A stretch of DNA of 64,000 nucleotides from Phyllobates terribilis. Lineage: Eukaryota. Below the pieces are notes generated by a model that was given only the letters and a program-made list of their open reading frames with translations, was not told where the DNA came from and made no database searches. The stretch spans positions 156,426,001 through 156,490,000 of the forward strand of contig NW_027362764.1 of the NCBI RefSeq assembly GCF_046119375.1, in the 5' to 3' direction. Below, piece by piece: positions 1 to 64,000 of this stretch; positions within the stretch are counted from its first letter, which is position 1, and every line of letters starts with the position of its first letter. Both the position numbers and the translations under genes were made by a program.

Positions 1-1197
1 TGGGCACAGATTAAGGACCTCTGCACCCTTCTCACAGTTTCGGAATGGCTACTAAGATGGTTCGCGCTGACAATGCCATCATCAGCATCACTATTCCGGT
101 CATCTACATGCTGGAGCAGACTTTGAATAGCCTGCAGGAGGAGTTTGTGGTCCCAGAGGAAGAGGAGGATGCAGAAGGGATAAGAATGTCTTAAAGTTAC
201 AGACTGTCGTCACACAGGCGGGTGCCAAGGGAGGGTGGATTACTGCGACAGAGAGGAGCTGGTGATACCAGGCAAACTGTTAGTGAAGGTGCAAGAGCCG
301 AGAAACAAATGGAGGAGGAAGAGGTGATGGGCGAGCAACAGTCAGGAGATGAAGAGAATAATCATCCCCTCTTTATTGTTCGTGGTTGACTGGAGGGGAC
401 GGAGGAAACAAGTGTTACACAGCCACCAACACAGCATGGCCTTAGACCTTTGAGAGCCTTTTTGCTGCACTATCTGCAACATGATCCCCGTATAGTTAGG
501 ATTCGAAATAGTACTGACTACTAGGTTGCCACTCTGTTAGATCCATGTCATAAGAGTAAATTTTGCCAGATGCTTCCCGCCCTGGAAAGGGACCCGCGAA
601 TGCTGGAGTATCGAAATAAGCTTTTACACAACCTTAAGAGAAGTTTTCCCCAAGACAGCAGTGAGGCACACAGTGTGCATCGCAGCTCTAGACTTTTTTT
701 TACCTCCTTTTACCTCCGACACGTCAATTCATCAATGCAAAAACATAAGCAGCAGCAGCAACAGCAGCATCATAAGTGGCATAAGCAATTTCCGTGAGTC
801 CTTTCACACATTTTTTACACCAGCTTGTGCACCAGCACAACAGAGTACAAGTCTGACACGTGGTGAACAACTGGAGAGGATGGTGCAGGAGTATCTAGAG
901 CTCCATATCAATACCATCAGGAAGGGTTTGGACCCTTTTACATTTTGGTCATCAAAAATGGATGAGTGGCCTGCGCTCGCCTGTCATGCCTTGGAGGTTT
1001 TAGCATGCCCAGCAGCCAGCGTTCTCTCTGAACGTGTCTTCAGCGCTGCTGGTGGTGTCTCGACGGATAAGCGCAGCCGGCCGTCCCCTGAAAGTGTAGA
1101 CAGCCTAACTTTCATCATGGATCTCCAAGGACTTTTGCACCCTAATTGCAGACTGTACAGACTAGGCAATTTTGTAGTTTTTAGTGTGCTGCATTGA
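1..1197 (+). pseudogene. hAT transposase C-terminal region (dimerisation domain), frameshifted
   Basis: ORF 661-1197 contains FWSSKMDEWPALACHALEVLACPAASVLSERVFSAAGG, the hAT C-terminal motif with the catalytic E in SER. Upstream frames resemble 46416-46560. Confidence 0.85.
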
Positions 1198-1282
1198 TCT
1201 CGCGTAATTGCAGTCTGTGATATCTTTAACGTGGCTTCTGTGTCTGCTGTTGCTGCTACTGCAGATGTTAACACTAATTTTT

Positions 1283-1532
1283 GGAAATGTGAACACTCCT
1301 GGTTGGGTCTCCATGTGCTGTGTTGGCTGTAGTGGAAGAGGTGTCGGTCCTAATTATACTATTTCTACTATACTGAAATTGATGCCACTTTGGTGGTGTC
1401 AACCCCTTATTTAGGGAAATGTGAACACTCCTGGTTGGGTCTCCATGTGCTGGGTTGGCTGTAGTGGAAGAGGTGTCGGTCCTAATTATACTATTTCTAC
1501 TCTAATGAAATTGATGCCATTTTGGTGGTGTC
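1283..1532. repeat. Two-copy 132-bp-period tandem repeat in hAT subterminal region
   Basis: GGAAATGTGAACACTCCTGG...TTTGGTGGTGTC at 1283-1400 and 1415-1532. Confidence 0.9.
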
Positions 1533-2002
1533 TGACCCTAATTTGATCTGTTTTGGCAGCTTTTGGGCCCATTTGAAGGTGTTGTGCATGCCTTTGGTTT
1601 TGCCTCCAATTGAATCCAATGGGGTTCAGATTTGTTCGACCAATGTTCGTTGACTTAAACGGTGAATATTGCAAATTCAACTATCGTAAATCGAACCGAA
1701 CATTGAAATGTTCACTCATCTCTACTCAGGAGATGCTAACTTTGTCTTTTGCAATGAACATGTGGGACGTGGGTGTCAGCCTTTAATTTGGTTGTTCACT
1801 CCTCTCATCTATCCAAGGCTGTTTATTATTTTAGAGTACAGTACAGCAGATTCCTACCTCTCCAGAAATCACTTTTTTTATAAGTCTAGGCCCAAGAGAG
1901 TGAGGAGTTATCTGTGGGTTTGTCTTGTCATGGCAGGTGGGCTCACACAATTTGATCAAGTATTTACAAAGGTGTATTTTGTTTCTGTGAATTAGATATA
2001 AA

Positions 2003-2990
2003 GTACAGTACATTGGTGTTTTAAAGTTTATGAACCCTTCAGATTTTTCCATATTTCCGCATAAATTTGATCTAAAACTACAGATTAAGAGTACTAAATA
2101 CACCAAATGAGTCAAATATATTAGACTTTGTCCATTCTTAAATAAATGAGGAAAATTATACAATATCACACGTCTCTCAGTGGCAAAAGTATGTGACCCA
2201 TTGCAGTTAGTATCTGGTGTGACTCCTTCAGCAATAACTAAACGATTCTGATAATTGTTAATTAGTTTTGCACATTGGCTTAGTGGAATTGTATCCCATT
2301 CCTCCCTACAAAACAGCTGCATCTATGTTATATTGATGGGTTTTCTCCCATAAACTGCTTGCTTTTTTGATAAGATTAGGACTTTGACATGGCCATTTCA
2401 AAACTTTAACTTGATTCTTCTTTAAACATACTTTTGTAGAACAGCTTGTGTGCTTTGTGTTGCTGTCTTGCATTGAGAAATTGAGAATCTTTAATTGAGG
2501 TTTTGATGGTGGACAGATGTCATGACATTCTTTTTTAGAATTTGCTGATAACATTCAAAATGGCAAGTCATCTTGGCCTACAAGCAGCAAAACAGACTCA
2601 AACCATGATACTACCATCAACAAGTTTCACAGAAATTTATGAATTTTATCCTGTAATACAGTGTTTTTCTTCATCCAAACAGAATGCTTCTCAATTTAAC
2701 CAAAAAGCTCAATTTTGGTCTCCTACATCCACAAAATATTATTCCAATAGCCTTCTGGCATATTCAAGTGATCTCTAGTGAACTGCAGACAGATAGCAAT
2801 GTCCTTTTTGGAGAGGACATGCTTTCTTCTTGCAATCCTGACATGCACATCATTGTTGTTAAGTTTACTCCTGATGGTAGACTCATAAACATTTAGATTA
2901 GCTAATGTGAGCTAGGCCTTTAGTTGCTTGGAGGTTACCTTGGGTTTCTTTGTGATCTCATGGTCTATTATATGCCTTGCTCTTGGAGAT
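2003..2990 (-). mobile_element. Degraded Tc1-like transposon
   Basis: Minus-strand fragments LKVLKWPCQS.NL and EEWDTIP...KLINNY.NRL; CAAAAGTATGTGACCC-type inner repeat near 2185. Confidence 0.65.
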
Positions 2991-3847
2991 ATACTAAAAA
3001 AAAATTAGCCCAGAACTTCTAATCTTAATAAATGAAAATGTTTCATTAAAGTGTGGATGTTCTCTTCAAAGCAATAATATTGTAAACTATTATGCACTGT
3101 ATTGTACAAAACTATTTTCACAAACAACCTCGTTTGACAAGTTTTGGGCTGTGTTGTGATGAGACTGAAGTTGCTTGTTCGAAATGTGTCAAACGTTGAG
3201 GCAGCACATTTCTTTACAAGTAGGAAGTATTTCTTTGTCAAAAATACTAGCAATACCTTTCCCTATCACAACATACTTTGACTGCTTGATTTAACCTTTT
3301 CAGTGACATTCCCTTAAAGAAGCTTGTCAGTCACTTGAAGTCTATAAATCCTGCACCCATGCTTGCAGCTTACCTTGTTATTAAAAATGGCAACTGTTTA
3401 GTTTTGTGTTTCACAGCCAAGTTTCTGTGAAAAAACTGTTATTCATTCAGCAGCAATATTAGTATTGGCAAACTGTTTCTAGTCAATCAATCAGTCACTG
3501 AAATTAAAACACTTCTGTAAACCCGAGCATTGCACAATAGGGATCTTTCCTGCCTCTACAATGAGTCGTCTCTTTGTATTAGGGCTCTCAGTTCCATCAA
3601 GGGGTAAAATATTTTTTGTTGCTTTCCGTGCAGTAAAAAAATATTGATAAATTGAGAATCTTTAATTATTCACTTCAATGTGATTACAGTTTGGTTAAGA
3701 CCTTGCATAGCAGCCGTGGTTTAAGCAGTTTTAGCTAATAAAACATATTAAACACCTATATTATAAAATGTGTGCCAAAATAAGTATTACTAAATTGTTC
3801 TGATTTGTGGTAAAAAAAAAAGTGCCGTAATGTTTTTAGCACCAGCA

Positions 3848-4382
3848 TGTCTTTTGTAGGTTTTGTTTCTTTTTGCTAGTGTGAACATGCTCCTATTTCT
3901 TGCATGTCTACCATCTTAGACCTCAGTTCACATTGCTTGGTTTTTTGTCTTGTTTGCATTCTGTGCAATTTAAGGGTGTGGCATCCCCTTTGTTGAGCTG
4001 ACTGGTATATATGTAGCTTACCACGGGCCTGGGTGGTCTGGAGTTGGGACCCGGTCCTATTTGTCTACCCTTTTATATGCATTACTTCAACTTTGATATA
4101 CAGTAAGGTTTTTAATATAGGCAGTATAGGTACCGTCCCAATTTAGGGTCACCTTGCCGCTGGTGGGACGGCTTGTATACTTTTTTTGATCAAAAATAGT
4201 TCACTAAGTACCCTATATTTATTATGCAACTTTGCTTTACATTTATATATAATGATGGTAGGGTATGAGATATATTTTTGTCTTTTGTCTTTTGTAGGTT
4301 TTGTTTCTTTTTGCTAGTGTGAACATGCTCCTATTTCTTGCATGTCTACCATCTTAGACCTCAGTTCACATTGCTTGGTTTT
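3848..4382. repeat. ~97-bp dispersed direct duplication
   Basis: TGTCTTTTGTAGG...CATTGCTTGGTTTT at 3848-3944 and again at 4286-4382. Confidence 0.85.
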
Positions 4383-4389
4383 ATGTATA

Positions 4390-5040
4390 AATATATGTGT
4401 GGTCACTACAAAGGTCTAGCCCATGACTTATTCCTTCGAAAGAGCATACTAAGGACCAGGGGGCACTTATTATGGGTGGAAGAAAGGCGATTCCGGCACC
4501 TAAACAGGAAAGGGTTCTTTACAGTCAGAGCAGTCAGACTGTGGAATGCCCAACCACAAGAGGTAGTGATGGCAGACACTATAACTGCTTTCAAAAAAGG
4601 GCTGGATGATTTCCTCTATACACATAACATTGTGGGCTACAGTTAAATTAGGCAAAATGTTACACCTATAGTAGTACTTTTGATCCAGGGTTCTTGTACT
4701 GATCACCTTTTCTCAAGGTCAAGAAGGAATTTTTTCCCGTGATGCAAATTGGCTGTATTCTGGGCTTTTTGGCTTCTTCTGGATCAACAGATTTAGGTAT
4801 AGGGATTTTAGTAATGCCATAACAGTAATACAAAAATAAAACTAATTAAAAAATTCTAAACTGGTTTATTTGTAATTGTAATAGTGCAGTAATGATACAA
4901 ATGAATTACCATTTTTATTTTTGAGGCCTAGTTCCAGTAAGTTAGTGTAGTGTTGGTAAGGGGAGTATAATTGGGGGAGAATGGTTGAACTTGATGGACC
5001 TAGATCTTTATTCAACCTACGTTACTATGTTACTATGTAC
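4390..5040 (+). mobile_element. CR1 LINE 3' fragment
   Basis: ORF2 C-terminus TRGHLL...RKGFFTVRAVRLWNAQPQEVVMADTITAFKKGLDDFL. The 3' end GGTTGAACTTGATGGACC...TTCAACC is followed by a (TACTATGT)n tail at ~5024-5038. Confidence 0.85.
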
Positions 5041-5049
5041 ATAGATATA

Positions 5050-5720
5050 GCAGCATATGCTCTGGATTGATTAGTCAAACTTTGGAATACATGGCAGTAC
5101 CAGAAGACAGTTTGTTCGCGAAAGGGCTTGAGAACGGTACAGTAAGGAGTGTCTACAGGCAACAGTGAAGCATGGTGGAGGGTCCTTGCAAATTCATGGT
5201 TGCATTTCAGCAAATTGTCGTTGGGTGAATATGTCAGGATTAATGGTGTTTTCAATGCTAGAAATACAGGCAGATACTTATTCATCATGCAATAAGATCA
5301 GGGAATAGTGAGATTGGCTCCAAATTTATTTTAGAGCATGCCAACAACCACAAATATACAGGAAATGGGCTTACGAACTATCTTCAATGTAAAGAAGAAC
5401 AAGGAGTCCTGGAGTGATGATATGGCCGCTGACCTCAGTATCATTGAAGTGTGTGTGGGATTACATGAAGAGACAGAAGGATTTACGTAGTACTACATCC
5501 ACAGAAGATTTGTGGTTCTCCAAGATGTTTCGAACAACCTCCCTGTCGAGTTCCTTCAAAAACAGTGTGAAAGAGTATCTAGAAGAATTGATGCTGTTTT
5601 AATGGCAAAGAGTGATCACATCAATAATTAATTTGTTTAGATTTCTATTTTGTTCATTCATTTTGCATTTTTGTTACTTAATAAAATTAAACTATTAACA
5701 CTTCTATATTTGGAAGCATT
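5050..5720 (+). mobile_element. Degraded Tc1 transposase 3' half
   Basis: ATVKHGGGSLQ.HGCIS and WP..DL..IE.VWDYMKRQK motifs across frames. Confidence 0.75.
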
Positions 5721-5721
5721 C

Positions 5722-6342
5722 TTAGGGTAGGAACATACATTCATTATTTTCAGAAGAAAAATCTGCTTCAAATACATATTTATTTTCTAATGAGTTTTTC
5801 CTGCCAATACACTTTTTGATGCATTTTTCCCATTCATTAGTATAGGTGAAATCTGCAGCAAAATCAAGTGCCAGGAAAGCAAATGAGATTCTTGATGTCT
5901 CATGCGCACTTTGCTTATTTTTTCCGTGCCAATTTGCATCAGATTTAAATCTGCAGCATGACAATTCTTTCAATGTTTTGCTGCAGAGTTAACCTATATT
6001 AAAGAATGGGGAAAACGCATCAAAAACACACACAAAAAGTCAGACACTCTTCAAAAACTCATGTATTCTATACTGCATTTTTCCTGTCAACACATCAATA
6101 TTTTCAGCAGATTTTTCTGTTGCATATACTGAACGTGTACACATACCCAAAGAATTGACATGCTGCAAATTTAAATCTGCTGCAAATCTGCAAGGAAAAA
6201 ACTAAGCAACCTGTGCATGAGACTTTAGGAATCTCATTCACTTTGCTGGTATACTGGAAAATCCTTTAGGGTTTGTGAGAAATCCACTCAGAAAAAACGC
6301 GACAAAAACGCAATAAAACCGCAATGTGTACACAGACCCTAA
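5722..6342. mobile_element. Probable PIF/Harbinger-like MITE cluster
   Basis: Begins TTAGGGTAG, ends CACAGACCCTAA (imperfect TIR); internal TGCAGCA/AATCTGC motifs. Confidence 0.4.
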
Positions 6343-7246
6343 ACTCTCCAACATTTTTTCCACACCTACCTTTTTGCACAATGCTGTATCTAAAAGTAAA
6401 AATCATGACATATTGTAAGGGATCAGCTCTCTGGTAGACGCTGGTGCACACACAAGGATCCAGTTCAAAACAAAGGTGCGGTTTAAATGTCCATAAACCG
6501 TCCAGGTTAACAAAACAGAACAACCTTTTCTGACACAAAGGGATAACATAAATGCAAATAGTACCTGATAAAAATTAGTAGCTTGGCATCAAACAACCAT
6601 GCAATTTTCAGATCACATCCTTCTGTGAGTATACTCGGTGAAACAAGGGATCATTTTGGTGCTTCGTCTTTAGAGCAATTTATAATCTATACCAAGTGAA
6701 AGAAAAGCGGCACTCACCATTTCCTTAAAATAGTCCTTTAATCCATCTTACTGGACATAGGTGCGGTGTGCAGGGGAGCAGGAAGAGTTAAGGACGACGG
6801 CTGTTTTGCATTGGAACAACAATTCTATGGGTCCAAAGCATAAATAGTCCATTTAGAGTTATTGGTTCACCCATTCAGACCCACTCACTGCTTCTCAGGA
6901 TCTAACACCAACAGAGATGGTTTCACCTCTACTCCCAGACACTGAATGAGGTAGCTGAACTGCCTCATATAGCCTGTTCCAAATCCTGTAACCCTAAAAC
7001 TCTGACCCCAAATCCAGGCCCATTAAAAACTCCTCTCAGCACTATATGTACTGGAGCCTGTTTCTCCAAGTCCTACATCACCAAGGCTTGGCATCTCGGT
7101 CAAGCTGTCTCAGTCGACCTGTAAAGCTTACAGTATATAGTATGAAGCTTTTGTATATGTATAATGCATTAAGATAAGCAAAAGTGCAAATTGCATAATA
7201 ACCTGATCAATAGCAATGCAGAAGACCCCAATGCATGTTTTGAGTG

Positions 7247-8024
7247 TGTAGTGAGCTGGCCGGCTCTGGCTGTTCTGTGATAATTGATATAGAGCCTGTT
7301 ACAGAAGTGATTACACAGGATGATGTTGCCACCTTGTGGCCAGAGGTTGCACCTGCGCAGGGTGTGATGACAGAGAAAAAGACTGAGCCTCCTGTGTCCC
7401 GCCCTAGAGAGTCACGTGACCAAAGTGGGAAGCAGGAAAAAGCGCGTGAAGTGTCTGCTGTGGTCTGTGAAAAGAGCCAGGACGGTGTGCAGGCCCTCGT
7501 GTGTGGCACAGGAGAGACTCTCAACGTGATTTCTTCTATCTAACACCATATCCTCGGAGCCTTCCCCAGCTTCTGCACTGCTGAAGGATACAGCTATTAC
7601 ACTCCCTGCTACTGGAGTGTGGACTACATAAGGGGACCCACCAGAGCTTCTATCCGGATCAGAGAGACTGTAAGGGGGACCTCTGGCCAGAGGCCGAAGT
7701 ATCCCTTCCTTTCTTTCCGCGAATTCTGCTGTTCCTGTTTTTTTTTCGGCTGGGACGCCCTCCTGCAAAGACAGACAGGCCTACGACGGGGGACACATCC
7801 TTCTGGAGTAAAGGACTGGTAACGTGTGAGTAGGGACAGTGAGGGTCAGCTTATCAGTACACGTTATTACTGTGCATATTTACGGTTGTCATTTATTGTT
7901 TTTCTTTGCTGTGTTAAAAATGTATACGAGTAAAGATACGGTTATCAAGATAGAGTCTGTGTGTGGGGATCTTGCTGGGCCAGATCATAGATACCAATGC
8001 GCGGCCTTGCCCGCGGTCACTTCA
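7247..8024 (+). repeat. G1 5' LTR (778 bp)
   Basis: Matches 13124-13886 except about 14 substitutions and one ~17-bp indel counted by eye; TG...CA ends. Confidence 0.95.
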
Positions 8025-8026
8025 TC

Positions 8027-8044
8027 TGGCGTAGTCGGCAGGAT
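8027..8044 (+). promoter_or_regulatory. Primer-binding site complementary to tRNA-Ser 3' end
   Basis: TGGCGTAGTCGGCAGGAT is the reverse complement of the vertebrate tRNA-Ser 3' end (...ATCCTGCCGACTACGCCA). Confidence 0.92.
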
Positions 8045-8992
8045 CTGTGACCAACAGGACTCCCACCCAGGCCATGTGTACAGTCAGAAACCCCCGCCGG
8101 TGTCTATTGTGAATCAGGTCAGGAAATTTGGCGGACGAAACTACCCTGTACCAGAGTGGGCGGAGCAAGTCCGGATACTGCGGGAAATGTATAATATTGA
8201 CCCTAAGACCTTGGCAGAAATGGCGGTACTGACGCTAGAGGGGGAGGCATGGACGACAGTCAGAATGGAGACGGTCAGGGGCCAGCGTACAGTAGATGAT
8301 TTGGTGCGGGTGCTGGAGAACACCTATGGGCCGACCACATACCAGGGAACACTACGACACATGTTCTTTAGACGGACCCAGCTTGAATGGGAGGATATTC
8401 CCCAATATGCGAACGCCCTTCAGGTACTCCTTGAACAAACCTGTGGAAAAGGAGAGCAACTAGCTGGTATGGCTTCTCGTGACCTGGTACTGAGAGACCA
8501 ATTTGTAATAGGACTGAGAGACCAGTATCTTAACCGCACGTTACAGGACTTGATCCGGATGATGCCGGCTCTTACTTTTGCTGAAGTCAAATAGGAAGCC
8601 ATAGAACGTTCAAGGGGACCCGTCATGGATGTGGGGATTCAAGGTGCTGCGTGCAGATCCATATCTGACATTAAAAATCCGAACAGTGACACGGAAGACC
8701 TGAAACAGATGGTAGCAGACTTACAGAGACAGATATTACAGTTAACATTAGACTGACAGGGAGACCAGCGAAGACAGCCTAGTCGTCCCGTGGGACAGTG
8801 TTGGTCATGCGGTGATCCTCGCCATAGGGCAAATCGTTGTCCTCAACACTTCCCTCCGCAACAACCTCCGTCTCACCAACGAACAAACCCTCAGTCACCC
8901 CAGCGAAGGGAATTTCGATCAGACCAGCGAATGGAACCCCAGCCATATCCACAAGCAGAGCTACCACGCCGGGCCTCACCACAATGGCCGCC

Positions 8993-8999
8993 GTTAAAC
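8993..8999 (+). promoter_or_regulatory. Putative -1 ribosomal frameshift heptamer G TTA AAC (gag to pol)
   Basis: Immediately before the gag stop; the -1 frame is the protease frame. Confidence 0.7.
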
Positions 9000-11900
9000 T
9001 AGACACCCCTGCAGCTGAGGCTCGCGCAGCAGGGGAGGCCAAGGAGAGGGGTGTGGAAAAACAGAGCCGATGGCGGAGTGCTCTTGCCGCGAATAGCCCG
9101 ACACTTGAAGTTGTCCTGGAAGGAATTGCCGTACAGGGACTGATGGACACCGGGTCACAAGTGACCACGATCTCTGAACAGTTTTCCGAAAATTACCTCA
9201 AACCAAGAACTGCTCGTGACCTAGACACCTCCATTAAGATTATTGCGGCTAATAATCTACCCATTCCAGTGACCGGAGTTGCTTGGATGGACACAAAGGC
9301 TTGCGGACAGGACTTAGGAAAACGAGGGATCGTCATCGTCAAGGAAGGTTTCGGCTCCGAGACCCCAGTGATAGTTGGAATGAACATCTTGAAGGACCTG
9401 GATCTTATGCTGTTGACAAGAAAAGGACCCAAATATTGGCAGAAAGTCACCAAACATAAGCCGACTCGTCTGGCGTTCCAGCGCGTAATCCGGACCGTTG
9501 GACTTCAATAGATGGCAGAGGAACAACTACCCCTAGCCGCCATTATGGTGCCACGCCGTACTCAGATTACTTTGCCCGCTGAAAAAGAGACAGTCATTTC
9601 CTTACCCCTTAACACCCACCGACAACTTGAGGGGGTTCAAGTGTTGATCGAGCCGAGGACCCCAAGTGGGGGTAAGCTAAACCCACTAGTTGCTCGCACT
9701 CTAGCCGTCGTGAGGAACGGGAGAGTCCCTGTCAGGCTAAACAACACCGCAGACGTAGGCCTAGCCCTTGAAGCCGGCACTCAACTTGCCCGGGTATATG
9801 CTCTACCCACGGAAGTGAATCCCATTGGGCCCCTAGAATTCACCCCGTCTACAGAAGGCGACTGGACGGTAACCATCTCAGCCATAAACGCTCAAGTAGA
9901 CGATGAAGACATTGGGCGAAAACTATGGGAAAAAGTGCAGCTAGACACGTCTCAGTACACCAAACAAGAAGTGTCTCAAGTGGAGGAACTCCTGCGGGAA
10001 CACCAAGACTCCTTTGCAAAGCATGACACAGACTTTGGGTGTACCACCAGTATCCAGCACGAGATACCCACAGGCGATACCCCCCCTATCCGCGAGAGGT
10101 ACCGGCAGATACCACCTCAGCAATACCAGGAGGTGAAAAGCCTGTTAGAATCTATGCTACACGCCGGAGTGGTACGTGAAAGCCAGAGCCCGTGGGCTGC
10201 ACCCGTGGTGATAGTCAAAAAGAAAGATGGTTCCCTAAGGTTTTGCGTGGACTACCGTAGGCTGAACGCTTGCACTATCCGGGACTCATATCCACTTCCT
10301 CGGATCGAAGAGTCACTGACCGCCCTGAAGAAGGCCAAATATTTTTCGTCCCTAGATCTGGCCAGTGGATATTGGCAGGTTCCAATGAGTGAGAAGGACA
10401 GGGAAAAGACCGCCTTCATCCTTCCCATGGGCCTGTATGAGTTTGACCGGATGCCGTTCGGCTTGAATAACGCACCGGGGACCTTTCAGAGACTAATGGA
10501 ACGCTGTCTGGGGGACTTCAACTTTGAGTTTACGCTGATATACCTTGACGACATCGTGGTATACTCCGCCACCTTTGAAGATCATCTTCACAAGCTTGGC
10601 CAAGTGTTCCAGCGCTTGAGGCGACACGGCTTGAAGTTGAAGCCCAGCAAGTGCCATCTGTTCCAGCAGGAAATCGACTACTTGGGTCACCGGATCTCGG
10701 CCGAAGGCGTCCAGCCCTCTCCGGAGAAGATAGCAGCCGTTCAAGAGTGGCCGCAGCCAACTACCGTCAAAGATGTCCGGGCCTTTCTGGGGCTAACAGG
10801 CTACTACCGTCGGTTAGTCAAGGACTTTGCTCGGCTTGCTGAACCACTGCATGAGGTTCTCCGAGGGACCGCGAACAGCCCCAGAGGACGACGCATCAGT
10901 TGGGGGCCTGACCGAGAAAAATCCTTTCAGGCACTTAAGGCTGCTCTAACATCACCCCCTGTTCTGGCATATGCAGACTACACATTACCGTTTCAGTTGC
11001 ACACCGACGCCAGCCTTCAAGGTCTAGGGGCGGTCCTCTCTCAAGTTCAAGATAATAAAGAACGCGTGATAGCCTATGCCAGTAGGTCTCTCCGCGACAC
11101 CGAAAAGAATCCCGTCAACTACAGCTCCTTCCGCTTGGAACTCTTGGTTCTGACTTGGGCTATGACGGAGAAATTTGCCGGCTATCTGACAGGAGCGGAG
11201 GTGCTGGTCATGACGGACAACAATCCTCTTGCCCACCTAGAGAATGCAAAACTAGGGGCAATGGAACAGCGCTGGATGGCCAGGCTCTCTAGATTCCAGT
11301 ACAAAATTAAATACAGGGCGGGGAACGAGAATCAGAATGCTGACAGCCTGTCTAGAGTGACATCATCCCCACCAGTGGGGGACCGGGATGAAGAGTTGGA
11401 GGAAGATGAGATGCCTGACTTTGCCCGGCTCGCAAAGCAAATAGAAGATAGCCGCCAGTATGCGGTAGGAGGGATTGAAGCCGTAGTGGGATCTCCCCTG
11501 TCCCAGCAAGAATGGGCCAAGCTTCAAGATCGAGATCCCGAGCACGTCTTACTGAAAAAGTATGTGAATAAACAAGAGAAACCGCCCTCCGAAGTGAGAG
11601 CCCGACTATCGACCGGAGCCTTGGCTCTGCTTGCCCAGTGGGATCGGCTGATCGTGAAAGATGGAGTCCTGTGTCGCAGGGCCCTTTTATCCCATATGCT
11701 GGAGGAGTGTTTGCAGATTGTCGTCCCGGTGCAGTTGGCCCATGAGATGGTGGGCGAAGCTCACAGGAGGAACGGCCACTTCGGCATAGACAAGACCCTC
11801 CGGTGGACCCAGCAGTTCATTTTTTGTCCGGGGCTCCGTAAGTTGGTTGAAAACGTCTGTCAAGCATGCCGTACCTGTGAATTCCACAAGTCCGCGGAGC

Positions 11901-13109
11901 AGCGTGCCCCCGTCCAGACTATTAAGACGTCAAGGCCCCTCGAGCTGTTGATGGTGGACTATCTGTTGATTGGAACAGCGAATAGTGGCTACCAGTACTG
12001 TCTGGTGATGGTGGACCACTTCACGAAATTCGCTGTCGCTGTTGCTACCAAGGATCAGACTGCTGAATCAGCTGCACAGGCTATCTGTCAGCAATTCGTT
12101 CGGGTCTACGGGTGTCCGGAGCGGCTACACTCTGATCAGGGGGCTTGTTTCGAAGGGTGAGTCATTGAAGAACTCCAACGGATGTATGGAATCAAGAAGT
12201 CCAGGACCACCCCTTACCATCCACAAGGGAATGGCACGTGTGAACGCTTTAACCGGACCCTCTTACAACTGATCCGGACTTTGGCTGAAGACAAAAAGCC
12301 CGACTGGCCTCGATTCCTCCCGGAACTGCTGTGGGCCTATAATAATCAGGTCCATTCCGTCACCGGATACACCCCATACACCCTTCTCTTTGGCCGTCCA
12401 GGCAAAGACATCCATGAGTTGCAACTGTCTAGCTCCGAAGAAGATACCTGTGGTACCTATCCTTCCTGGCTACAAACACACCGCCAGAGAATGGAGACTG
12501 TCTACCGGCTAGTAGGCCGACAAATTCAGGATCAAGTGCACGCTGACCCACTTCCGGTACAAGAAGACCCACTGAATGTAGGTCAACTGGTCCTAGTCCG
12601 AATAAAGAAGCCACAAGGGAAACTCCGGCCCAAGTGGGAGACCGAAGTCTATCGAGTAATTGGACAGCCGTACCCCGGTGGCCCCGTCTATCGAGTGCAG
12701 GGCGAAGACAGCGGCAGCATCCGAACTTTGCACCGTAATATGTTGCGCCCCTGCCGTTCCCAGCCTGACTCCCCTACTGTGATACCTAGAGAGATGGATA
12801 TCACTAATACTGTCGTAGACACTGACCCCGGGGATGTAGAGACTGAATGCATGCCTACCCCTGTCCGTCCGACTGACGCACTTGAACCGATTACCTCCTC
12901 TACTGACATGTCGACTGGGAAAGAGAGTGGGGTGACTGATAGGAGAGAGGGGATCCAACCCGTTAGGCGGACAATGAGGGCCACTGCAGGGGTACCTCCA
13001 GGACAGTCCTACAGAGACCAATATGTGTGGCCCTCTTCCCAGCCGCCCCCTGTCACATCCACAGCCATCGCCGCCCTGGAGCCGGTCGTTGGCAGGGACT
13101 GCCAACCTT

Positions 13110-13123
13110 TGAGTGGGGGGGCG
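13110..13123 (+). promoter_or_regulatory. G1 polypurine tract
   Basis: GAGTGGGGGGGCG directly before the TG of the 3' LTR. Confidence 0.8.
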
Positions 13124-13886
13124 TGTAGTGAGCTGGCCGGCTCTGGCTGTTCTGTGATAATTGATATAGAGCCTGTTACAGAAGTGATTACACAGGATGA
13201 TGTTGCCACCTTGTGGCCAGAGGTTGCACCTGCGCAGGGTGTGATGACAGAGAACAAGACTGAGCCTCCTATGTCCCGCCCTAGAGAGTCACGTGACCAA
13301 AGTGGGAAGCAGGAAAAAGCGCGCGAAGTGTCTGCTGTGGTCTGTGAAAAGAGCCAGGACGGTGTGCAGGCCCTCGTGTGTGGCACAGGAGAGACTCTCA
13401 ACGTGATTTCTTCTATCTAACACCATATCCTCGGAGCCTTTCTGAAGGATTCAGCTGTTACACTCCCTGCTACTGGAGTGTGGACTAAATAAGGGGACCC
13501 ACCAGAGCTTCTATCCGGATCAGAGAGACTGTAAGCGGGACCTCTGGCGAGAGGCCGAAGTATCCCTTCCTTTCTTTCCACGAATTCTGCTGTTCCTGTT
13601 TTTTTTTCCGTCTGGGATGCCCTCCTGCAAAGACAGACAGGCCTGCGACGGGGGACACATCCTTCTGGAGTAAAGGACTGGTAACGTGTGAGTAGGGACA
13701 GTGAGGGTCAGCTTATCAGTACACGTTATTACTGTGCATATTTACGGTTGTCATTTATTGTTTTTCTTTGCTGTGTTAAAAATGTATACGAGTAAAGATA
13801 CGGTTATCAAGATAGAGTCTGTGTGTGGGGATCTTGCTGGGCCAGATCATAGATACCAATGCGCGGCCTTGCCTGCGGTCACTTCA
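13124..13886 (+). repeat. G1 3' LTR (763 bp)
   Basis: Copy of 7247-8024. Confidence 0.95.
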
Positions 13887-14349
13887 TCTGTATAGCTTCC
13901 AATCCGGCATGTGATAGAACTTGCTTCTGTATGAAATTAAAATGCATTAAGTGATGCACTTCCACGGTAAAGGAAGGATTTGACTTTAAGATGTCTTAAA
14001 CTCAAAGCATAAGAACCTCAACATTTTTTTAGTTTTAACTCATCACTTGCTCCAGCATTGGAGGCAAAAAGGAAAAGAAAGTGTGAAACAAATGCAATGC
14101 ATTTAGGGAATGTAAAATGCACATACTAGTTTTGTTTTTTACTTTCACCATTTACATTGCATTACATGGTATAAAGGAAAGCATTAAACTTTTTTTTATC
14201 GTTACCTAAAGTGTACCTAAACTGATTATGCCCTTAGGCTCGAGACATCGATGATGGGTACCTAGGCTCCCATTGATTAACAGTAATTGCATATTATTAA
14301 ACTAGATGGTGGCCCGATTTGAACGCATCGGGTATTCTAGAATAGGTAT

Positions 14350-16315
14350 GCGGCCGACGGGGCGCAATTAGCAGAGCGGCGTTTAAATTTGGCGCCCAAA
14401 TCGCTGATTGGTCGCGTTCGGCAACCGCGACCAATCAGCAAAGCGGTGTTTAAATTTGGCGGCAATATCGGTGATTGGTCGCGGGCGGCGGCCGCGACCA
14501 ATCTGCGAACCGTGTTAATGAGGACTGGAGAGCGTGTTTAAATTTGGCACCAAAATCGCTGATTAGTCGCGATCAATCAGCAGAGCGGTGTTTAAATTTG
14601 GCGACAATACTGCTCATTGGTCGCGGCCGCCGACCGCGACCAATCAGCAGAGCGATGCAGAGCGGGGTTTAAATTTGGCCCCAAGGTCGCTGATTAGTTG
14701 CGTCTGACCCCTGCGACCAATCAGCGATTTTGGCGCAAAATTTAAACAACGCTCTGTTGATTGGTCGCGGCCGTCAGACGCGACTAATCAGCGACTTTGG
14801 GGCCAAATTTAAACCCCGCTCTGCATCGCTCTGCTGATTGGTCGCGGTCGCCGGCCTCGACCAATCAGCAGAGCGTTGTTTAAATTTGGCACCAATCTCG
14901 CTGATTGGACGCGGATGGGGGCCGCGACCAATCAGCAGAGCGGTGTTTAAATTTGGCGCCAAAATCGCTGATTAGTCGCGGCTGACTGCCGCGACCAATT
15001 AGCAGAGCGTTGTTTAAATTTGGCGCCAATACTGCTGATTGATCTCGGCCAGCGACCGCAATCAATCAGCAGAGCGTTGTTTAAATTTGGCGCCAATCTC
15101 GCTGATTGGTCGCGGCTGGCGTCCGCGACCAATTAGCACAGCAGTGTTTAAATGTGACGGCAAGATCGGTGATTGGTCGCGGCCGCTATTTAAATGTGGC
15201 GCCCAAATCGGTGATTGGTCGCGGGCAGCGGCGGCGACCAATCAGCAGAGCGGTGTTTAACTTTAGCGCCAAGATCACTGATTGGTCGCGTGCAGAGAGC
15301 GCGACCAATCAGCGAATCGTATTGGTGAGGAGCGGGGAGCGGAATCGTATTAGTGAGGACCGGGGAGCGCCGCTGCCTGTGTGGCTACTTCCGCTGCGAG
15401 AACCCGGGACATGAGCGACTGCTCAGAGCAGAAGTATCCCGACCCGCAGCGCCGCTACCCGGTCCTCCCTTCACACCCTAGCCGCTGATGTCCCCACAGT
15501 ATCCGCATGGTGTTAAAAATCACTGATTGGTCGCCGACGCTGGCCGCGACCAATCACCAATTTGGGCGCCAAATTTAAATATCGGACGCGACCAATCACC
15601 AATCTTGGCTCCAGATTTAAACACCGCTGTGCTGATTGGTCGCGGCCGATATTTAAATTTGGCACCCAAATCGGTGATTGGTCGCGGGCGGCGCCAGCGA
15701 CCAATCAGCGATTTTTAACACAAATGTCCGGATCTTTGTAACACCATGCGGATACTGTGGGGACATCAGCGGCTAGGGTGTGAAGGGAGGACCGGGGAGC
15801 GGCGCTGCGGGTTGGGATACTTCTGCTGCGAGCGCCCGCTCATGTCCCGGGTTCTCGGAGCGGAAGTATCCGCACAGGCAGCGCCGCTGACATCCATGCG
15901 GCTAGGGCGTGAAGGGAGGACCGGGGAGCGGCGCTGACATCCAATTGGTCGCGGCCGCTATTTAAATCTACGGCACAAATCGGTGATTGGTTGCGGTCTT
16001 GGCCCGCGACCAATCACTGATCTTGCGGCTAAAGTTAACCACTACTGTGCTGATTGGTCGCGGACGCTGCCCGAGACCAATCACCGATTTGGGCGCCAAA
16101 TTTAAATATCGGCCGCGACCAATCACGATCTTGGCTCCAGATTTAAACACCGCTGTGCTGATTGGTCGCGGCCGATATTTAAATTTGGCGCCCAAATCGG
16201 TGATTGGTCGCGGGCAGCGTCCGTGGCCAATCAGCACAGCGGTATTTAACTTTTGCGCTAAGATCAGTGATTGGTCGGGTCCGAAGACCGCGACCAATCA
16301 TCGAATCGTCTTGGT
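14350..16315. repeat. Palindromic array of ~60-bp CCAAT/ATTGG units inside the Helitron
   Basis: Repeated CTGATTGGTCGCGGCCGCGACCAATCAG and TTTAAATTTGGCGCC units in both orientations. Confidence 0.92.
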
Positions 16316-16719
16316 GAGGACCGGGGAGCGGCGCTGCCTGTGCGGCTACTTCCGCTGCGAGAACCCGGGACATAGCGGGAGCTCGCAGCAGAAGTATCCC
16401 GACCCGCAGCGCCGCTCCCCGGTCCTCCCTTCCGCATGGAGGTCAGCGGCGCCGGCGGTCCTTCCGCTGCTACCGGCCGGGAGATGAGCGCCTCGCGCCG
16501 CTCATCTCCCGGCTGCATCTCTGTCCCGCAGATGGGTCCGGCGGTCGGGTTCCTTCTGCTGATACCGGCCGGGAGATAAGCGCCTCGTGGTGCTCATCTC
16601 CCGGCTGCATCGTCGCTCAGCTCCGTCCCGCAGATCAGCCGCTAACGGCCGCCATCTTTTTTCTGAAATCCCGCGGCGGTGATTGGCCGCTGCCGGACCA
16701 ATGAGCGACGCGGGATTTC

Positions 16720-16773
16720 CTGGACAGACAGACAGACACACAGACACACAGACAGACAGACAGACAGACAGAC
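16720..16773. repeat. (ACAG)n microsatellite
   Basis: Direct reading. Confidence 0.9.
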
Positions 16774-17250
16774 GGGATAAGACAATTATATAGTAGATGC
16801 ATTGGGGTATACTGTATCTAAATGATGTTAAAGGGAACCTGTGAAGGAAATATATAATTGTACCTGAAATGTATAACAGCAGTAGAGTTACATTTAGTTG
16901 ACAAAAGGAAAAACTGGATTTTACAGTATTGCCAGAACTAAGGGGCTTTTGCTGGAGGTGTCAAACATGGCACCTCAGCACCAGGACCCTGAGCTTCAAA
17001 GGGTTAGCATATGGTCATTATAACCAAGCTGAATATTTCCTATGTACTCTATGGAGGGAGTAGCTAGAGACACAGGATATTTGAAATGCAAGGCCCTTGC
17101 CCCTAAATTAGCACAGTGTCTAGTCACAAACAGCAATTTTTAAATAGTCCAATCCAGGCCACCCTGGAAACCCAAGCCGGGGTCAACCATATAAAAGCTG
17201 TTTTACACAAAAGAAAGTTGTTCACATGTTGGGGCCTGGCTAGTGTAGCA

Positions 17251-18263
17251 TGTAGCATCGGCGTCTCTGCCTCCTGCCAGGCAGAGACACCGTTCCCCTC
17301 ACTGCCGCGGTCCTGGTCCGGCGTCTTCCTGCTCCCCTGCTGCTGTGGCGCGCACCGTGCGCAGCTTCCCAGGCACCGTGCTTAGGGCGCGCGCGTCCTC
17401 CCTCCCTCTAAAAGGGGCCGCGTGCGCCTTCCTAAAGAGTCCCCGGCCAATGGCCGGAGTACTTCTCCTATATAAGGTACCTCCTCCAAAATGGAGGTGC
17501 ATGTACAAGGTTGTTGTTCCATGTGCTCACACTTGCTTCAGCCCTCAGGCCCCGCTGCCAGTCAGTCCAGCCCGTCAGTCTGTCTTACAGTCCAGCCCGC
17601 CAGTCTGTCTACAGTCCAGCCCACCTGTCTGTCTAATAGTTCTGCCCGCCAGTCTGCCAGTTACCTGCTGTGCCCGCCAGCCTGCCTACCTGGACCACCT
17701 GCCAGTAACCTGCCGTGCCCGCCTGCCTGCCTACCTGGAGCACCTGCCAGTTACTTACAAGGCCCGCCAGCCTGCCTACCCGGAGCACCTGTCTGGCTAT
17801 CCGCCGTGCCCGCCTGCTTGCCTACCTGGAGCACCAGCCAGTTACCTGCCGTGCCCACCAGCCTGCCTACCTGGAGCACCTGCCAGTTACCTGCGTGCCC
17901 GCCAGCCTGCCTACCCGGAGCACCTGTCTGGCTATCCACCGTGCCCGCCTGCTTGACTACCCAGAGCACCTGTCTGACTATCTGCCGTACCTGCCTACTG
18001 ATCTACCCGGACCACCCGTCTGCCTTCCTGCCGTGCTCATCTGCTGTACCGGTCAGTTCCTGTCATCTGACCTGGGAGTCACCTGCTCTCACACAAGGTC
18101 AGTCCCAAAGTGGCACCTGGTTCACCTGTCCTGTCCCTCCCTGGTTCACGGAGTCGACTAAGCCGCCGTGTGACCTGGGTCAGGCAGAGTAGGCACTTAG
18201 TCACGCCCCTCTGGTCCCTCCTTGCACCGAAGCACAGAGGTTCCACCACCCGGACCCGTAACA
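17251..18263 (+). repeat. Element A 5' LTR with TATA (17469) and internal 45-bp tandem repeats
   Basis: TGTAGC...GTAACA; homologous to the reverse complement of 20948-22177. Confidence 0.88.
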
Positions 18264-18276
18264 GTTTGCACAGGCC

Positions 18277-19205
18277 ATGGAACCTGGTGGCCCCCAGGCT
18301 CCTTCGCTCTCTGACCTGTACCAGGAGGTCTCACGTCAGAGATCCCAACAGGAACCTATCCTGTCCTATCTGCGAAGTCCCATCTGGACACGCTGTCCAC
18401 TCTGTCTGTGTCCGTCTCTAGCCGAGCGGCACCTCAACCCAGTGGCACAGTGGCACCCGGCTTTGGACCCCAACTCTCTGCGCCTCCTCATTTTGGTGGT
18501 GACCTCGTCTTATGTCGGGGCTTCATAAATCAGTGCACACTGCACTTTGAACTCCTGGCACACTACTTCACCTCTGACCGGGCCAAGGTGGCGTTCATCA
18601 TGTCTCACCTCTCCGGGGAGGCATTGGAATGGCTAAACCCTCTGTGGGAAAGAGGGGATCCCCTGGTGTCCGATCTTCTGGCTTTCCTCGCTGCCTTCCG
18701 GAAGGTCTTCGATAAGCCCGGAAGAAAATCTTCTACTGCCTCCTCACTTCTCCGTCTCCGCCAAGGGAGTCTCACTGTGGGCCAGTATGCCATACTTTTC
18801 CGAACCCTCGCATCTGAACTTGCCTGGCACAACGAGGCCCTGGTGTCCACCTTTTGGGAGGGTCTTTCCGGATGGATCAAGGATGAGCTAGCCCGTCGTG
18901 ACATCCCTTCCACCCTGGACGACCTGGTGTCATTAGCTACAAGGATTGCCATCCGTTTTCTGGAACGTGCTAAGGAGACTACCCGGGAGAGAAGATTTCC
19001 GCGTCTCGCTCCAACATTCCAAAGGCCAGCCTCACAACCAGCAATTCCCCGGGCATGTTCGCCTGAGCCTATGCAAATTGACCAAACCAAGATGGTCAAG
19101 TCTCGCCTGGAGACGTGCTGAGCCGAGGGGAGTTGCTTCTACTGTGGCAGTATAGAGCATCTGATCCGTTCCTGCCCGGTGAGGCCGGGAAACTCCATTG
19201 TCTAG
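18277..19205 (+). pseudogene. gag: Sushi/PEG10-like Gag, frameshifted
   Basis: PPHFGGD...CRGFINQC.LHFEL...KVAFIMSHLSGEALEW; EPMQID; CFYCGSIEHLIRSC. Confidence 0.9.
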
Positions 19206-20947
19206 GACAGCTCGGAGAGGTCGTCCTAGGCAAGAGTAAATCCTCTCCATCCTTGACTCTGTCTGTTTCTATTTCCAGTGGTGATACCCGCTTCTTCGAG
19301 ACTGCCCATCTGGATTCCGGAGCCGCTGGAAATCTCATTCAACAGGCTGTTGTGGAGCGGTATCAGATTCCTACCGTACGTCTGGCTCAAACGTTGGCGG
19401 TTGCCTCCGTGGATGGGAGACTTCTTCCGGAAACCATCTTGCTCTTCACAGAGCCTGTAACCCTTCAGGTGGGAATGCTGCACTCGGAGAAGATCTCCTT
19501 TCATGTGCTGTCCGGTCTCTCTCACCCCCTCTTGCTTGGTCTACCCTGGTTACAAAGACATAAGCCCGTCCTTAATTGGAGATCTGGTGAAATGCTTCGT
19601 TGGGGTCAGGAATGCCATGAGTAATGTCTAATTCTGGTTCGTCCTGCTCAACCCCTGTCTTCTCTGGCTAATCTACCTCATCTGCCGGCACCCTACTGGT
19701 CCTATGCGGACATCTTTGACAAAAAGGTAGCGGAGACACTATCCCCTCATAGGCCGTATGATTGCCCCATCGACCTAGTACCTGGTGCTTCTCCTCCTCG
19801 CGGGCGAATCTACCCCTTGTCGCTGGCTGAGACCCGGGCCATGTCTGAGTACATAGAAGAGAATCTTGCTAGGGGATTTATCCAGAAATCCACCTCTCCG
19901 GCTGGAGCAGGATTCTTCTTCGTCAAGAAGAAAGACGGCTCTCTACGTCCCTGTATCGATTACAGGGGCCTTAACCAGATTACCATCAAAAATAAGTACC
20001 CCCTGCCTCTCATCTCGGAACTGTTTGACTGTCTTAAAGGCGTGAAGATCTTCACCAAGCTCGATCTTCGTGGGGCGTACAATTTGGTCCGGATCCGCCA
20101 GGGAGACGAGTGGAAGACGGCATTCAACACCCGGGACGGTCACTACGAATGCCGAGTGATGCCCTTTGGTCTCTGTAATGTTCCAGCCATCTTCCAGGAG
20201 CTGGTTAACGACATCTTCGTTGACCTCCTGTATACTTACGTGGTGGTGAACCTGGACGATATCTTGGTTTTCTCTCCGGATCTGCCCTCACACCGGAGGG
20301 ATGTTCGTCAGGTTCTGCTTAGGCTCCGGAAGAATCGCCTATACGCTAAATTCGAGAAATGCCTCTTTGAGCAGACCTCTCTGCTGTTCCTGGGCTATAT
20401 TATCTCCAAGACTGGTCTGCGGATAGATCCGGAGAAGGTGTCCGCTGTCTTAAAGTGGCCCCGACAGGAGGGGTTGAAGGCGATTCAGCGATTCCGGGGC
20501 TTCGCAAACTATTACCGCCTCTTCATTCCTCATTTCTCCTCCCAGACTGCTCCCATCTCCGCGCTCACCCGTAAAGGAGCAAATCCCAGGGAATGGACTT
20601 ACGAAGCGGAGAAGGCCTTCATCTCCCTTAAACAAGCCTTCTCCTCCGCTCCTGTGCTGCACCATCCAGATTGCAACAAGCAGTTCTTCCTGGAGGTTGA
20701 TGCATCCTCCTCCGGAGCCGGAGCGGTGCTCACCCAGAAATCCTCGTCCGTGAGAATGGTAACCTGCGGCTTCTTCTCCAAGCTCTTCTCCTCGTCCGAG
20801 CGCAACTACTCCATAGGAGATCGTGAGCTGCTGACCATCAAATTAGCGCTGGAGGAATGGCACTACTTGCTGGAGGGGTCTCTGCACCCGGTGGTCATCT
20901 ACACTGACCACAAAAACCTCTCTTATTTACAGAACACCCAAAGACTA
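19187..20947 (+). pseudogene. pol: Element A Pol (PR, RT with NLDD instead of YLDD, partial RNase H)
   Basis: LDSGAAGN; KKKDGSLRPCIDYRGLN; VNLDD; FLEVDAS. GGGAAAC slippery site at 19187-19193. Confidence 0.9.
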
Positions 20948-22177
20948 TGTAACGGGTCTTGTTGGTGGAACCACAGAGCAACTATACAAAGGGGCAGTCC
21001 TTGTAAGGAAGCGGGTGACACCCAGGGAAGGCAGGCAGGCAGTCACGGCTAGTGACGGGGACAGTCTCTGGGTAAGAGGGCAGGAGGTCACGGCAAGTGA
21101 CGGGGACAGTCTCTGGGTAAGAGGGCAGGAGGTCACGGCAAGTGACGGGGACAGTCTCTTGACAGGCGGGTGGTCACGGCAAGTGATGGCTAAGCCTCCA
21201 GGTAGGCCAGCAGGCAGGTAGCAGGTGGACGCTCCCAGGTGAGCGGGCGAGAGTCTCTGGACAAGCGGGTGGTCACAGCAAGTGACGGCTGAGCCTCCAG
21301 GTAGGCAAGCAGGCAGGTAGCAGGTGGACGCTCCCAGGTGAGCGGGCGAGAGTCTCTGGACAAGCGGGTGGTCACAGCAAGTGACGGCAGAGCCTCCAGG
21401 TAGGCTAACAGGCAGGTAACAGGTGGACGCTCCCAGGTGAGCGGGTAAGAGTCTCTGGACGGGCAGGTGGTCACAGCACGTGACGGCAGAGCCTCCAGGT
21501 AGGCTAGCAGGCAGGTGGCAGGTGGACGCTCCCAGGTGAGCGGGCAAGATTCTCTGGACAGGCAGGTGGTCACAGCACGTGACGGCAGAGCCTCCAGGTA
21601 GGCTAGCAGGCAGGTAGCAGGTGAGCGCTCCCAGGTGAGCGGGCAAGAGACACTGGACGGGCAGGTGGTCACAGCACGTGACGGCAGAGGCTCCAGGTAG
21701 GCTAGCAGGCAGGTAGCAGGTGAGCGCTCCCAGGTGAGCGGGCAGACGGATCCATAGACAGACTGGCAGGGCTGGTAGGCAGACTGTCGGACCGCAGGAA
21801 TAACAGCAGATAGACACGAGTCAGGCAGGTATCAGACAGGAAACTGGCAGGTAGCTGTCAGGTAACTGGCAGGTAACTGGAAACGGGACCTGAGGGCTGA
21901 AGCAGAGTGATGAAATATGCTACAACATTGCTCGGGCACCTCCTTTTTGGAGGAGGTGCCTTATATATGGAGAGGTCCTCCGGCCATTGGCCGGGGACTC
22001 CTTAGGATGGCGCGCGCGGCCCCTTTAAGAGAGGGGGAGCGCGCGCGCGCCCTAAGCACAGTGACCGGGGAGGAGCGCGCGCTGCCAGCAGAGTGGGAGG
22101 AAGATGCCGGGCACGGAGCGGAGAGGTGAGGGGAACAGCGTCCCTGCCTAGCAGGAGGCAGGGACGCCGACGCTACA
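20948..22177 (-). repeat. Element B 3' LTR (1230 bp) with 3x45-bp and 6x99-bp tandem units
   Basis: TGTAGCG...GTTACA. CAGGTG(G/A) landmarks recur at 21222, 21321, 21420, 21519, 21618 and 21717. Confidence 0.92.
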
Positions 22178-25100
22178 GTACCCCCCCCCTTTAGGCCCCC
22201 CCTTTTTTAGGCCAGATAGAAATTTACCAAGGATGAGAGGGGCATGGATGTTCTCCTGGGGCTCCCACGTTCTCTCCTCAGGACCAAACCCCTTCCAATC
22301 TACTAGAAAAAAGGTCTTTCCTCTTACCCTTTTGGTGGCCAGAATGTTCTCTACCTCAAACTCGTTTTCAGCAGAAACCGGAGCAGGAGGCGTACCTGTA
22401 GACTTGGAAAAAGAGTTAAGTACCACGGGCTTGAGGAGAGATACATGGAAGGAATTAGGGATCCGCAAGTTGGCCGGGAGTTTCAATTTATAGGCCACCG
22501 GGTTGATCTGTTTGATAACCTCCAGTGGGCCGATGAACCGAGGCCCTAACTTGTAGGAAGGAACCTTGAGCCGGACATACTTGGACTAGAGCCAGACTTT
22601 ATCTCCAGGACGGAATTGTGGAGGATCCAGGCGTTTTTTGTCAGCGTGTTTTTTCATCCGCTCGGACAACTGAAGGAGTACGGACCGGGTACTCTCCCAA
22701 ATGGAGGAAAATTTGCTAACGAGAGATTTCGCAGCCGGATTGTCCACCGAGGTGGAGACGGGAAATGGGATCCTAGGATGCTGACCGAAGACTACAAAAA
22801 ACGGGAATTTGGAGGAAGATTCGCTCTCGTGATTATTGTAAGAGAATTCGCCCCATGGCAGGAGATCCACCCAGTCTGAATGGTGGGCATTAACGAAGTG
22901 CCGGAGGTAACTGGTCAGGATCTGATTGATCCGCTCCACTTGACCATTGGACTGTGGGTGGTAAGCGGAGGAGAAGTCCAGGGTGACGTCTAGCAGCTTA
23001 CATGTGGCTCTCCAGAAGCGTGAGGTGAACTGAACCCCACGATCCGACACGATGTGGAGGGGCAGGCCATGAAGACGGAAGATGTGGCGGATAAAGTCTT
23101 TAGCCAGCTCGGGTGCAGACGGGAGGCCTGGCAGGGGAATGAAATGAGCCATTTTGGAAAAGCGGTCAGCGACCACCCAAATGACCGTACAACCGGCAGA
23201 GACAGGGAGATCTGTTATGAAGTCCATAGCTATATGCTGCCAGGGGGCAGCAGGTACTGGAAGAGGAAGGAGGCGACCGGCTGGCAGGTGTCTCGAAACC
23301 TTGTTGCGGGCGCTGGACACACAGGCAGAAACAAAGTCTATTACGTCCTTGTGCAGGGTAGGCCACCAGTAGTGCCGGGTGATAAGCTGGAGGGTCTTTT
23401 TCTGACCGGCGTGGCCAGCTAGCTTAGACGAGTGACCCCAGTGTAGGATCTTCTCCCGATCAGGTACCGTTACGAACGTCTTACCGGGAGGGAGACGATT
23501 TAGACTCACGGGGGCCACCTGCATTACTCTGGCGGGATCGATGATGTGTTTAGGTTCCTCCTCAAGATCAGACACCAGGAAGGATCGGGACAAGGCGTCA
23601 GCTTTGATGTTTTTGTCAGCCGGGCGAAAATGAAGAACAAAATCAAAGCGAGCAAAAAACAAGGACCACCGGGCTTGGCGCGGGTTAAGTCTCTGGGCAC
23701 TCTGGAGGTAAGCCAAGTTCTTGTGGTCCGTGTAAATTATTACTGTGTGAAGAGCCCCCTCGAGCAGGTAACGCCACTCCTCCAATGCCAGCTTAATGGC
23801 CAATAACTCTTGGTCTCCTATAGAATAGTTGCGCTCAGAAGAGGAGAAGAGTTTGGAGAAGAAGCCGCAAGTTACCATTCTCCCGGAAGATGATTTTTGG
23901 GTAAGTACCGCTCCGGCTCCAGAGGAGGAGGCGTCAACTTCCAGGAAGAATTGCTTGTTGCCGTCCGGGCGATGCAGCACCGGGGCGGAAGAGAAAGCCT
24001 GTTTTAAGGAAAGAAAGGCTTCCTCTGCTTCGGGCGGCCATTCTCTTGGATTAGTGCCCTTACGGGTGAGCGCAGAGATTGGGGCAGTCCGGGAAGAGAA
24101 GTGCGGTATGAAGAGGCGGTAGTAGTTGGCGAAGCCCAGGAACCGCTGAATAGCCTTCAACCCCTCTCGTCGAGGCCACTTCTCGATGGCAGACAGTTTC
24201 TCAGGATCCATTCGTAGGCCGATCTGAGAAATTATGTAGCCCAAAAACGGAAGCGAGGTCTGCTCAAAGAGGCACTTCTCATATTTAGCATAGAGGTGGT
24301 TCTGCCTGAGCCTGAGCAGGACCTGACGAACGTCCCTCCGGTGAGTCTGGAGATCCGGAGAGAAGACCAAGATGTCGTCCAGGTACACCACTACGCAGGA
24401 GTAGAGAAGGTCCCGGAAGATGTCATTGACCAACTCTTGAAAGACGGCGGGAGCGTTACAGAGACCAAAGGACATTACCAGATATTCATAGTGGCCGTCC
24501 CGGGTGTTGAATGCCGTCTTCCATTCATCCCCCTGACGGATACGGACCAGGTTATAGGCCCCACGGAGGTCCAGCTTGGTGAAGATTCTAGCCCCCCTCA
24601 GACGGTCAAATAATTCCGGAATGAGCGGAAGGGGGTATTTATTCTTCACGTGATCTGGTTAAGGCCTCTATAGTCTATACAGGGACAGAGAGAGCCGTCC
24701 TTCTTTTTAACGAAGAAGAAGCCTGCTCTCGCCGGGGAGGTAGATTTTCGGATAAATCCCCGGGCCAGATTCTCCTCAATATATTCAGACATAGACCGGG
24801 TCTCAGCAGCGAACAACGGGTAAATACGCCCACGGGGAGGAGTAGTGCCGGGTAACAGGTCGATTGGGCAGTCGTATGGTCTATGAGGGGGTAATGTCTC
24901 TGCCTCCTTTTTATTAAAGACGTCCGCATAAGAGCAATAAGGAATCGGAAGTCCAGGTAGATTAGCTGGGGTAGGAGAAGGACGGACAGGATGGACGGGA
25001 ACTAAACAAGTCTTATGGCAGTCCTGTCCCCACCGAAGGACTTCTCCGGTCTGCCAATCAAGCACGGGTGCATGTCTCTGAAGCCAAGGTAGGCCTAGCA

Positions 25101-25446
25101 AGAGGGCGTGAGAGAGTCCAGGCAGAACATGAAAGAAGATGCTCTCAGAGTGCAGCATTCCCACCTGCAGAGTAATGGATTCGGTGATGAGTTGGATGGG
25201 ATGTGGTAAGAGACCCCCATCCACGGCAGCGACAGATAAGGGTACAGCCAGAGGTTTGGTGGGAATGCGGTATTTTTCTACCAGGGACTGAGAAATGAGA
25301 TTCCCGGCAGCTCCAGAGTCAAGTTGGGCTAGTTCAAAATAACGGTTCTCCCCGCAGATGATAGAGACCGACAGCAGCAGAGATGGAGAGGGTTAATTCT
25401 TGTCTAGGACGACCTCTCTGAGCGATCCTAGACACAGGCGTTTCCC
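22178..25446 (-). pseudogene. pol: Element B Pol with integrase-GPF/Y-chromodomain; one frameshift (~24650) and one stop (22586)
   Basis: YLDD; H..H/C..(S) zinc finger; DFIT, SDRG, VERIN; chromodomain EFEVENILA...LVDWKGFGPEERTWEP. Confidence 0.93.
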
Positions 25447-26325
25447 GACCTCTCCGGGCAGGTACGGATCCGGTGCTCCTTACTGCCACAGTAGAAGCAG
25501 CTCCCCTCAGCTCGGCGTAACTCTTGACGGGTTTTGACCATCTTGGTCTGGTCGACCTGCATAGGTTCGGGTGAGTGCGCCTGGGGAGTAGCGGGAGAAG
25601 AGACGGGTTTCTGAAAGGTAGGGGCTAGACGTGGAAACCTCCTCTCACGGGTGACCTCTTTGGCGCGCTCCTGGAACCGGATGTCAATCCGGGTGGCAAG
25701 AGTTATTAAGTCGTCGAGAGTGGTAGGAATGTCCCGACCGGCGAGTTCATCTTTAATACGGCCGGACAGACCCTCCCAAAAGACAGACACCAGGGCGTCA
25801 GGACAGCTCCGAAGCAAGGGTACGGAACCGTATGGCATATTGGCCCACGGTGAGATTTCCTTGATGGAGGCGTAGCAGAGATGATGCGGATGAGGTCTTC
25901 CGTCCGGGTTCGTCGAAGACTTTCCGGAAAGCCGTGAGAAAGGCTGGCAGGTCGGACACCAGGGGGTCTCCTCTCTCCCATAGAGGATTTAGCCAAGCCA
26001 GTGCCTTCCCCGTGAGATGGGACATAATGAAGGCTACTTTGGCCCGGTCAGAGATAAACTGGTGGGACAGGAGTTCAAACTGCAGGGTGCACTGGTTTAT
26101 GAAGCCCCGGGCTTGAGCGGGATCACCTCCGAAGCGAGGAGGTGCAGAAAGCCGGGGTCCGGGGCAGGATACCATGGTATTGGTGGGCAGCGGCGCTGCC
26201 GGGTTGCGAGTCATGACACTAGCGGTGGTTGCTGGTGGAGCAGTCAGAGTGTTCAGGCGAGAGTTGACATTCCGCAGGTGACTCAGGATGGACTCCTGTT
26301 GGGACCTCTGCCGGGACAGTTCATG
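25428..26325 (-). pseudogene. gag: Element B Gag, 5'-truncated and frameshifted
   Basis: APPRFGGDPAQARGFINQC; CFYCGSKEHRIRTC; GGGAAAC at 25446-25440. Confidence 0.9.
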
Positions 26326-26973
26326 ACAATGCCCCATCTCATGCTGCACATAACACATCTGCATCTCTGGCTGCTATGGGCATAAAAGGGGACAAACTTA
26401 TGGTGTGGCACCCATGCTCCCCTGACCTCAACCCCATTGAGAACCTCTGGAGCATCATCAAAAGGAGTGTCTATGATGGCGGGAGGCAGTTCACATCTAA
26501 GCAACAGCTCTGGGAGGGTATTCTGTCCTCATGCAAAACAATTAAAGCAGAAACCATCCAAAACCTGACAATTTCAATGGACGAGAGAGTTCAGAAGCTC
26601 CTTTCGAACAAGGGGTCCTATGTGCAAATGTAACATCACCTAGAATAAAGTTTTGAGTTGAAAACTGTTTGATTTCAGTTTGTAATAACCTGTTAATGCT
26701 TATAATTTCAAAAATGACCATTTTTTTGTTCTTTATTAAAATGAAAAGGTTGAAAACTCTGCTGTGCATAATAATTTGGAACATGCATTTTGAGTGCAGT
26801 TTGAGTTTTTTATTTTTTTAAAAATATACTGTTATCATAGGCAGTTTGTACAAAAACCTTTCAATTGTACTATAATAGTTATTTGACTGGAAAATTACAA
26901 TGACTGCAATTCATATAGGTAATTTGGGAAAATCTGAGAAAAAATTATTTGCATAATAATTTGGAACACAGTG
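26320..26973 (+). mobile_element. Tc1 transposon 3' half with IR/DR right end
   Basis: HDNAPSH...[30 protein letters not shown] occurs at ~26768 and in the terminus ...GGAACACAGTG. Confidence 0.88.
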
Positions 26974-26979
26974 TGTGTG

Positions 26980-27841
26980 TGTTGGAACCCAACATGGACA
27001 ATATCTATCGTACGTGTAATATGAATGACTGAACTCACAATTTGATCCACAAACCCTGTATAGCACTAAAGTTCATCAAAGGACGACATCAAAGAGATTG
27101 ACCATGTGCTGTGGAGTCATAAAACCTGTGAGGCAGGAAGACATTGTGTGTCCTGTGGTGTGGTGCCTTTTGTTCTAGTGATAGAGTAAAGAGAGCACCT
27201 ACATGGGAGATGGACATCTTGTCTGGCCTCTTCAAAGGTACATAACCCCTGTGGTGTTTGGATTACAAACCATTGTTCTTCAAGTTGACCTCTTATCTCC
27301 AAGCAAAATCCAGTTGAACCTGTCCTCGGGCCACTTGATACAAAGACCTTTTGGCTATATACCAGACGCCATCAGCAGGAAGATGAAGACCACTGCAATT
27401 ATGTATGACCTCTGATACTCTTACCCATTCTAAACCTAAGAGCGCTACCTTCAGAAGAGTGTCTGCATCAGCAGCCATGTGCATGTTTCTGGAGAACTTC
27501 AAAGACTGTGACCTGATTGGATGGTACCATTATTTGGAGGTGTTACAGGGATGGGCAATGTGTGGGCCATGTCTGACTGTGTAACTGATATAAAGGTAGC
27601 ACATCAAACTAGTTAGGCATTAGTATTCTTCTTATTATTCTTCTTCTGCTTCTTCCCTCTTCCCATCTTCTACCATCCTCTCCTTTTACCCTTTCCCTTA
27701 CATTGTTCCCTTGTCTTTTAGTTAGGTTTCCCTTATGGATGTTATTGTAAATATCCTATTTGTAATAAATCCCCTTTTAAAGATCCAGTAGATCTTGTTA
27801 ATTAATATTAACTGGCACCCCAAAACTCAGCAGATTCTACA
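26980..27841 (+). mobile_element. Solo LTR (862 bp)
   Basis: TG...CA ends, TATAAA ~27589, AATAAA ~27763, flanked by GTGTG on both sides (a TSD, but within a microsatellite). Confidence 0.7.
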
Positions 27842-27876
<35 letters not shown>

Positions 27877-27878
<2 letters not shown>

Positions 27879-28220
27879 GTACAGACCAAAAGTTTGAACA
27901 CACCTTCTCATTTAAAGATTTTTCTGTATTTTCATGGCTATGAAAATTGTACATTCACACTGAAGGCATCAAAACTATGAATTAACACTTGTGGAATTAT
28001 ATACTTAACAAAAAAGTGTGAAACAGCTGAAAATATGTCTTATATTCTAGGTTCTTCAAAGTAGCCACCTTTTCCTTTGATGACTGCTTTGCACACTCTT
28101 GGCATTCTCTTGATGAGCTTCAAGAGGTAGTCACCGGAAATGTTTTTCACTTCACAGGTGTGCCCTGTCAGGTTTATTAAGTGGGATTTCTTGTCTTATA
28201 AATGGGGTTGGGACCATGAA
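27877..28220 (+). mobile_element. Tc1 left-end fragment
   Basis: TA|C(C)GTACAGACCAAAAGTTTG terminus, similar to 34885. Confidence 0.75.
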
Positions 28221-28399
28221 TCCAACGATGTATCACTTCCTTTACTGGGTGCAGTAATTGTGACACAATCTTAAATGTAATATGAAGCAGAGCTGAGAAA
28301 GCTAACCCCAACCACACCAGGTTCTATATGTACAGTGGTGGCCAAAAGTATTGGCACCCCTGCAATTCTGTCAGATAATACTCAGTTTCTTCCTGAGTA

Positions 28400-29725
28400 G
28401 GGGCACATGACAGCTGTACAGATCAGCTGTCAGGAGGAATTTTGGTCCACTCCTCTTTGCAGATCATCTCTAAATCATTCAGATTTTGAGGCTGTCGCTT
28501 GGCAACTCGGAGCTTCAACTCCTTCCATAAATTTTCTATGGGATTAAGGTCTAGAGACTGGCTAGGCCACTCCATGACCTTAATCTGCTTCTTTTTGAGC
28601 CACTCCTTTGTTTTCTTGGCTGTATGTTTTGGGTCATTGTCTTGCTGGAAGACCCAGCCACGACCCATTTTTAATGTCCTGGTGGAGGGAAGGAGGTGGT
28701 CACTCAGGATTTTATGGTACATGGCTCCATCCATTCTCTCATTGATGTGGTGAAGTCGTCCTGAGTGTTTAGCAGAGAAACACCCCCAAATCATAATGTT
28801 TCCACCTCCATGCTTGACAGTGGGGATGGTGTTCTTTGGGTCATAGGCAGCATTTCACTTCCTCCAAACACGGCGAGTTGAGTTAATGCCAAAGAGCTCA
28901 ATTTTTGTCTCATTTGACCACAGCACCCTCTCCCAATAACTCACAGAATCATCCAGGTGTTCATTGGCAAACTTCAGACGGGCCTGCACATGTGCCTTCT
29001 TGAGCAGGAGGACCTTGTGGGCACTGCAGGATGTTAAACCTTTAAGAAGTAATGTGTTACCAATGGTTTTCTTGGTGACTGTGGTCCCAGCTGCCTTGAG
29101 ATCATTAACAAGTTCCACCTGTGTAGTTTTAGGCTGATCTCTCACCTTCCTCATGATCAAGGATACCCCACGAGGTGAGATTTTGCATGGTGCCCCAGAT
29201 CGATGTCGATTGACAGTCATTTTGTATTTCTTCCATTTTCTTACTATTGCACCAACAGTTGTCTCCTTCTCACCCAGCGTCTTACTTATGGTTTTGTAGC
29301 CCATTCCAGCTTTGTGCAGGTCTATGATCTTGTCCCTGACATCCTTAGAAAGCTCTTTGGTCTTGCCCATGTTGTAGAGGTTAGAGTCTGACTGATTAAT
29401 TGAGTCTGTGGACAGGAGTCTTTTATACAGGTGACTATGTAAGACAGCTGTCTTTAATGCAGGTAACGAGTTGATTAGGAGCGTCTAACTGGTCTGTAGG
29501 AGCCAGAACTCATAATGGTTTGTAGGGGATCAAATACTTATTTCTCACTGCAAAATGCAAATAAATGTATCTAATTAATACAATGTGATTTTCTTGATTT
29601 TTTTTGGATATTCTATCTCTCAATGTTAAAATTAACCTACCCTTAAAATTATAGACTGTTCATGTCTTTGTCAGTGGGCAAACTTACAAAAACAGCAAGG
29701 GATCAAATAATTATTTCCTTCACTG
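28400..29725 (-). mobile_element. Tc1 transposon, C-terminally truncated
   Basis: Terminus CAGTG|TA at 29725 with an inner direct repeat at ~29530; transposase ORFs. Confidence 0.92.
28423..29370 (-). pseudogene. Tc1 DD34E transposase (two pieces)
   Basis: [15 protein letters not shown]...GAPCKI; WSNETK; QQDNDPKHT; [15 protein letters not shown]. Confidence 0.93.
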
Positions 29726-29754
29726 TATATTGCTTACTTATTATTAATATTCTA

Positions 29755-30036
29755 TTATATTAGCAAATACCTCCAATTAGAAATGTAGTATAGTTCTTCT
29801 GATTCACTATGTCGCTTACCCATTCGCAGGGCATTACAGCAGACTAGGCATCCATTGTTACATCCACTCATATAGTGACAGTTAGTTAGTTGTTTTAAGC
29901 TATTGCAATGCCCTGCACATGGACATAACGAATCAGAAGAACTACACTACATTTCTCATTGGAGGTATTTGCTAATATTATTATTACACCTACTACATAT
30001 TGGGATAAGATCTTGAAGATGGGAATACCCCTTTAA
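29755..30036. mobile_element. Palindromic Kolobok/T2-type MITE remnant
   Basis: ATTAGCAAATACCTCCAAT...ATTGGAGGTATTTGCTAAT inverted arms; ends GGGAATACCCCT|TTAA. Confidence 0.65.
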
Positions 30037-30382
30037 GTTACCTTTCTAGTGTTAAATCTTTTTAACATACAGCATCCTAAAATATGTGTTGCAAATTGTT
30101 ATTCATCAAACCTCCTATTTATCACAATATTGTCCTGCAAAATGGTTCCAGTCATTATGTATGATTGTAATAATCAACTGCAGCATCACCTCTGACCCAG
30201 ATAGAGTGAAATAACATAAAAGTCAAACAGTTCATGGTCAGAATCAGAGAACTAGTCTTTACGGCAGAATCAGAAACAAGTTATTGGATGGCCAGGTCTG
30301 AGTCCAGAAGGTCAGCCACAATAAACCCCCAGAGAGTGGTCCATCGTCCAACAGTCATGGGCATCCAAGAGTAAATCTAGAT

Positions 30383-31243
30383 CAGGGATGTCAAACTTAA
30401 ACACACAGAGGGTCAAAATGAAAAGCTTGGACAAAGTAGTGGGCCAACCAGTATACAGTATAATGCGCCTCACATAGTCCTCCATACAGAATAATGGGCC
30501 TCACATAGTCTTCCATACAGAATAATGGGCCCTCCATAGTCTTCCATACAGAATAATAGGCCCCACATAGTTCTCCATACAGTATAATGGGCCCAACATA
30601 ATACTCCATACAGAATAATGGGCCCCACATAGTCCTCCATACAGAAATAATGAGTCCAACATAGTCCTCCATACAGAAATAATGGGAACAACATTATCCT
30701 CCATACATAATAATGGGCCCCACATAGTCCTCCATACAGCATAACGGGCCTCACATAGTCCTTCATACAGAATAATGGCCCCCCTATAGTCCTCCATACA
30801 GAATAATAGGCCCCACATAGTTCTCCATACAGTATAATGGGCCCTACATAGTACTCCATACAGAATAATGGACCCCACATAGTCCTCCATACAGAAATAG
30901 TGGGCCCACACAGTCCTTCATACAGAATAATGGGTCCCACATAGTCCTCCATACAGAATAATGGGTCCCACATAGTCCTCCGTACAGAAATAATGGGTCC
31001 CACATAGTTCTCCATACAGTATAATGGGCCCTACATAGTACTCCATACAAAATAATGGGCTGCACATTGTTCTCCATACAGTATAATGGGCCTCACATAG
31101 TGCTCCATACAGTATAATGGCCCCACATAGTGCTCCATACAGTATAATGGCCCCACATAGGGGTGGCAGTTCTGGTGTCGGGGGCCAAATATAACCACCC
31201 TGAGGGCCAGATTTGGCCCACGGGCCGGAGTTTGACATGTGTA
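30383..31243. mobile_element. hAT (Charlie-type) MITE with perfect 8-bp TSD
   Basis: ATCTAGAT at 30375-30382 and 31244-31251; TIR core ATGTCAAACT / AGTTTGACAT. Confidence 0.9.
30455..31160. repeat. 29-30-bp minisatellite inside the hAT MITE (about 24 copies)
   Basis: CACATAGTCCTCCATACAGAATAATGGGCC unit. Confidence 0.92.
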
Positions 31244-33026
31244 ATCTAGATGAATAGTCAAAGTTGGAGCAAAACACAAATATGACAATCCAATATGTGC
31301 ACCATGATAGTATAGGAATACAATAGTTGGCATAGAGAAACAAACTAAGGGAAGCTAAATAAGGTGCCGGGTTACCAAACCCACTCTGCTATTGCTCTGT
31401 TATATGGCTTTCCTGATGGGACAGTTAAGTAGACCTTATCACTGGCCACAAACACTGTCAGTAAGGCCAGTTTCACACATTCATATTTCACAGTCAGAGT
31501 ATGGACCACCATGTCCGGACCTGCTGTGGGTCTCCTGATCTAATTCTACAGTCTCATGTATGCCTACATGGCTGATGAGGTTGGGTCAGGAGATCACTGG
31601 CTGGTTTGGACATCGCAGTCCATATTTTAACCGTGAAACATAAATGTGTGAAAGGGTCACATTTCACATGTGACACCCTGCAGTTCTGCTAGCACCACCA
31701 CGAAGACTAAAGCAGCGGTGCCTGACAGAGATAACCCGCGATGGAGTGAGGCTAGGTGAGTCTGTAACACTTTGTCTATTTTAATAATGCTCTGTAGGTA
31801 TCAGGGTCAGAGAGCTCTAGTGATATCTATATGATATGTCAGGCTGTTATTTTCAGTGAAATTACCCTTTAATATTTAAATATCTCAGTCCTTGTGCGAT
31901 TAAATTTGACATCTATTTCTCTACTGAAGGTACATTGCTTATTCCCAGAATGCAGTTTGTTCCTTTTTTTTTTTAAATATATATACCGTATGTAGTTTTC
32001 CCCATAATTGCATAAAAGAGTTCTGGTAGTGAGATCTGCTCAATATAATTTGTCGAAATATTGAGTATCATGACTGGGTACATTAAGCAATGCATAAATA
32101 ACAGGAAAATAAGGACTTGAAAATGTCCTTTTCTGTAAGGAAGAGAGGAAGTGATGCTGTAGAAGACATCACTGTGAAACAACAAGTGAAAGAGGGAAGT
32201 ATGGAGCAACGGTGACTGCTGATTGTGAGAGAATGCACAGAAACGAATCAAATCCATACTGATCTATAGGAAAATCAGACGGATCAAGTGTGGAAGTCAG
32301 AAGCTTAATGTGCTGGACACAAGAAGCTTCCAGTGCTCAGTGGAATGTGCCTGTTCCCTGAGCCCATTTTAAGAAAGGTCTGCCAGATAGGATTAAGGAT
32401 GAGTTAACCTGAACTGACCTACTAGAAGCACTAGATTATTTTCACATAAGACTGTATTTATACCAACCTTGGCCTCCCTAATCGGTAAAATAGTTCCACC
32501 ATTTACAAACTCAGCATCAACACAGCTAATCTCATAGGAACAGAATTGTGTTGCCTAGAATCTGCAACCTTATAATCATGTTTGGCAGATTCTGTATGTC
32601 CCTGTCTGCTTTGTATGGGATTACACTTCCAGGACTCGTGATTTTTCAGGTCATGACTCTCTCTCTGCAACATGGCTTTATAGGATGTTATATATAATAT
32701 ATATAATATATACTGAATATATATTTATATATGTTTACGGTATATATAAATATATATGCGGCTATTTCACATCCATACTAAGAGAAGGGAGAATATAATT
32801 ATACCAAGTATCACAAGTGGTACATGAATTTATAATAGGCCATAAGCACAGAGAACCAGAACATGAATATTCTTACGGAATTATTTAAATGAATAAATAC
32901 CTGCGTTAATTCATCTTTCTCAATTTATATTGAATAATCAATTTAATTGATATCTTTATCCATTTTGCCAAGCGCAGGAAACAGTTGTTCACATCAGCCT
33001 CTGACCCTTTTCTACAACTAAATTAA

Positions 33027-34201
33027 CCCCTTCACGACATATGAAGTACAGTTACATTGTATATAGTGTCCCTGCCTTTGATTTAGGCTCCCAAGTCAAG
33101 CCCGCATATTTCCTGGCAGATGATGGCTCATTTATTCAGCCATCATCTGTCTCTAACAGCAGTGGGTGGAGCAGAGCTCCAGCCTCAACTGTTAACATGT
33201 TAAATGATGTTGCAAATCTCTGACAGTGGCATTTAACATGCGCCAACAGGGGACGTGTCTGTGACGTGATGGCGAGGCGCCGAGGGGTTGTCATGACAGC
33301 CTGCTGAAGACCCCCCTGCCTGTCATTACTATACTCCTGTGAAAACCAGTATTTGGCTGGCGTTCATAAGAGAGTGTGATTTTACCTATACATTGCAGTG
33401 GGGATGATCGTACCTTCAAGTCCCCTAAGGGGACTAAGAAGCACAGCAAAAAGTGATAAAAAAATGTTTTTAAAAATATGAACAAAAAAGTAGAAAAGTT
33501 CAAATCACCCCCTTTTTCCCTATAAAAAAAAACAACAACAACAAAAAATACACATATTTGGTATTACCATGTTTAGAAAAGTCCAATCTATCAAAATATA
33601 AAATACCTTAATCTGACTGGTAAATGGTATAACGAGAAAAAAATCTAAATGCCAGAACTAGCTTTTTGGCAACATTACAATTAAATGCCATAAGAGGTGA
33701 TCAAAATAACATATCTCCCCCAAAATGGTACCAGTAAAAATGTCAGCCCTCAAACAGCCCTTTATTCCCAAAAATTTAAAACGTTATGGGTCTCATAAAA
33801 TGGCAACAAAAGCAAAAAAATGTTTTCTTTACAAATTTATTTTCACCACTTACATAAAAAACTTTATATGTTTGGTATCTGCATAATCATACTGACTCTG
33901 AGAATCATTTTGCTAGGCCAGTTTTTCCGTATAGTGAACATGGTAAATAAAAAAAAACAAAAACCATTGTGGAATTGTACTTTTTTTTGCAATTTTAACG
34001 CACTTGGAGCTTTTCCCCACTTTCCTGTGCATCCTATGGTAAAATGAATGATGTCATTCAAAAGTATAACTTGTCCCGCAAAAAACAAGCCCTCATACGG
34101 CTATGTGGACCGAAAAATAAAAAGTGTATGGCTCATGGAAGAAGGGGAGGAAAAAATTAAAACGAAAAAGCAAATCGGAAAATAGCCCTGCCATGAAAGG
34201 G
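33027..34201. mobile_element. Non-autonomous piggyBac-type element
   Basis: TTAA|CCCCTTCACGAC ... CATGAAAGGG|TTAA. Confidence 0.8.
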
Positions 34202-34884
34202 TTAATACCTGTATGACATATGCATGCTCAGAAAGACACACAAACTTTATCAAATTTCCAGGAAGCCAATTAATTTGACCCCTTAAAGGAACACTGAATG
34301 CAAATATGTTTAATATTTAAATTAAATACAAAATAAATTTCCCCTCCTTTTTATTAGTTTGCAGCTTTCTTTGCATGATCCTGAGACAGTTGAGTAGAAA
34401 TCCTGCAGAGAACATGGGAATTAATGTCCACCTGATCTGTTCCACCTCCAGCTGGAGACTGACTGAAGCCACACCTTATTATTTAAGAGGCAGGGCTATG
34501 TAATCCCTTAACTACTGTAATAAAAATAGCATGGCCTGTATATTATGTAAGAATCGATAAATATTAGAAATTGACTGCATTATTTAATGGGGTTGCTTGA
34601 AATGAGGAAGAAAGCAGCGCCCTCCTTGTCCATTGGCTGTGTCTGGTATTGCAACTTATCCACCATTCAAGTTAAAATAGTAAACACTTGTTGGGGTGGA
34701 TGGTATCATCTAATTTATTGTATAATATGGTCCATGTAGTTAAATATATCTATGTGTCAAAATATATTATTATAATTGATGGTTTGCAAACTGGGATTTA
34801 TATATGTGTATATCAATGTGGCAATCAAATCTAGGCTGCGAGGCTGTTGTGTCATCTTTTTGTAATAATTATTTTTTTATAAAA

Positions 34885-36313
34885 TACCAGTCAAAAGTTT
34901 GGACACAACTGTTCAATGGTTTTCCTTGTTCTTATTGAAATGTGCACATGGTAGATTCAAACTGAAGGCAGCAAAACCAAAATGGAACACATATGGAAAA
35001 AAGAAGTAAAGAAACACATGTGAAACAAACTAGAATACAGTATGTGTTAAACCTTAGATTCTTCAAAATATCCTCCTTTTACTCTGAGTATAGCTTTACA
35101 CCCCCTTGGCATTCTTTCAAGAAGCTTCATCAAATAGTCACATTAAAAGTCTTCCAATCAACAGGTTTGAGAGGCGTAGTCTGCTGCGGGTCTTGACCGG
35201 CGCAGGACTAGGCCACAGGTCTTGACAGGCGTAGTTTGACTCGTGGGTCTCAACCGTTGTTGTCTGGGTCCCGTTCACTGGTGCGTGACTCCCCCGGGCC
35301 CGTATTGGTGACTCGGCTGCTGCATTCCTCTCAGCCATGTCCTTCTGGTCTCACTTATTGGCGCCAAACTGGCTCTCGCCTTATCACTCCTGTCTTTTAT
35401 ATCTGAGAGCTAGGTCGCAGATGTAACCTGACCCAGTGCTCCCTTTGGACTCGTCCTTCCCAAAACACTTTCTCTTTCTTCTAGTTCCACAGGGTTCCCT
35501 TTGAGCAGTGCGTGGCAGTCTCCAATCAGAAATGGTGCACACCACTGGGGAATCTCTTCTTCCCTTGTACAATCTCTTACAGAATCACCCGCCTTCAGAA
35601 TGTGTTTGCGATCATCAGGTGTGTTTGACAGAAACAGTATTGGTACACAGTTCCATAGAGTGCTGAGCCCTATTCCACAACTGTTGTAAGCCAAAATATG
35701 GCAAGAATCACTCAACTACATGAAGAGAAACAATAGTCTATCATGACTTTAAGACATGAAGATCAATCATTCTGTACAATTGATACAACCTTGAAGTTAT
35801 CCTCAAGTGCAGTCATGAAAATCATCAATTGCTATGATGAAAGTGACTTTCATGAGGATAACTCCATGAAAAGAAGACCAAGAAATAGCCCTGCTGCAGA
35901 GGATAAGTTTATTGGAGTTACCAGCATTAGAAACTGCAAATTGACAGTACCTCGGATAATAGATCTCATTAATGATGCATAGACATAAAGTAGCAAACAC
36001 ATCTCGACATCAATTGTCCAGAGGAGACTACGAGAAACAGGACTTTATTGTCGAATTGCTACAAAGAAGCCACTACTGAGGGACACAGTCAAGAATAAGA
36101 GACTTGTTTGGGCCAAGCAACACAAGGACTGGACATTATATCAGTGGAAATCTGTACTGTGGTCTGATGAGTCAAAATTTCAGATTTTTAGTACCAATCA
36201 TCATGTCTTTGTGAAACGCAGAAAAGGTGAGCTGATTTCTACATATGTTGTACCCATAGAGTGGCAGGTATGATGGCTTGGGTTGCTTTGCTGGTGACAC
36301 TGTTGGTGATTTA
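34885..36313 (+). mobile_element. Tc1 transposon 5' part, interrupted by an LTR fragment and a hAT element
   Basis: TACCAGTCAAAAGTTTGGACAC end; decayed transposase from ATG 35698 with KKPLL and LWSDESKF. Confidence 0.85.
35160..35581 (-). mobile_element. Probable LTR fragment inserted in Tc1
   Basis: GC-richer insert; the minus strand begins TGTAAG at 35581 and has TATAAAAG at ~35402. Confidence 0.45.
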
Positions 36314-38150
36314 TAGTGATGGGTGAATTCATGGATGTTCGGGTCCGGCGAGTTCAGCCAAGCATTTAAAAAAAGTTTGGTTTGGGAACCAGAACAGTAC
36401 CCGAACTTGAACCTGAACCCGGACTCCATTCAAGTGACTGGGGGGCCCGAACATCTGGTGTTTCCCACACTGTCATTTGTGTGACAGCGTGAGAAATACC
36501 GGCTCTGATCGGCGGTAAGCTCACTACCGCCGGTCAGAGCGCTGCGATTCACACACTGTCATACAGAAGACAGCATGTTAGCCAGCAGCCGCTGTGACCA
36601 GCGGTAAAAAGGTTACCGCTGGTCACAGGCGTCAGCTGATGAGAGAATACTACTCTCATCAGCGTATGCCTGGTCTCGCTGATAGCAGTGAGAGCAGGCA
36701 AGGCTGTTGAGAGTATTCATCAGCAGGCACCTGTGCCATAAATAAATAAATTTTAAAAAATGATGCGCAGTCTCCTCTATTCTTGAGAACTAGCTCAGGT
36801 AAAGCTGACAGCTGTGAGCTGCAGCCCCCAGCTGTCAGCTTCATATTGGCTGGTTATGAAAAATAGAGGTGTCCCACACCGTATTTTTAAATTATTTAAA
36901 AAATTAATTTAAAACAATGGTGTGGGTTCCCCCAAATTTTTCATAACCAGCCAAGCTCAAGTAGACAGCTGGGGGCTGGTATTCTCAGACAGGGAAGGGG
37001 CCATGGATATTGGCCCTCCACAGCCTGAAAATAGCAACCATTGTTTTCATTCTTTTTTATTTATTAACAAATACAGTAAAATACACACCCAAGGTAACCT
37101 TAGCTCACAGCCTCCAGGTGTTCCAGCAGCTGGAAACTCTAATAATCTTAAAATGCCCCTCAAAGTTTCCCATAAGGTTTCTGGGCCTCGCAGCTGCCGG
37201 AAAACTCAGTGGCTGTGAACTCTGGTAACCTTAAAGGTTACCTGAATTCACAGCCACCGGGTATCACTGTAGCTCGAGTGCCGGACTGATGAATGATGGA
37301 GTGCTGAGTGCCATACTTGCTGTCTTCCATCAGTCCGGCACTGGCACTTGCAAAGCAAGAGAAACAGTTGCTTTGAACTCAGGTGACTTTACTGTATTTG
37401 TTAATAAATTAAAAAAAATGAAAAAAACGGCGTGCGGTCCCCTGTAATTTTCATGAACAACTGAGGGAATGCTAACAGCTGTAGGCTGATGTTAATATTC
37501 TGTGAATGGGCCAATAGTCCGAAAAGTTCCCAGGCTAATACTATCAGCCCACAGCTGTTTGCTTAACCTTTACTGGTTATTATAGCGGGGACCCACCACA
37601 AAAAATGACGTGGGGTCCCCGCTATATTCAATAACTAGCAAAGGGTAAACAGACAGCTGCTGATATTAATAGCCTACGAAAGGGCCATGGATATTGACCC
37701 CCTCCCAGACTAAAAACATCACCCCTAAGCCACCCCAGAAGTGGCGCATAAATTAGATGCACCAATTCTGGCACTTAGCCTCGCTCTTCCCACTTGCCCT
37801 GGTATGGTGGCAAGTGGTGTAATATTTGTGGGGTTGATGTCAGCTTTGTAATGTCAGCTGACATCAAGCCCACAGGTTAGTAATTGAGAGGCTTCTATAA
37901 GACTTCCCCATTACTAACCATAATGAAAATTAAATAAAGACACACTGAAAAAGTCCTTTAATTGAAATAAACACAGAGACTCCTTTATTGGAAATAAAAA
38001 CTCCCCACCCTCTTTCATCTGTTTATTAATTTAGAATAAAAAATAATAAAAAAAACATATTCCTCACCTTTCCACCAATTGATAATCCATTAATGGCAGA
38101 GTGTGAGAAGTGCTACCTGCCTGTGACCGGCGGCAGTCGGCCCTCACTAT
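36314..38150 (+). mobile_element. Non-coding hAT-type element, left end and internal inverted repeats
   Basis: TAGTGATGGGTGAA terminus with CCGAAC subterminal motifs; right end not found. Confidence 0.55.
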
Positions 38151-38749
38151 TGTTAGAGTGCTATCAGCTAGCTATGCTTTGTTGTTCCCATTATTAAAGA
38201 GTGGGTCTCCTATACAGTTATTGCAGTGACTACAACGGCTACCTAAATTTGGGAAATACCCCAATACCAATTTAAAGACACATAGAGGAGGGCCTCCAAA
38301 ACAACATGTTCCCATTGGAAAGGAGCGGTTTTGTTATGACCCAAAAGGGGCCATTGCAAACATTTCTGCATTCATAGGAGTCCGTGGAATAATTTATGCT
38401 TTGATGTATTACCTGGTGTCATTCTGTTAAATTAAATGTAAATTGTTGCCCTGTAATACCACTGGAGACCAGCATGTGGGGGTATAAGTGTCGTCAACGG
38501 ACTGTATTGGAGGATGTCTAATCAACATCCTCTATAGTCTATGGTGACCAGGGGGAGTTGGCAGTTGGCAGTTAGAGAGTGTCAAGCCTGTCTAGAGGTG
38601 AGGCGTAGAGTACAAGGGCTGTTTGGATTAAGTATCTTGCCAGAAAATCTTTTTAGAGATCATCACAGCAAGGCCAAACCTTTTCCCATATCAGAGTATG
38701 AATCCCATTGCCATCCAGCTGGCACCTGTATAGAAAATCAGTTTTGCAG

Positions 38750-39456
38750 CTAATTGCTCAAAAACCTGCAGTGGAGAATTGCATTCATGAAGAACCTGCA
38801 GTGGAGAATTGCATTCATGAAGAACCTGCAGTGGAGAATTGCATTGTTGAAGTAGAAGAACCTGCAGTGGAGAACTACAATGTTGAGCCTGAAGAATTTA
38901 CAATGGAGAATTGTGCTGTAGTAGCAGAAGAAACTATAATGGAGAATTGCAATGTAATATCAGAAGAGAAGAGCCTTTAATAGATAATTTATCATCATCA
39001 GAAGAATTGATAAATGAAAATATTGTTGAACCAGAGATCCTTGAAGAAATGATGCCTCCTCAAGATAACTGCTCAATATCGCCTTCTTTTGAAGATGTAT
39101 CTGACAGCATTGAGCAGAATGCATCTCCAAAACTTCCTGTTATTTGCTTAAATTATAGTAAATACAGGAAGTATAAGTAAAAAGAACAGTATGATCACTG
39201 GTCTGAAACTTCTGATGACGATATTGAATATATACGTTCATATACAGAGCCTCTCTCACATCAAAAAGATTTCCATTAAGATTTTCCTGAACCTCCCAGA
39301 TTATTACCAGAGGAAGTGAAACATTTTAAGGAGCTGACTACAGCAAATAGGTCAAAAAAGTCCTTTAGAAAGCACTCTGGTTCAAATAGTGGTCTATATG
39401 AAGCTGATGAAAATATGTTATGGCATCTAAAGGATCGTGAATACAACTGTAGTATA
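38750..39456 (+). pseudogene. Decayed acidic ORF of unknown origin
   Basis: EEPAVENC-type repeats. One 5-bp duplication frameshift (~38965), then about 160 codons with only two TAA stops. Confidence 0.5.
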
Positions 39457-39540
39457 CAGTGTCCATTTTAGGACATGATCAGATATCAAAATCAAACATC
39501 AGAATGATGTCAGTTTGAGGCTAAATACCCTGCCTGAGAA

Positions 39541-39820
39541 CTGATTCTGACGAGTGATTCTGACGAGTGATTCTGACGAGTGATTCTGACGAGTGATTTT
39601 GACAAGTGATTTTGACGAGTGATTCTGATGAATGATTCTAACGAGTGATTCTGACGAGTGATTTTGACGAGTGATTCTGACAAATGATTTTGACGAGTGA
39701 TTCGGACGAATGATTTTGACGAGTGATTCTGATGAGTGATTCTGACGAGTGATTCTGACGAGTGATTTTGATGAGTGATTCTGACGAGTGATTTTGATGA
39801 GTGATTCTGACGAGTGACTT
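39541..39820 (+). repeat. 13-bp tandem array (TGATTCTGACGAG), left arm, about 21 copies
   Basis: Direct reading. Confidence 0.93.
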
Positions 39821-39847
39821 TTACAACTGTAAAAAAAAAAGTAACTA

Positions 39848-39916
39848 TTCGTTGATGGGACTTGAACCCAAAATTCTGTGTCCCAAAGCCAGTGCACTAA
39901 ACACTAAGCTATTAAC
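39848..39916 (-). other. tRNA-like module 1 (nominal anticodon TGG), left arm
   Basis: TAGCTTAGTGTTTAGTGCA A-box/D-arm, TGGG-TTCAAGT-CCCA T-arm, then a T10 run. Confidence 0.75.
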
Positions 39917-40157
39917 TTACTTGTAAAACCCTTAGAGTTCTATTTGGTTCTATGATTTTCAGTGCAAAGTTGTCTAAAACTCATTGGGACGTATGCACAG
40001 ACTGCAAGCAAGCCAAATTCAAATGATGTTTGATTCTGATGTGTGAGTCTGAAGTGTGACTTTCTTCAAACATCAGAATCACAATAACTTTTAGTCACCC
40101 TGAGTATTTTCATGGTTTATCTCATAAGACAAGAAAAGCTACTAGTTGCTATCACTT

Positions 40158-40226
40158 GATTGGATAGCGCAATGGTAAGGTATCAGTCTCTCAAACTACA
40201 GTATGAGAGTTCAAATTCCGATAGGA
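40158..40226 (+). other. tRNA-like module 2 (Gln/Glu-like), left arm
   Basis: TAGCGCAATGG A-box, CTCTCAA loop, GAGTTCAAAT B-box, T6 at 40236. Confidence 0.7.
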
Positions 40227-40677
40227 ACAAGAATGTTTTTTAAATTATGACTGTTTAGCACACAAACTACAGGGGTATTTTACTTTTAATATCTGACACT
40301 GATTGTCATACTGATGTGTTAAGAGTTCAGACACGCTGACTATTTGCATGGTAAATTACATAGCCAAAGTAAATTGGGAGTTTGCAGCCCGTACTTGGGT
40401 GGATGGAAATAAATATTTACAATAAAGACATTTCATCATTAGACCCCTTTAAGAAATTATGCAAATATAAAGTCACTTGGAAATAGATATGTAGTAATTT
40501 ATTGCCTCCCAATTTACTTTGGCTATGTAATTTACCATGCAAATAGACAGCGTGTCTGAAACTCTTAACACATCAGGATGACAATCAGAGTGTCAGATAC
40601 TAAAAGTAAAACACCCCTGTAGTTTGTGTGCTAAATAGGCATAATTTAAAAAAAAAAAAAATAAATAATGATCTTCT

Positions 40678-40742
40678 TCCTATCAGGATTTGAACTCTGA
40701 CACTGTTCAGAGACTTATGCCTTACCATTGCGCTATCCATTC
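40678..40742 (-). other. tRNA-like module 2, right arm
   Basis: Reverse complement TAGCGCAATGGTAAGGC...CTCTGAA...GAGTTCAAATCC, followed by a long T run. Confidence 0.7.
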
Positions 40743-40854
40743 AAATGACAATAGTGGTAGCTTTTCTTGTCTTATGAGATCAACCATGAAAATACTCAGG
40801 GTGACTAAAAGTCATTATGATTGTGATTCTGATGTTTGAAGAAAGTCATACATA

Positions 40855-41174
40855 CAGTGTCCATTTTAGGACATGATCAGATATCAAAATCAAACATCAG
40901 AATGATGTCAGTTTGAGGCTAAATACCCTTTCTGAGAACTGATTTTGATAAGTAATTCTGACAAGTGATTTTGATGAGTGATTCTGACAAGTGATTTTGA
41001 CAAGTGATTTTGATGTCAAAATCACTCGTCAGAAACATTCGTCAGAATCACTCATCAGAATCACTCGTCAGAATCACTCGTCAGAATCAGTTCTCAGACA
41101 GGGTATTTAGCCTCAAACTGACATCATTCTGATGTTTGATTTTGATATCTGATCATGTCCTAAAATGGACACTG
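40855..41174. mobile_element. 320-bp miniature copy of the same TIR family nested in the right arm
   Basis: TA|CAGTGTCC...GGACACTG|TA with two opposed short 13-bp arrays. Confidence 0.88.
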
Positions 41175-41389
41175 TACTAACCAATAGTTTTTCTTGTCTT
41201 CTGAAATTAACCATGAAAATACTCAGGGTGACTAAAAGTTATTGTGATTCTGATTCTGATGTTTGAAGAAAGTCAGACATCAGACTCACACATCAAAATC
41301 AAACATCATCTGAATTTGGCTTGCTCGCAGTCTGTGCATAAGTCCCAATGAGTTTTAGACATATAACCAAATATAACTCCTAGGTTTTT

Positions 41390-41452
41390 ACAGCTGAGTT
41401 AGTGCACTGGCTTTGGGACACAGAATTTTGGGTTCAAGTCCCATCAGCGAAC
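41390..41452 (+). other. tRNA-like module 1, right arm
   Basis: TTAGTGCACTGGCTTTGGGACACAG...GGGTTCAAGTCCCA then a T run at ~41459-41471; the A-box is partly deleted. Confidence 0.7.
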
Positions 41453-41483
41453 AGTTACTTTTTTTTTTTTTATTACAGTTGTA

Positions 41484-41868
41484 AAAGTCACTTGTCAAAG
41501 TCACTTGTCAGAATCACTTGTCAAAATCACTTGTCAGAATCACTCGTCAGAATCACTCGTCAAAATCACTTGTCAGAATCACTTGTCAGAATTACTTGTC
41601 AAAATCACTCATCAAAATCACTTATCAAAATCATTTGTCAAAATCACTTGTCAGAATCACTTGTCAGAATCATTTGTCAAAATCTCTTATCAGAATCACT
41701 TGTCAGAATCACTCATCAAAATCACTTGTCAGAATCACTCGTCAGAATCACTCATCAGAATCACTCGTCAAAATCACTCGTCAAAATCACTTGTCAGAAT
41801 CACTCGTCAGAATCACTTGTCAAAATCACTCATCAAAATCACTTGTCAGAATTACTTATCAAAATCAA
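41484..41868 (-). repeat. 13-bp tandem array, right arm (about 30 copies, inverted)
   Basis: (GTCAGAATCACTC/T)n. Confidence 0.93.
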
Positions 41869-42929
41869 TTCTCAGACAGGGTATTTAGCCTCAAACTGAC
41901 ATCATTCTGATGTTTGATTTTGATATATTATCATGTCCTAAAATGGACACTGTAGATATGGTGGTTAGTTCTACTTTCCTTTTCGGCTCTGCTTTATGTT
42001 ATATGATCTGATTTATCAATTTAATTGTGGGGACTCTGCTATACTTTATAGGCAATTTTCAAAGTCCTATCCTTTTTCTTTTTCCCCATGGAGACCCTCT
42101 ATGAGCTATCTATAATGTAATGATAGAATCCACACTACACGATGCTGTACTGTGCACATGCGCATCTTTCTCTATCCCCGTAGGCATCCGGGAGCGCTCA
42201 GATCTGACCGCTTGCATTCCAGCATGCGGGTCAGTGAGCGCTTCCACCGAAAGCCTCTTTCACCTTAGGGGAGGAGCAGATGCCTCATGCACTGATAAGG
42301 TCCGGTAAATGTCTCACCCTATTTTCCCTGGACGCTTTCATAGGCTGTCACGCTATATGGAAAGATGTCCACCCCTCACCCTGACACTCCCCTGGAAGAA
42401 GCAAGCAGTCGAAACACGCGTCGGGATGAAGGGGGGCGGAATCCTGCTCTGGATCCTAGACTTTCCTCATTTGGCTCCTTTCCTTGCACCATTTTACACC
42501 AGGTATACAGTTTTTACTCTAACACTTTCCCTCTAGTACTATTAATAGTCATTATGGCTTCTATAAGTGTTTGGGCATTATTTATTTGGATCTGAACACA
42601 GGGTTATATTCTAGCCCATTATAAGATCTTATATTGTACCTACTATACCATAGACAGCCACTAATCATGTATACTATGGTGGGGAACATGTTATAACGGA
42701 GTTTTCTATATATATTGATATACTAGATTAGGCTATTTGCATATATTTTTGAGCCTGCATTATATTTGGATCCTTAGTCAGGAGCTAGTCCCTCGTACTG
42801 GGCACTCTATTTTTTTTTCTTATTGACTGATAAAATAAAATTGATTATTTTATATTTTTGGATCTCTTCGTTTCTCTGCTCTAGGAATGTAGGGCAGGAT
42901 TAGTGGATTATGAATTTGTTTGAAGTGCC

Positions 42930-43290
42930 ATTGTTTGTATATTTATAAACAGTTTTGATGCTAAATTCTTCATCTAACTGCAGTGAACATGCCTGTTGAT
43001 TTTCTGCCACTCTTCTCATCTGAAGTCGCTCCTTGCTTGAACTGGACATTTCTGTTAAATGGTTGCAGTTCCATCTTTGTTAACTTTTTGTATCACTTCT
43101 ACTACAGTATTTTGACTGATAAGTGAAGCCTTGCTGATCTTTTTGTAACCTTTACTTTTCTTGTGTAACAAAATCATTTCTTTGTCAGATCTTGTGACAT
43201 TTCTCTTCCATGTAGTGCCATTGCTGAGTTGCTGACAGCATGAATTTAGAAGGGGTTTTCTTTAAGTACCGCCCTTTTTAGCCAACTGTC
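42930..43290 (-). mobile_element. Degraded Tc1 5' fragment
   Basis: The reverse strand resembles a Tc1 N-terminal HTH region (MG..REMSQDL...). Confidence 0.45.
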
Positions 43291-43308
43291 TGCTGTATCC
43301 CTGTTTAA

Positions 43309-43773
43309 AGGAGTTGTCCACTACTACTGAAAATAGCCCAAGGTGTTTTTATGATGAAAAGAAGCTTCTTTCTAATTACCACCCTCTGCTGTTTCTGCCT
43401 GTGAGCGGGGCTATCACTGGCCGCTCACAGGCATCACGTGACCCCTGGTTGCAGCCAGCTCTGACATCCACTGATTTCACGTCATGATTCTGGATGCAGT
43501 TGGGGGTCTCCTCTTCTGCGTTCCACCGCACACTCTCCCTCTCCCCATTCATTGGGAAAGTACGCGGTAGATGCTGGGTGTGACGCGCGGGGTAACCCCG
43601 CCCACAACCCAGCAGCCACCGACGTGACGTCAGCGGAGGGTCACGTGCTGCCTGTGAGCAGCCAGTGATAGCGCCGCTCACAGGCAGAAACAGCAGAGGA
43701 AGGTATTAACAAAGAAACTTCTATTCATCATAAAAATTCATCGGGCTATTTTCAATAGTAGTGGACAACATCT
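43309..43773. mobile_element. Kolobok/T2-type MITE with long TIRs
   Basis: TTAA|AGGAGTTGTCCACTACTA ... TAGTAGTGGACAACATCT|TTAA; arms about 140 bp. Confidence 0.88.
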
Positions 43774-45079
43774 TTAATGAATAATTAGACTTACACATGG
43801 TTGAAGTCTAGTTAATTAGAATTTTGCAGTCTAACGTTAGCTTTGCGCCCTAGACTTTCATTGGGATGTGCTTATTTTTGCATCATGGTCTTAAATGAAT
43901 ATGTTAGGAAAACAATTTTTTTGGTTGTGCACAATAACAAAATCTTGTCTGCAATCAATGGTCCATTTGTGGGAGGATTTTGTAGTATTGTATCCCATAG
44001 AAAATAGATTCTGAAAGAAAATTAAAGGTTTTCTGATCACATTTCTGGGGTGTACTCATTTATGCTGAGCATACTGTGTGTATATTAATGATGAGCGAGC
44101 ATGCTCGCTACTGCTCGGTGCTCGCCCGAGCATCTCACTGCTCGAGATGCTCGGCGCTCGCCGAGTATTTCCAGGGTTGCTCAGAGGGAGCTCGGGTCCC
44201 CTCTCTGCATGTTTGGCGCTCTTTAGAGCCCCAATCAACATGCAGGGATTGTCTGCCACACACTGTAATACCACAGCCATGTTGGTTGTGGCATTACAGT
44301 GACTGGCTGGCTGCACAGCGTCATCAGGTCTATATCAGACCTGATGTGGCAAGGGATGGGGAACTGGATGTGATGGTGATGGTGCATACAGAGGCCGAGG
44401 CTGTGTGCAAGCTGAAATTGTGCCACAACAAACACCCACATCTTCTCGCTCAACCTTCCGGTCACAATTAATAGGGGACCTCAGAACACCACTATTGAAC
44501 ACAGAGCAGTGTGAAATGGTTATGGTTGGATAGCAGATAATGGTTCCAGTCACTTATCCACCACTACCACCAACCTGTCTTCCACACTTTCAAGTCTTAG
44601 CAGCCGTGAGGCTGGACCGCATATTCCTCACCCTGAACCTCCTTCCTCCCACCATGCCGAGTGCCCAGAGACCACACTTGGACACTCCGAAGAGCTGTTC
44701 ACTTTTCCATTTATAGATTTGGGCCTCTCACCTGGTCCACTTGAAGCGGGGCAAGAGGAGATCGCATGTAGCGATGCCCAAATATTTGAGCAGCCACAGT
44801 TATATGAAGGAGATGGTGGGAAAGTGTCACAAGAGGTGGACGATGATGAGAAACAATTGCCAGAAAGTCAGGAGGAGGACCAGGGTGCGGAAGTGGACGA
44901 CGAGTTGGTGGGTGATATAGTAAATGACCCAACCTGACAGGAGGACATGCAGAGTGAGGCCAGCAGCACACAGGGGGAGGGAGGCAGAACACCCAACAGG
45001 CAGGAAGAAGCAGTGTGGTGGCCGCAGACAGAAGGCGGGCAACCGTTCCCCGTAATACCAACAAGACGGAAGTTGCCAG

Positions 45080-47470
45080 TACAACTGTTAGGTCTTCCCA
45101 GAATATGGTTGTTTTTTAGACTCTGCTGATAAGTTAGTGATAACCCCAAAAAGGCCATTTGCACCACATGCCAGGCCAGCATCAGCAGGGGTAGCAAAAC
45201 TACCAGCCTGACCACCACCAGCATGATCGGGCACATGACAGCAATGCACCCGACTTTGTGGGCCGAGCCCCAGGGTCCAGGAACAGTGTCTGCGGGTGAC
45301 ACCACTGCTTCTTCTGCTGTTGTGCATGCAAGCCAATCCCCTGTCCATAGTGCATACGAAGATGCCTCCTGCCCTGCACACTCTCAACAAGCACCATCAG
45401 CAAGCACATCCTTGTCCCAGCGCAGCGTTCAGTTGTCCATATCCCAGTCCTTGGAACGCAAGGGCAAATTCGCAGCCAACGCCCCACAGGCCACACTACT
45501 AAATGTTGCCTTTTAGGCTCGTGGAGACGGAAGCTTTCCGCAACCTGATGGCGGCGGCCGTCCCTCGGTACTCGGTCCCCAGCCACCACTATTTCTCCCG
45601 GTGTACCGTCCCCGCATTACACAAGCACGTGTCCCACAAAATTAAACGTGCCCTCAACAATGCAGTTACAGGGAAAGTCCACCTAATCATGGTCAGTACA
45701 TCCACATAAGCAGGGACAGTACATCTCGCTGACGCCACACTGGGTTAACGTAGTGGAAGCCGGGACCAAGTCGGACCTTGGGACGGAACACATCCTCCCG
45801 ACGCCGAGGATTGTGGGCCCTAGGTCAATCAGGGTTGCCCCCATGGTCTACAGCTCCTGCACCTCATCCTCCTCAGCCTCCTCCTCTTCAGCCTCCATTT
45901 CTGAAATGATCACATCAGTCACAAGCTGGAAGTACTGCATCACTGCCTCTGCAAGCAGCAACCGGCTGTGCTGAAGCTAATATGCTTAGGTGGCAAACCG
46001 CACAATGCTGAAGAGTTGTGGATAGCTCTGAAAGAGCAGGCAGATCTGTGGCTGACACCGCTGACCCTACATCCAGGCATGGTCGTGTGTGACAATGGCC
46101 GGAACCTGGTGGCGGCTCTGAGGCGAGGCGAGCTCACACACGTACCATGCCTGGCCCATGTGCTTAACCTCGTGGTTCAGTGGTTTCTCAAAACCTACCC
46201 AGAGCTGCCGGATCTGCTTGCCAAAATATGCCGCATGTTGCCCAATTTGGAAAGCCAGCTACAGCTTCCACTCACCAACTGGTGTGTGATGTCCCTATGC
46301 GTTGGAACTCTACACTGCAGATGTTGGGAAGGATTTTTGAGCAGAAGAGGGCAGTTGTTGACTACCAGCATCAACAAGGCCATTGGTATTCAGTTCAGAC
46401 TCCACACATAAGACCTCAGGAGTGGGCATGGATGTCAGACATCTGTACTATCCTCCAAAACTTTGAGGACTTCACCAAGATGGTGAGCGGCAATGACACC
46501 ATAATTAGTGTCACCATCACGCTTCTCTGTCTTCTGAAATGCTCTCTGCTCACAATCAAAGAGGATGCATTGCAGGCGGACCATGATGAGATGGAGCAAG
46601 GAACCATACAGAGTGATTACACACAGCCCAGCCTCATCTCATCCCAACATGGATTGGGTGACAATGAAGAAGAGGAGGAGGAGGAAGAACAGGAGCTAGT
46701 TTTATGCGCTATAGACGGTACTACCTGCACAACTGTCATACCATCTGTTCATTGTGGATGGCCTGAGGACAGGGAGGGGGAGGAGGAGAGCATGGTCAGT
46801 CTACCTCTTGCTGAGGACACGGAAGTCTTGCCTGTTAGCAGTCTGGCACGCATGGCTGAGTTTATGTTATGCTGCCTTTTCCGTGACCCTCGTGTTCTCA
46901 AAATTTTGGGTTAAAGTCATTACTGGTTGGTGACACTTATAAACCCACGCTAGAAGGAGAACTTTATATCTCTTATTCCTGAGGCGGACAGGTCTACAAA
47001 AATGAGGCAGTACCAGAAGGCCCTTGTTGCGGAAATATTAAAAAAATTCCCATCTAAAAAAACGCTGGCGGCAGAGGTCACAGTTCATTGGACAACCAAG
47101 GAGTACAGCCGATGGAGACACAACTCCAATCCAGCAGAGGCAGGGTAACACTGTCAAAGTTCTGGGAGAGTTTTCTCAGCCCCTCCCATCACACAGGCCC
47201 TGACGTGGGGGGGGGTACTCTCACAAGGAGTGCAAAGTTTGGGAAGATGCTGAGGGAGTACCTTGCCGACCCTACCAATGTCCTCCGTGATTCCTCTGTG
47301 CCTTATAATTATTGGACACGTGGAATGAACTGGCTCTCTACGCCTTCGAGGTCCTGGCCTACCCTGCCCCTAGCGTTTTATCAGAGCGGGTTTTTAGTGC
47401 CACTGGTGGAATTATAACTGATAAGAGAATCCGCCTGTCAACTGAAAATGCTGAGAGGCTGACTCTTGAA
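45080..47470 (+). pseudogene. hAT transposase with BED zinc finger
   Basis: W.FF...CTTC...MIGHMTAMHP (BED); CDNG; CLAH; RWNST; CPAPSVLSERVFS. Many stops and frameshifts. Confidence 0.92.
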
Positions 47471-47844
47471 TAAAATGAACAAAGGCTGGATTGGGCCAGA
47501 CTTCTCAACACCACTGAATGAAAGCAGCGTAACATAAACTCAAATCCAGTGTCTTTTTTTGGAAGGTGTATTCCCTTGCACCTTTTCACACCCACACATG
47601 GGTATACGCTTCCTGATTTTGGCTATTTGCTCTTGTCCTCCTCCTTCTCTTCATCCTCCACCACCATATCACCAGGGTGACCATGGTCCGTGATGCAACA
47701 CCCACATACGTTTTTTAAAGGGTGTTTATGATGCCTGTAAACATTTTTTTTTATACAGTATGTTCATGTATACCCCCCAGGGGTAAATGTTTGTCAGGCC
47801 ATACATTTAGTGCATGGGCATTACAAGTATAGGAGACCCGCTCC

Positions 47845-48470
47845 TTTCTAATGGGAACATTTTTTTATGAGGCCCTCCTCCACGTCATTTCCAATGTGCA
47901 TTGGAGTGCCTCCCAATTTTTGGCAGCCCTTGCATTCACTGCATAGGCCAACACTATGGGAGACCCACTTCCTAATAATGGGAACATTTTTTCATGAGGC
48001 CCTCTACTTCTCTTCCAAGGGGCATTGGAGCGCCTCACAATTTTTGGTAGTCCTTGCATTCACTGCATAGGCCAACACTATGGGAGACCCACTTCCTAAT
48101 AATGGGAACATTTTTTCTTGAGGCCCTCTGACCTTCACGTCTCTTCCAAGGGGCATTGGAGTGCCTCCAATATTTTGGCAACCCTTGCATTCACTGCATA
48201 GGCAAGCACAATGGGAGACCCACTTCCTAATAATGGGAACATTGTTTTTAGGAGGTCCTCTGACCTCCACATCTCTTCCAAGGGGCATTGGAATGCCTCC
48301 AAATTTTTGGCAGCCCCACAAATTTTTTTTTCAGGAGGCCCTGCTCTACGTCTCTTCCAAGGGGCATTGGAGTAGGTCCAAATTTTTGGCAGCCCTTGCA
48401 TTCACTGCATAGGCAAACAGTATGGGAGACCCTCTTCCTAGTAATGGGAACATTGGAGACCCACTCTATA
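47845..48470. repeat. ~124-132-bp tandem repeats in the hAT 3' region (about 5 units)
   Basis: CTTGCATTCACTGCATAGG recurs at ~47929, 48053, 48185 and 48395. Confidence 0.88.
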
Positions 48471-48771
48471 GTAATGGGAGCAACAAAGCATAGCCGGCTG
48501 ACTGCTTTCTAACAATAGTGAGGGCTGACTGCTGGCCCTTTAAGAATAGTAAAGGCCGCCTGATGGCCCTATAAAAATAGGTTTTGTGACTTTCAGAGTC
48601 CCTCCTTCATAAATGAAAAAGGATATGTCTGATCATGTCTCACACACCACATGGCCAGATAAGGTTGTAAAATGTTAAAACGGTACAAGCCAAAATAACC
48701 ACTGTTGTATGGGTTAAGGCCCTTTAAGGTACATATAGGTAAACAGGGAGTGACATCACATGAAAGTTCAT

Positions 48772-49693
48772 GAGCGGAGCGAGACTGCAGGAGCAGTGAG
48801 CAAAGGGTCAGAGCGGAGCAGGACTACCGGAGCAGTGAGCAAAGGGTCAGAGCAGAGCAGGACTGCCGGAGCAGTGAGCAAGGCAGAGCAGGGGGACAGG
48901 GCTCTGTTCACACGGAACAGACAGGAAGGGAAAGGCAGAACCAGATACCCACAGGGTACTTGCAGTGAAGCAGCGAGTGGACCACAAACTCACAAACGGA
49001 AGTACAGTGACAACGAGCAGGAGTTAGGTACGAGTTCAGACTCTGCAGAAAAAGGGAAGGTACTGACATAGAGAAAAACAGGAAACAGGCTAGGAGAGTA
49101 TTCAGACAAGAACAAACACAGCAGCAAGATACAGGAGCGGGTCTAGGTATGCGGCCCCTAGAAGGCGGAACAAACAGGCTAGGAGCGTGTTCAGACAGGA
49201 ACAGGCAAGATACAGGAACGGGTCTAGGTATGCGGCCCCTAGAAGGCGGAAAGAACAGGCTAGGAGCGTGTTCACACAGGCCTGGAAATACAGCCTCCAG
49301 GATAGGCAGAAGACAACAGGCTAGAAGATAATACAGACAGGACACAGTTCAGACACGGGAACTGATACCGAAGGCAGGAAACATAAACGGGACCTGGCAT
49401 ATCAGTGACCAGAAGCCAACTGACAGAACACAATGCTCAGGCAGGGTTTCCTGGGAGGAGCTGGGTTAAATACCAGGTGACAGACAGCAATAGGCTGAGG
49501 ACGCACAAGGGGTGTGCCCGCAGCAGGTACAAGAAACAGGAAGTGATCGGGCGCCACCCTTAAGCAGCAGAAACAGAGGCAAGCAAACAGCATGGAGGGA
49601 AGCCAGGCTAGCAGACTGGACTGGAGATCAAGTGCGCACTCTTGCACAGTGGGAGATGGACAACTATGCAAGGACGCCACCAGGTATGTTACA
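48772..49693 (-). repeat. Element C 3' LTR (distal part deleted)
   Basis: About 98% identical by eye to 51960-52880. Confidence 0.92.
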
Positions 49694-51200
49694 GTACCCC
49701 CCCCCTACGCCCCCTCTTCTTCAGGCCTGCCAGAATGTTCCGCAGGGAATTCGGGGGCCAATCCTTCACTTCAAGGAGATCACTTCCACTGTCCACAGGA
49801 AAAACTGGTCTCATCTGAGTAGCTAGGATGCTACCTCCTATCCAGCCATCCTCAGCAACAGACGAAACGGGTGGAGTACCAGGAACAGTACACAAGGAAG
49901 TCTCTCTCCACATATTTTCAGGTGGCACCCCAGAGGGTTCAGGAGACAACTGGAAGTCCTCCGCAAGGTTGGAGGGGTGCAGAGACTCGGGGGTAACCTC
50001 TGCTTCAGAGTACACTAGGTCGGACTCGCTGGAAGAAGCGGGTGAGGTATCAGGTACTGAGTATAGGAGAGTCCCTGTCCATTCGCTATCAGGTAGCACC
50101 CCAAAGGGTTCAGGAGACAACTGGAGGTCCTCCGCCTGGTCGGAGGGGTGTAGAGACTCGGGGATAACCTCTGCTTTGGAGTACACTAGGTTGGACTCAC
50201 TGGACGAAGCGGCCGAGGTATCAGGTACAGAGTATAGGGAAGACTCTGTCCATTTGCTACCAGGTAGCACCCTGAAGGGTTCTGGAGACAACTGGAGGTC
50301 CTCCGCCTGGTCGGTGGAGTGTAGAGACTCGGGGGTAGCTACCGCTTTAATGTACCCATTGACAAGCTCACAGGATGGAGCGGACGAAGTATCGGGTACC
50401 GGGTGTAGGGAAGTCTCTCTCCATTTGTCATCAAGTGGTATCCCGGAGGATTCAGGAGGTAAGAAGAGGTGCACAGACTCGGAGGTAATCACTGCTTCGG
50501 AGCACCCTTGGACAGGCTCACTGGTTAAAGTGGGTGAAGTATCAGATACCGGGTGCAGGCAGTCCTCCTGTGTGGATTCTGGGTGGGCAGTAGTCTCTTC
50601 GGGCAGGAGAACTGGTGCGCTACCCACGCACATTACCCGTCGGGGCTGCTCCGGGATACCAGAAAATGAAGCTTCAGCAGGAACCTCAAGGTTGGGATCA
50701 GGAGGTCTTTGGGAGGACAGACCCTGGCGTGACGGCTTGCCTCTACGCCTAGCACGTCTGGACTGCCTCTTGAGGTTGGGAGAAGTATTCCGGAGAGCGT
50801 AGTCATCCTGTGTGGATTCTGGGTGGGCAGTAGTCTCTTCGGGCAGGAGGACTAGTGCGCTACCCACACACATTACCCATCGGGGCTGCTCCGGGATTTT
50901 GGGAAGTGAAGCTTCAGCAGGGGTCTCCGGGTTAGGGTCATCGAAGACCATTAGAAAGGCCACCAGGAAGGCCTGAAGGTCCAGGAGGATAGGATCCTGT
51001 GTTTCCCATAGGGGGTTGATCCATTCCAAGGCATCACCCGCTAGGTTAGACATAATGAATCCCACCTTAACCCGATCGGTGGGAAAACAAAGAGGGTAGA
51101 ACTTGAAGTGTAGCAAGCATTGCTCCACAAATGCACGGCTTTGTTTTGGATCCCCATAATACCGTGGCGGATCCGCAGGAACGAGTGCTGATAGATCCAT
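49689..51200 (-). CDS. Half-Gag / acidic repeat / degenerate chromodomain fusion protein (~503 aa from ATG 51200)
   Basis: Stop-free frame 51269-49689; DPPRYYGDPKQSRAFVEQCLLHF...KVGFIMSNLAGDALEW; 80-aa and 57-aa period repeats. Confidence 0.75.
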   Translation of the reverse strand: MDLSALVPADPPRYYGDPKQSRAFVEQCLLHFKFYPLCFPTDRVKVGFIMSNLAGDALEWINPLWETQDPILLDLQAFLVAFLMVFDDPNPETPAEASLPKIPEQPRWVMCVGSALVLLPEETTAHPESTQDDYALRNTSPNLKRQSRRARRRGKPSRQGLSSQRPPDPNLEVPAEASFSGIPEQPRRVMCVGSAPVLLPEETTAHPESTQEDCLHPVSDTSPTLTSEPVQGCSEAVITSESVHLFLPPESSGIPLDDKWRETSLHPVPDTSSAPSCELVNGYIKAVATPESLHSTDQAEDLQLSPEPFRVLPGSKWTESSLYSVPDTSAASSSESNLVYSKAEVIPESLHPSDQAEDLQLSPEPFGVLPDSEWTGTLLYSVPDTSPASSSESDLVYSEAEVTPESLHPSNLAEDFQLSPEPSGVPPENMWRETSLCTVPGTPPVSSVAEDGWIGGSILATQMRPVFPVDSGSDLLEVKDWPPNSLRNILAGLKKRGRRGGVL

Positions 51201-51338
51201 CTGGACGGTTGCGTAATTCGCCTGGAACTCAGCTGGTAGCAAAAAAAAAAAAATTTCCTCTAGATGCACGTATTCGCTGGAAAAAGTCTCAGAGAGCGAA
51301 GGCCGTGGGGCTCAACGGGAACCATGGCCTGAGCATGC

Positions 51339-52880
51339 TGTAATGCACATGCCCGGGCTGAGTGGCGTGTGCGTGTGTATGTAGTGATTCCACTGTGCCA
51401 TGAACCGGAGAGTGCCTGGAGGGGCGTAACTAAGTATCTGCCTGATCCGACCAAGGTCGCACGACGCCATACGTCGGCAGTGCACCAGGGAGGAACCGGG
51501 CAGAGGGACCAGGTGCTACTCCAGGTCAGACCCCGGACACGGCTGTTGACCCACACCAGGGAATACTGGAACAGGCAGGTTAGGCTGGCACACCGACTGG
51601 TGAGTATAGGCAGACACGGCTGGAATACAGACGGGTGGATGCTGGTAAGCACGACTGGTATGCAGGCAGGGAGGTACTGGCAGGTACGACAGGCTGGAGC
51701 ACCGAGTTGGTAGGACCCAGTACAGACTGGGACTAAGGAACAGAACTGCAGACGCGGTGGACAAACAACAGGGTGAGGCCGCCCAGAGCGGCGAGCAAGA
51801 GCAGAACAAGACGAGACCGCCTGGAGCGGTGAGCGAGAGAAGAGCAGGACAAGGCCACTTGGAGCGGTGAGCGAGAGAGGAGCAGGACGAGACTGCCGAA
51901 GCAGTGAGCAAAGGGTCGGAGCAGAGCGAGACTGCCGGAGCAGCGAGCAAAGGGTCAGAGCAGAGCGAGACTGCCGGAGCAGCGAGCAAAGCGTCAGAGC
52001 AGAGCGAGACTGCCGGAGCAGCGAGCAAAGGGTCCGAGCGGAGCAGGACTGCCGGAGCAGTGAGCAAGGCAGAGCAGGGGGGACAGGGCTCTGTTCACAC
52101 GGAACAGCCAGGAAGGGAAAGGCAGAACCAGATACCCACAGGGTACTTGCAGTGAAGTAGCGAGTGGACCACAAACTCACAAACGGAAGTACAGTGACAA
52201 CGAGCAGGAGTTAGGTACGAGTTCAGACTCTGCAGAAAAAGGGAAGGTACGGATATAGAGAAAAACAGGAAACAGGCTAGGAGAGTATTCAGACAAGAAC
52301 AGACACAGCAGCAAGATACAGGAGCGGGTCTAGGTATGCGGCCCCTTGAAGGCGGAACGAACAGGCTAGGAGCGTGTTCAGACAGGAACAGGCAAGATAC
52401 AGGAACCGGTCTAGGTATGCGGCCCCTAGAAGGCGGAAAGAACAGGCTAGGAGCGTGTTCACACAGGCCTGGAAATACAGCCTCCAGGATAGGCAGAAGA
52501 CAACAGGCTAGAAGATAATACAGACAGGACACAGTTCAGACATGGGAACTGATACCGAAGGCAGGAAACATAAACGGGACCTGGCATATCAGTGACCAGA
52601 AGCCAACTGACAGAACACAATGCTCAGGCAGGGTTTCCTGGGAGGAGCTGGGTTAAATACCAGGTGACAGACAGCAATAGGCTGAGGACGCACAAGGGGT
52701 GTGCCCGCAGCAGGTACAAGAAACAGGAAGTGATCGAGCGCCGCCCTTAAGCAGCAGAAACAGAGGCAAGCAAACAGCATGGAGGGAAGCCAGGCTAGCA
52801 GACTGGACTGGAGATCAAGTGCGCGCTCTTGCACAGTGGGAGATGGACCACTATGCAAGGACGCCGCCAGGTATGTTACA
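51339..52880 (-). repeat. Element C 5' LTR (1542 bp) with 39-bp tandem repeats
   Basis: TGTAACATAC...GCATTACA; TATTTAA at 52659-52653; repeats at ~51780-52070. Confidence 0.92.
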
Positions 52881-54965
52881 CAGGATTCTTCTTCGTCAAG
52901 AAAAAGGACGGCTCTCCTCGCTCTTGTATTGATTATATGGGTCTAAATCAAATCACAGTCAAGAACAAGTATCCTCTGCCCCTCATCTCCGAGCTGTTTG
53001 ATCGCCTCAAAGTTGCAAAGATCTTCACTAAGCTCGATCTTCGTGGCGCATACAAACTTATCTGGATTTGCCAGGGAGATGAGTGAAAGGAGTCATTCAA
53101 CACTAGGGAAGGCAACTATGAGTACCGCGTGATGCCCTTCGGACTCTGCAATGCACCAGCAGTCTTCCTGGAACCAGTGAATGACATCTTCCGATATCTT
53201 CTATAATCCTGTGTGGTAGTGTACCTGGACGATATCCTGGTGTTCTCTTCTGATCTGCCCTCACATCAAAGAGACGTACAACAGGTATTGCAGAGGCTCA
53301 GGAAGAATCGTCTGTATGCCAAATTCGAGAATTGCGTTTTGGAACAGACTTCACTCCCATTCCTTGGATACATAATCTTGGAGACCGAGCTTAAGATGGA
53401 CCCTGAAAAAGTGGCTGTAGCTCTTAAATGACCCCGACCTGAGGGGTTGAAGGTTACTCAGCGGTTTCTGGGATTTGTTTATTATTACCGCCTGTTCAGT
53501 CCTCATTTTTCCTCCCGGACTGCTCCCATCTCTGCCCTGACCTGCAAAGGTGTGAATCCCAAGGAATGGACCCCCGAAGCGGAAAGTGCCTTTGTGTCCT
53601 TGAAACAAGACTTCTCTTCAGCTCCGGTACAACATCGTCCTGACTGTAACAAGCAGGTCTTCCTAGAGGTTGATGCCTCTTCCTCTGGGGCTGGAGCAGT
53701 TCTCACCCAGAAATCCTTGTCTGGGCGAATGGTGACCTGCGGCTTCTTTTCCAAGCTCTTCTCTCCTTTGGAGCGCAATTATTCCTTTGGAGATCAAAAA
53801 CTGCTTGCCATCAAACTGACACTGGAGATGTGGCGGCTTTTGCTGGAGGGGGCCTTGCATCCGGTGGTCGTCTACATGGACCACAAAAGTCTCGCCTACT
53901 TGCAGTCCACCCAACGACTCAATCCTAGTCAGGCCAGATGCTCTTTGTTCTTTGCCTGCTTCAATTTCTCTCTTCACTTCCATCCAGCAGACAAGAATAT
54001 TGAGGCAGATGCGCTCTCCCAATCATTCCTGTCCACTGATCAAGAGGAGGAGCCTCAGCACATCATTGAGCCCTCCAGAATAATGACTGTCGCCCCATTT
54101 GACCTGTCTCATTTTCCTCCTGGTAAGACCTTTGTGGCGGCACCGGATAAGAAAAGGGTCTTGTTCTGGGGTCGTTCGTCTAAACTGGCAGGTCATGCTG
54201 GTGAAAGGAAGACGCTTCTGCTAATTTCCCAACATTACTAGTGGCCGACCCTGCGCAAGGAGGTTGCGGATTTTGTCTCGGCTTGCTCTTCCTGTGCCCA
54301 AAACAAGACGCCGAGACCACTTCTGACTGGTTAACTTCTTCATCTACCCATGCCTTCCGCTCTGTGGCAAAATATTGCGATGGATTTCATCACAGATCTT
54401 CCTGTATCGGCCGGTTGTATAGTCATTTGGGTGATCGCTGACCTCTTCTCCAAGATTGCCCATCTCATTCCCTTGCCGAGTCTTCCTTCTGCTCCAGTGC
54501 TAGCTAAAGATTTCATCCTTCACATCTTCCATCTCCACGGCCCACCTCCTACCTTTTATATCATCTCAGATAGAGGACTTCAATTTACCTCACGCTTCTG
54601 GAGAGCCACGTGCAAGCTGCTGAATGTCGCTCTGGACTTCTCATCGGCCTATCATCCACAGCCAATGGCCAGGTTGAGCATATCAATGAGATCCTCACTA
54701 GCTTCATTCGGCACTTTGTCAACGTTCACCATAGCGACTGGGTGGAGCTTCTGCCTTGGGCCGAATTTTCCTACAATAACCACGTGAGTGAATCCTCAGC
54801 CAAATCGCCGTTCTTTGTGGTGTACGGTCAGCACCCCAATATTCCGTTTCCTGCCTCTACTTCCGTTGACAATCTTGCTGCAGAGTCTCTCATCAAAGAC
54901 TTTTCTGTGATTTGGGAGGATACTAAATCTACGCTGCTGCAGTCCTCTGAGCGAATGAAGAGACA
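52881..54965 (+). pseudogene. pol: Tf1/sushi element D, RT-RNaseH-integrase remnant
   Basis: [11 protein letters not shown]; YLDD; FLEVDAS; MDFITDLP; SDRG. Multiple stops and frameshifts. Confidence 0.92.
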
Positions 54966-54967
54966 CG

Positions 54968-55370
54968 GACCCGTAACAGTTTGCACAGGCCATGGAATTC
55001 AGTGGTTCCCAGGCTCCCTCGCTCTCTGACCTGTACCAAGCGGTCTCCCACCAGAGAGCTCAACAGGATACAATCCTGTCCTACCTATGGACTGTAAACT
55101 CCCGCTTGGATGCACTGTCCACCCCGGCTGTGGCCGCGTCTAACTAAGTGACCGCTCCGGCGGCACCTCCACTCAGTAGCGGTGTGGCACCCAGCTTTGG
55201 ACCCTGACTATCGGCTCCTCCACACTTTGGCGGTGGTCTATGTCGGGGCTTCATCAACCAGTGCACACTGCACTTTGTGCTCTTGGCTCATCAGTTCACT
55301 TCTGACCGGGCTAAAGTGTCATTCGTCATGTCTCATCTCACCGGAGAGGTGTTGGCTTGGCTCAATCAAC
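54968..55370 (+). mobile_element. LTR tip, PBS region and gag start of an element-A-like copy
   Basis: GGACCCGTAACAGTTTGCACAGGCCATGGAA is identical to 18252-18282 and is followed by decayed gag. Confidence 0.85.
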
Positions 55371-56507
55371 AACAGTAACAACAGTAGAGTTTCGGGCATG
55401 ATATTGATTATGTTCTACACGTATATCCTGCTAAGCACATCCAAAGTGTATTTTTGCTCAACAGTCTTCTCATAATGGATCCTTTGCATTGTACATTTGC
55501 ACATGACCAGCTGTCATTTTCATTTTGGCAAGTTGTACTTATTAAAGTAATATGTGGATGAATTTATTCTTAAACTTTGTAATAAATTAGATATAATCCC
55601 AGGAGTTTAATTCAATCTGCATATCTGGTGGAAACATTATTTTCCAAAAATGATCCTATTATTATTATTACTACCCCTATAATGTGCTTAAAAGGGAGAA
55701 AAATAACAAATTGCTATGCTGATGAGCGCATGATTTGGGCATGTCTGTAATAAAACATATACATCTTCATTTCTAAAATGAAACACAATACCCAAGTTTT
55801 ATTCTTGCTTGGAAACAGCAATACATTGTTCCTGGAAGTCTAAGCCATTTAATGCTTTAGGAAATTAAGCCAATTAAAGAGCTTATTCAGTTTCTTTGTC
55901 CGCAGAGAGTACATCTGTTGTCTTGCTTATAGTGTATGTGGCATGACTTTTGGAAAAAGAAGGTTTTGAATTGTATTTTAAGACTTAAAGGATAGAAATT
56001 ATATAATAATATGTAAATGTAAATATAGAGAGATTATTTTATTGTTATTTCAGCTGAGATTTTATAACATAAGAGGCCATTGGATTGTTCTCTAATTTCA
56101 TAGCAGCTTTTATATTTATGGCATCACATCACAAGTGTCTCATAGAAGAAACTGACCTTTGTATCTATAGCAACCGCTTGGCAATGTGCCCCCCCACCAA
56201 TCTCCTAACATTTTACGTGGGGTGTCACAAGATTGCTGCAGTTAATCATCAGCCGCTGATTGACTGCAGCCATCACATTTAATCTGAACAGGAAAAGAGG
56301 GTTATTTTTCTTGGCGGAGAAGTGGCACCGAAACAGGAGGTACGTTTTTTAATTTTTCTCTATTTTATATCTTATGAGACCCTTGGCCTGTTAAGTTTAA
56401 CCTTTAAACTCTTGCTGGTGTAAGAACGCAATAAAGTAATAGTTCCACAGCAGGCATCTGCATTTAACAGCAGTAAATGGAGTTATCTCTGATCGCTGCT
56501 TATTAAC

Positions 56508-56538
<31 letters not shown>

Positions 56539-56772
56539 TAAATGAGATCAGGTGGTGACTATGGGTTGCCATGGCAGCCAGTGGCCTTCTGAACACCTCC
56601 TTGGCTACCATATTAATCTTCCTATGAAGCCCAACCTGAGGCTCGGCTTCATAGGAGAACATCATTTTGATTCTATACCGCAATGTAGTATTGCTGTATG
56701 TAGAACAAGTGATCAAATAAACAGTCACAGGTTGAATCGTCAGTGGAAACTAAAAAATAAAGGCTAACTTTC

Positions 56773-56814
<42 letters not shown>

Positions 56815-57049
56815 GACTCGCCCCCTGGGCCGTGGGGCACTCGGATCCGGGCAATAGGGGGAACGATGGGAGTAGTAGTGGCAACCCGGTTCCGTGGCTC
56901 AGGGTGGTCAGGCCAGTGGTAGTCCGTTATGTGTTATTAATTATGTCCGACTACACCACCCGTGGATTGCGGTTATTAGGAACCGCCGCTGCATGCAGAC
57001 CGCTGGGGCTGATGAGGTGTGCAGCTAGGGTAGTGTGACTCCCCACGGG

Positions 57050-58452
57050 AAGAGTCTCGAAGTTTCGGTGCCCTAGACAGCATTCCATCAGCCGCTGGAA
57101 GGTCCCTGGTGCGTTGCAGAGCCCGAAGGGCATACAGTTGAATTCACTCAGTCCCATCGGGGTGGTGAAGGCGGTCTTCTCCTTGTCAGCCTCTGCCACA
57201 GGAACCTGCCAGTACCCGCTAGTAAGGTCCAAAGTAGAAAAGAAGTTAGCTGATTTTAGTGCGGCTAAAGACTCCTCTATTCTAGGCAGCGGGTATGCGT
57301 CTTTGTGGGTGATACGGTTGATTTGTCTATAGTCCACGCACATTCTCATGGTGCCGTCTTTCTTTTTGACCAGAACCAAGGGGGCTGCCCAGGGGCTACA
57401 GCTGTCTCTAATGACCCCAGCTTCCTTCATCTCTCTTAGCATGCCCTTTGCGTTCTGATAATGTGCAGGGGGTACAGGTCGGTGTCTTTCCTTTATCGGT
57501 GGGTGGCTCCCTGTGGGGATGTGGTGTTCTATCCACGTGGAGTCAGCACCCACGTGGAGTTTCTGGCACCAGTCCTCCTTTTGTTTCTGGGAGCCATTAC
57601 CCTCCGACTGAGGAGATGGAGGCAAGGGTTCCACGGCCCTGATAGCTTGGTGTTCGACAACAAACAGTTTGGCGAGTGTAGCGTACCTGGGTAAGTGTAC
57701 TTCCCTCTCCCCAATGTTGAGGATGCGGACGGGCACCCTCCCATGACGGACATCAACCACCCCCCGGGCTGTCAAAATGGTGGGCCTGCTGTCTGAGTAC
57801 ACGGGTTCTACCATGGCTTGGTAGTCTCTACCTCTCAACCCGATTGCAGTCCGACACCAGATCATCATTTCACTTTTGGGAGCCATGGAAATGGGGAATG
57901 GATCACTGAGTCTTACGCTACCGATCTCACCACCAGACAGTTCTACCTGCTGCCGTCTCATCAGGGCTTTTATCTCCTTGTTGAGGACTCTCTTTTGGCT
58001 GGAACTAGCATTCACCGCCACCTGTTGTAGAATTACAATTACCTCTGAAAGACAATTTTCAATTATGTTAGTACCCACAGTTATTTTAGGGTGACTTTCA
58101 TGACGGTCAATGTCCACAATAATCACTCCCTGTGCGGCAGTTCAACTTTACCAATTTTTATGGTCATCTCCTTGAACCCCATCTGTGGCACGGGTAAGCC
58201 ATTACTGGCGATGATGCTCAAGTTACTGTCTGGATACCGTGTGATATCAACATCAGTCCAATACTGCTTAAAAAGTACATAAGGGATTGTGGTTACTTGC
58301 GACCCAGTATCCAGCAAGGCGCTCATGGGGATACCGTCCAGCACCACGGGTAAAACCGGGCGCCCCCCAACGTACTTATCGCGCCAATTATAAGGGCCTG
58401 GTGATCTTATGCCTGGGGGTCGGCCCTCTGCCCCAGGTTGGACCCGTTTAAA
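57050..58452 (-). pseudogene. pol: Element E protease and N-terminal RT
   Basis: LLDTGSQ; SPWAAPLVLVKKKDG; [15 protein letters not shown]; ends at NFET before YLDD. Confidence 0.9.
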
Positions 58453-59400
58453 TTACAGTACCTGGAAATGTGTCCGGGCTGGTTGCATCGACGGCAAATG
58501 GGCTGTCCATCCTCTGCGTAGCGGTCTGTGGGCCTCCCTCGGAACGACGGGATCCTCCTCTGTCGACGCCACGGGACATCCTCCAGACTTGAAGCCAGCT
58601 CGATGGGTCTTGACGGGTCCACTTGCAACGCCTGGACGGTCCTGGTCAACGCCGCGACGCTCCTGGTCAGCTCCTGGACTTGGTGGTGCAGGCCTTTCGA
58701 CGGGGCTTGGTTCAGGGCCTGTGCATCAGCCTCCACGGAGTCCATAGAGGAGGGCGCCGCCTCCTGGTGGTAGGTGATAGCAGGGCGCCGGGGGTTTATA
58801 GCGCCACTGGTTGCAGATTCACGGAGCACCCTTATGGCCCTGTCCTTAAATTGGGCAAAGGTCAGGTCGGGGTTCTGGAAGGACATGAGGCGCAGCTGGG
58901 CCCTGTGGGCGCTGGACAGCAGACCCTCTATGAATTGTTCTGTTAGCAGCTTATCGGTTTCCTGCACACTGCCAGGGTCAGTTTGTTGAATAGCCCTCAA
59001 GGCTTCCTGTAAATTTAAGGCATAGTCTCTGATGCTGTCCTGTGCCCGCTGCTTACATCCATAGAACCTCATTTTAATCTCAGCGGAGGTACGTGTATCA
59101 AAGGTACCCCGCAGCCGGGCCAGAATACCCTTCACAGTCCCTTTTCTTCTCAATGGGCCATGATTTTACCTCCCTTTGGGCTGCGCCAGTTAACTGCCCT
59201 GTCAATATGCTGACCTTCTGTTCCTCTGTCAGGGGGTAAACCTGGAACAAACTGTATAGCCTTTCCTTGAAGTCAGTTAGGGCATGGGGCTCCCCTGAGT
59301 ACTTGGGCAGCCAGGCCGCTCCAGGGATGTAGGGCAAGGAAAAGGGCATCACCGCTGCTGCAGCTGCGTTGGTGGTAGTGGGCGCCTCTGTGTCCGACAT
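58407..59400 (-). pseudogene. gag: Element E Gag with CCHC knuckle, one frameshift (~59150)
   Basis: LPKYSGE; CRRCNQPGHISRYC; T TTA AAC heptamer at 58452-58446. Confidence 0.88.
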
Positions 59401-59828
59401 CTTCCTCCCCCCTAGTTAAGCGTGGCCTACCTTCCGACGATCCTCTTCTGTAGGCCGCGGCTCCGCTGCTGCTGCTATGGATGAGGACCTGGCGTCGCGT
59501 CCTGATGACGTCAGCGTCGCTCTCTCTCCCTTCCAGGACCTGGCGCAGCGTCTGTGCGTGGGGCGGAGCTTCAGATCTCGCGCGGTTTTGACGTCCACGC
59601 CCCTCTTCTTCCCGCGCGGCGTCCTGAAGATGGCCTCCGATGGCGGGAAGCAGCTGTGGATGGCGGGAAGACGGCAGAAGACAGCGGGAAACGGTCCAAG
59701 ATGGCGTCTGATGGCGGGAATCGGCTCCGGATGGCGGGAAACGACTCCGGACGGCGGGAAACTTCGCCACAGGTAAGTTTACAAAAGTCTTTTTCAGGCA
59801 CGCAGTACCCGGTGGTTGCGGGCACGAA

Positions 59829-59846
59829 ATCCTGCCGACTACGCCA
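59829..59846 (-). promoter_or_regulatory. tRNA-Ser primer-binding site of element E
   Basis: The same 18-mer as 8027-8044, on the minus strand. Confidence 0.92.
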
Positions 59847-60870
59847 AAGCTGACTCGCCCCCTGGGCCGTGGGGCACTCGGATCCGGGCAATAGGGGGAA
59901 CGATGGGAGTAGTAGTGGCAACCCGGTTCCGTGGCTCAGGGTGGTCAGGCCAGTGGTAGTCCGTTATGTGTTATTAATTATGTCCGACTACGCCACCCGT
60001 GGATTGCGGTTATTAGGAACCGCCGCTGCATGCAGACCGCTGGGGCTGATGAGGTGTGCAGCTAGGGTAGTGTGACTCCCCACGGGAAGAGTGCGGCCCC
60101 AGGGCAGTATAGTGGATGGTGGGAGTGATGGTAGTGAGAGTCCCAGTGCTGGTAGTGCTGGAGGAGCAAGGAGCACACAGACAACAGGTTGCAGTCCAGG
60201 GTCTTTACTTGAACAGGTAAACTGACCCACAAACAGTCCCGGCTAGGAGGGGACCTGGATGTCTGAGAGCAACGGGGAAATTGGCCGTGGTCAGGGTGAG
60301 GGTGTAGGCCTACCGTGCTTTCTGCGCTCCTTCTGGCTATCCCCTCCTTATAGAGTAACAGCCCACGTTTCCGAGCTTCCGTGCTTTCTCGCCTGTATGG
60401 CCTGCGACGTGGGTTCCTTTCTGCTCCCAGCCTTATATGGCTTCACTGGTCCCTTCGGTTGTGGCAGGGCCTCCAGGCTTCTTAGGCCAAGGAATGTACA
60501 GTCCCTTGCGGACTGGTTCTCTGCTGGGGGATGTAGAATCCTTCCAGCCTCAGACACCAAAGTCTGGTAAAGTAAGTCTTTATCTGCCAAGACAGGCTCT
60601 CCTCGCCTCTTGTCTCTGGCTTGTGGCTCTCTCCTACTGCCACACTTCCTCTTAGGTGCAATCAACTTTCTGTCCCTGCTCCACTCTGGGACACGTCTCA
60701 GAGCTGAGACAGGCAATCCAGTTCTCCCTAACCCTGTCCCCAGTACCAGCTTTTATAGGGGCAGCCTGCTCCCCCTACTGGCCTGAGACAGGAGGCATTG
60801 CATGCTAATGTTCCCCTGACCAGAGAACCTCCCCCCTGCTCTCAGACACAGCTTTAATTACACTTGTGGC

Positions 60871-61005
60871 NNNNNNNNNNNNNNNNNNNNNNNNNNNNNN
60901 NNNNNNNNNNNNNNNNNNNNNNNNNNNNNNNNNNNNNNNNNNNNNNNNNNNNNNNNNNNNNNNNNNNNNNNNNNNNNNNNNNNNNNNNNNNNNNNNNNNN
61001 NNNNN
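60871..61005. other. Assembly gap (135 N)
   Basis: Run of n. Confidence 1.
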
Positions 61006-61480
61006 TAATAAAGTAAAAAAAATATGAAAATTAGAATCACCTTCTGTCTTCCCAGTTTCAAAATAAAACTGAAAAAAAAACTGCATATAAGGCATCACCA
61101 CTTCCATAAAAGTTTAACAAAATATAAAATTATTTGACCCATACTTTAAACTTCGCAAAGAGAAAAAAAAATATGAAAGCTAGATTTGGAATTTTTGGTT
61201 GCTACAACTTTCTAATAAAATGTAATAAACAGCGGTCAACCATCAAATTTACCCCAAAATAACATTAATAAAAATGTCAGCTCACCACATAAAAAACAAG
61301 CTGTCACATAGCTCCATTGACGGAAAAGTAAAAAAGTTACACGTTTGGTATTGACGCAATCGTACTGACTGGAAGAATCACGCCGACAAGTCATTTTTAC
61401 CATGTAATAAATATCATAAAAACAAAATAAAAAAAAACAATTGCAGAATTGCATCTTTTCTAGGAGAGAAGGAGAGAAAA
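61006..61480 (+). mobile_element. Fragment related to the piggyBac-type element at 33027-34201
   Basis: Similar to 33540-33990 (CCCCAAAAT..., AAAAATGTCAGC, GAATCA...CAAGTCATTTTTACC). Confidence 0.6.
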
Positions 61481-63489
61481 AAGTGAAAGCGTCAAAAAGA
61501 AAACTGGCTGCGGATGAAATATATATATACATACTGTACACTGTATCTGTATCAGCACATATGTGTGTTGTGTATATACAAAGGCCTTTTGTGTACAAGC
61601 AACTGCCCGAAGATATGAGTTGCCAGTCACAAGGTAACTTTTGTTTCTCAGTGATAAAGCTTGGCCTCTCACCGCTCCTCTTAACAGTGACTATTTAGTC
61701 GCCATGTATTTGCATTTATGTAAGGCAGTCTGTCAATCATTACTGACATGGGAGGAGGGTAACACACTTCCCTCATACATACAGCAGGATTATGAATCTG
61801 ATGTACTTTTTATTAGGCTTTATTAGCTATACTGCACAATATTAAGAGTTTCAAGCCCAAACCTGGGTCACATATACCCGGCAGTGGGATTGTCCTGTCA
61901 AAATTGTTGGCAAGTATACTTTGGGATCTAACGAAAGATCTTATGAACCTTGATAACCAGAATAAATTTTTACTTTTTAAAATGATACGCTAGTCATTAT
62001 TGGGGTATTTCTTTGACTATAGTTTTTATTTTAATAGACAGATTGGGTTTCTTTTTATACCAAATCATGCTCCATCGCCTCATTTATTAAAACTATCTAA
62101 GACCATGTTCCCACATGCAAAAACACTGCATTTTTCCAACTGTGTTTTTTTCTGCAGGTGCCTATTCCAAAATACACAATAGGAATCAACTGTAATTATT
62201 GCATTTTTGCTACATTTTTTTTTATTTGTTTTCCCCTTTCTTTATGCATTTTAGTGCAGATTTGAAGTATTATTTTTTATGTATTTTTTTCAGAGCAGAA
62301 ATGCTGGGATTCTGCACTTAAAAACTCAACTGATTTTTTTTACATATATTTTTTCAGGCTCCCCAAGCCTAAAATGTACCAAAAAACACAAAGTTCAACA
62401 ACATCTTTAAATGCATTGTGGGCATGAGTTTTCATGAAATCACATCCACTTTGCTTGAACTGTTAAGTGCAACAGATATTCTAAACAAAAAAGCGCAGCG
62501 CTCAGTGTACGATTTTGATTTCCTAAATTACTCTGGTAAATGAAATTGCATTCTGATTGACAGAGTGTGTCAATCTGTCGAAGACACTTATTTTTAAACA
62601 TCTGCCAAAATTGTTTTATCTGAATCTTTTAAAACCCATGAAGGAAAAATATAGCTGGGAATAGGAATATGATATTTTTTGCTCTTTCACTCTGTAATGC
62701 AATATAAGTGGTTTAAATAATAAAATTTGTGCCAAAAAAATAATCTTTCAATTATCTCATGCACAGTGATTCCAAATATGTGTGTTTTATCTAACATCTG
62801 GTATCATTGTAGAAGTGCTAACTTTGGTTTTGACGCCTGTGCTTCTGACGCCAAAGCTGTCTGGGGAGAGGCTGACCATAGGATTGTTTACTGGAATATT
62901 AAAAAATATATATATATATTTACATTTTTATGTATTTAGTAAAGTTTTGGTAGAATTTAAAATAGTAAATGAACTTTGACAATTGTTCTAATTTCTAATT
63001 TACTTACGGTATATACAGATATGTCCAATCTTAGCTTTTTTGCAGATTTCCATTAAAGAAGCCCTTCTCCCATCAACATTTTTTATCCTCTTAATATATT
63101 GCAATCATCATATTATATAGCACTGTGTACTTACAATTGCTCATTTTGCCTTTCTACCCAGCTAATTATTCTCTTTTCCATTAGGTCTAAGACATCATGT
63201 GCTTAAAAACTGACTAGCTGAATCCTAATAAACTCTATCTAGAAACAAGAGGACAGTATTTGATGTATGAGTCAAAAATCACTGCAAAAGTCTATGGCAG
63301 GGGGAGAAAAGAGGAGCAGTTGGGTCAGGTGGTCAAGAGGGGAATGATAAATGTAGGGACAAGAGACTTCCTGTTTCTACACAGAGCAGAGAAAACAAGA
63401 ATTTACTGGGTAGAAAAGCAAAATGGGTAATTATAAGTACACAGTGCTATATAATATGATGATGGTAATATATTTAGAGGATAAAAACT

Positions 63490-64000
63490 TTGATGTGCAG
63501 GCGCGACCGCCACCGGGTGTCAGCTGATTGTCACAGCTGACACCAGGGGCTATGTGCAGGGAGCGGTCCCGCACCGCTCCCGGCACATTAAACCCCGCAA
63601 TGCTGCGATCAAAGTCGATCGCAGCATTGCGGTGGCTAAGGGGAGGTGATCGGTGCACTCACCTCCTCTTCCGGCCTCCAGCGCTGTCTGCCTCGGCTTC
63701 CTGGATGTTGCCATGACGACCCGATGTCGTCATGACAACATCCGGGTCACCAGACAGGAGGAAGATTTTTTGGACATGCGCAGTGCATTTCCAAACTATC
63801 TTCTCCCTGTCCAGTGCTGACAGCCTGCATGGCACAGGGATGGTGCTCCATTCCTGTGCCATACAGGCGATCAGAGAAAAAAAAGTGAAAGTCCCATAGT
63901 GGGACAAAGCAAAAAAGTAAAAAAACTGACAAAGTGAAAAGAAAATGAAAAAAAAAAATTGTAAAAAAATAAAATAAAAAAATAAATAATAATCCACCAA
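63490..64000 (+). mobile_element. Interior of a piggyBac-type MITE with short hairpins
   Basis: AATGCTGCGATC..GATCGCAGCATT and GTTG.CATGACGAC..GTCGTCATGACAAC hairpins; layout resembles 33150-33500. Confidence 0.45.

What the first reader, a model, noticed from the sequence alone, without database searches (positions are those of the whole stretch)
39457..41952. Foldback DNA transposon carrying four tRNA-like Pol III modules
Seen: TA-flanked CAGTG...CACTG termini and ~1-kb inverted arms. Each arm holds a 13-bp tandem array and two different tRNA-like sequences arranged divergently about 250 bp apart. One points outward (nominal anticodon TGG, D-arm like TAGCTCAGTGGTTAGAGCA); the other points inward (CTC/CTG loop, Gln/Glu-like). 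Each has a B-box and is followed closely by a T-run, as a Pol III terminator would be; three of four keep a clear A-box. They lack SINE-type bodies or tails. Inference: a class II element that captured tRNA genes and could disperse TFIIIC/Pol III sites (insulators, small RNA sources). The two inward-facing units are convergent.
Basis: partly seen in the sequence, partly recalled or inferred. Interest (0 to 1): 0.7.

Follow-up and report, generated by a model that had tools for sequence, protein, structure and literature searches.

The report
Foldback transposon with tRNA-derived promoter relics
This is one worn copy of a very abundant, gene-less cut-and-paste transposon (in what earlier scan notes call a frog genome) built as a 2.5-kb palindrome; each arm carries two tRNA-derived stretches that keep RNA polymerase III promoter boxes and a T-run but no longer score as tRNAs, and nothing shows that they are used.

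Summary
At 39457-41952 lies a TA-flanked CAGTG...CACTG palindromic element with 13-bp subterminal arrays. Each arm has two divergent tRNA-like units, each followed by a T-run.

A 320-bp, TA-flanked short family member (40855-41174: ends plus arrays only, no tRNA-like units) sits between two copies of a ~106-bp duplication.

The units are not tRNA genes:
- Rfam's tRNA model gives 16.3 bits (threshold 29) for one unit and nothing for the other three.
- ARAGORN finds none, and none folds as a cloverleaf.

The combined A box + B box + T-run signature occurs only twice in the 64 kb, both times in this element (about 0.17 expected by chance).

Contigs from public runs show a family of very high copy number. 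The units stay joined to arrays and spacers in other copies and in a second species, and the family's majority base restores a perfect A box. So the units look like a fixed, ancestral part of the family, not later SINE insertions.

Within this copy they are no better conserved than their surroundings, and no transcription is shown.

The scan has already found this family at least four times on other DNA of the same genome, with the same reading.

Verdict: real, unusual in layout, function unproven, moderate interest.

The parts
39455..39456 (.). TA next to the left end (target-site duplication, left copy)
39457..39541 (+). Left terminal inverted repeat, unique 85-bp part starting CAGTG
   Evidence: 95-99% alike among the four ends
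39542..39817 (+). Left subterminal array, 13-bp unit TGATTCTGACGAG, 21 copies
   Evidence: 15 of 21 units keep the CpG
39831..39918 (-). Outer-left tRNA-derived unit (O-L): A box 39911-39901, nominal anticodon TGG, B box 39868-39858, T10 39840-39831
   Evidence: Rfam tRNA 16.3 bits for model positions 8-63, threshold 29; boxes and T-run
39919..40157 (.). Spacer between the divergent units, with array-like motifs (40024-40059)
40158..40241 (+). Inner-left unit (I-L): A box 40165-40175, B box (3 mismatches) 40208-40218, T6 40236-40241
   Evidence: no tRNA hit
40381..40505 (.). Central loop between the arms (about 125 bp)
   Evidence: arm homology ends at 40380 and 40506
40648..40745 (-). Inner-right unit (I-R): A box 40735-40725, B box 40696-40686, T14 40661-40648; 4-bp deletion compared with I-L and with other copies
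40745..40854 (.). First copy of the ~106-bp duplicated spacer segment
   Evidence: (D7)
40855..41174 (.). Nested short family member: ends plus about 6+6 array units, no tRNA-like unit, TA on both sides, near-perfect 160-bp-arm hairpin
   Evidence: its two ends 98.8% alike; single-strand DNA fold -148.6 kcal/mol, z -28
41175..41285 (.). Second copy of the duplicated spacer segment (starts with the TA)
41392..41471 (+). Outer-right unit (O-R): 5' part and A box lost by deletions of 12 and 3 nt, B box 41431-41441, T13 41459-41471
41479..41867 (-). Right subterminal array, 30 copies of the 13-bp unit, inverted; CpG kept in 6 of 29 units
41868..41952 (-). Right terminal inverted repeat ending CACTG
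41953..41954 (.). TA next to the right end (target-site duplication, right copy)

Best explanation
This is an aged copy of a high-copy, non-autonomous, TA-inserting (Tc1/mariner-type) DNA transposon with a foldback build: end - 13-bp array - outward tRNA-derived unit - spacer - inward tRNA-derived unit - loop, then the mirror image.

Inferred: it moves by cut-and-paste, using a transposase supplied by another element. That transposase would recognise the ~85-bp ends and perhaps the repeated 13-bp motif.

The tRNA-derived units are ancestral passenger sequence of the family. They are two decayed tRNA pseudogene-like Pol III units, one Pro(TGG)-like and one known only by its A and B boxes, taken up once in one arm and doubled when the palindrome formed. 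They are not needed for mobility, because the nested 320-bp derivative lacks them and is flanked by TA on both sides, as an independent insertion would be.

Shown: anatomy, abundance, linkage of the units to the family, and the failure of the tRNA tests.
Inferred: the superfamily, the mode of movement and the origin of the units.
For: - TA|CAGTG...CACTG|TA at both the outer and the nested element.
- More than 10,000 contigs of one DNA run lie on the element, with summed word depth 1e4-1e5 against about 25-700 on the flanks. About 27 contigs in X2 leave the element within a base of the TA at 41175-41176 into unlike flanks.
- Other-copy contigs (10-15% different) join array to O-L (39789-39924), spacer to I-L (40005-40300) and O-R to array (41398-41561). 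Organism B holds O-L, spacer+I-L and I-R pieces.
- About 100 contigs carry C at 39901, which makes the O A box a perfect TAGCTTAGTGG.
- The A+B+T signature is found only here in the 64 kb.
- O-L aligns to tRNA positions 8-63 with D and T arms and a TGG anticodon.
- The units sit at mirror positions in homologous arms.
- The element's only long ORFs are stop-free readings of the arrays, and no transposase ORF was found among the ten window ORFs scanned.
Against: - The superfamily rests on the TA flanks and on a resemblance of the terminal bases recalled from memory. No transposase partner was found, and no Repbase or Dfam check was possible.
- No full-length second copy could be read as sequence. 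Metagenome and viral collections hold none and the window holds no other piece. 'Fixed part of the family' therefore rests on short contigs and on unchecked earlier notes.
- Contig depth over I-L is about ten times lower than over its neighbours, so some copies may lack or vary the inner unit.
- The ~106-bp duplication around the nested copy is not explained by a simple TA insertion.
Confidence: 0.75

Rival explanations
1. The units are working, or recently working, Pol III genes or TFIIIC sites. On this view the family spreads thousands of small Pol III transcription units or TFIIIC-bound boundary sites, and keeps them because open chromatin or the small RNAs help the element or the host.
For: - O-L, I-L and I-R have A and B boxes at tRNA-like spacing (43, 43 and 39 nt start to start) and a T6-T14 run 17-24 nt after the B box.
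- The family's majority base restores a perfect A box.
- The same two-unit layout is kept in a second species.
- One both-sided difference keeps a 6-bp stem in the inner unit: CTCTCA/TGAGAG in I-L against CTCTGA/TCAGAG in I-R.
Against: - No transcript evidence. The only possibly-RNA run gives contigs that run across a T-run (41398-41561), which looks like read-through or DNA.
- Within this copy the inner unit is the least conserved part (87.8% against 94-96.5%) and the outer unit is average (95.7%). O-R has lost its A box.
- tRNA scores are at background.
- The nested derivative shows that the units are dispensable for insertion.
Confidence: 0.15
2. The units are heads of tRNA-derived SINEs that inserted independently into this copy.
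For: tRNA-derived sequences that have A and B boxes but no acceptor stem are typical of SINE heads (general knowledge). Earlier notes report tRNA-derived SINEs in this genome.
Against: - The units lie at mirror positions in arms that are homologous throughout.
- A T-run follows within 17-24 nt; there is no body, no A-rich tail on the unit's own strand and no flanking direct repeats.
- No copy of either unit lies elsewhere in the 64 kb.
- Other copies and another species hold them in the same context.
Confidence: 0.03
3. They are true tRNA genes (Pro-TGG and Gln/Glu) carried by a transposon.
For: A nominal TGG anticodon, with D and T arms, in O-L.
Against: - 16.3 bits against the gathering score of 29; no hit for the other three.
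- ARAGORN finds none at default settings. Hits appear only at 70-80% thresholds, where the window gives 33-221 calls.
- No acceptor stems and no cloverleaf; fold z-scores -1.7 to +0.6.
Confidence: 0.01
4. The locus is not one element with a nested insertion. It is two truncated family members plus a short one, joined by recombination or faulty repair, or it is an assembly artefact of a high-copy repeat.
For: - The ~106-bp duplication flanks the short copy, and its two copies differ by 8%.
- There is no TA at the matching site in the second copy of the duplication.
- No listed contig spans the junctions.
Against: - The outer ends are a matching inverted pair, and the order of parts is otherwise fully mirror-symmetric.
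- The short copy has TA on both sides.
Confidence: 0.2

Closest known systems
Tc1/mariner-derived MITEs with internal tandem repeats, e.g. miDNA4-Xt of Xenopus tropicalis (Scalvenzi & Pollet 2014, as cited in PMC12054243)
   Same: Gene-less, high-copy amphibian element with inverted ends and tandem repeats inside. The superfamily is Tc1/mariner, whose hallmark TA target duplication is seen here.
   Different: Here the arrays are subterminal, inverted and in both arms; the whole element is a 2.5-kb palindrome; and it carries four tRNA-derived units. Membership was not tested: no sequence of miDNA4 was at hand.
MER6/MER6A: a mariner-derived MITE that carries the V domain of a SINE (PMC6887750)
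   Same: A non-autonomous Tc1/mariner-type element that picked up a piece of a Pol III-related retroposon and spread it by DNA transposition.
   Different: MER6 carries a conserved SINE body domain, not promoter heads with terminators. It has one copy, not four in mirror layout, and is found in mammals.
Amphibian tRNA-derived repeat families spread at the DNA level: OAX (Xenopus), Rana/polIII (water frogs), PolIII/TAN (newt), as listed in PMC12054243
   Same: tRNA-derived, Pol III-type units multiplied in amphibian genomes by something other than plain retroposition.
   Different: Those are tandem arrays; here the units ride in a dispersed transposon. Sequence relatedness could not be tested.
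Foldback elements of Drosophila (FB) and Galileo
   Same: Long inverted arms made largely of short tandem subrepeats, with little or no coding capacity.
   Different: From my own knowledge, FB makes 9-bp and Galileo 7-bp target duplications and they belong to other superfamilies; here the flank is TA. The likeness is in architecture only.
FEDoR, a ~3.5-kb non-autonomous element of Rana temporaria (PMC12054243)
   Same: A frog element with internal tandem repeats and paired forward and reverse inverted repeats lying close together. This recalls the short hairpin copy nested here.
   Different: FEDoR is described with 47-bp and other repeat motifs and 91- and 49-bp inverted repeats, and no tRNA-like units are reported. 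Not compared by sequence.
tRNA-derived SINE heads / tRNA pseudogenes
   Same: A and B boxes at tRNA spacing; D and T arms recognisable in the outer unit.
   Different: No body, no tail and no target duplication of their own; each is followed at once by a T-run, like a gene with its terminator.

Membership tests
Tc1/mariner superfamily (non-autonomous member) | TA target-site duplication | tested here: met
   TA on both sides of the outer element and of the nested copy. Many other-copy contigs leave the element within a base of the TA.
Tc1/mariner superfamily (non-autonomous member) | Terminal inverted repeats matching those of an autonomous element that encodes a DD(E/D) transposase | not testable with these tools
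   The ends are 95-99% alike. No transposase was found among the ten window ORFs scanned. No repeat library or genome search was available. The CAGTG start resembles Tc1/Tc3 only from memory.
Drosophila-type Foldback (FB) family | Long arms built of short tandem subrepeats | tested here: met
   13-bp arrays of 21 and 30 units in the arms.
Drosophila-type Foldback (FB) family | 9-bp target-site duplication (my own knowledge) | tested here: not met
   The flanks share only TA.
tRNA gene (Rfam RF00005) | Covariance-model score at or above the gathering score of 29 bits | tested here: not met
   O-L scores 16.3 bits for model positions 8-63. O-R, I-L and I-R give no hit at E<=10 in searches of 101-116 nt. 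Nothing in the window reaches a gathering score.
tRNA gene (Rfam RF00005) | Cloverleaf with acceptor stem | tested here: not met
   ARAGORN finds 0. Hits appear only at 70-80% thresholds, where the window yields 33-221 calls. Minimum-energy folds are not cloverleaves.
Type-2 Pol III transcription unit | A box and B box 30-60 nt apart, followed by a run of at least 4 T | tested here: met
   O-L and I-R pass the strict scan. I-L passes with a 3-mismatch B box. O-R lacks the A box.
Type-2 Pol III transcription unit | Transcribed by Pol III / bound by TFIIIC | not testable with these tools
   Only assembled contigs of a run that is guessed to be RNA were available, and these cross a T-run.
tRNA-derived SINE | tRNA-related head with internal promoter | tested here: met
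tRNA-derived SINE | Body and LINE-related or A-rich tail, with its own target-site duplication | tested here: not met
   A T-run follows 17-24 nt after the B box, there is no A-rich tail on the unit's strand, and the units sit at mirror positions in homologous arms.
MITE | Short (under about 800 bp), no coding capacity, inverted ends, high copy number | tested here: inconclusive
   The nested 320-bp copy fits. The 2.5-kb element is too long but is otherwise alike.

The most novel reading that the evidence does not exclude
A high-copy DNA transposon family has seeded a large frog genome with thousands of paired, divergent Pol III/TFIIIC-competent tRNA-derived units. Young copies would act as TFIIIC-bound boundary or open-chromatin sites, or as small-RNA sources, that favour the element's own excision or shape host chromatin. 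This would be a cut-and-paste counterpart of what SINEs do by retroposition.
Probability: 0.1. Interest if true: 0.7.

Novelty: new variant of a known kind. Interest (0 to 1): 0.35.

Why it matters
Pol III promoter elements and TFIIIC sites are known to spread through genomes on SINEs, that is, by retroposition. A very abundant cut-and-paste element that carries four promoter-plus-terminator units as a standing part of its body would be a second, DNA-level route for spreading such sites. It could help explain how tRNA-like repeats multiply in amphibian genomes that are poor in SINEs.

As it stands, this copy shows only decayed relics. The nested unit-less derivative shows that the units are cargo. 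The value of the finding is therefore a well-defined family to test, not a demonstrated mechanism.

Tried and rejected
- Other copies as sequence. The exact 23-nt end was sought in metagenome and viral contigs and gave 0 hits. A 15-nt core gave 119 loci, none related to the element by blastn. A blastn of the element against the window found no other piece.
- Literature. Six searches, including four motifs of the element's ends and units as text, found no description of this family. One paper that was followed up proved irrelevant.
- Earlier-findings look-ups by sequence and by SINE-head words were blank.
- The sub-threshold miRNA hits (mir-7 29.4 bits against 51.8, and others) at 40965-41051 were rejected. 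They are the tip of the nested hairpin made of 13-bp units.
- I considered using the large protein search to fish out spurious ORFs of other copies. I dropped it because the contigs on this family are only 150-330 nt long and the search is costly.
- Independent SINE insertion, true tRNA genes and a purely local palindrome were rejected for the reasons given under the rival explanations.
Full report
**What is there**

The stretch 39457-41952 is bounded by a 24-nt end, CAGTGTCCATTTTAGGACATGATC. This end occurs four times in the 64-kb window and nowhere else: two pointing right (39457, 40855) and two pointing left (41174, 41952). None is expected by chance. Both the outer pair and the inner pair are flanked by TA on each side.

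Inside the outer pair, the left arm (39457-40380) and the right arm (40506-41952) are reverse complements around a ~125-bp loop. Arm-to-arm identity is 94-96.5% counting substitutions alone, and 82-86% once the many indels are counted.

Each arm begins with an ~85-bp unique end, followed by an array of a 13-bp unit. There are 21 copies at 39542-39817 and 30 copies at 41479-41867.

The right arm is interrupted. At 40855-41174 lies a complete short family member of 320 bp. It consists only of the two ends and about six array units on each side. As single-stranded DNA it forms an almost perfect hairpin (-148.6 kcal/mol, z = -28).

It is TA-flanked, and its two ends are 98.8% alike, against 95.3% for the host's two ends. 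It sits between two copies of a ~106-bp piece of the spacer (40745-40854 and 41175-41285, 92% alike).

A TA insertion does not make a 106-bp duplication, so something more happened here. The candidates are faulty repair or template switching at the hairpin, recombination between copies, or misassembly of a high-copy repeat. I could not decide between them, because no listed contig spans the junctions.

**The tRNA-like units**

- The outer unit points outward in both arms.
  - O-L, minus strand: A box 39911-39901, B box 39868-39858, T10 39840-39831.
  - O-R, plus strand: B box 41431-41441, T13 41459-41471. Its 5' part and A box were lost through deletions of 12 and 3 nt.
- The inner unit points inward.
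  - I-L, plus strand: A box 40165-40175, B box 40208-40218, T6 40236-40241.
  - I-R, minus strand: A box 40735-40725, B box 40696-40686, T14 40661-40648.
- The divergent A boxes lie 254 bp apart.
- Each T-run starts 17-24 nt after the B box. There is no SINE body or tail, and the two inward units would each stop at their own T-run before they could overlap.

**Are they tRNAs?**

No.
- Rfam's tRNA model gives 16.3 bits for O-L, against a gathering score of 29. The match covers only model positions 8-63: D arm, a half-paired anticodon arm with the nominal anticodon TGG, and T arm, but no acceptor stem.
- The model gives no hit at all at E<=10 for the other three units, even in searches of about 100 nt.
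- Nothing in the window reaches any Rfam gathering score.
- ARAGORN finds nothing at default settings. At thresholds lowered to 80% and 70% the units begin to appear, but the window then yields 33 and 221 calls. That is background.
- None of the four folds as a cloverleaf, and their fold energies are ordinary (z from -1.7 to +0.6).

**Are they more than chance?**

Yes, as promoter-like units. I scanned for an A box (at most 1 mismatch to TRGCNNAGTGG), followed 30-61 nt later by a B box (at most 2 mismatches to GGTTCGANNCC), followed by at least four T within 45 nt. In the whole window, on both strands, this finds exactly two sites, O-L and I-R. Thirty first-order Markov simulations of the window gave a mean of 0.17 sites. 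I-L misses only through a third B-box mismatch.

The outer unit is clearly tRNA-derived. The inner unit is 'tRNA-like' only through its boxes and their spacing.

**Do the units belong to the family?**

I laid contigs of four public runs on 39300-42100 at 80% likeness.
- More than 10,000 contigs of one DNA run of organism A, and 7,000 of another, lie on the element. Summed word depth is 1e4-1e5, against about 25-700 on the flanks. The tool warns that this is not a copy number, but it does show a very abundant family.
- Contigs that differ from this copy by 10-15%, and so come from other copies, join array to O-L (39789-39924), spacer to I-L (several between 40005 and 40300) and O-R to array (41398-41561).
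- A run labelled as a different organism (B) holds O-L (39842-39963, 8 differences in 122), spacer plus the start of I-L (39915-40185) and I-R (40686-40812).
- About 100 contigs carry C where this copy has A at 39901. This turns the O-L A box into a perfect TAGCTTAGTGG. Likewise, most contigs differ from this copy at 40713, 40716 and 40740 and carry 4 extra bases at 40705, in agreement with I-L.

So the units are part of the family's ancestral sequence and were in better shape in the copies that multiplied.

One caveat: depth over I-L is about ten times lower than over its neighbours. Either this copy's I-L is unusually diverged, or the inner unit varies among copies.

The scan's earlier notes report the same four-unit layout at four other places of this genome, and the same TA-flanked foldback at a fifth. 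Those notes also call the genome a frog's. I did not test either point.

**Is there any sign of selection or use?**

None here. Between the two arms of this copy, the outer unit is as conserved as its surroundings (95.7% against 94-96.5%). The inner unit is the least conserved part (87.8%). O-R has lost its A box.

The one run that may be RNA gives short, diverged contigs on several parts of the element, including one that runs straight across a T-run. That looks like read-through or DNA, not discrete Pol III products.

One small oddity concerns a 6-bp stem in the inner unit. It reads CTCTCA/TGAGAG in I-L and CTCTGA/TCAGAG in I-R, a difference on both sides that keeps the pairing. It is a single event. 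Correction of a DNA quasi-palindrome could explain it as well as an RNA structure could.

**How it most likely works**

The element codes for nothing. Its only long ORFs are stop-free readings of the arrays. The neighbourhood holds Ty3/Gypsy pol genes, and none of the ten window ORFs scanned is a DD(E/D) transposase.

The TA flanks at two nested insertions, the many other copies that leave the element next to a TA, and the inverted ends together point to cut-and-paste movement by a Tc1/mariner-type transposase supplied by another element. That is an inference. The partner was not found, and no repeat library could be consulted.

The nested 320-bp copy shows that ends plus a few 13-bp units are enough for insertion. 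The tRNA-derived units are therefore cargo.

The simplest history is as follows. One arm once took up, or arose next to, two decayed tRNA pseudogene-like units with their terminators. Formation of the palindrome doubled them, and the family then multiplied.

The arrays have since evolved on their own. The CpG of the unit survives in 15 of 21 left units but in only 6 of 29 right units.

**Comparison with what is known**

By my reading of the papers found:
- The nearest relatives in kind are Tc1/mariner MITEs with internal tandem repeats, such as miDNA4-Xt of Xenopus tropicalis (cited in PMC12054243).
- MER6 is a mariner-derived MITE that spread a SINE domain (PMC6887750).
- The amphibian tRNA-derived repeat families OAX, Rana/polIII and PolIII/TAN are listed in PMC12054243.

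None of these has four promoter-plus-terminator units in mirror layout inside a foldback element.

Six text searches, one of them for four motifs of the ends and units, found no description of this family. Repbase and Dfam could not be checked, so 'undescribed' is not established.

The likeness to Drosophila FB or Galileo is one of architecture only, because the target duplication differs.

**Verdict**

- It is a class II foldback element.
- The units are a family feature with Pol III-type promoter anatomy.
- They are relics rather than tRNA genes.
- They are not needed for movement.
- Nothing shows that they are used.

This is the fifth or sixth sighting of the same family in this scan. Interest is moderate.

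Noticed in passing
window 40187-40208 (I-L) against 40697-40714 (I-R, minus strand): A 6-bp stem inside the inner unit differs between the two arms on both sides at once: CTCTCA/TGAGAG against CTCTGA/TCAGAG. The pairing is kept. This is a single event, and either an RNA structure or DNA quasi-palindrome correction could explain it.
   Followed up: partly
window 39542-39817 against 41479-41867: The two 13-bp arrays of one element differ in a systematic way: the unit's CpG is kept in 15 of 21 left units but only 6 of 29 right units, and copy numbers are 21 against 30. The arrays seem to have been homogenised or resized separately.
   Followed up: partly
window 40745-40854 and 41175-41285: A ~106-bp duplication (92% alike) flanks the nested hairpin copy exactly. 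TA insertion does not explain it. It may mark repair or template switching at a long palindrome, recombination between copies, or misassembly.
   Followed up: partly
window 40965-41051: Sub-threshold Rfam hits to miRNA precursors (mir-7 at 29.4 bits against 51.8, also mir-988 and mir-23) lie at the tip of the nested hairpin. They follow from the inverted 13-bp units and are not a miRNA gene.
   Followed up: yes
window 39300-39456: The left flank of the element is itself repetitive: summed contig depth is about 740 against about 25 on the right flank, and a 3-kb contig of another run matches it with 15 differences in 145.
   Followed up: no
window 7839-13420, 19817-21052, 22586-24649 (minus), 53447-54241, 56951-58126 (minus): Several Ty3/Gypsy-type pol ORFs (reverse transcriptase, RNase H, integrase) surround the element, so this is a retroelement-rich region. 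No DD(E/D) transposase was found among the ten ORFs scanned.
   Followed up: partly
   Followed up: no

Follow-up and report, generated by a model that had tools for sequence, protein, structure and literature searches.

A pol-less, self-priming chromovirus LTR family of Phyllobates terribilis whose single ORF retains the Gag capsid's N-terminal lobe

The window analyzed here, a stretch of 64,000 nucleotides from Phyllobates terribilis (GCF_046119375.1, contig NW_027362764.1, positions 156,426,001 to 156,490,000), harbors on its minus strand a pol-less copy of a Tf1/sushi-type (chromovirus) LTR element, the features of which are listed in Table 1. A preceding sequence-only reading had delimited an interior of 1,645 bp by a self-priming primer-binding site (PBS) and a polypurine tract (PPT), and these boundaries (49694-51338) hold. 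The same reading had described two LTRs of approximately 98% identity; the identity was borne out, with 897/923 matching positions (97.2%) overall and 798/812 (98.3%) when the array is excluded, but a matched pair of complete LTRs was rejected, as the 3′ LTR is broken off within its 39-bp array and lacks about 620 bp at the U5 end. The intact end of the element adjoins the RT of another chromovirus pol, the upstream part of which is absent at the opposite element end, and no target site duplication (TSD) was found for the window copy. The copy is located in a repeat-filled region. As had been claimed, the autonomous relatives within the window are broken, the longest frames of the three chromoviruses being 475, 690, and 269 aa.

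Table 1. Features of the window copy and of the adjoining pol sequence
Feature	Position	Strand	Remarks
3′ LTR	48771..49693	-	~923 bp, truncated
Single ORF	49689..51200	-	503 aa
PPT	49694..49719	-	
Eroded integrase chromodomain tail	49698..49880	-	aa 441-501; colinear as far as the PPT
Acidic Pro/Ser/Glu repeats	49861..50479	-	171 bp (57 codons); repeat number differs among copies
Two 140-bp blocks	50561..50940	-	240-bp (80-codon) spacing; 87% alike
Basic patch	50736..50774	-	aa 143-155
Gag capsid N-terminal lobe, complete	50934..51170	-	aa 11-89; without C-lobe or zinc knuckle
T-tract then YAG, 3′-splice-site-like	51233..51253	-	candidate acceptor
uORF	51260..51325	-	21 codons, from ancestral Gag start codon, directly after PBS
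Self-priming PBS	51327..51336	-	
5′ LTR	51339..52880	-	1542 bp, TG...CA; internal 81-, 39-, and 38-bp tandem arrays; sister copies with identical ends
Inferred transcript start/self-primer	52620..52629	-	10 nt complementary to PBS; start position inferred
TATA-like box TATTTAA	52653..52659	-	~30 nt upstream of self-primer; preserved across subfamilies
Broken chromovirus pol (RT-RH-IN)	52881..54967	+	outside element; apparent insertion target

The interior was confirmed to lack PR, RT, RH, and IN domains, and its descent from Tf1/sushi elements is, in an element without RT, read from Gag, PBS, PPT, and tail. Its stop-free frame of 503 codons extends, as previously read, from the ATG at 51200 to a stop codon at 49691-49689, corresponding to nucleotides 3 to 5 of the 3′ LTR. 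When the ORF was searched against the window, tblastn matched only Gag N-lobes and one integrase tail, while the sole Pfam match was DUF4939 (aa 11-86; E = 1e-8); Retrotrans_gag matches the autonomous-type Gag, to which the N-lobe is ~50% identical, and not this ORF. The predicted model of the lobe (mean pLDDT of 85) resembles the Ty3 CA-NTD (6r22; Z of 7.2, rmsd of 2.4, 74 aligned) and dArc1 (Z of 9.4, rmsd of 2.5, 76 aligned), and the homology between the ORF and Gag ends where the C-lobe of PEG10 begins. The proposal that the N-terminal capsid region is kept while the remainder of the capsid and the CCHC knuckle are gone was thus substantiated, and the ORF is a single one, without pol, in which Gag is reduced to the N-lobe. 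The basic patch, the 240-bp duplication, and the 171-bp repeats are likewise present. The chromodomain remnant proposed at the C terminus is supported by 35% identity between the ORF tail and window positions 22396-22184, and by a shuffle test in which six of eight autonomous-type tails outscored all 1,000 shuffles with the PPT-coded end excluded. An intact chromodomain was rejected, Pfam Chromo giving no match in the tail while an intact control scored E = 2e-12. A 327-aa antisense frame, for which no Pfam match was obtained, is interpreted as a consequence of the repeats.

At least 3,073 exact LTR/PBS junctions were counted in the 10.6-Gb genome (reversed control, 0), and the family is estimated to occupy at least about 15 Mb of this giant genome (3,073 × about 5.5 kb, solo LTRs being left out). 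Sister copies carry paired TG...CA LTRs, a PBS, and a PPT, and are, when complete, mostly 5.0 to 6.2 kb in length; a perfect 5-bp TSD was present in 37/48 and 14/18 of the sister copies for which both ends were found. PR/RT/RH/IN probes matched none of the 56 scorable interiors (1.1 to 3.3 kb). Open ORFs span many length classes, from about 414 to 908 codons, and in the sampled copies always end at or inside the 3′ LTR. Because of this copy number, the TSDs, the absence of pol, and the covarying self-priming sequences detailed below, the earlier suggestion of a mobile parasite of chromoviruses is supported.

A conserved 10-nt complement of the PBS is located ~30 nt past the TATA-like box, at the inferred start site, and is taken as the self-primer. 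Comparison between families lends support to self-priming of the Tf1/sushi type, compensatory R/PBS changes being observed in two autonomous-type families. The main ORF begins at a second ATG, the ancestral Gag ATG having become the start of a uORF; in 54 of the 56 copies sampled, this uORF terminates upstream of the main start codon. The acceptor-like AG within the leader is preserved behind several differing upstream motifs; among the 15 of 54 joints listed for contigs of four sequencing runs, none falls at this site. No conserved strong splice donor past the inferred start was found in 50 LTRs, with the exception of one donor motif, carried by 30 of the 50 at a distance of ~100 nt from the LTR end, for which the window copy did not score. 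AATAAA or ATTAAA past the inferred start was found in none of the 50 LTRs, and Rfam returned no match. Contigs from the four runs (three presumed to be RNA and one of unknown type) cover 30/30 bins, a coverage from which strand, level, and RNA origin are not readable.

A pattern search for an intact chromodomain motif combined with the exact family LTR start yielded no match, while a looser pattern gave 107 matches, of which the 30 inspected all carry different LTRs; a PBS-variant search returned six matches, all from the same pol-less family. An intact gag-pol was not present in any of 20 autonomous-type loci examined, nor was a close helper found among them, their N-lobes being ~50% identical with synonymous sites saturated. 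Using phmmer, 917 matches to the ORF were obtained at E <= 0.001; the 150 listed cover essentially the N-lobe alone (one reaches aa 212 and one aa 146), the 20 inspected are ordinary Gag or Gag-Pol types, and no protein of the same architecture from another species was among those listed. A word-indexed homologue search of proteins of 276 to 881 aa gave nothing for the whole ORF or for aa 1-110. The ESM Atlas provided only leads under 0.9 (DUF7041, DUF4939, and Retrotrans_gag), and in Foldseek no structure reached E <= 0.001, capsid lobes ranking first. No report of a mobile family with the capsid N-lobe alone was found in the literature.

Selection was assessed in 93 copies by comparing singletons with variants shared by five or more copies. 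Nonsynonymous/synonymous counts were 228/78 for singletons and 70/43 for common variants (p = 0.015), and 85/29 versus 36/27 within the N-lobe (p = 0.019), where a difference persisted without CpG-prone columns (75/25 versus 28/23; p = 0.016); the count signal sits in transitions (transversions, p = 0.30). Stop codons accounted for 0/113 common and 10/316 private variants (p = 0.07). A codon model, implemented as in-house code on a fixed tree with recombination between copies ignored, gave an N-lobe omega of 0.46 on internal branches (p = 3e-4 versus 1) and 0.72 on tips, the contrast between the two having p = 0.07 for the N-lobe and p = 0.04 for the whole segment. Four off-frame controls gave omega values of 1.15 to 1.46, and the antisense frame sharing third positions gave 0.59. 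Outside the N-lobe, aa 93-165 are without sign of constraint, and the omega of 0.99 for the linker and basic patch does not support a role of the latter as a conserved RNA tether; the tail (0.61) was not significant, and dN/dS between 57-codon units (0.68) was not below that of one off-frame (0.50). Private small indels in the ORF comprised 53 frameshifting and 17 in-frame events, as against 2 and 8 among those in four or more copies (LTR controls, 37 to 10; p = 8e-4), and the two common frameshifts, one of +1 and one of -1, lie together in one region and have equal counts. Eight positions nearly invariant across the Gag family are preserved in 90 to 93 of the 93 copies. An initial test restricted to 37 copies had not reached significance (p = 0.72 and 0.70; p = 0.27 to 0.30 for the N-lobe). 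We conclude that the N-lobe of replicating lineages is under purifying selection, the signal being moderate. The notion that the ORF matters is therefore upheld by omega, counts, and indels for replicating lineages and not for the window copy, and the proposed check of ORF retention and dN/dS came out divided: about half of the copies are disrupted and decay after insertion looks neutral, while the N-lobe shows a dN/dS far under 1 on internal branches.

That the copies form a parasitic family whose ORF is under selection is considered very probable. Transcription would start ~30 nt downstream of the LTR TATA box, as judged from sequence, and the first 10 nt of the RNA would anneal to the PBS, priming reverse transcription without a tRNA; the complementarity and covariation are observed, while their use is presumed from Tf1/sushi biology. 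RT, RNase H, integrase, and a complete capsid would be supplied in trans by a putative chromovirus helper, a step to which the observed pol absence and 5-bp TSDs point. The ORF would be translated beyond a 1.4-kb leader and the uORF, perhaps via a spliced RNA, upon which the N-lobe may become part of the helper's lattice in the way that RTL8 joins PEG10, with the long acidic tail possibly standing in for the C-lobe and nucleocapsid. Each inserted copy would then decay neutrally, which the data fit. Co-assembly of the half-capsid into the helper particle is held with roughly half the confidence placed in the selected parasite. Taken as a whole, the reading in which the window element is one truncated member of an extensive, non-autonomous and self-priming family, whose selected N-lobe likely co-assembles with helper capsid and favors parasite RNA, is given slightly less than even chances. 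More tentative still is a dedicated half-capsid adaptor, a mobile counterpart of RTL8/LDOC1, whose N-lobe would dock in helper capsids and load or favor parasite RNA, leading to thousands of copies. RTL8 provides a precedent for N-lobe-only incorporation, but it reduces PEG10 particle yield instead of exploiting it, which counts against the main reading (PMC11684626).

In a rival account, regarded as unlikely, the N-lobe would be a decoy of the RTL8 kind and poison the assembly of capsids, whether to limit the family's own copy number or to hold back autonomous chromoviruses that compete with it. The truncation is the one found in RTL8, a protein that binds to the N-lobe of PEG10 and decreases the yield of particles (PMC11684626), the candidate acceptor-like site would yield a PBS-less mRNA acting in trans, and the 20 autonomous-type loci contain no intact gag-pol. 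However, broken helpers are expected anyway because their mutational target is larger, and selection is seen on successfully amplified lineages which themselves depend on helper capsids. An improbable alternative is that the selected trait is mainly the open frame reaching the 3′ LTR, either by avoiding nonsense-mediated decay or by coupling packaging to translation, with the protein doing little. Frame conservation is indeed the strongest signal, and the ORF end at or in the 3′ LTR, the linker and tail omega values, and the freely variable repeat number all agree with it; it nonetheless leaves unexplained why amino acid constraint is confined to the N-lobe and core residues are retained, and a uORF plus long leader is already at odds with simple decay avoidance. 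Quite unlikely is an unselected ORF, with the frame a relic of an in-frame Gag-to-integrase deletion and the signals arising from RNA constraint, recombination, or model bias. The neutral decay of inserted copies and the null outcome with 37 copies favor it, as do repeat units in multiples of three, which preserve the frame unaided, but the frame specificity of omega, the independence of the counts from CpG, and the contrast in shared indels between ORF and LTR speak against it.

An intermediate toward domestication had also been proposed. The open frame is not special to the window copy: it is found in 27 of 56 sampled copies, and decay after insertion fits neutrality (23 observed versus 23.6 expected), with ~45% of copies of the window copy's age staying open by chance; domestication of the window locus is thus unsupported. 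An ongoing conversion into an LDOC1/RTL8-type host gene shares its domain choice with mammalian half-CA genes (PMC11011659) and finds the window copy on a short tip branch, but that copy, one among thousands, is a single tip within a burst, its frame may well be open by chance, its LTRs are young (98% identical), the 3′ LTR is truncated, and the surroundings are filled with repeats. With at least 3,073 neutrally decaying copies, the family is not a single- or low-copy host gene; domestication was rejected and is regarded as highly improbable.

Gag-only elements (TR-GAG, BHIKHARI, and 1A11) and domesticated half-capsids (RTL8 and LDOC1) are already known. Mammalian half-capsid genes are taken to have undergone truncation shortly after domestication (PMC11011659); a selected, high-copy, N-lobe-only family indicates that such truncation can arise and persist in a selfish element, and, if the adaptor were real, half-capsid genes could be shaped within selfish elements ahead of host domestication. 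Its thousands of dated copies in many subfamilies constitute a natural data set on the role of the half-capsid as adaptor or decoy.

The closest likenesses are as follows. Plant TR-GAG elements (PMC4350172) are also non-autonomous LTR elements with PBS, PPT, 5-bp TSD, and one Gag ORF but no pol, and a matching autonomous partner was not found in either case; they are described as encoding the precursor of Gag, with lengths below 4 kb, whereas the present family combines N-lobe, repeats, and chromodomain remnant, reaches about 5 to 6 kb in full copies because its LTRs are long, and resides in a vertebrate. Zebrafish BHIKHARI Bik-1/Bik-2 (PMC12067270) and Xenopus 1A11/Xretpos (PMC4585706) are likewise LTR families of vertebrates that lack pol, encode one Gag-like ORF, and include a minority of intact copies, Bik-1 being mobilized in trans. 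BHIKHARI differs in being related to lokiretroviruses and in having a coiled coil plus CA domain and demonstrated developmental roles; the present family, known here from sequence, is a self-priming derivative of the Metaviridae that has half a capsid and internal copies in the thousands. Tf1/sushi chromoviruses of the V-clade (PMC6317226) share the self-priming PBS, LTR ends, PPT, Gag N-lobe (~50%), and chromodomain-tail ancestry, but the present family lacks PR, RT, RH, and IN core, its chromodomain falls outside Pfam, and its LTR sequence is largely dissimilar. The analogy drawn earlier with Ty1 p22, the p22/p18 restriction factor (PMC11684626), applies to an element-made truncated Gag and fails on the lobe: p22 is the C-terminal half, made from an internal start by an autonomous element, whereas the N-lobe is encoded here by a separate non-autonomous family. 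That with RTL8/LDOC1 (PMC11684626, PMC11011659) is apt, as both retain the sushi-type N-lobe, have lost C-lobe and nucleocapsid, and have diversified, disordered flanks, with the difference that those are domesticated orthologous host genes and this is a multi-copy mobile element decaying neutrally.

The minus-strand, pol-less Tf1/sushi-type (chromovirus) LTR element, whose layout is given in the table, carries the single stop-free frame that the sequence-only reading had described.

Layout of the pol-less LTR element (window coordinates)
Feature	Position	Strand	Details
5′ LTR	51339–52880	minus	1542 bp, TG...CA
Interior	49694–51338	minus	1645 bp
3′ LTR	48771–49693	minus	aligns with the first 923 bp of the 5′ LTR and no further
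Single ORF	ATG 51200 to stop at nt 3–5 of the 3′ LTR	minus	one frame, 503 aa

The LTR pair, proposed to be about 98% identical, stands as regards identity (897/923 overall; 798/812 without a 39-bp array) but not length, as the 3′ LTR breaks off inside that array. Because the undamaged end of the element adjoins the RT portion of a disrupted chromovirus pol whose upstream part is absent from the opposite end, the 3′ LTR tail and target-site duplication (TSD) were probably removed by deletion. Each of the window's three chromovirus relatives is indeed broken, although these represent larger targets, so that the contrast with the open frame says little.

These relatives (17251–21100, plus; 21876–26160, minus; 52881–55367, plus) are 72 to 76% alike in pol. 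The pol at 52881–54967 (plus) passes directly into an LTR end, primer-binding site (PBS) and Gag start at 54963–55367 (plus), which makes this a rearranged or tandem structure. A plus-strand Gypsy element (7246–13890; LTRs 7246–8028 and 13123–13890, 96% identical) has a pol frame interrupted only by stops (227, 882, and 419 aa) with RT, RNase H and integrase Pfam domains, while a minus-strand Gypsy remnant with RT (56951–59165) gives a weak, below-cut-off PNMA-type Gag match (E = 1e-4). Also present are hAT and Tc1/Sleeping-Beauty-type transposase remnants (541–1197, plus; 28855–29484, minus) and palindromic 67-bp (14365–16432), 31-bp (30453–31160), 124-bp (47786–48455) and 13-bp arrays, the last within long inverted repeats (39454–41960); these arrays are probably parts of non-autonomous DNA transposons.

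A copy count, suggested earlier as a check, returned 3,073 exact occurrences of the 26-nt LTR/PBS junction across the 10.6-Gb genome. Sixty stretches around the first junction matches on contig C1 were fetched, a sample biased toward young copies by the exact match; four had no 3′ LTR start inside the stretch, and the remaining 56 were scored. Pol was found in none of the 56 interiors, and 27 remained open from the ATG to a point at most 8 codons from the 3′ LTR. Perfect 5-bp TSDs flanked 37 of the 48 copies with both ends (TSDs also in 14/18 such refetched copies), and median LTR divergence was 1.3%. Among the copies closest to the window copy and a second subfamily, the frame was open in 9/47 scorable loci, a count in which the window copy itself and 12 members of a single duplicated cluster are included. 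The tree resolves several subfamilies, and the window copy sits at a single tip within a star-like burst. At least 12 near-identical copies cluster at C1:209.40–211.08 Mb (fetched loci L024–L030, L064–L066, L068, and L069), several about 3.9 kb apart as though LTRs were shared, and tandem forms also occur at L041, L046, and L048.

With age taken as half the LTR divergence and rates from private stops and frameshifts, neutral decay predicts 23.6 open copies out of 46, against 23 observed, an agreement which is partly circular as the rates were drawn from the same copies. The window copy would stay open neutrally with a chance of about 45%, and no significant age difference separates open from broken copies (p = 0.22). 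Disruption of other copies, a point raised by the sequence-only reading, is close to the neutral expectation. Interest rests on the family, not on the window copy.

A 37-copy selection test gave no signal. In a 93-copy test (all copies kept, one per duplicated cluster; codons 1–165 and 443–496), N/S was 70/43 for variants in at least five copies versus 228/78 for singletons (p = 0.015), and 36/27 versus 85/29 within the N-terminal capsid lobe of Gag (N-lobe; p = 0.019); this shortage of amino-acid changes among shared variants persisted without CpG-prone columns and lay in transitions. Under a custom two-class codon model, N-lobe dN/dS (omega) was 0.46 for internal branches, a value below 1 at p = 3e-4, and 0.72 for terminal ones (difference between the two classes, p = 0.07); the tail gave 0.61 (p = 0.08) and aa 93–165 gave 0.99. 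Off-frame controls gave 1.15 to 1.46, with the exception of the antisense frame with common third positions (0.59). Private small ORF indels comprised 53 frameshifting and 17 in-frame events; those in at least four copies were net in frame, unlike shared LTR indels (37 to 10 in the same order). Some of the shared events duplicate one another in the alignment or compensate each other in pairs, so that the p of this contrast (8e-4) is approximate. Large indels were in frame in 59/77 cases. On the basis of shared-variant counts, omega and indel phase, source lineages keep the frame intact and hold the N-lobe sequence under moderate constraint.

Residues 11–89 form a Gag capsid N-lobe, matching DUF4939 and sharing about 50% identity with autonomous-type Gags, and a model of aa 1–110 (100 input sequences) predicts a capsid-lobe fold with confidence across aa 11–90 (mean pLDDT 85). 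Capsid lobes of Arc, PNMA, Ty, PEG10/MOAP1 and retroviruses make up its best 35 structural matches; among these, the Ty3 N-terminal domain aligns over 74/74 residues (rmsd 2.4) at Z 7.2, values of this size being, taken alone, middling for a helical domain. Because a family profile puts the start of the PEG10 C-lobe at the point where homology to the ORF stops, the N-lobe is complete and the C-lobe and zinc knuckle are lost, in line with the original claim. A duplicated 80-codon block flanking the basic patch and 57-codon acidic repeats follow, the patch and the acidic repeats having been noted in the sequence-only reading; a 327-aa antisense open frame (49819–50802, plus) without a Pfam match crosses the repeats. 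The proposed chromodomain remnant is upheld in part: the ORF tail aligns (35%) with the chromodomain terminus of integrase in autonomous-type relatives, 6/8 of whose tails score above all 1000 shuffles with the PPT-coded (polypurine tract) end excluded, but it lacks the Pfam Chromo match obtained for an intact control. The VDWKG tryptophan, part of the chromodomain methyl-lysine cage, is substituted. The relative at 22–26 kb has a full chromodomain motif, its last 71 codons uninterrupted.

A TATA-like box lies about 30 nt ahead of a 10-mer complementary to the PBS, and both are conserved across subfamilies while the spacer diverges. Two autonomous-type families carry changes at matching positions on both sides of this pairing and a third shares it unchanged, a complementarity that fits, as had been suggested, the self-priming described for Tf1/sushi elements (PMC6317226). 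The ancestral Gag ATG, immediately 3′ of the PBS, now starts a short uORF which terminates ahead of the main ATG in 54/56 copies; private indels bring it into the main frame in loci L015, L016, and L159. The leader from the inferred transcript start spans 1.4 kb with 8 upstream ATGs. Between the uORF and main ATGs lies a T-tract with a YAG, the AG being retained behind several differing upstream motifs, and any splicing there is putative.

Selection on successful lineages implies that the ORF benefits the element itself. Every enzyme and a full capsid would be supplied in trans by a helper chromovirus; no close helper was found among the autonomous-type copies inspected, whose LTRs differ and whose N-lobe synonymous sites are saturated, and none of the 20 autonomous-type loci fetched held an intact gag-pol. 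By analogy with RTL8, a capsid N-lobe protein which enters the PEG10 lattice (PMC11684626), the simplest benefit that such a lobe could bring would be to join the helper lattice and there favor the parasite's own RNA. The RNA-tether step is weakened by the basic patch being without constraint. For this reason, and because RTL8 is itself inhibitory, two other readings keep some weight alongside lattice entry, namely, that the protein is a decoy inhibiting capsid assembly and that the open frame, and not the protein, is selected.

Searches of full-text literature that takes in neither most subscription journals nor Repbase, in which a family of this kind may already have an entry, turned up no description of a mobile family restricted to the N-lobe; DUF4939 had no matches in the same literature. 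Gag-only LTR elements have precedents in plants (TR-GAG, PMC4350172), zebrafish (PMC12067270) and Xenopus (PMC4585706), whereas the present family retains only the N-lobe; genes with the N-lobe alone have a precedent in mammals (PMC11011659), while here the lobe belongs to a mobile family.
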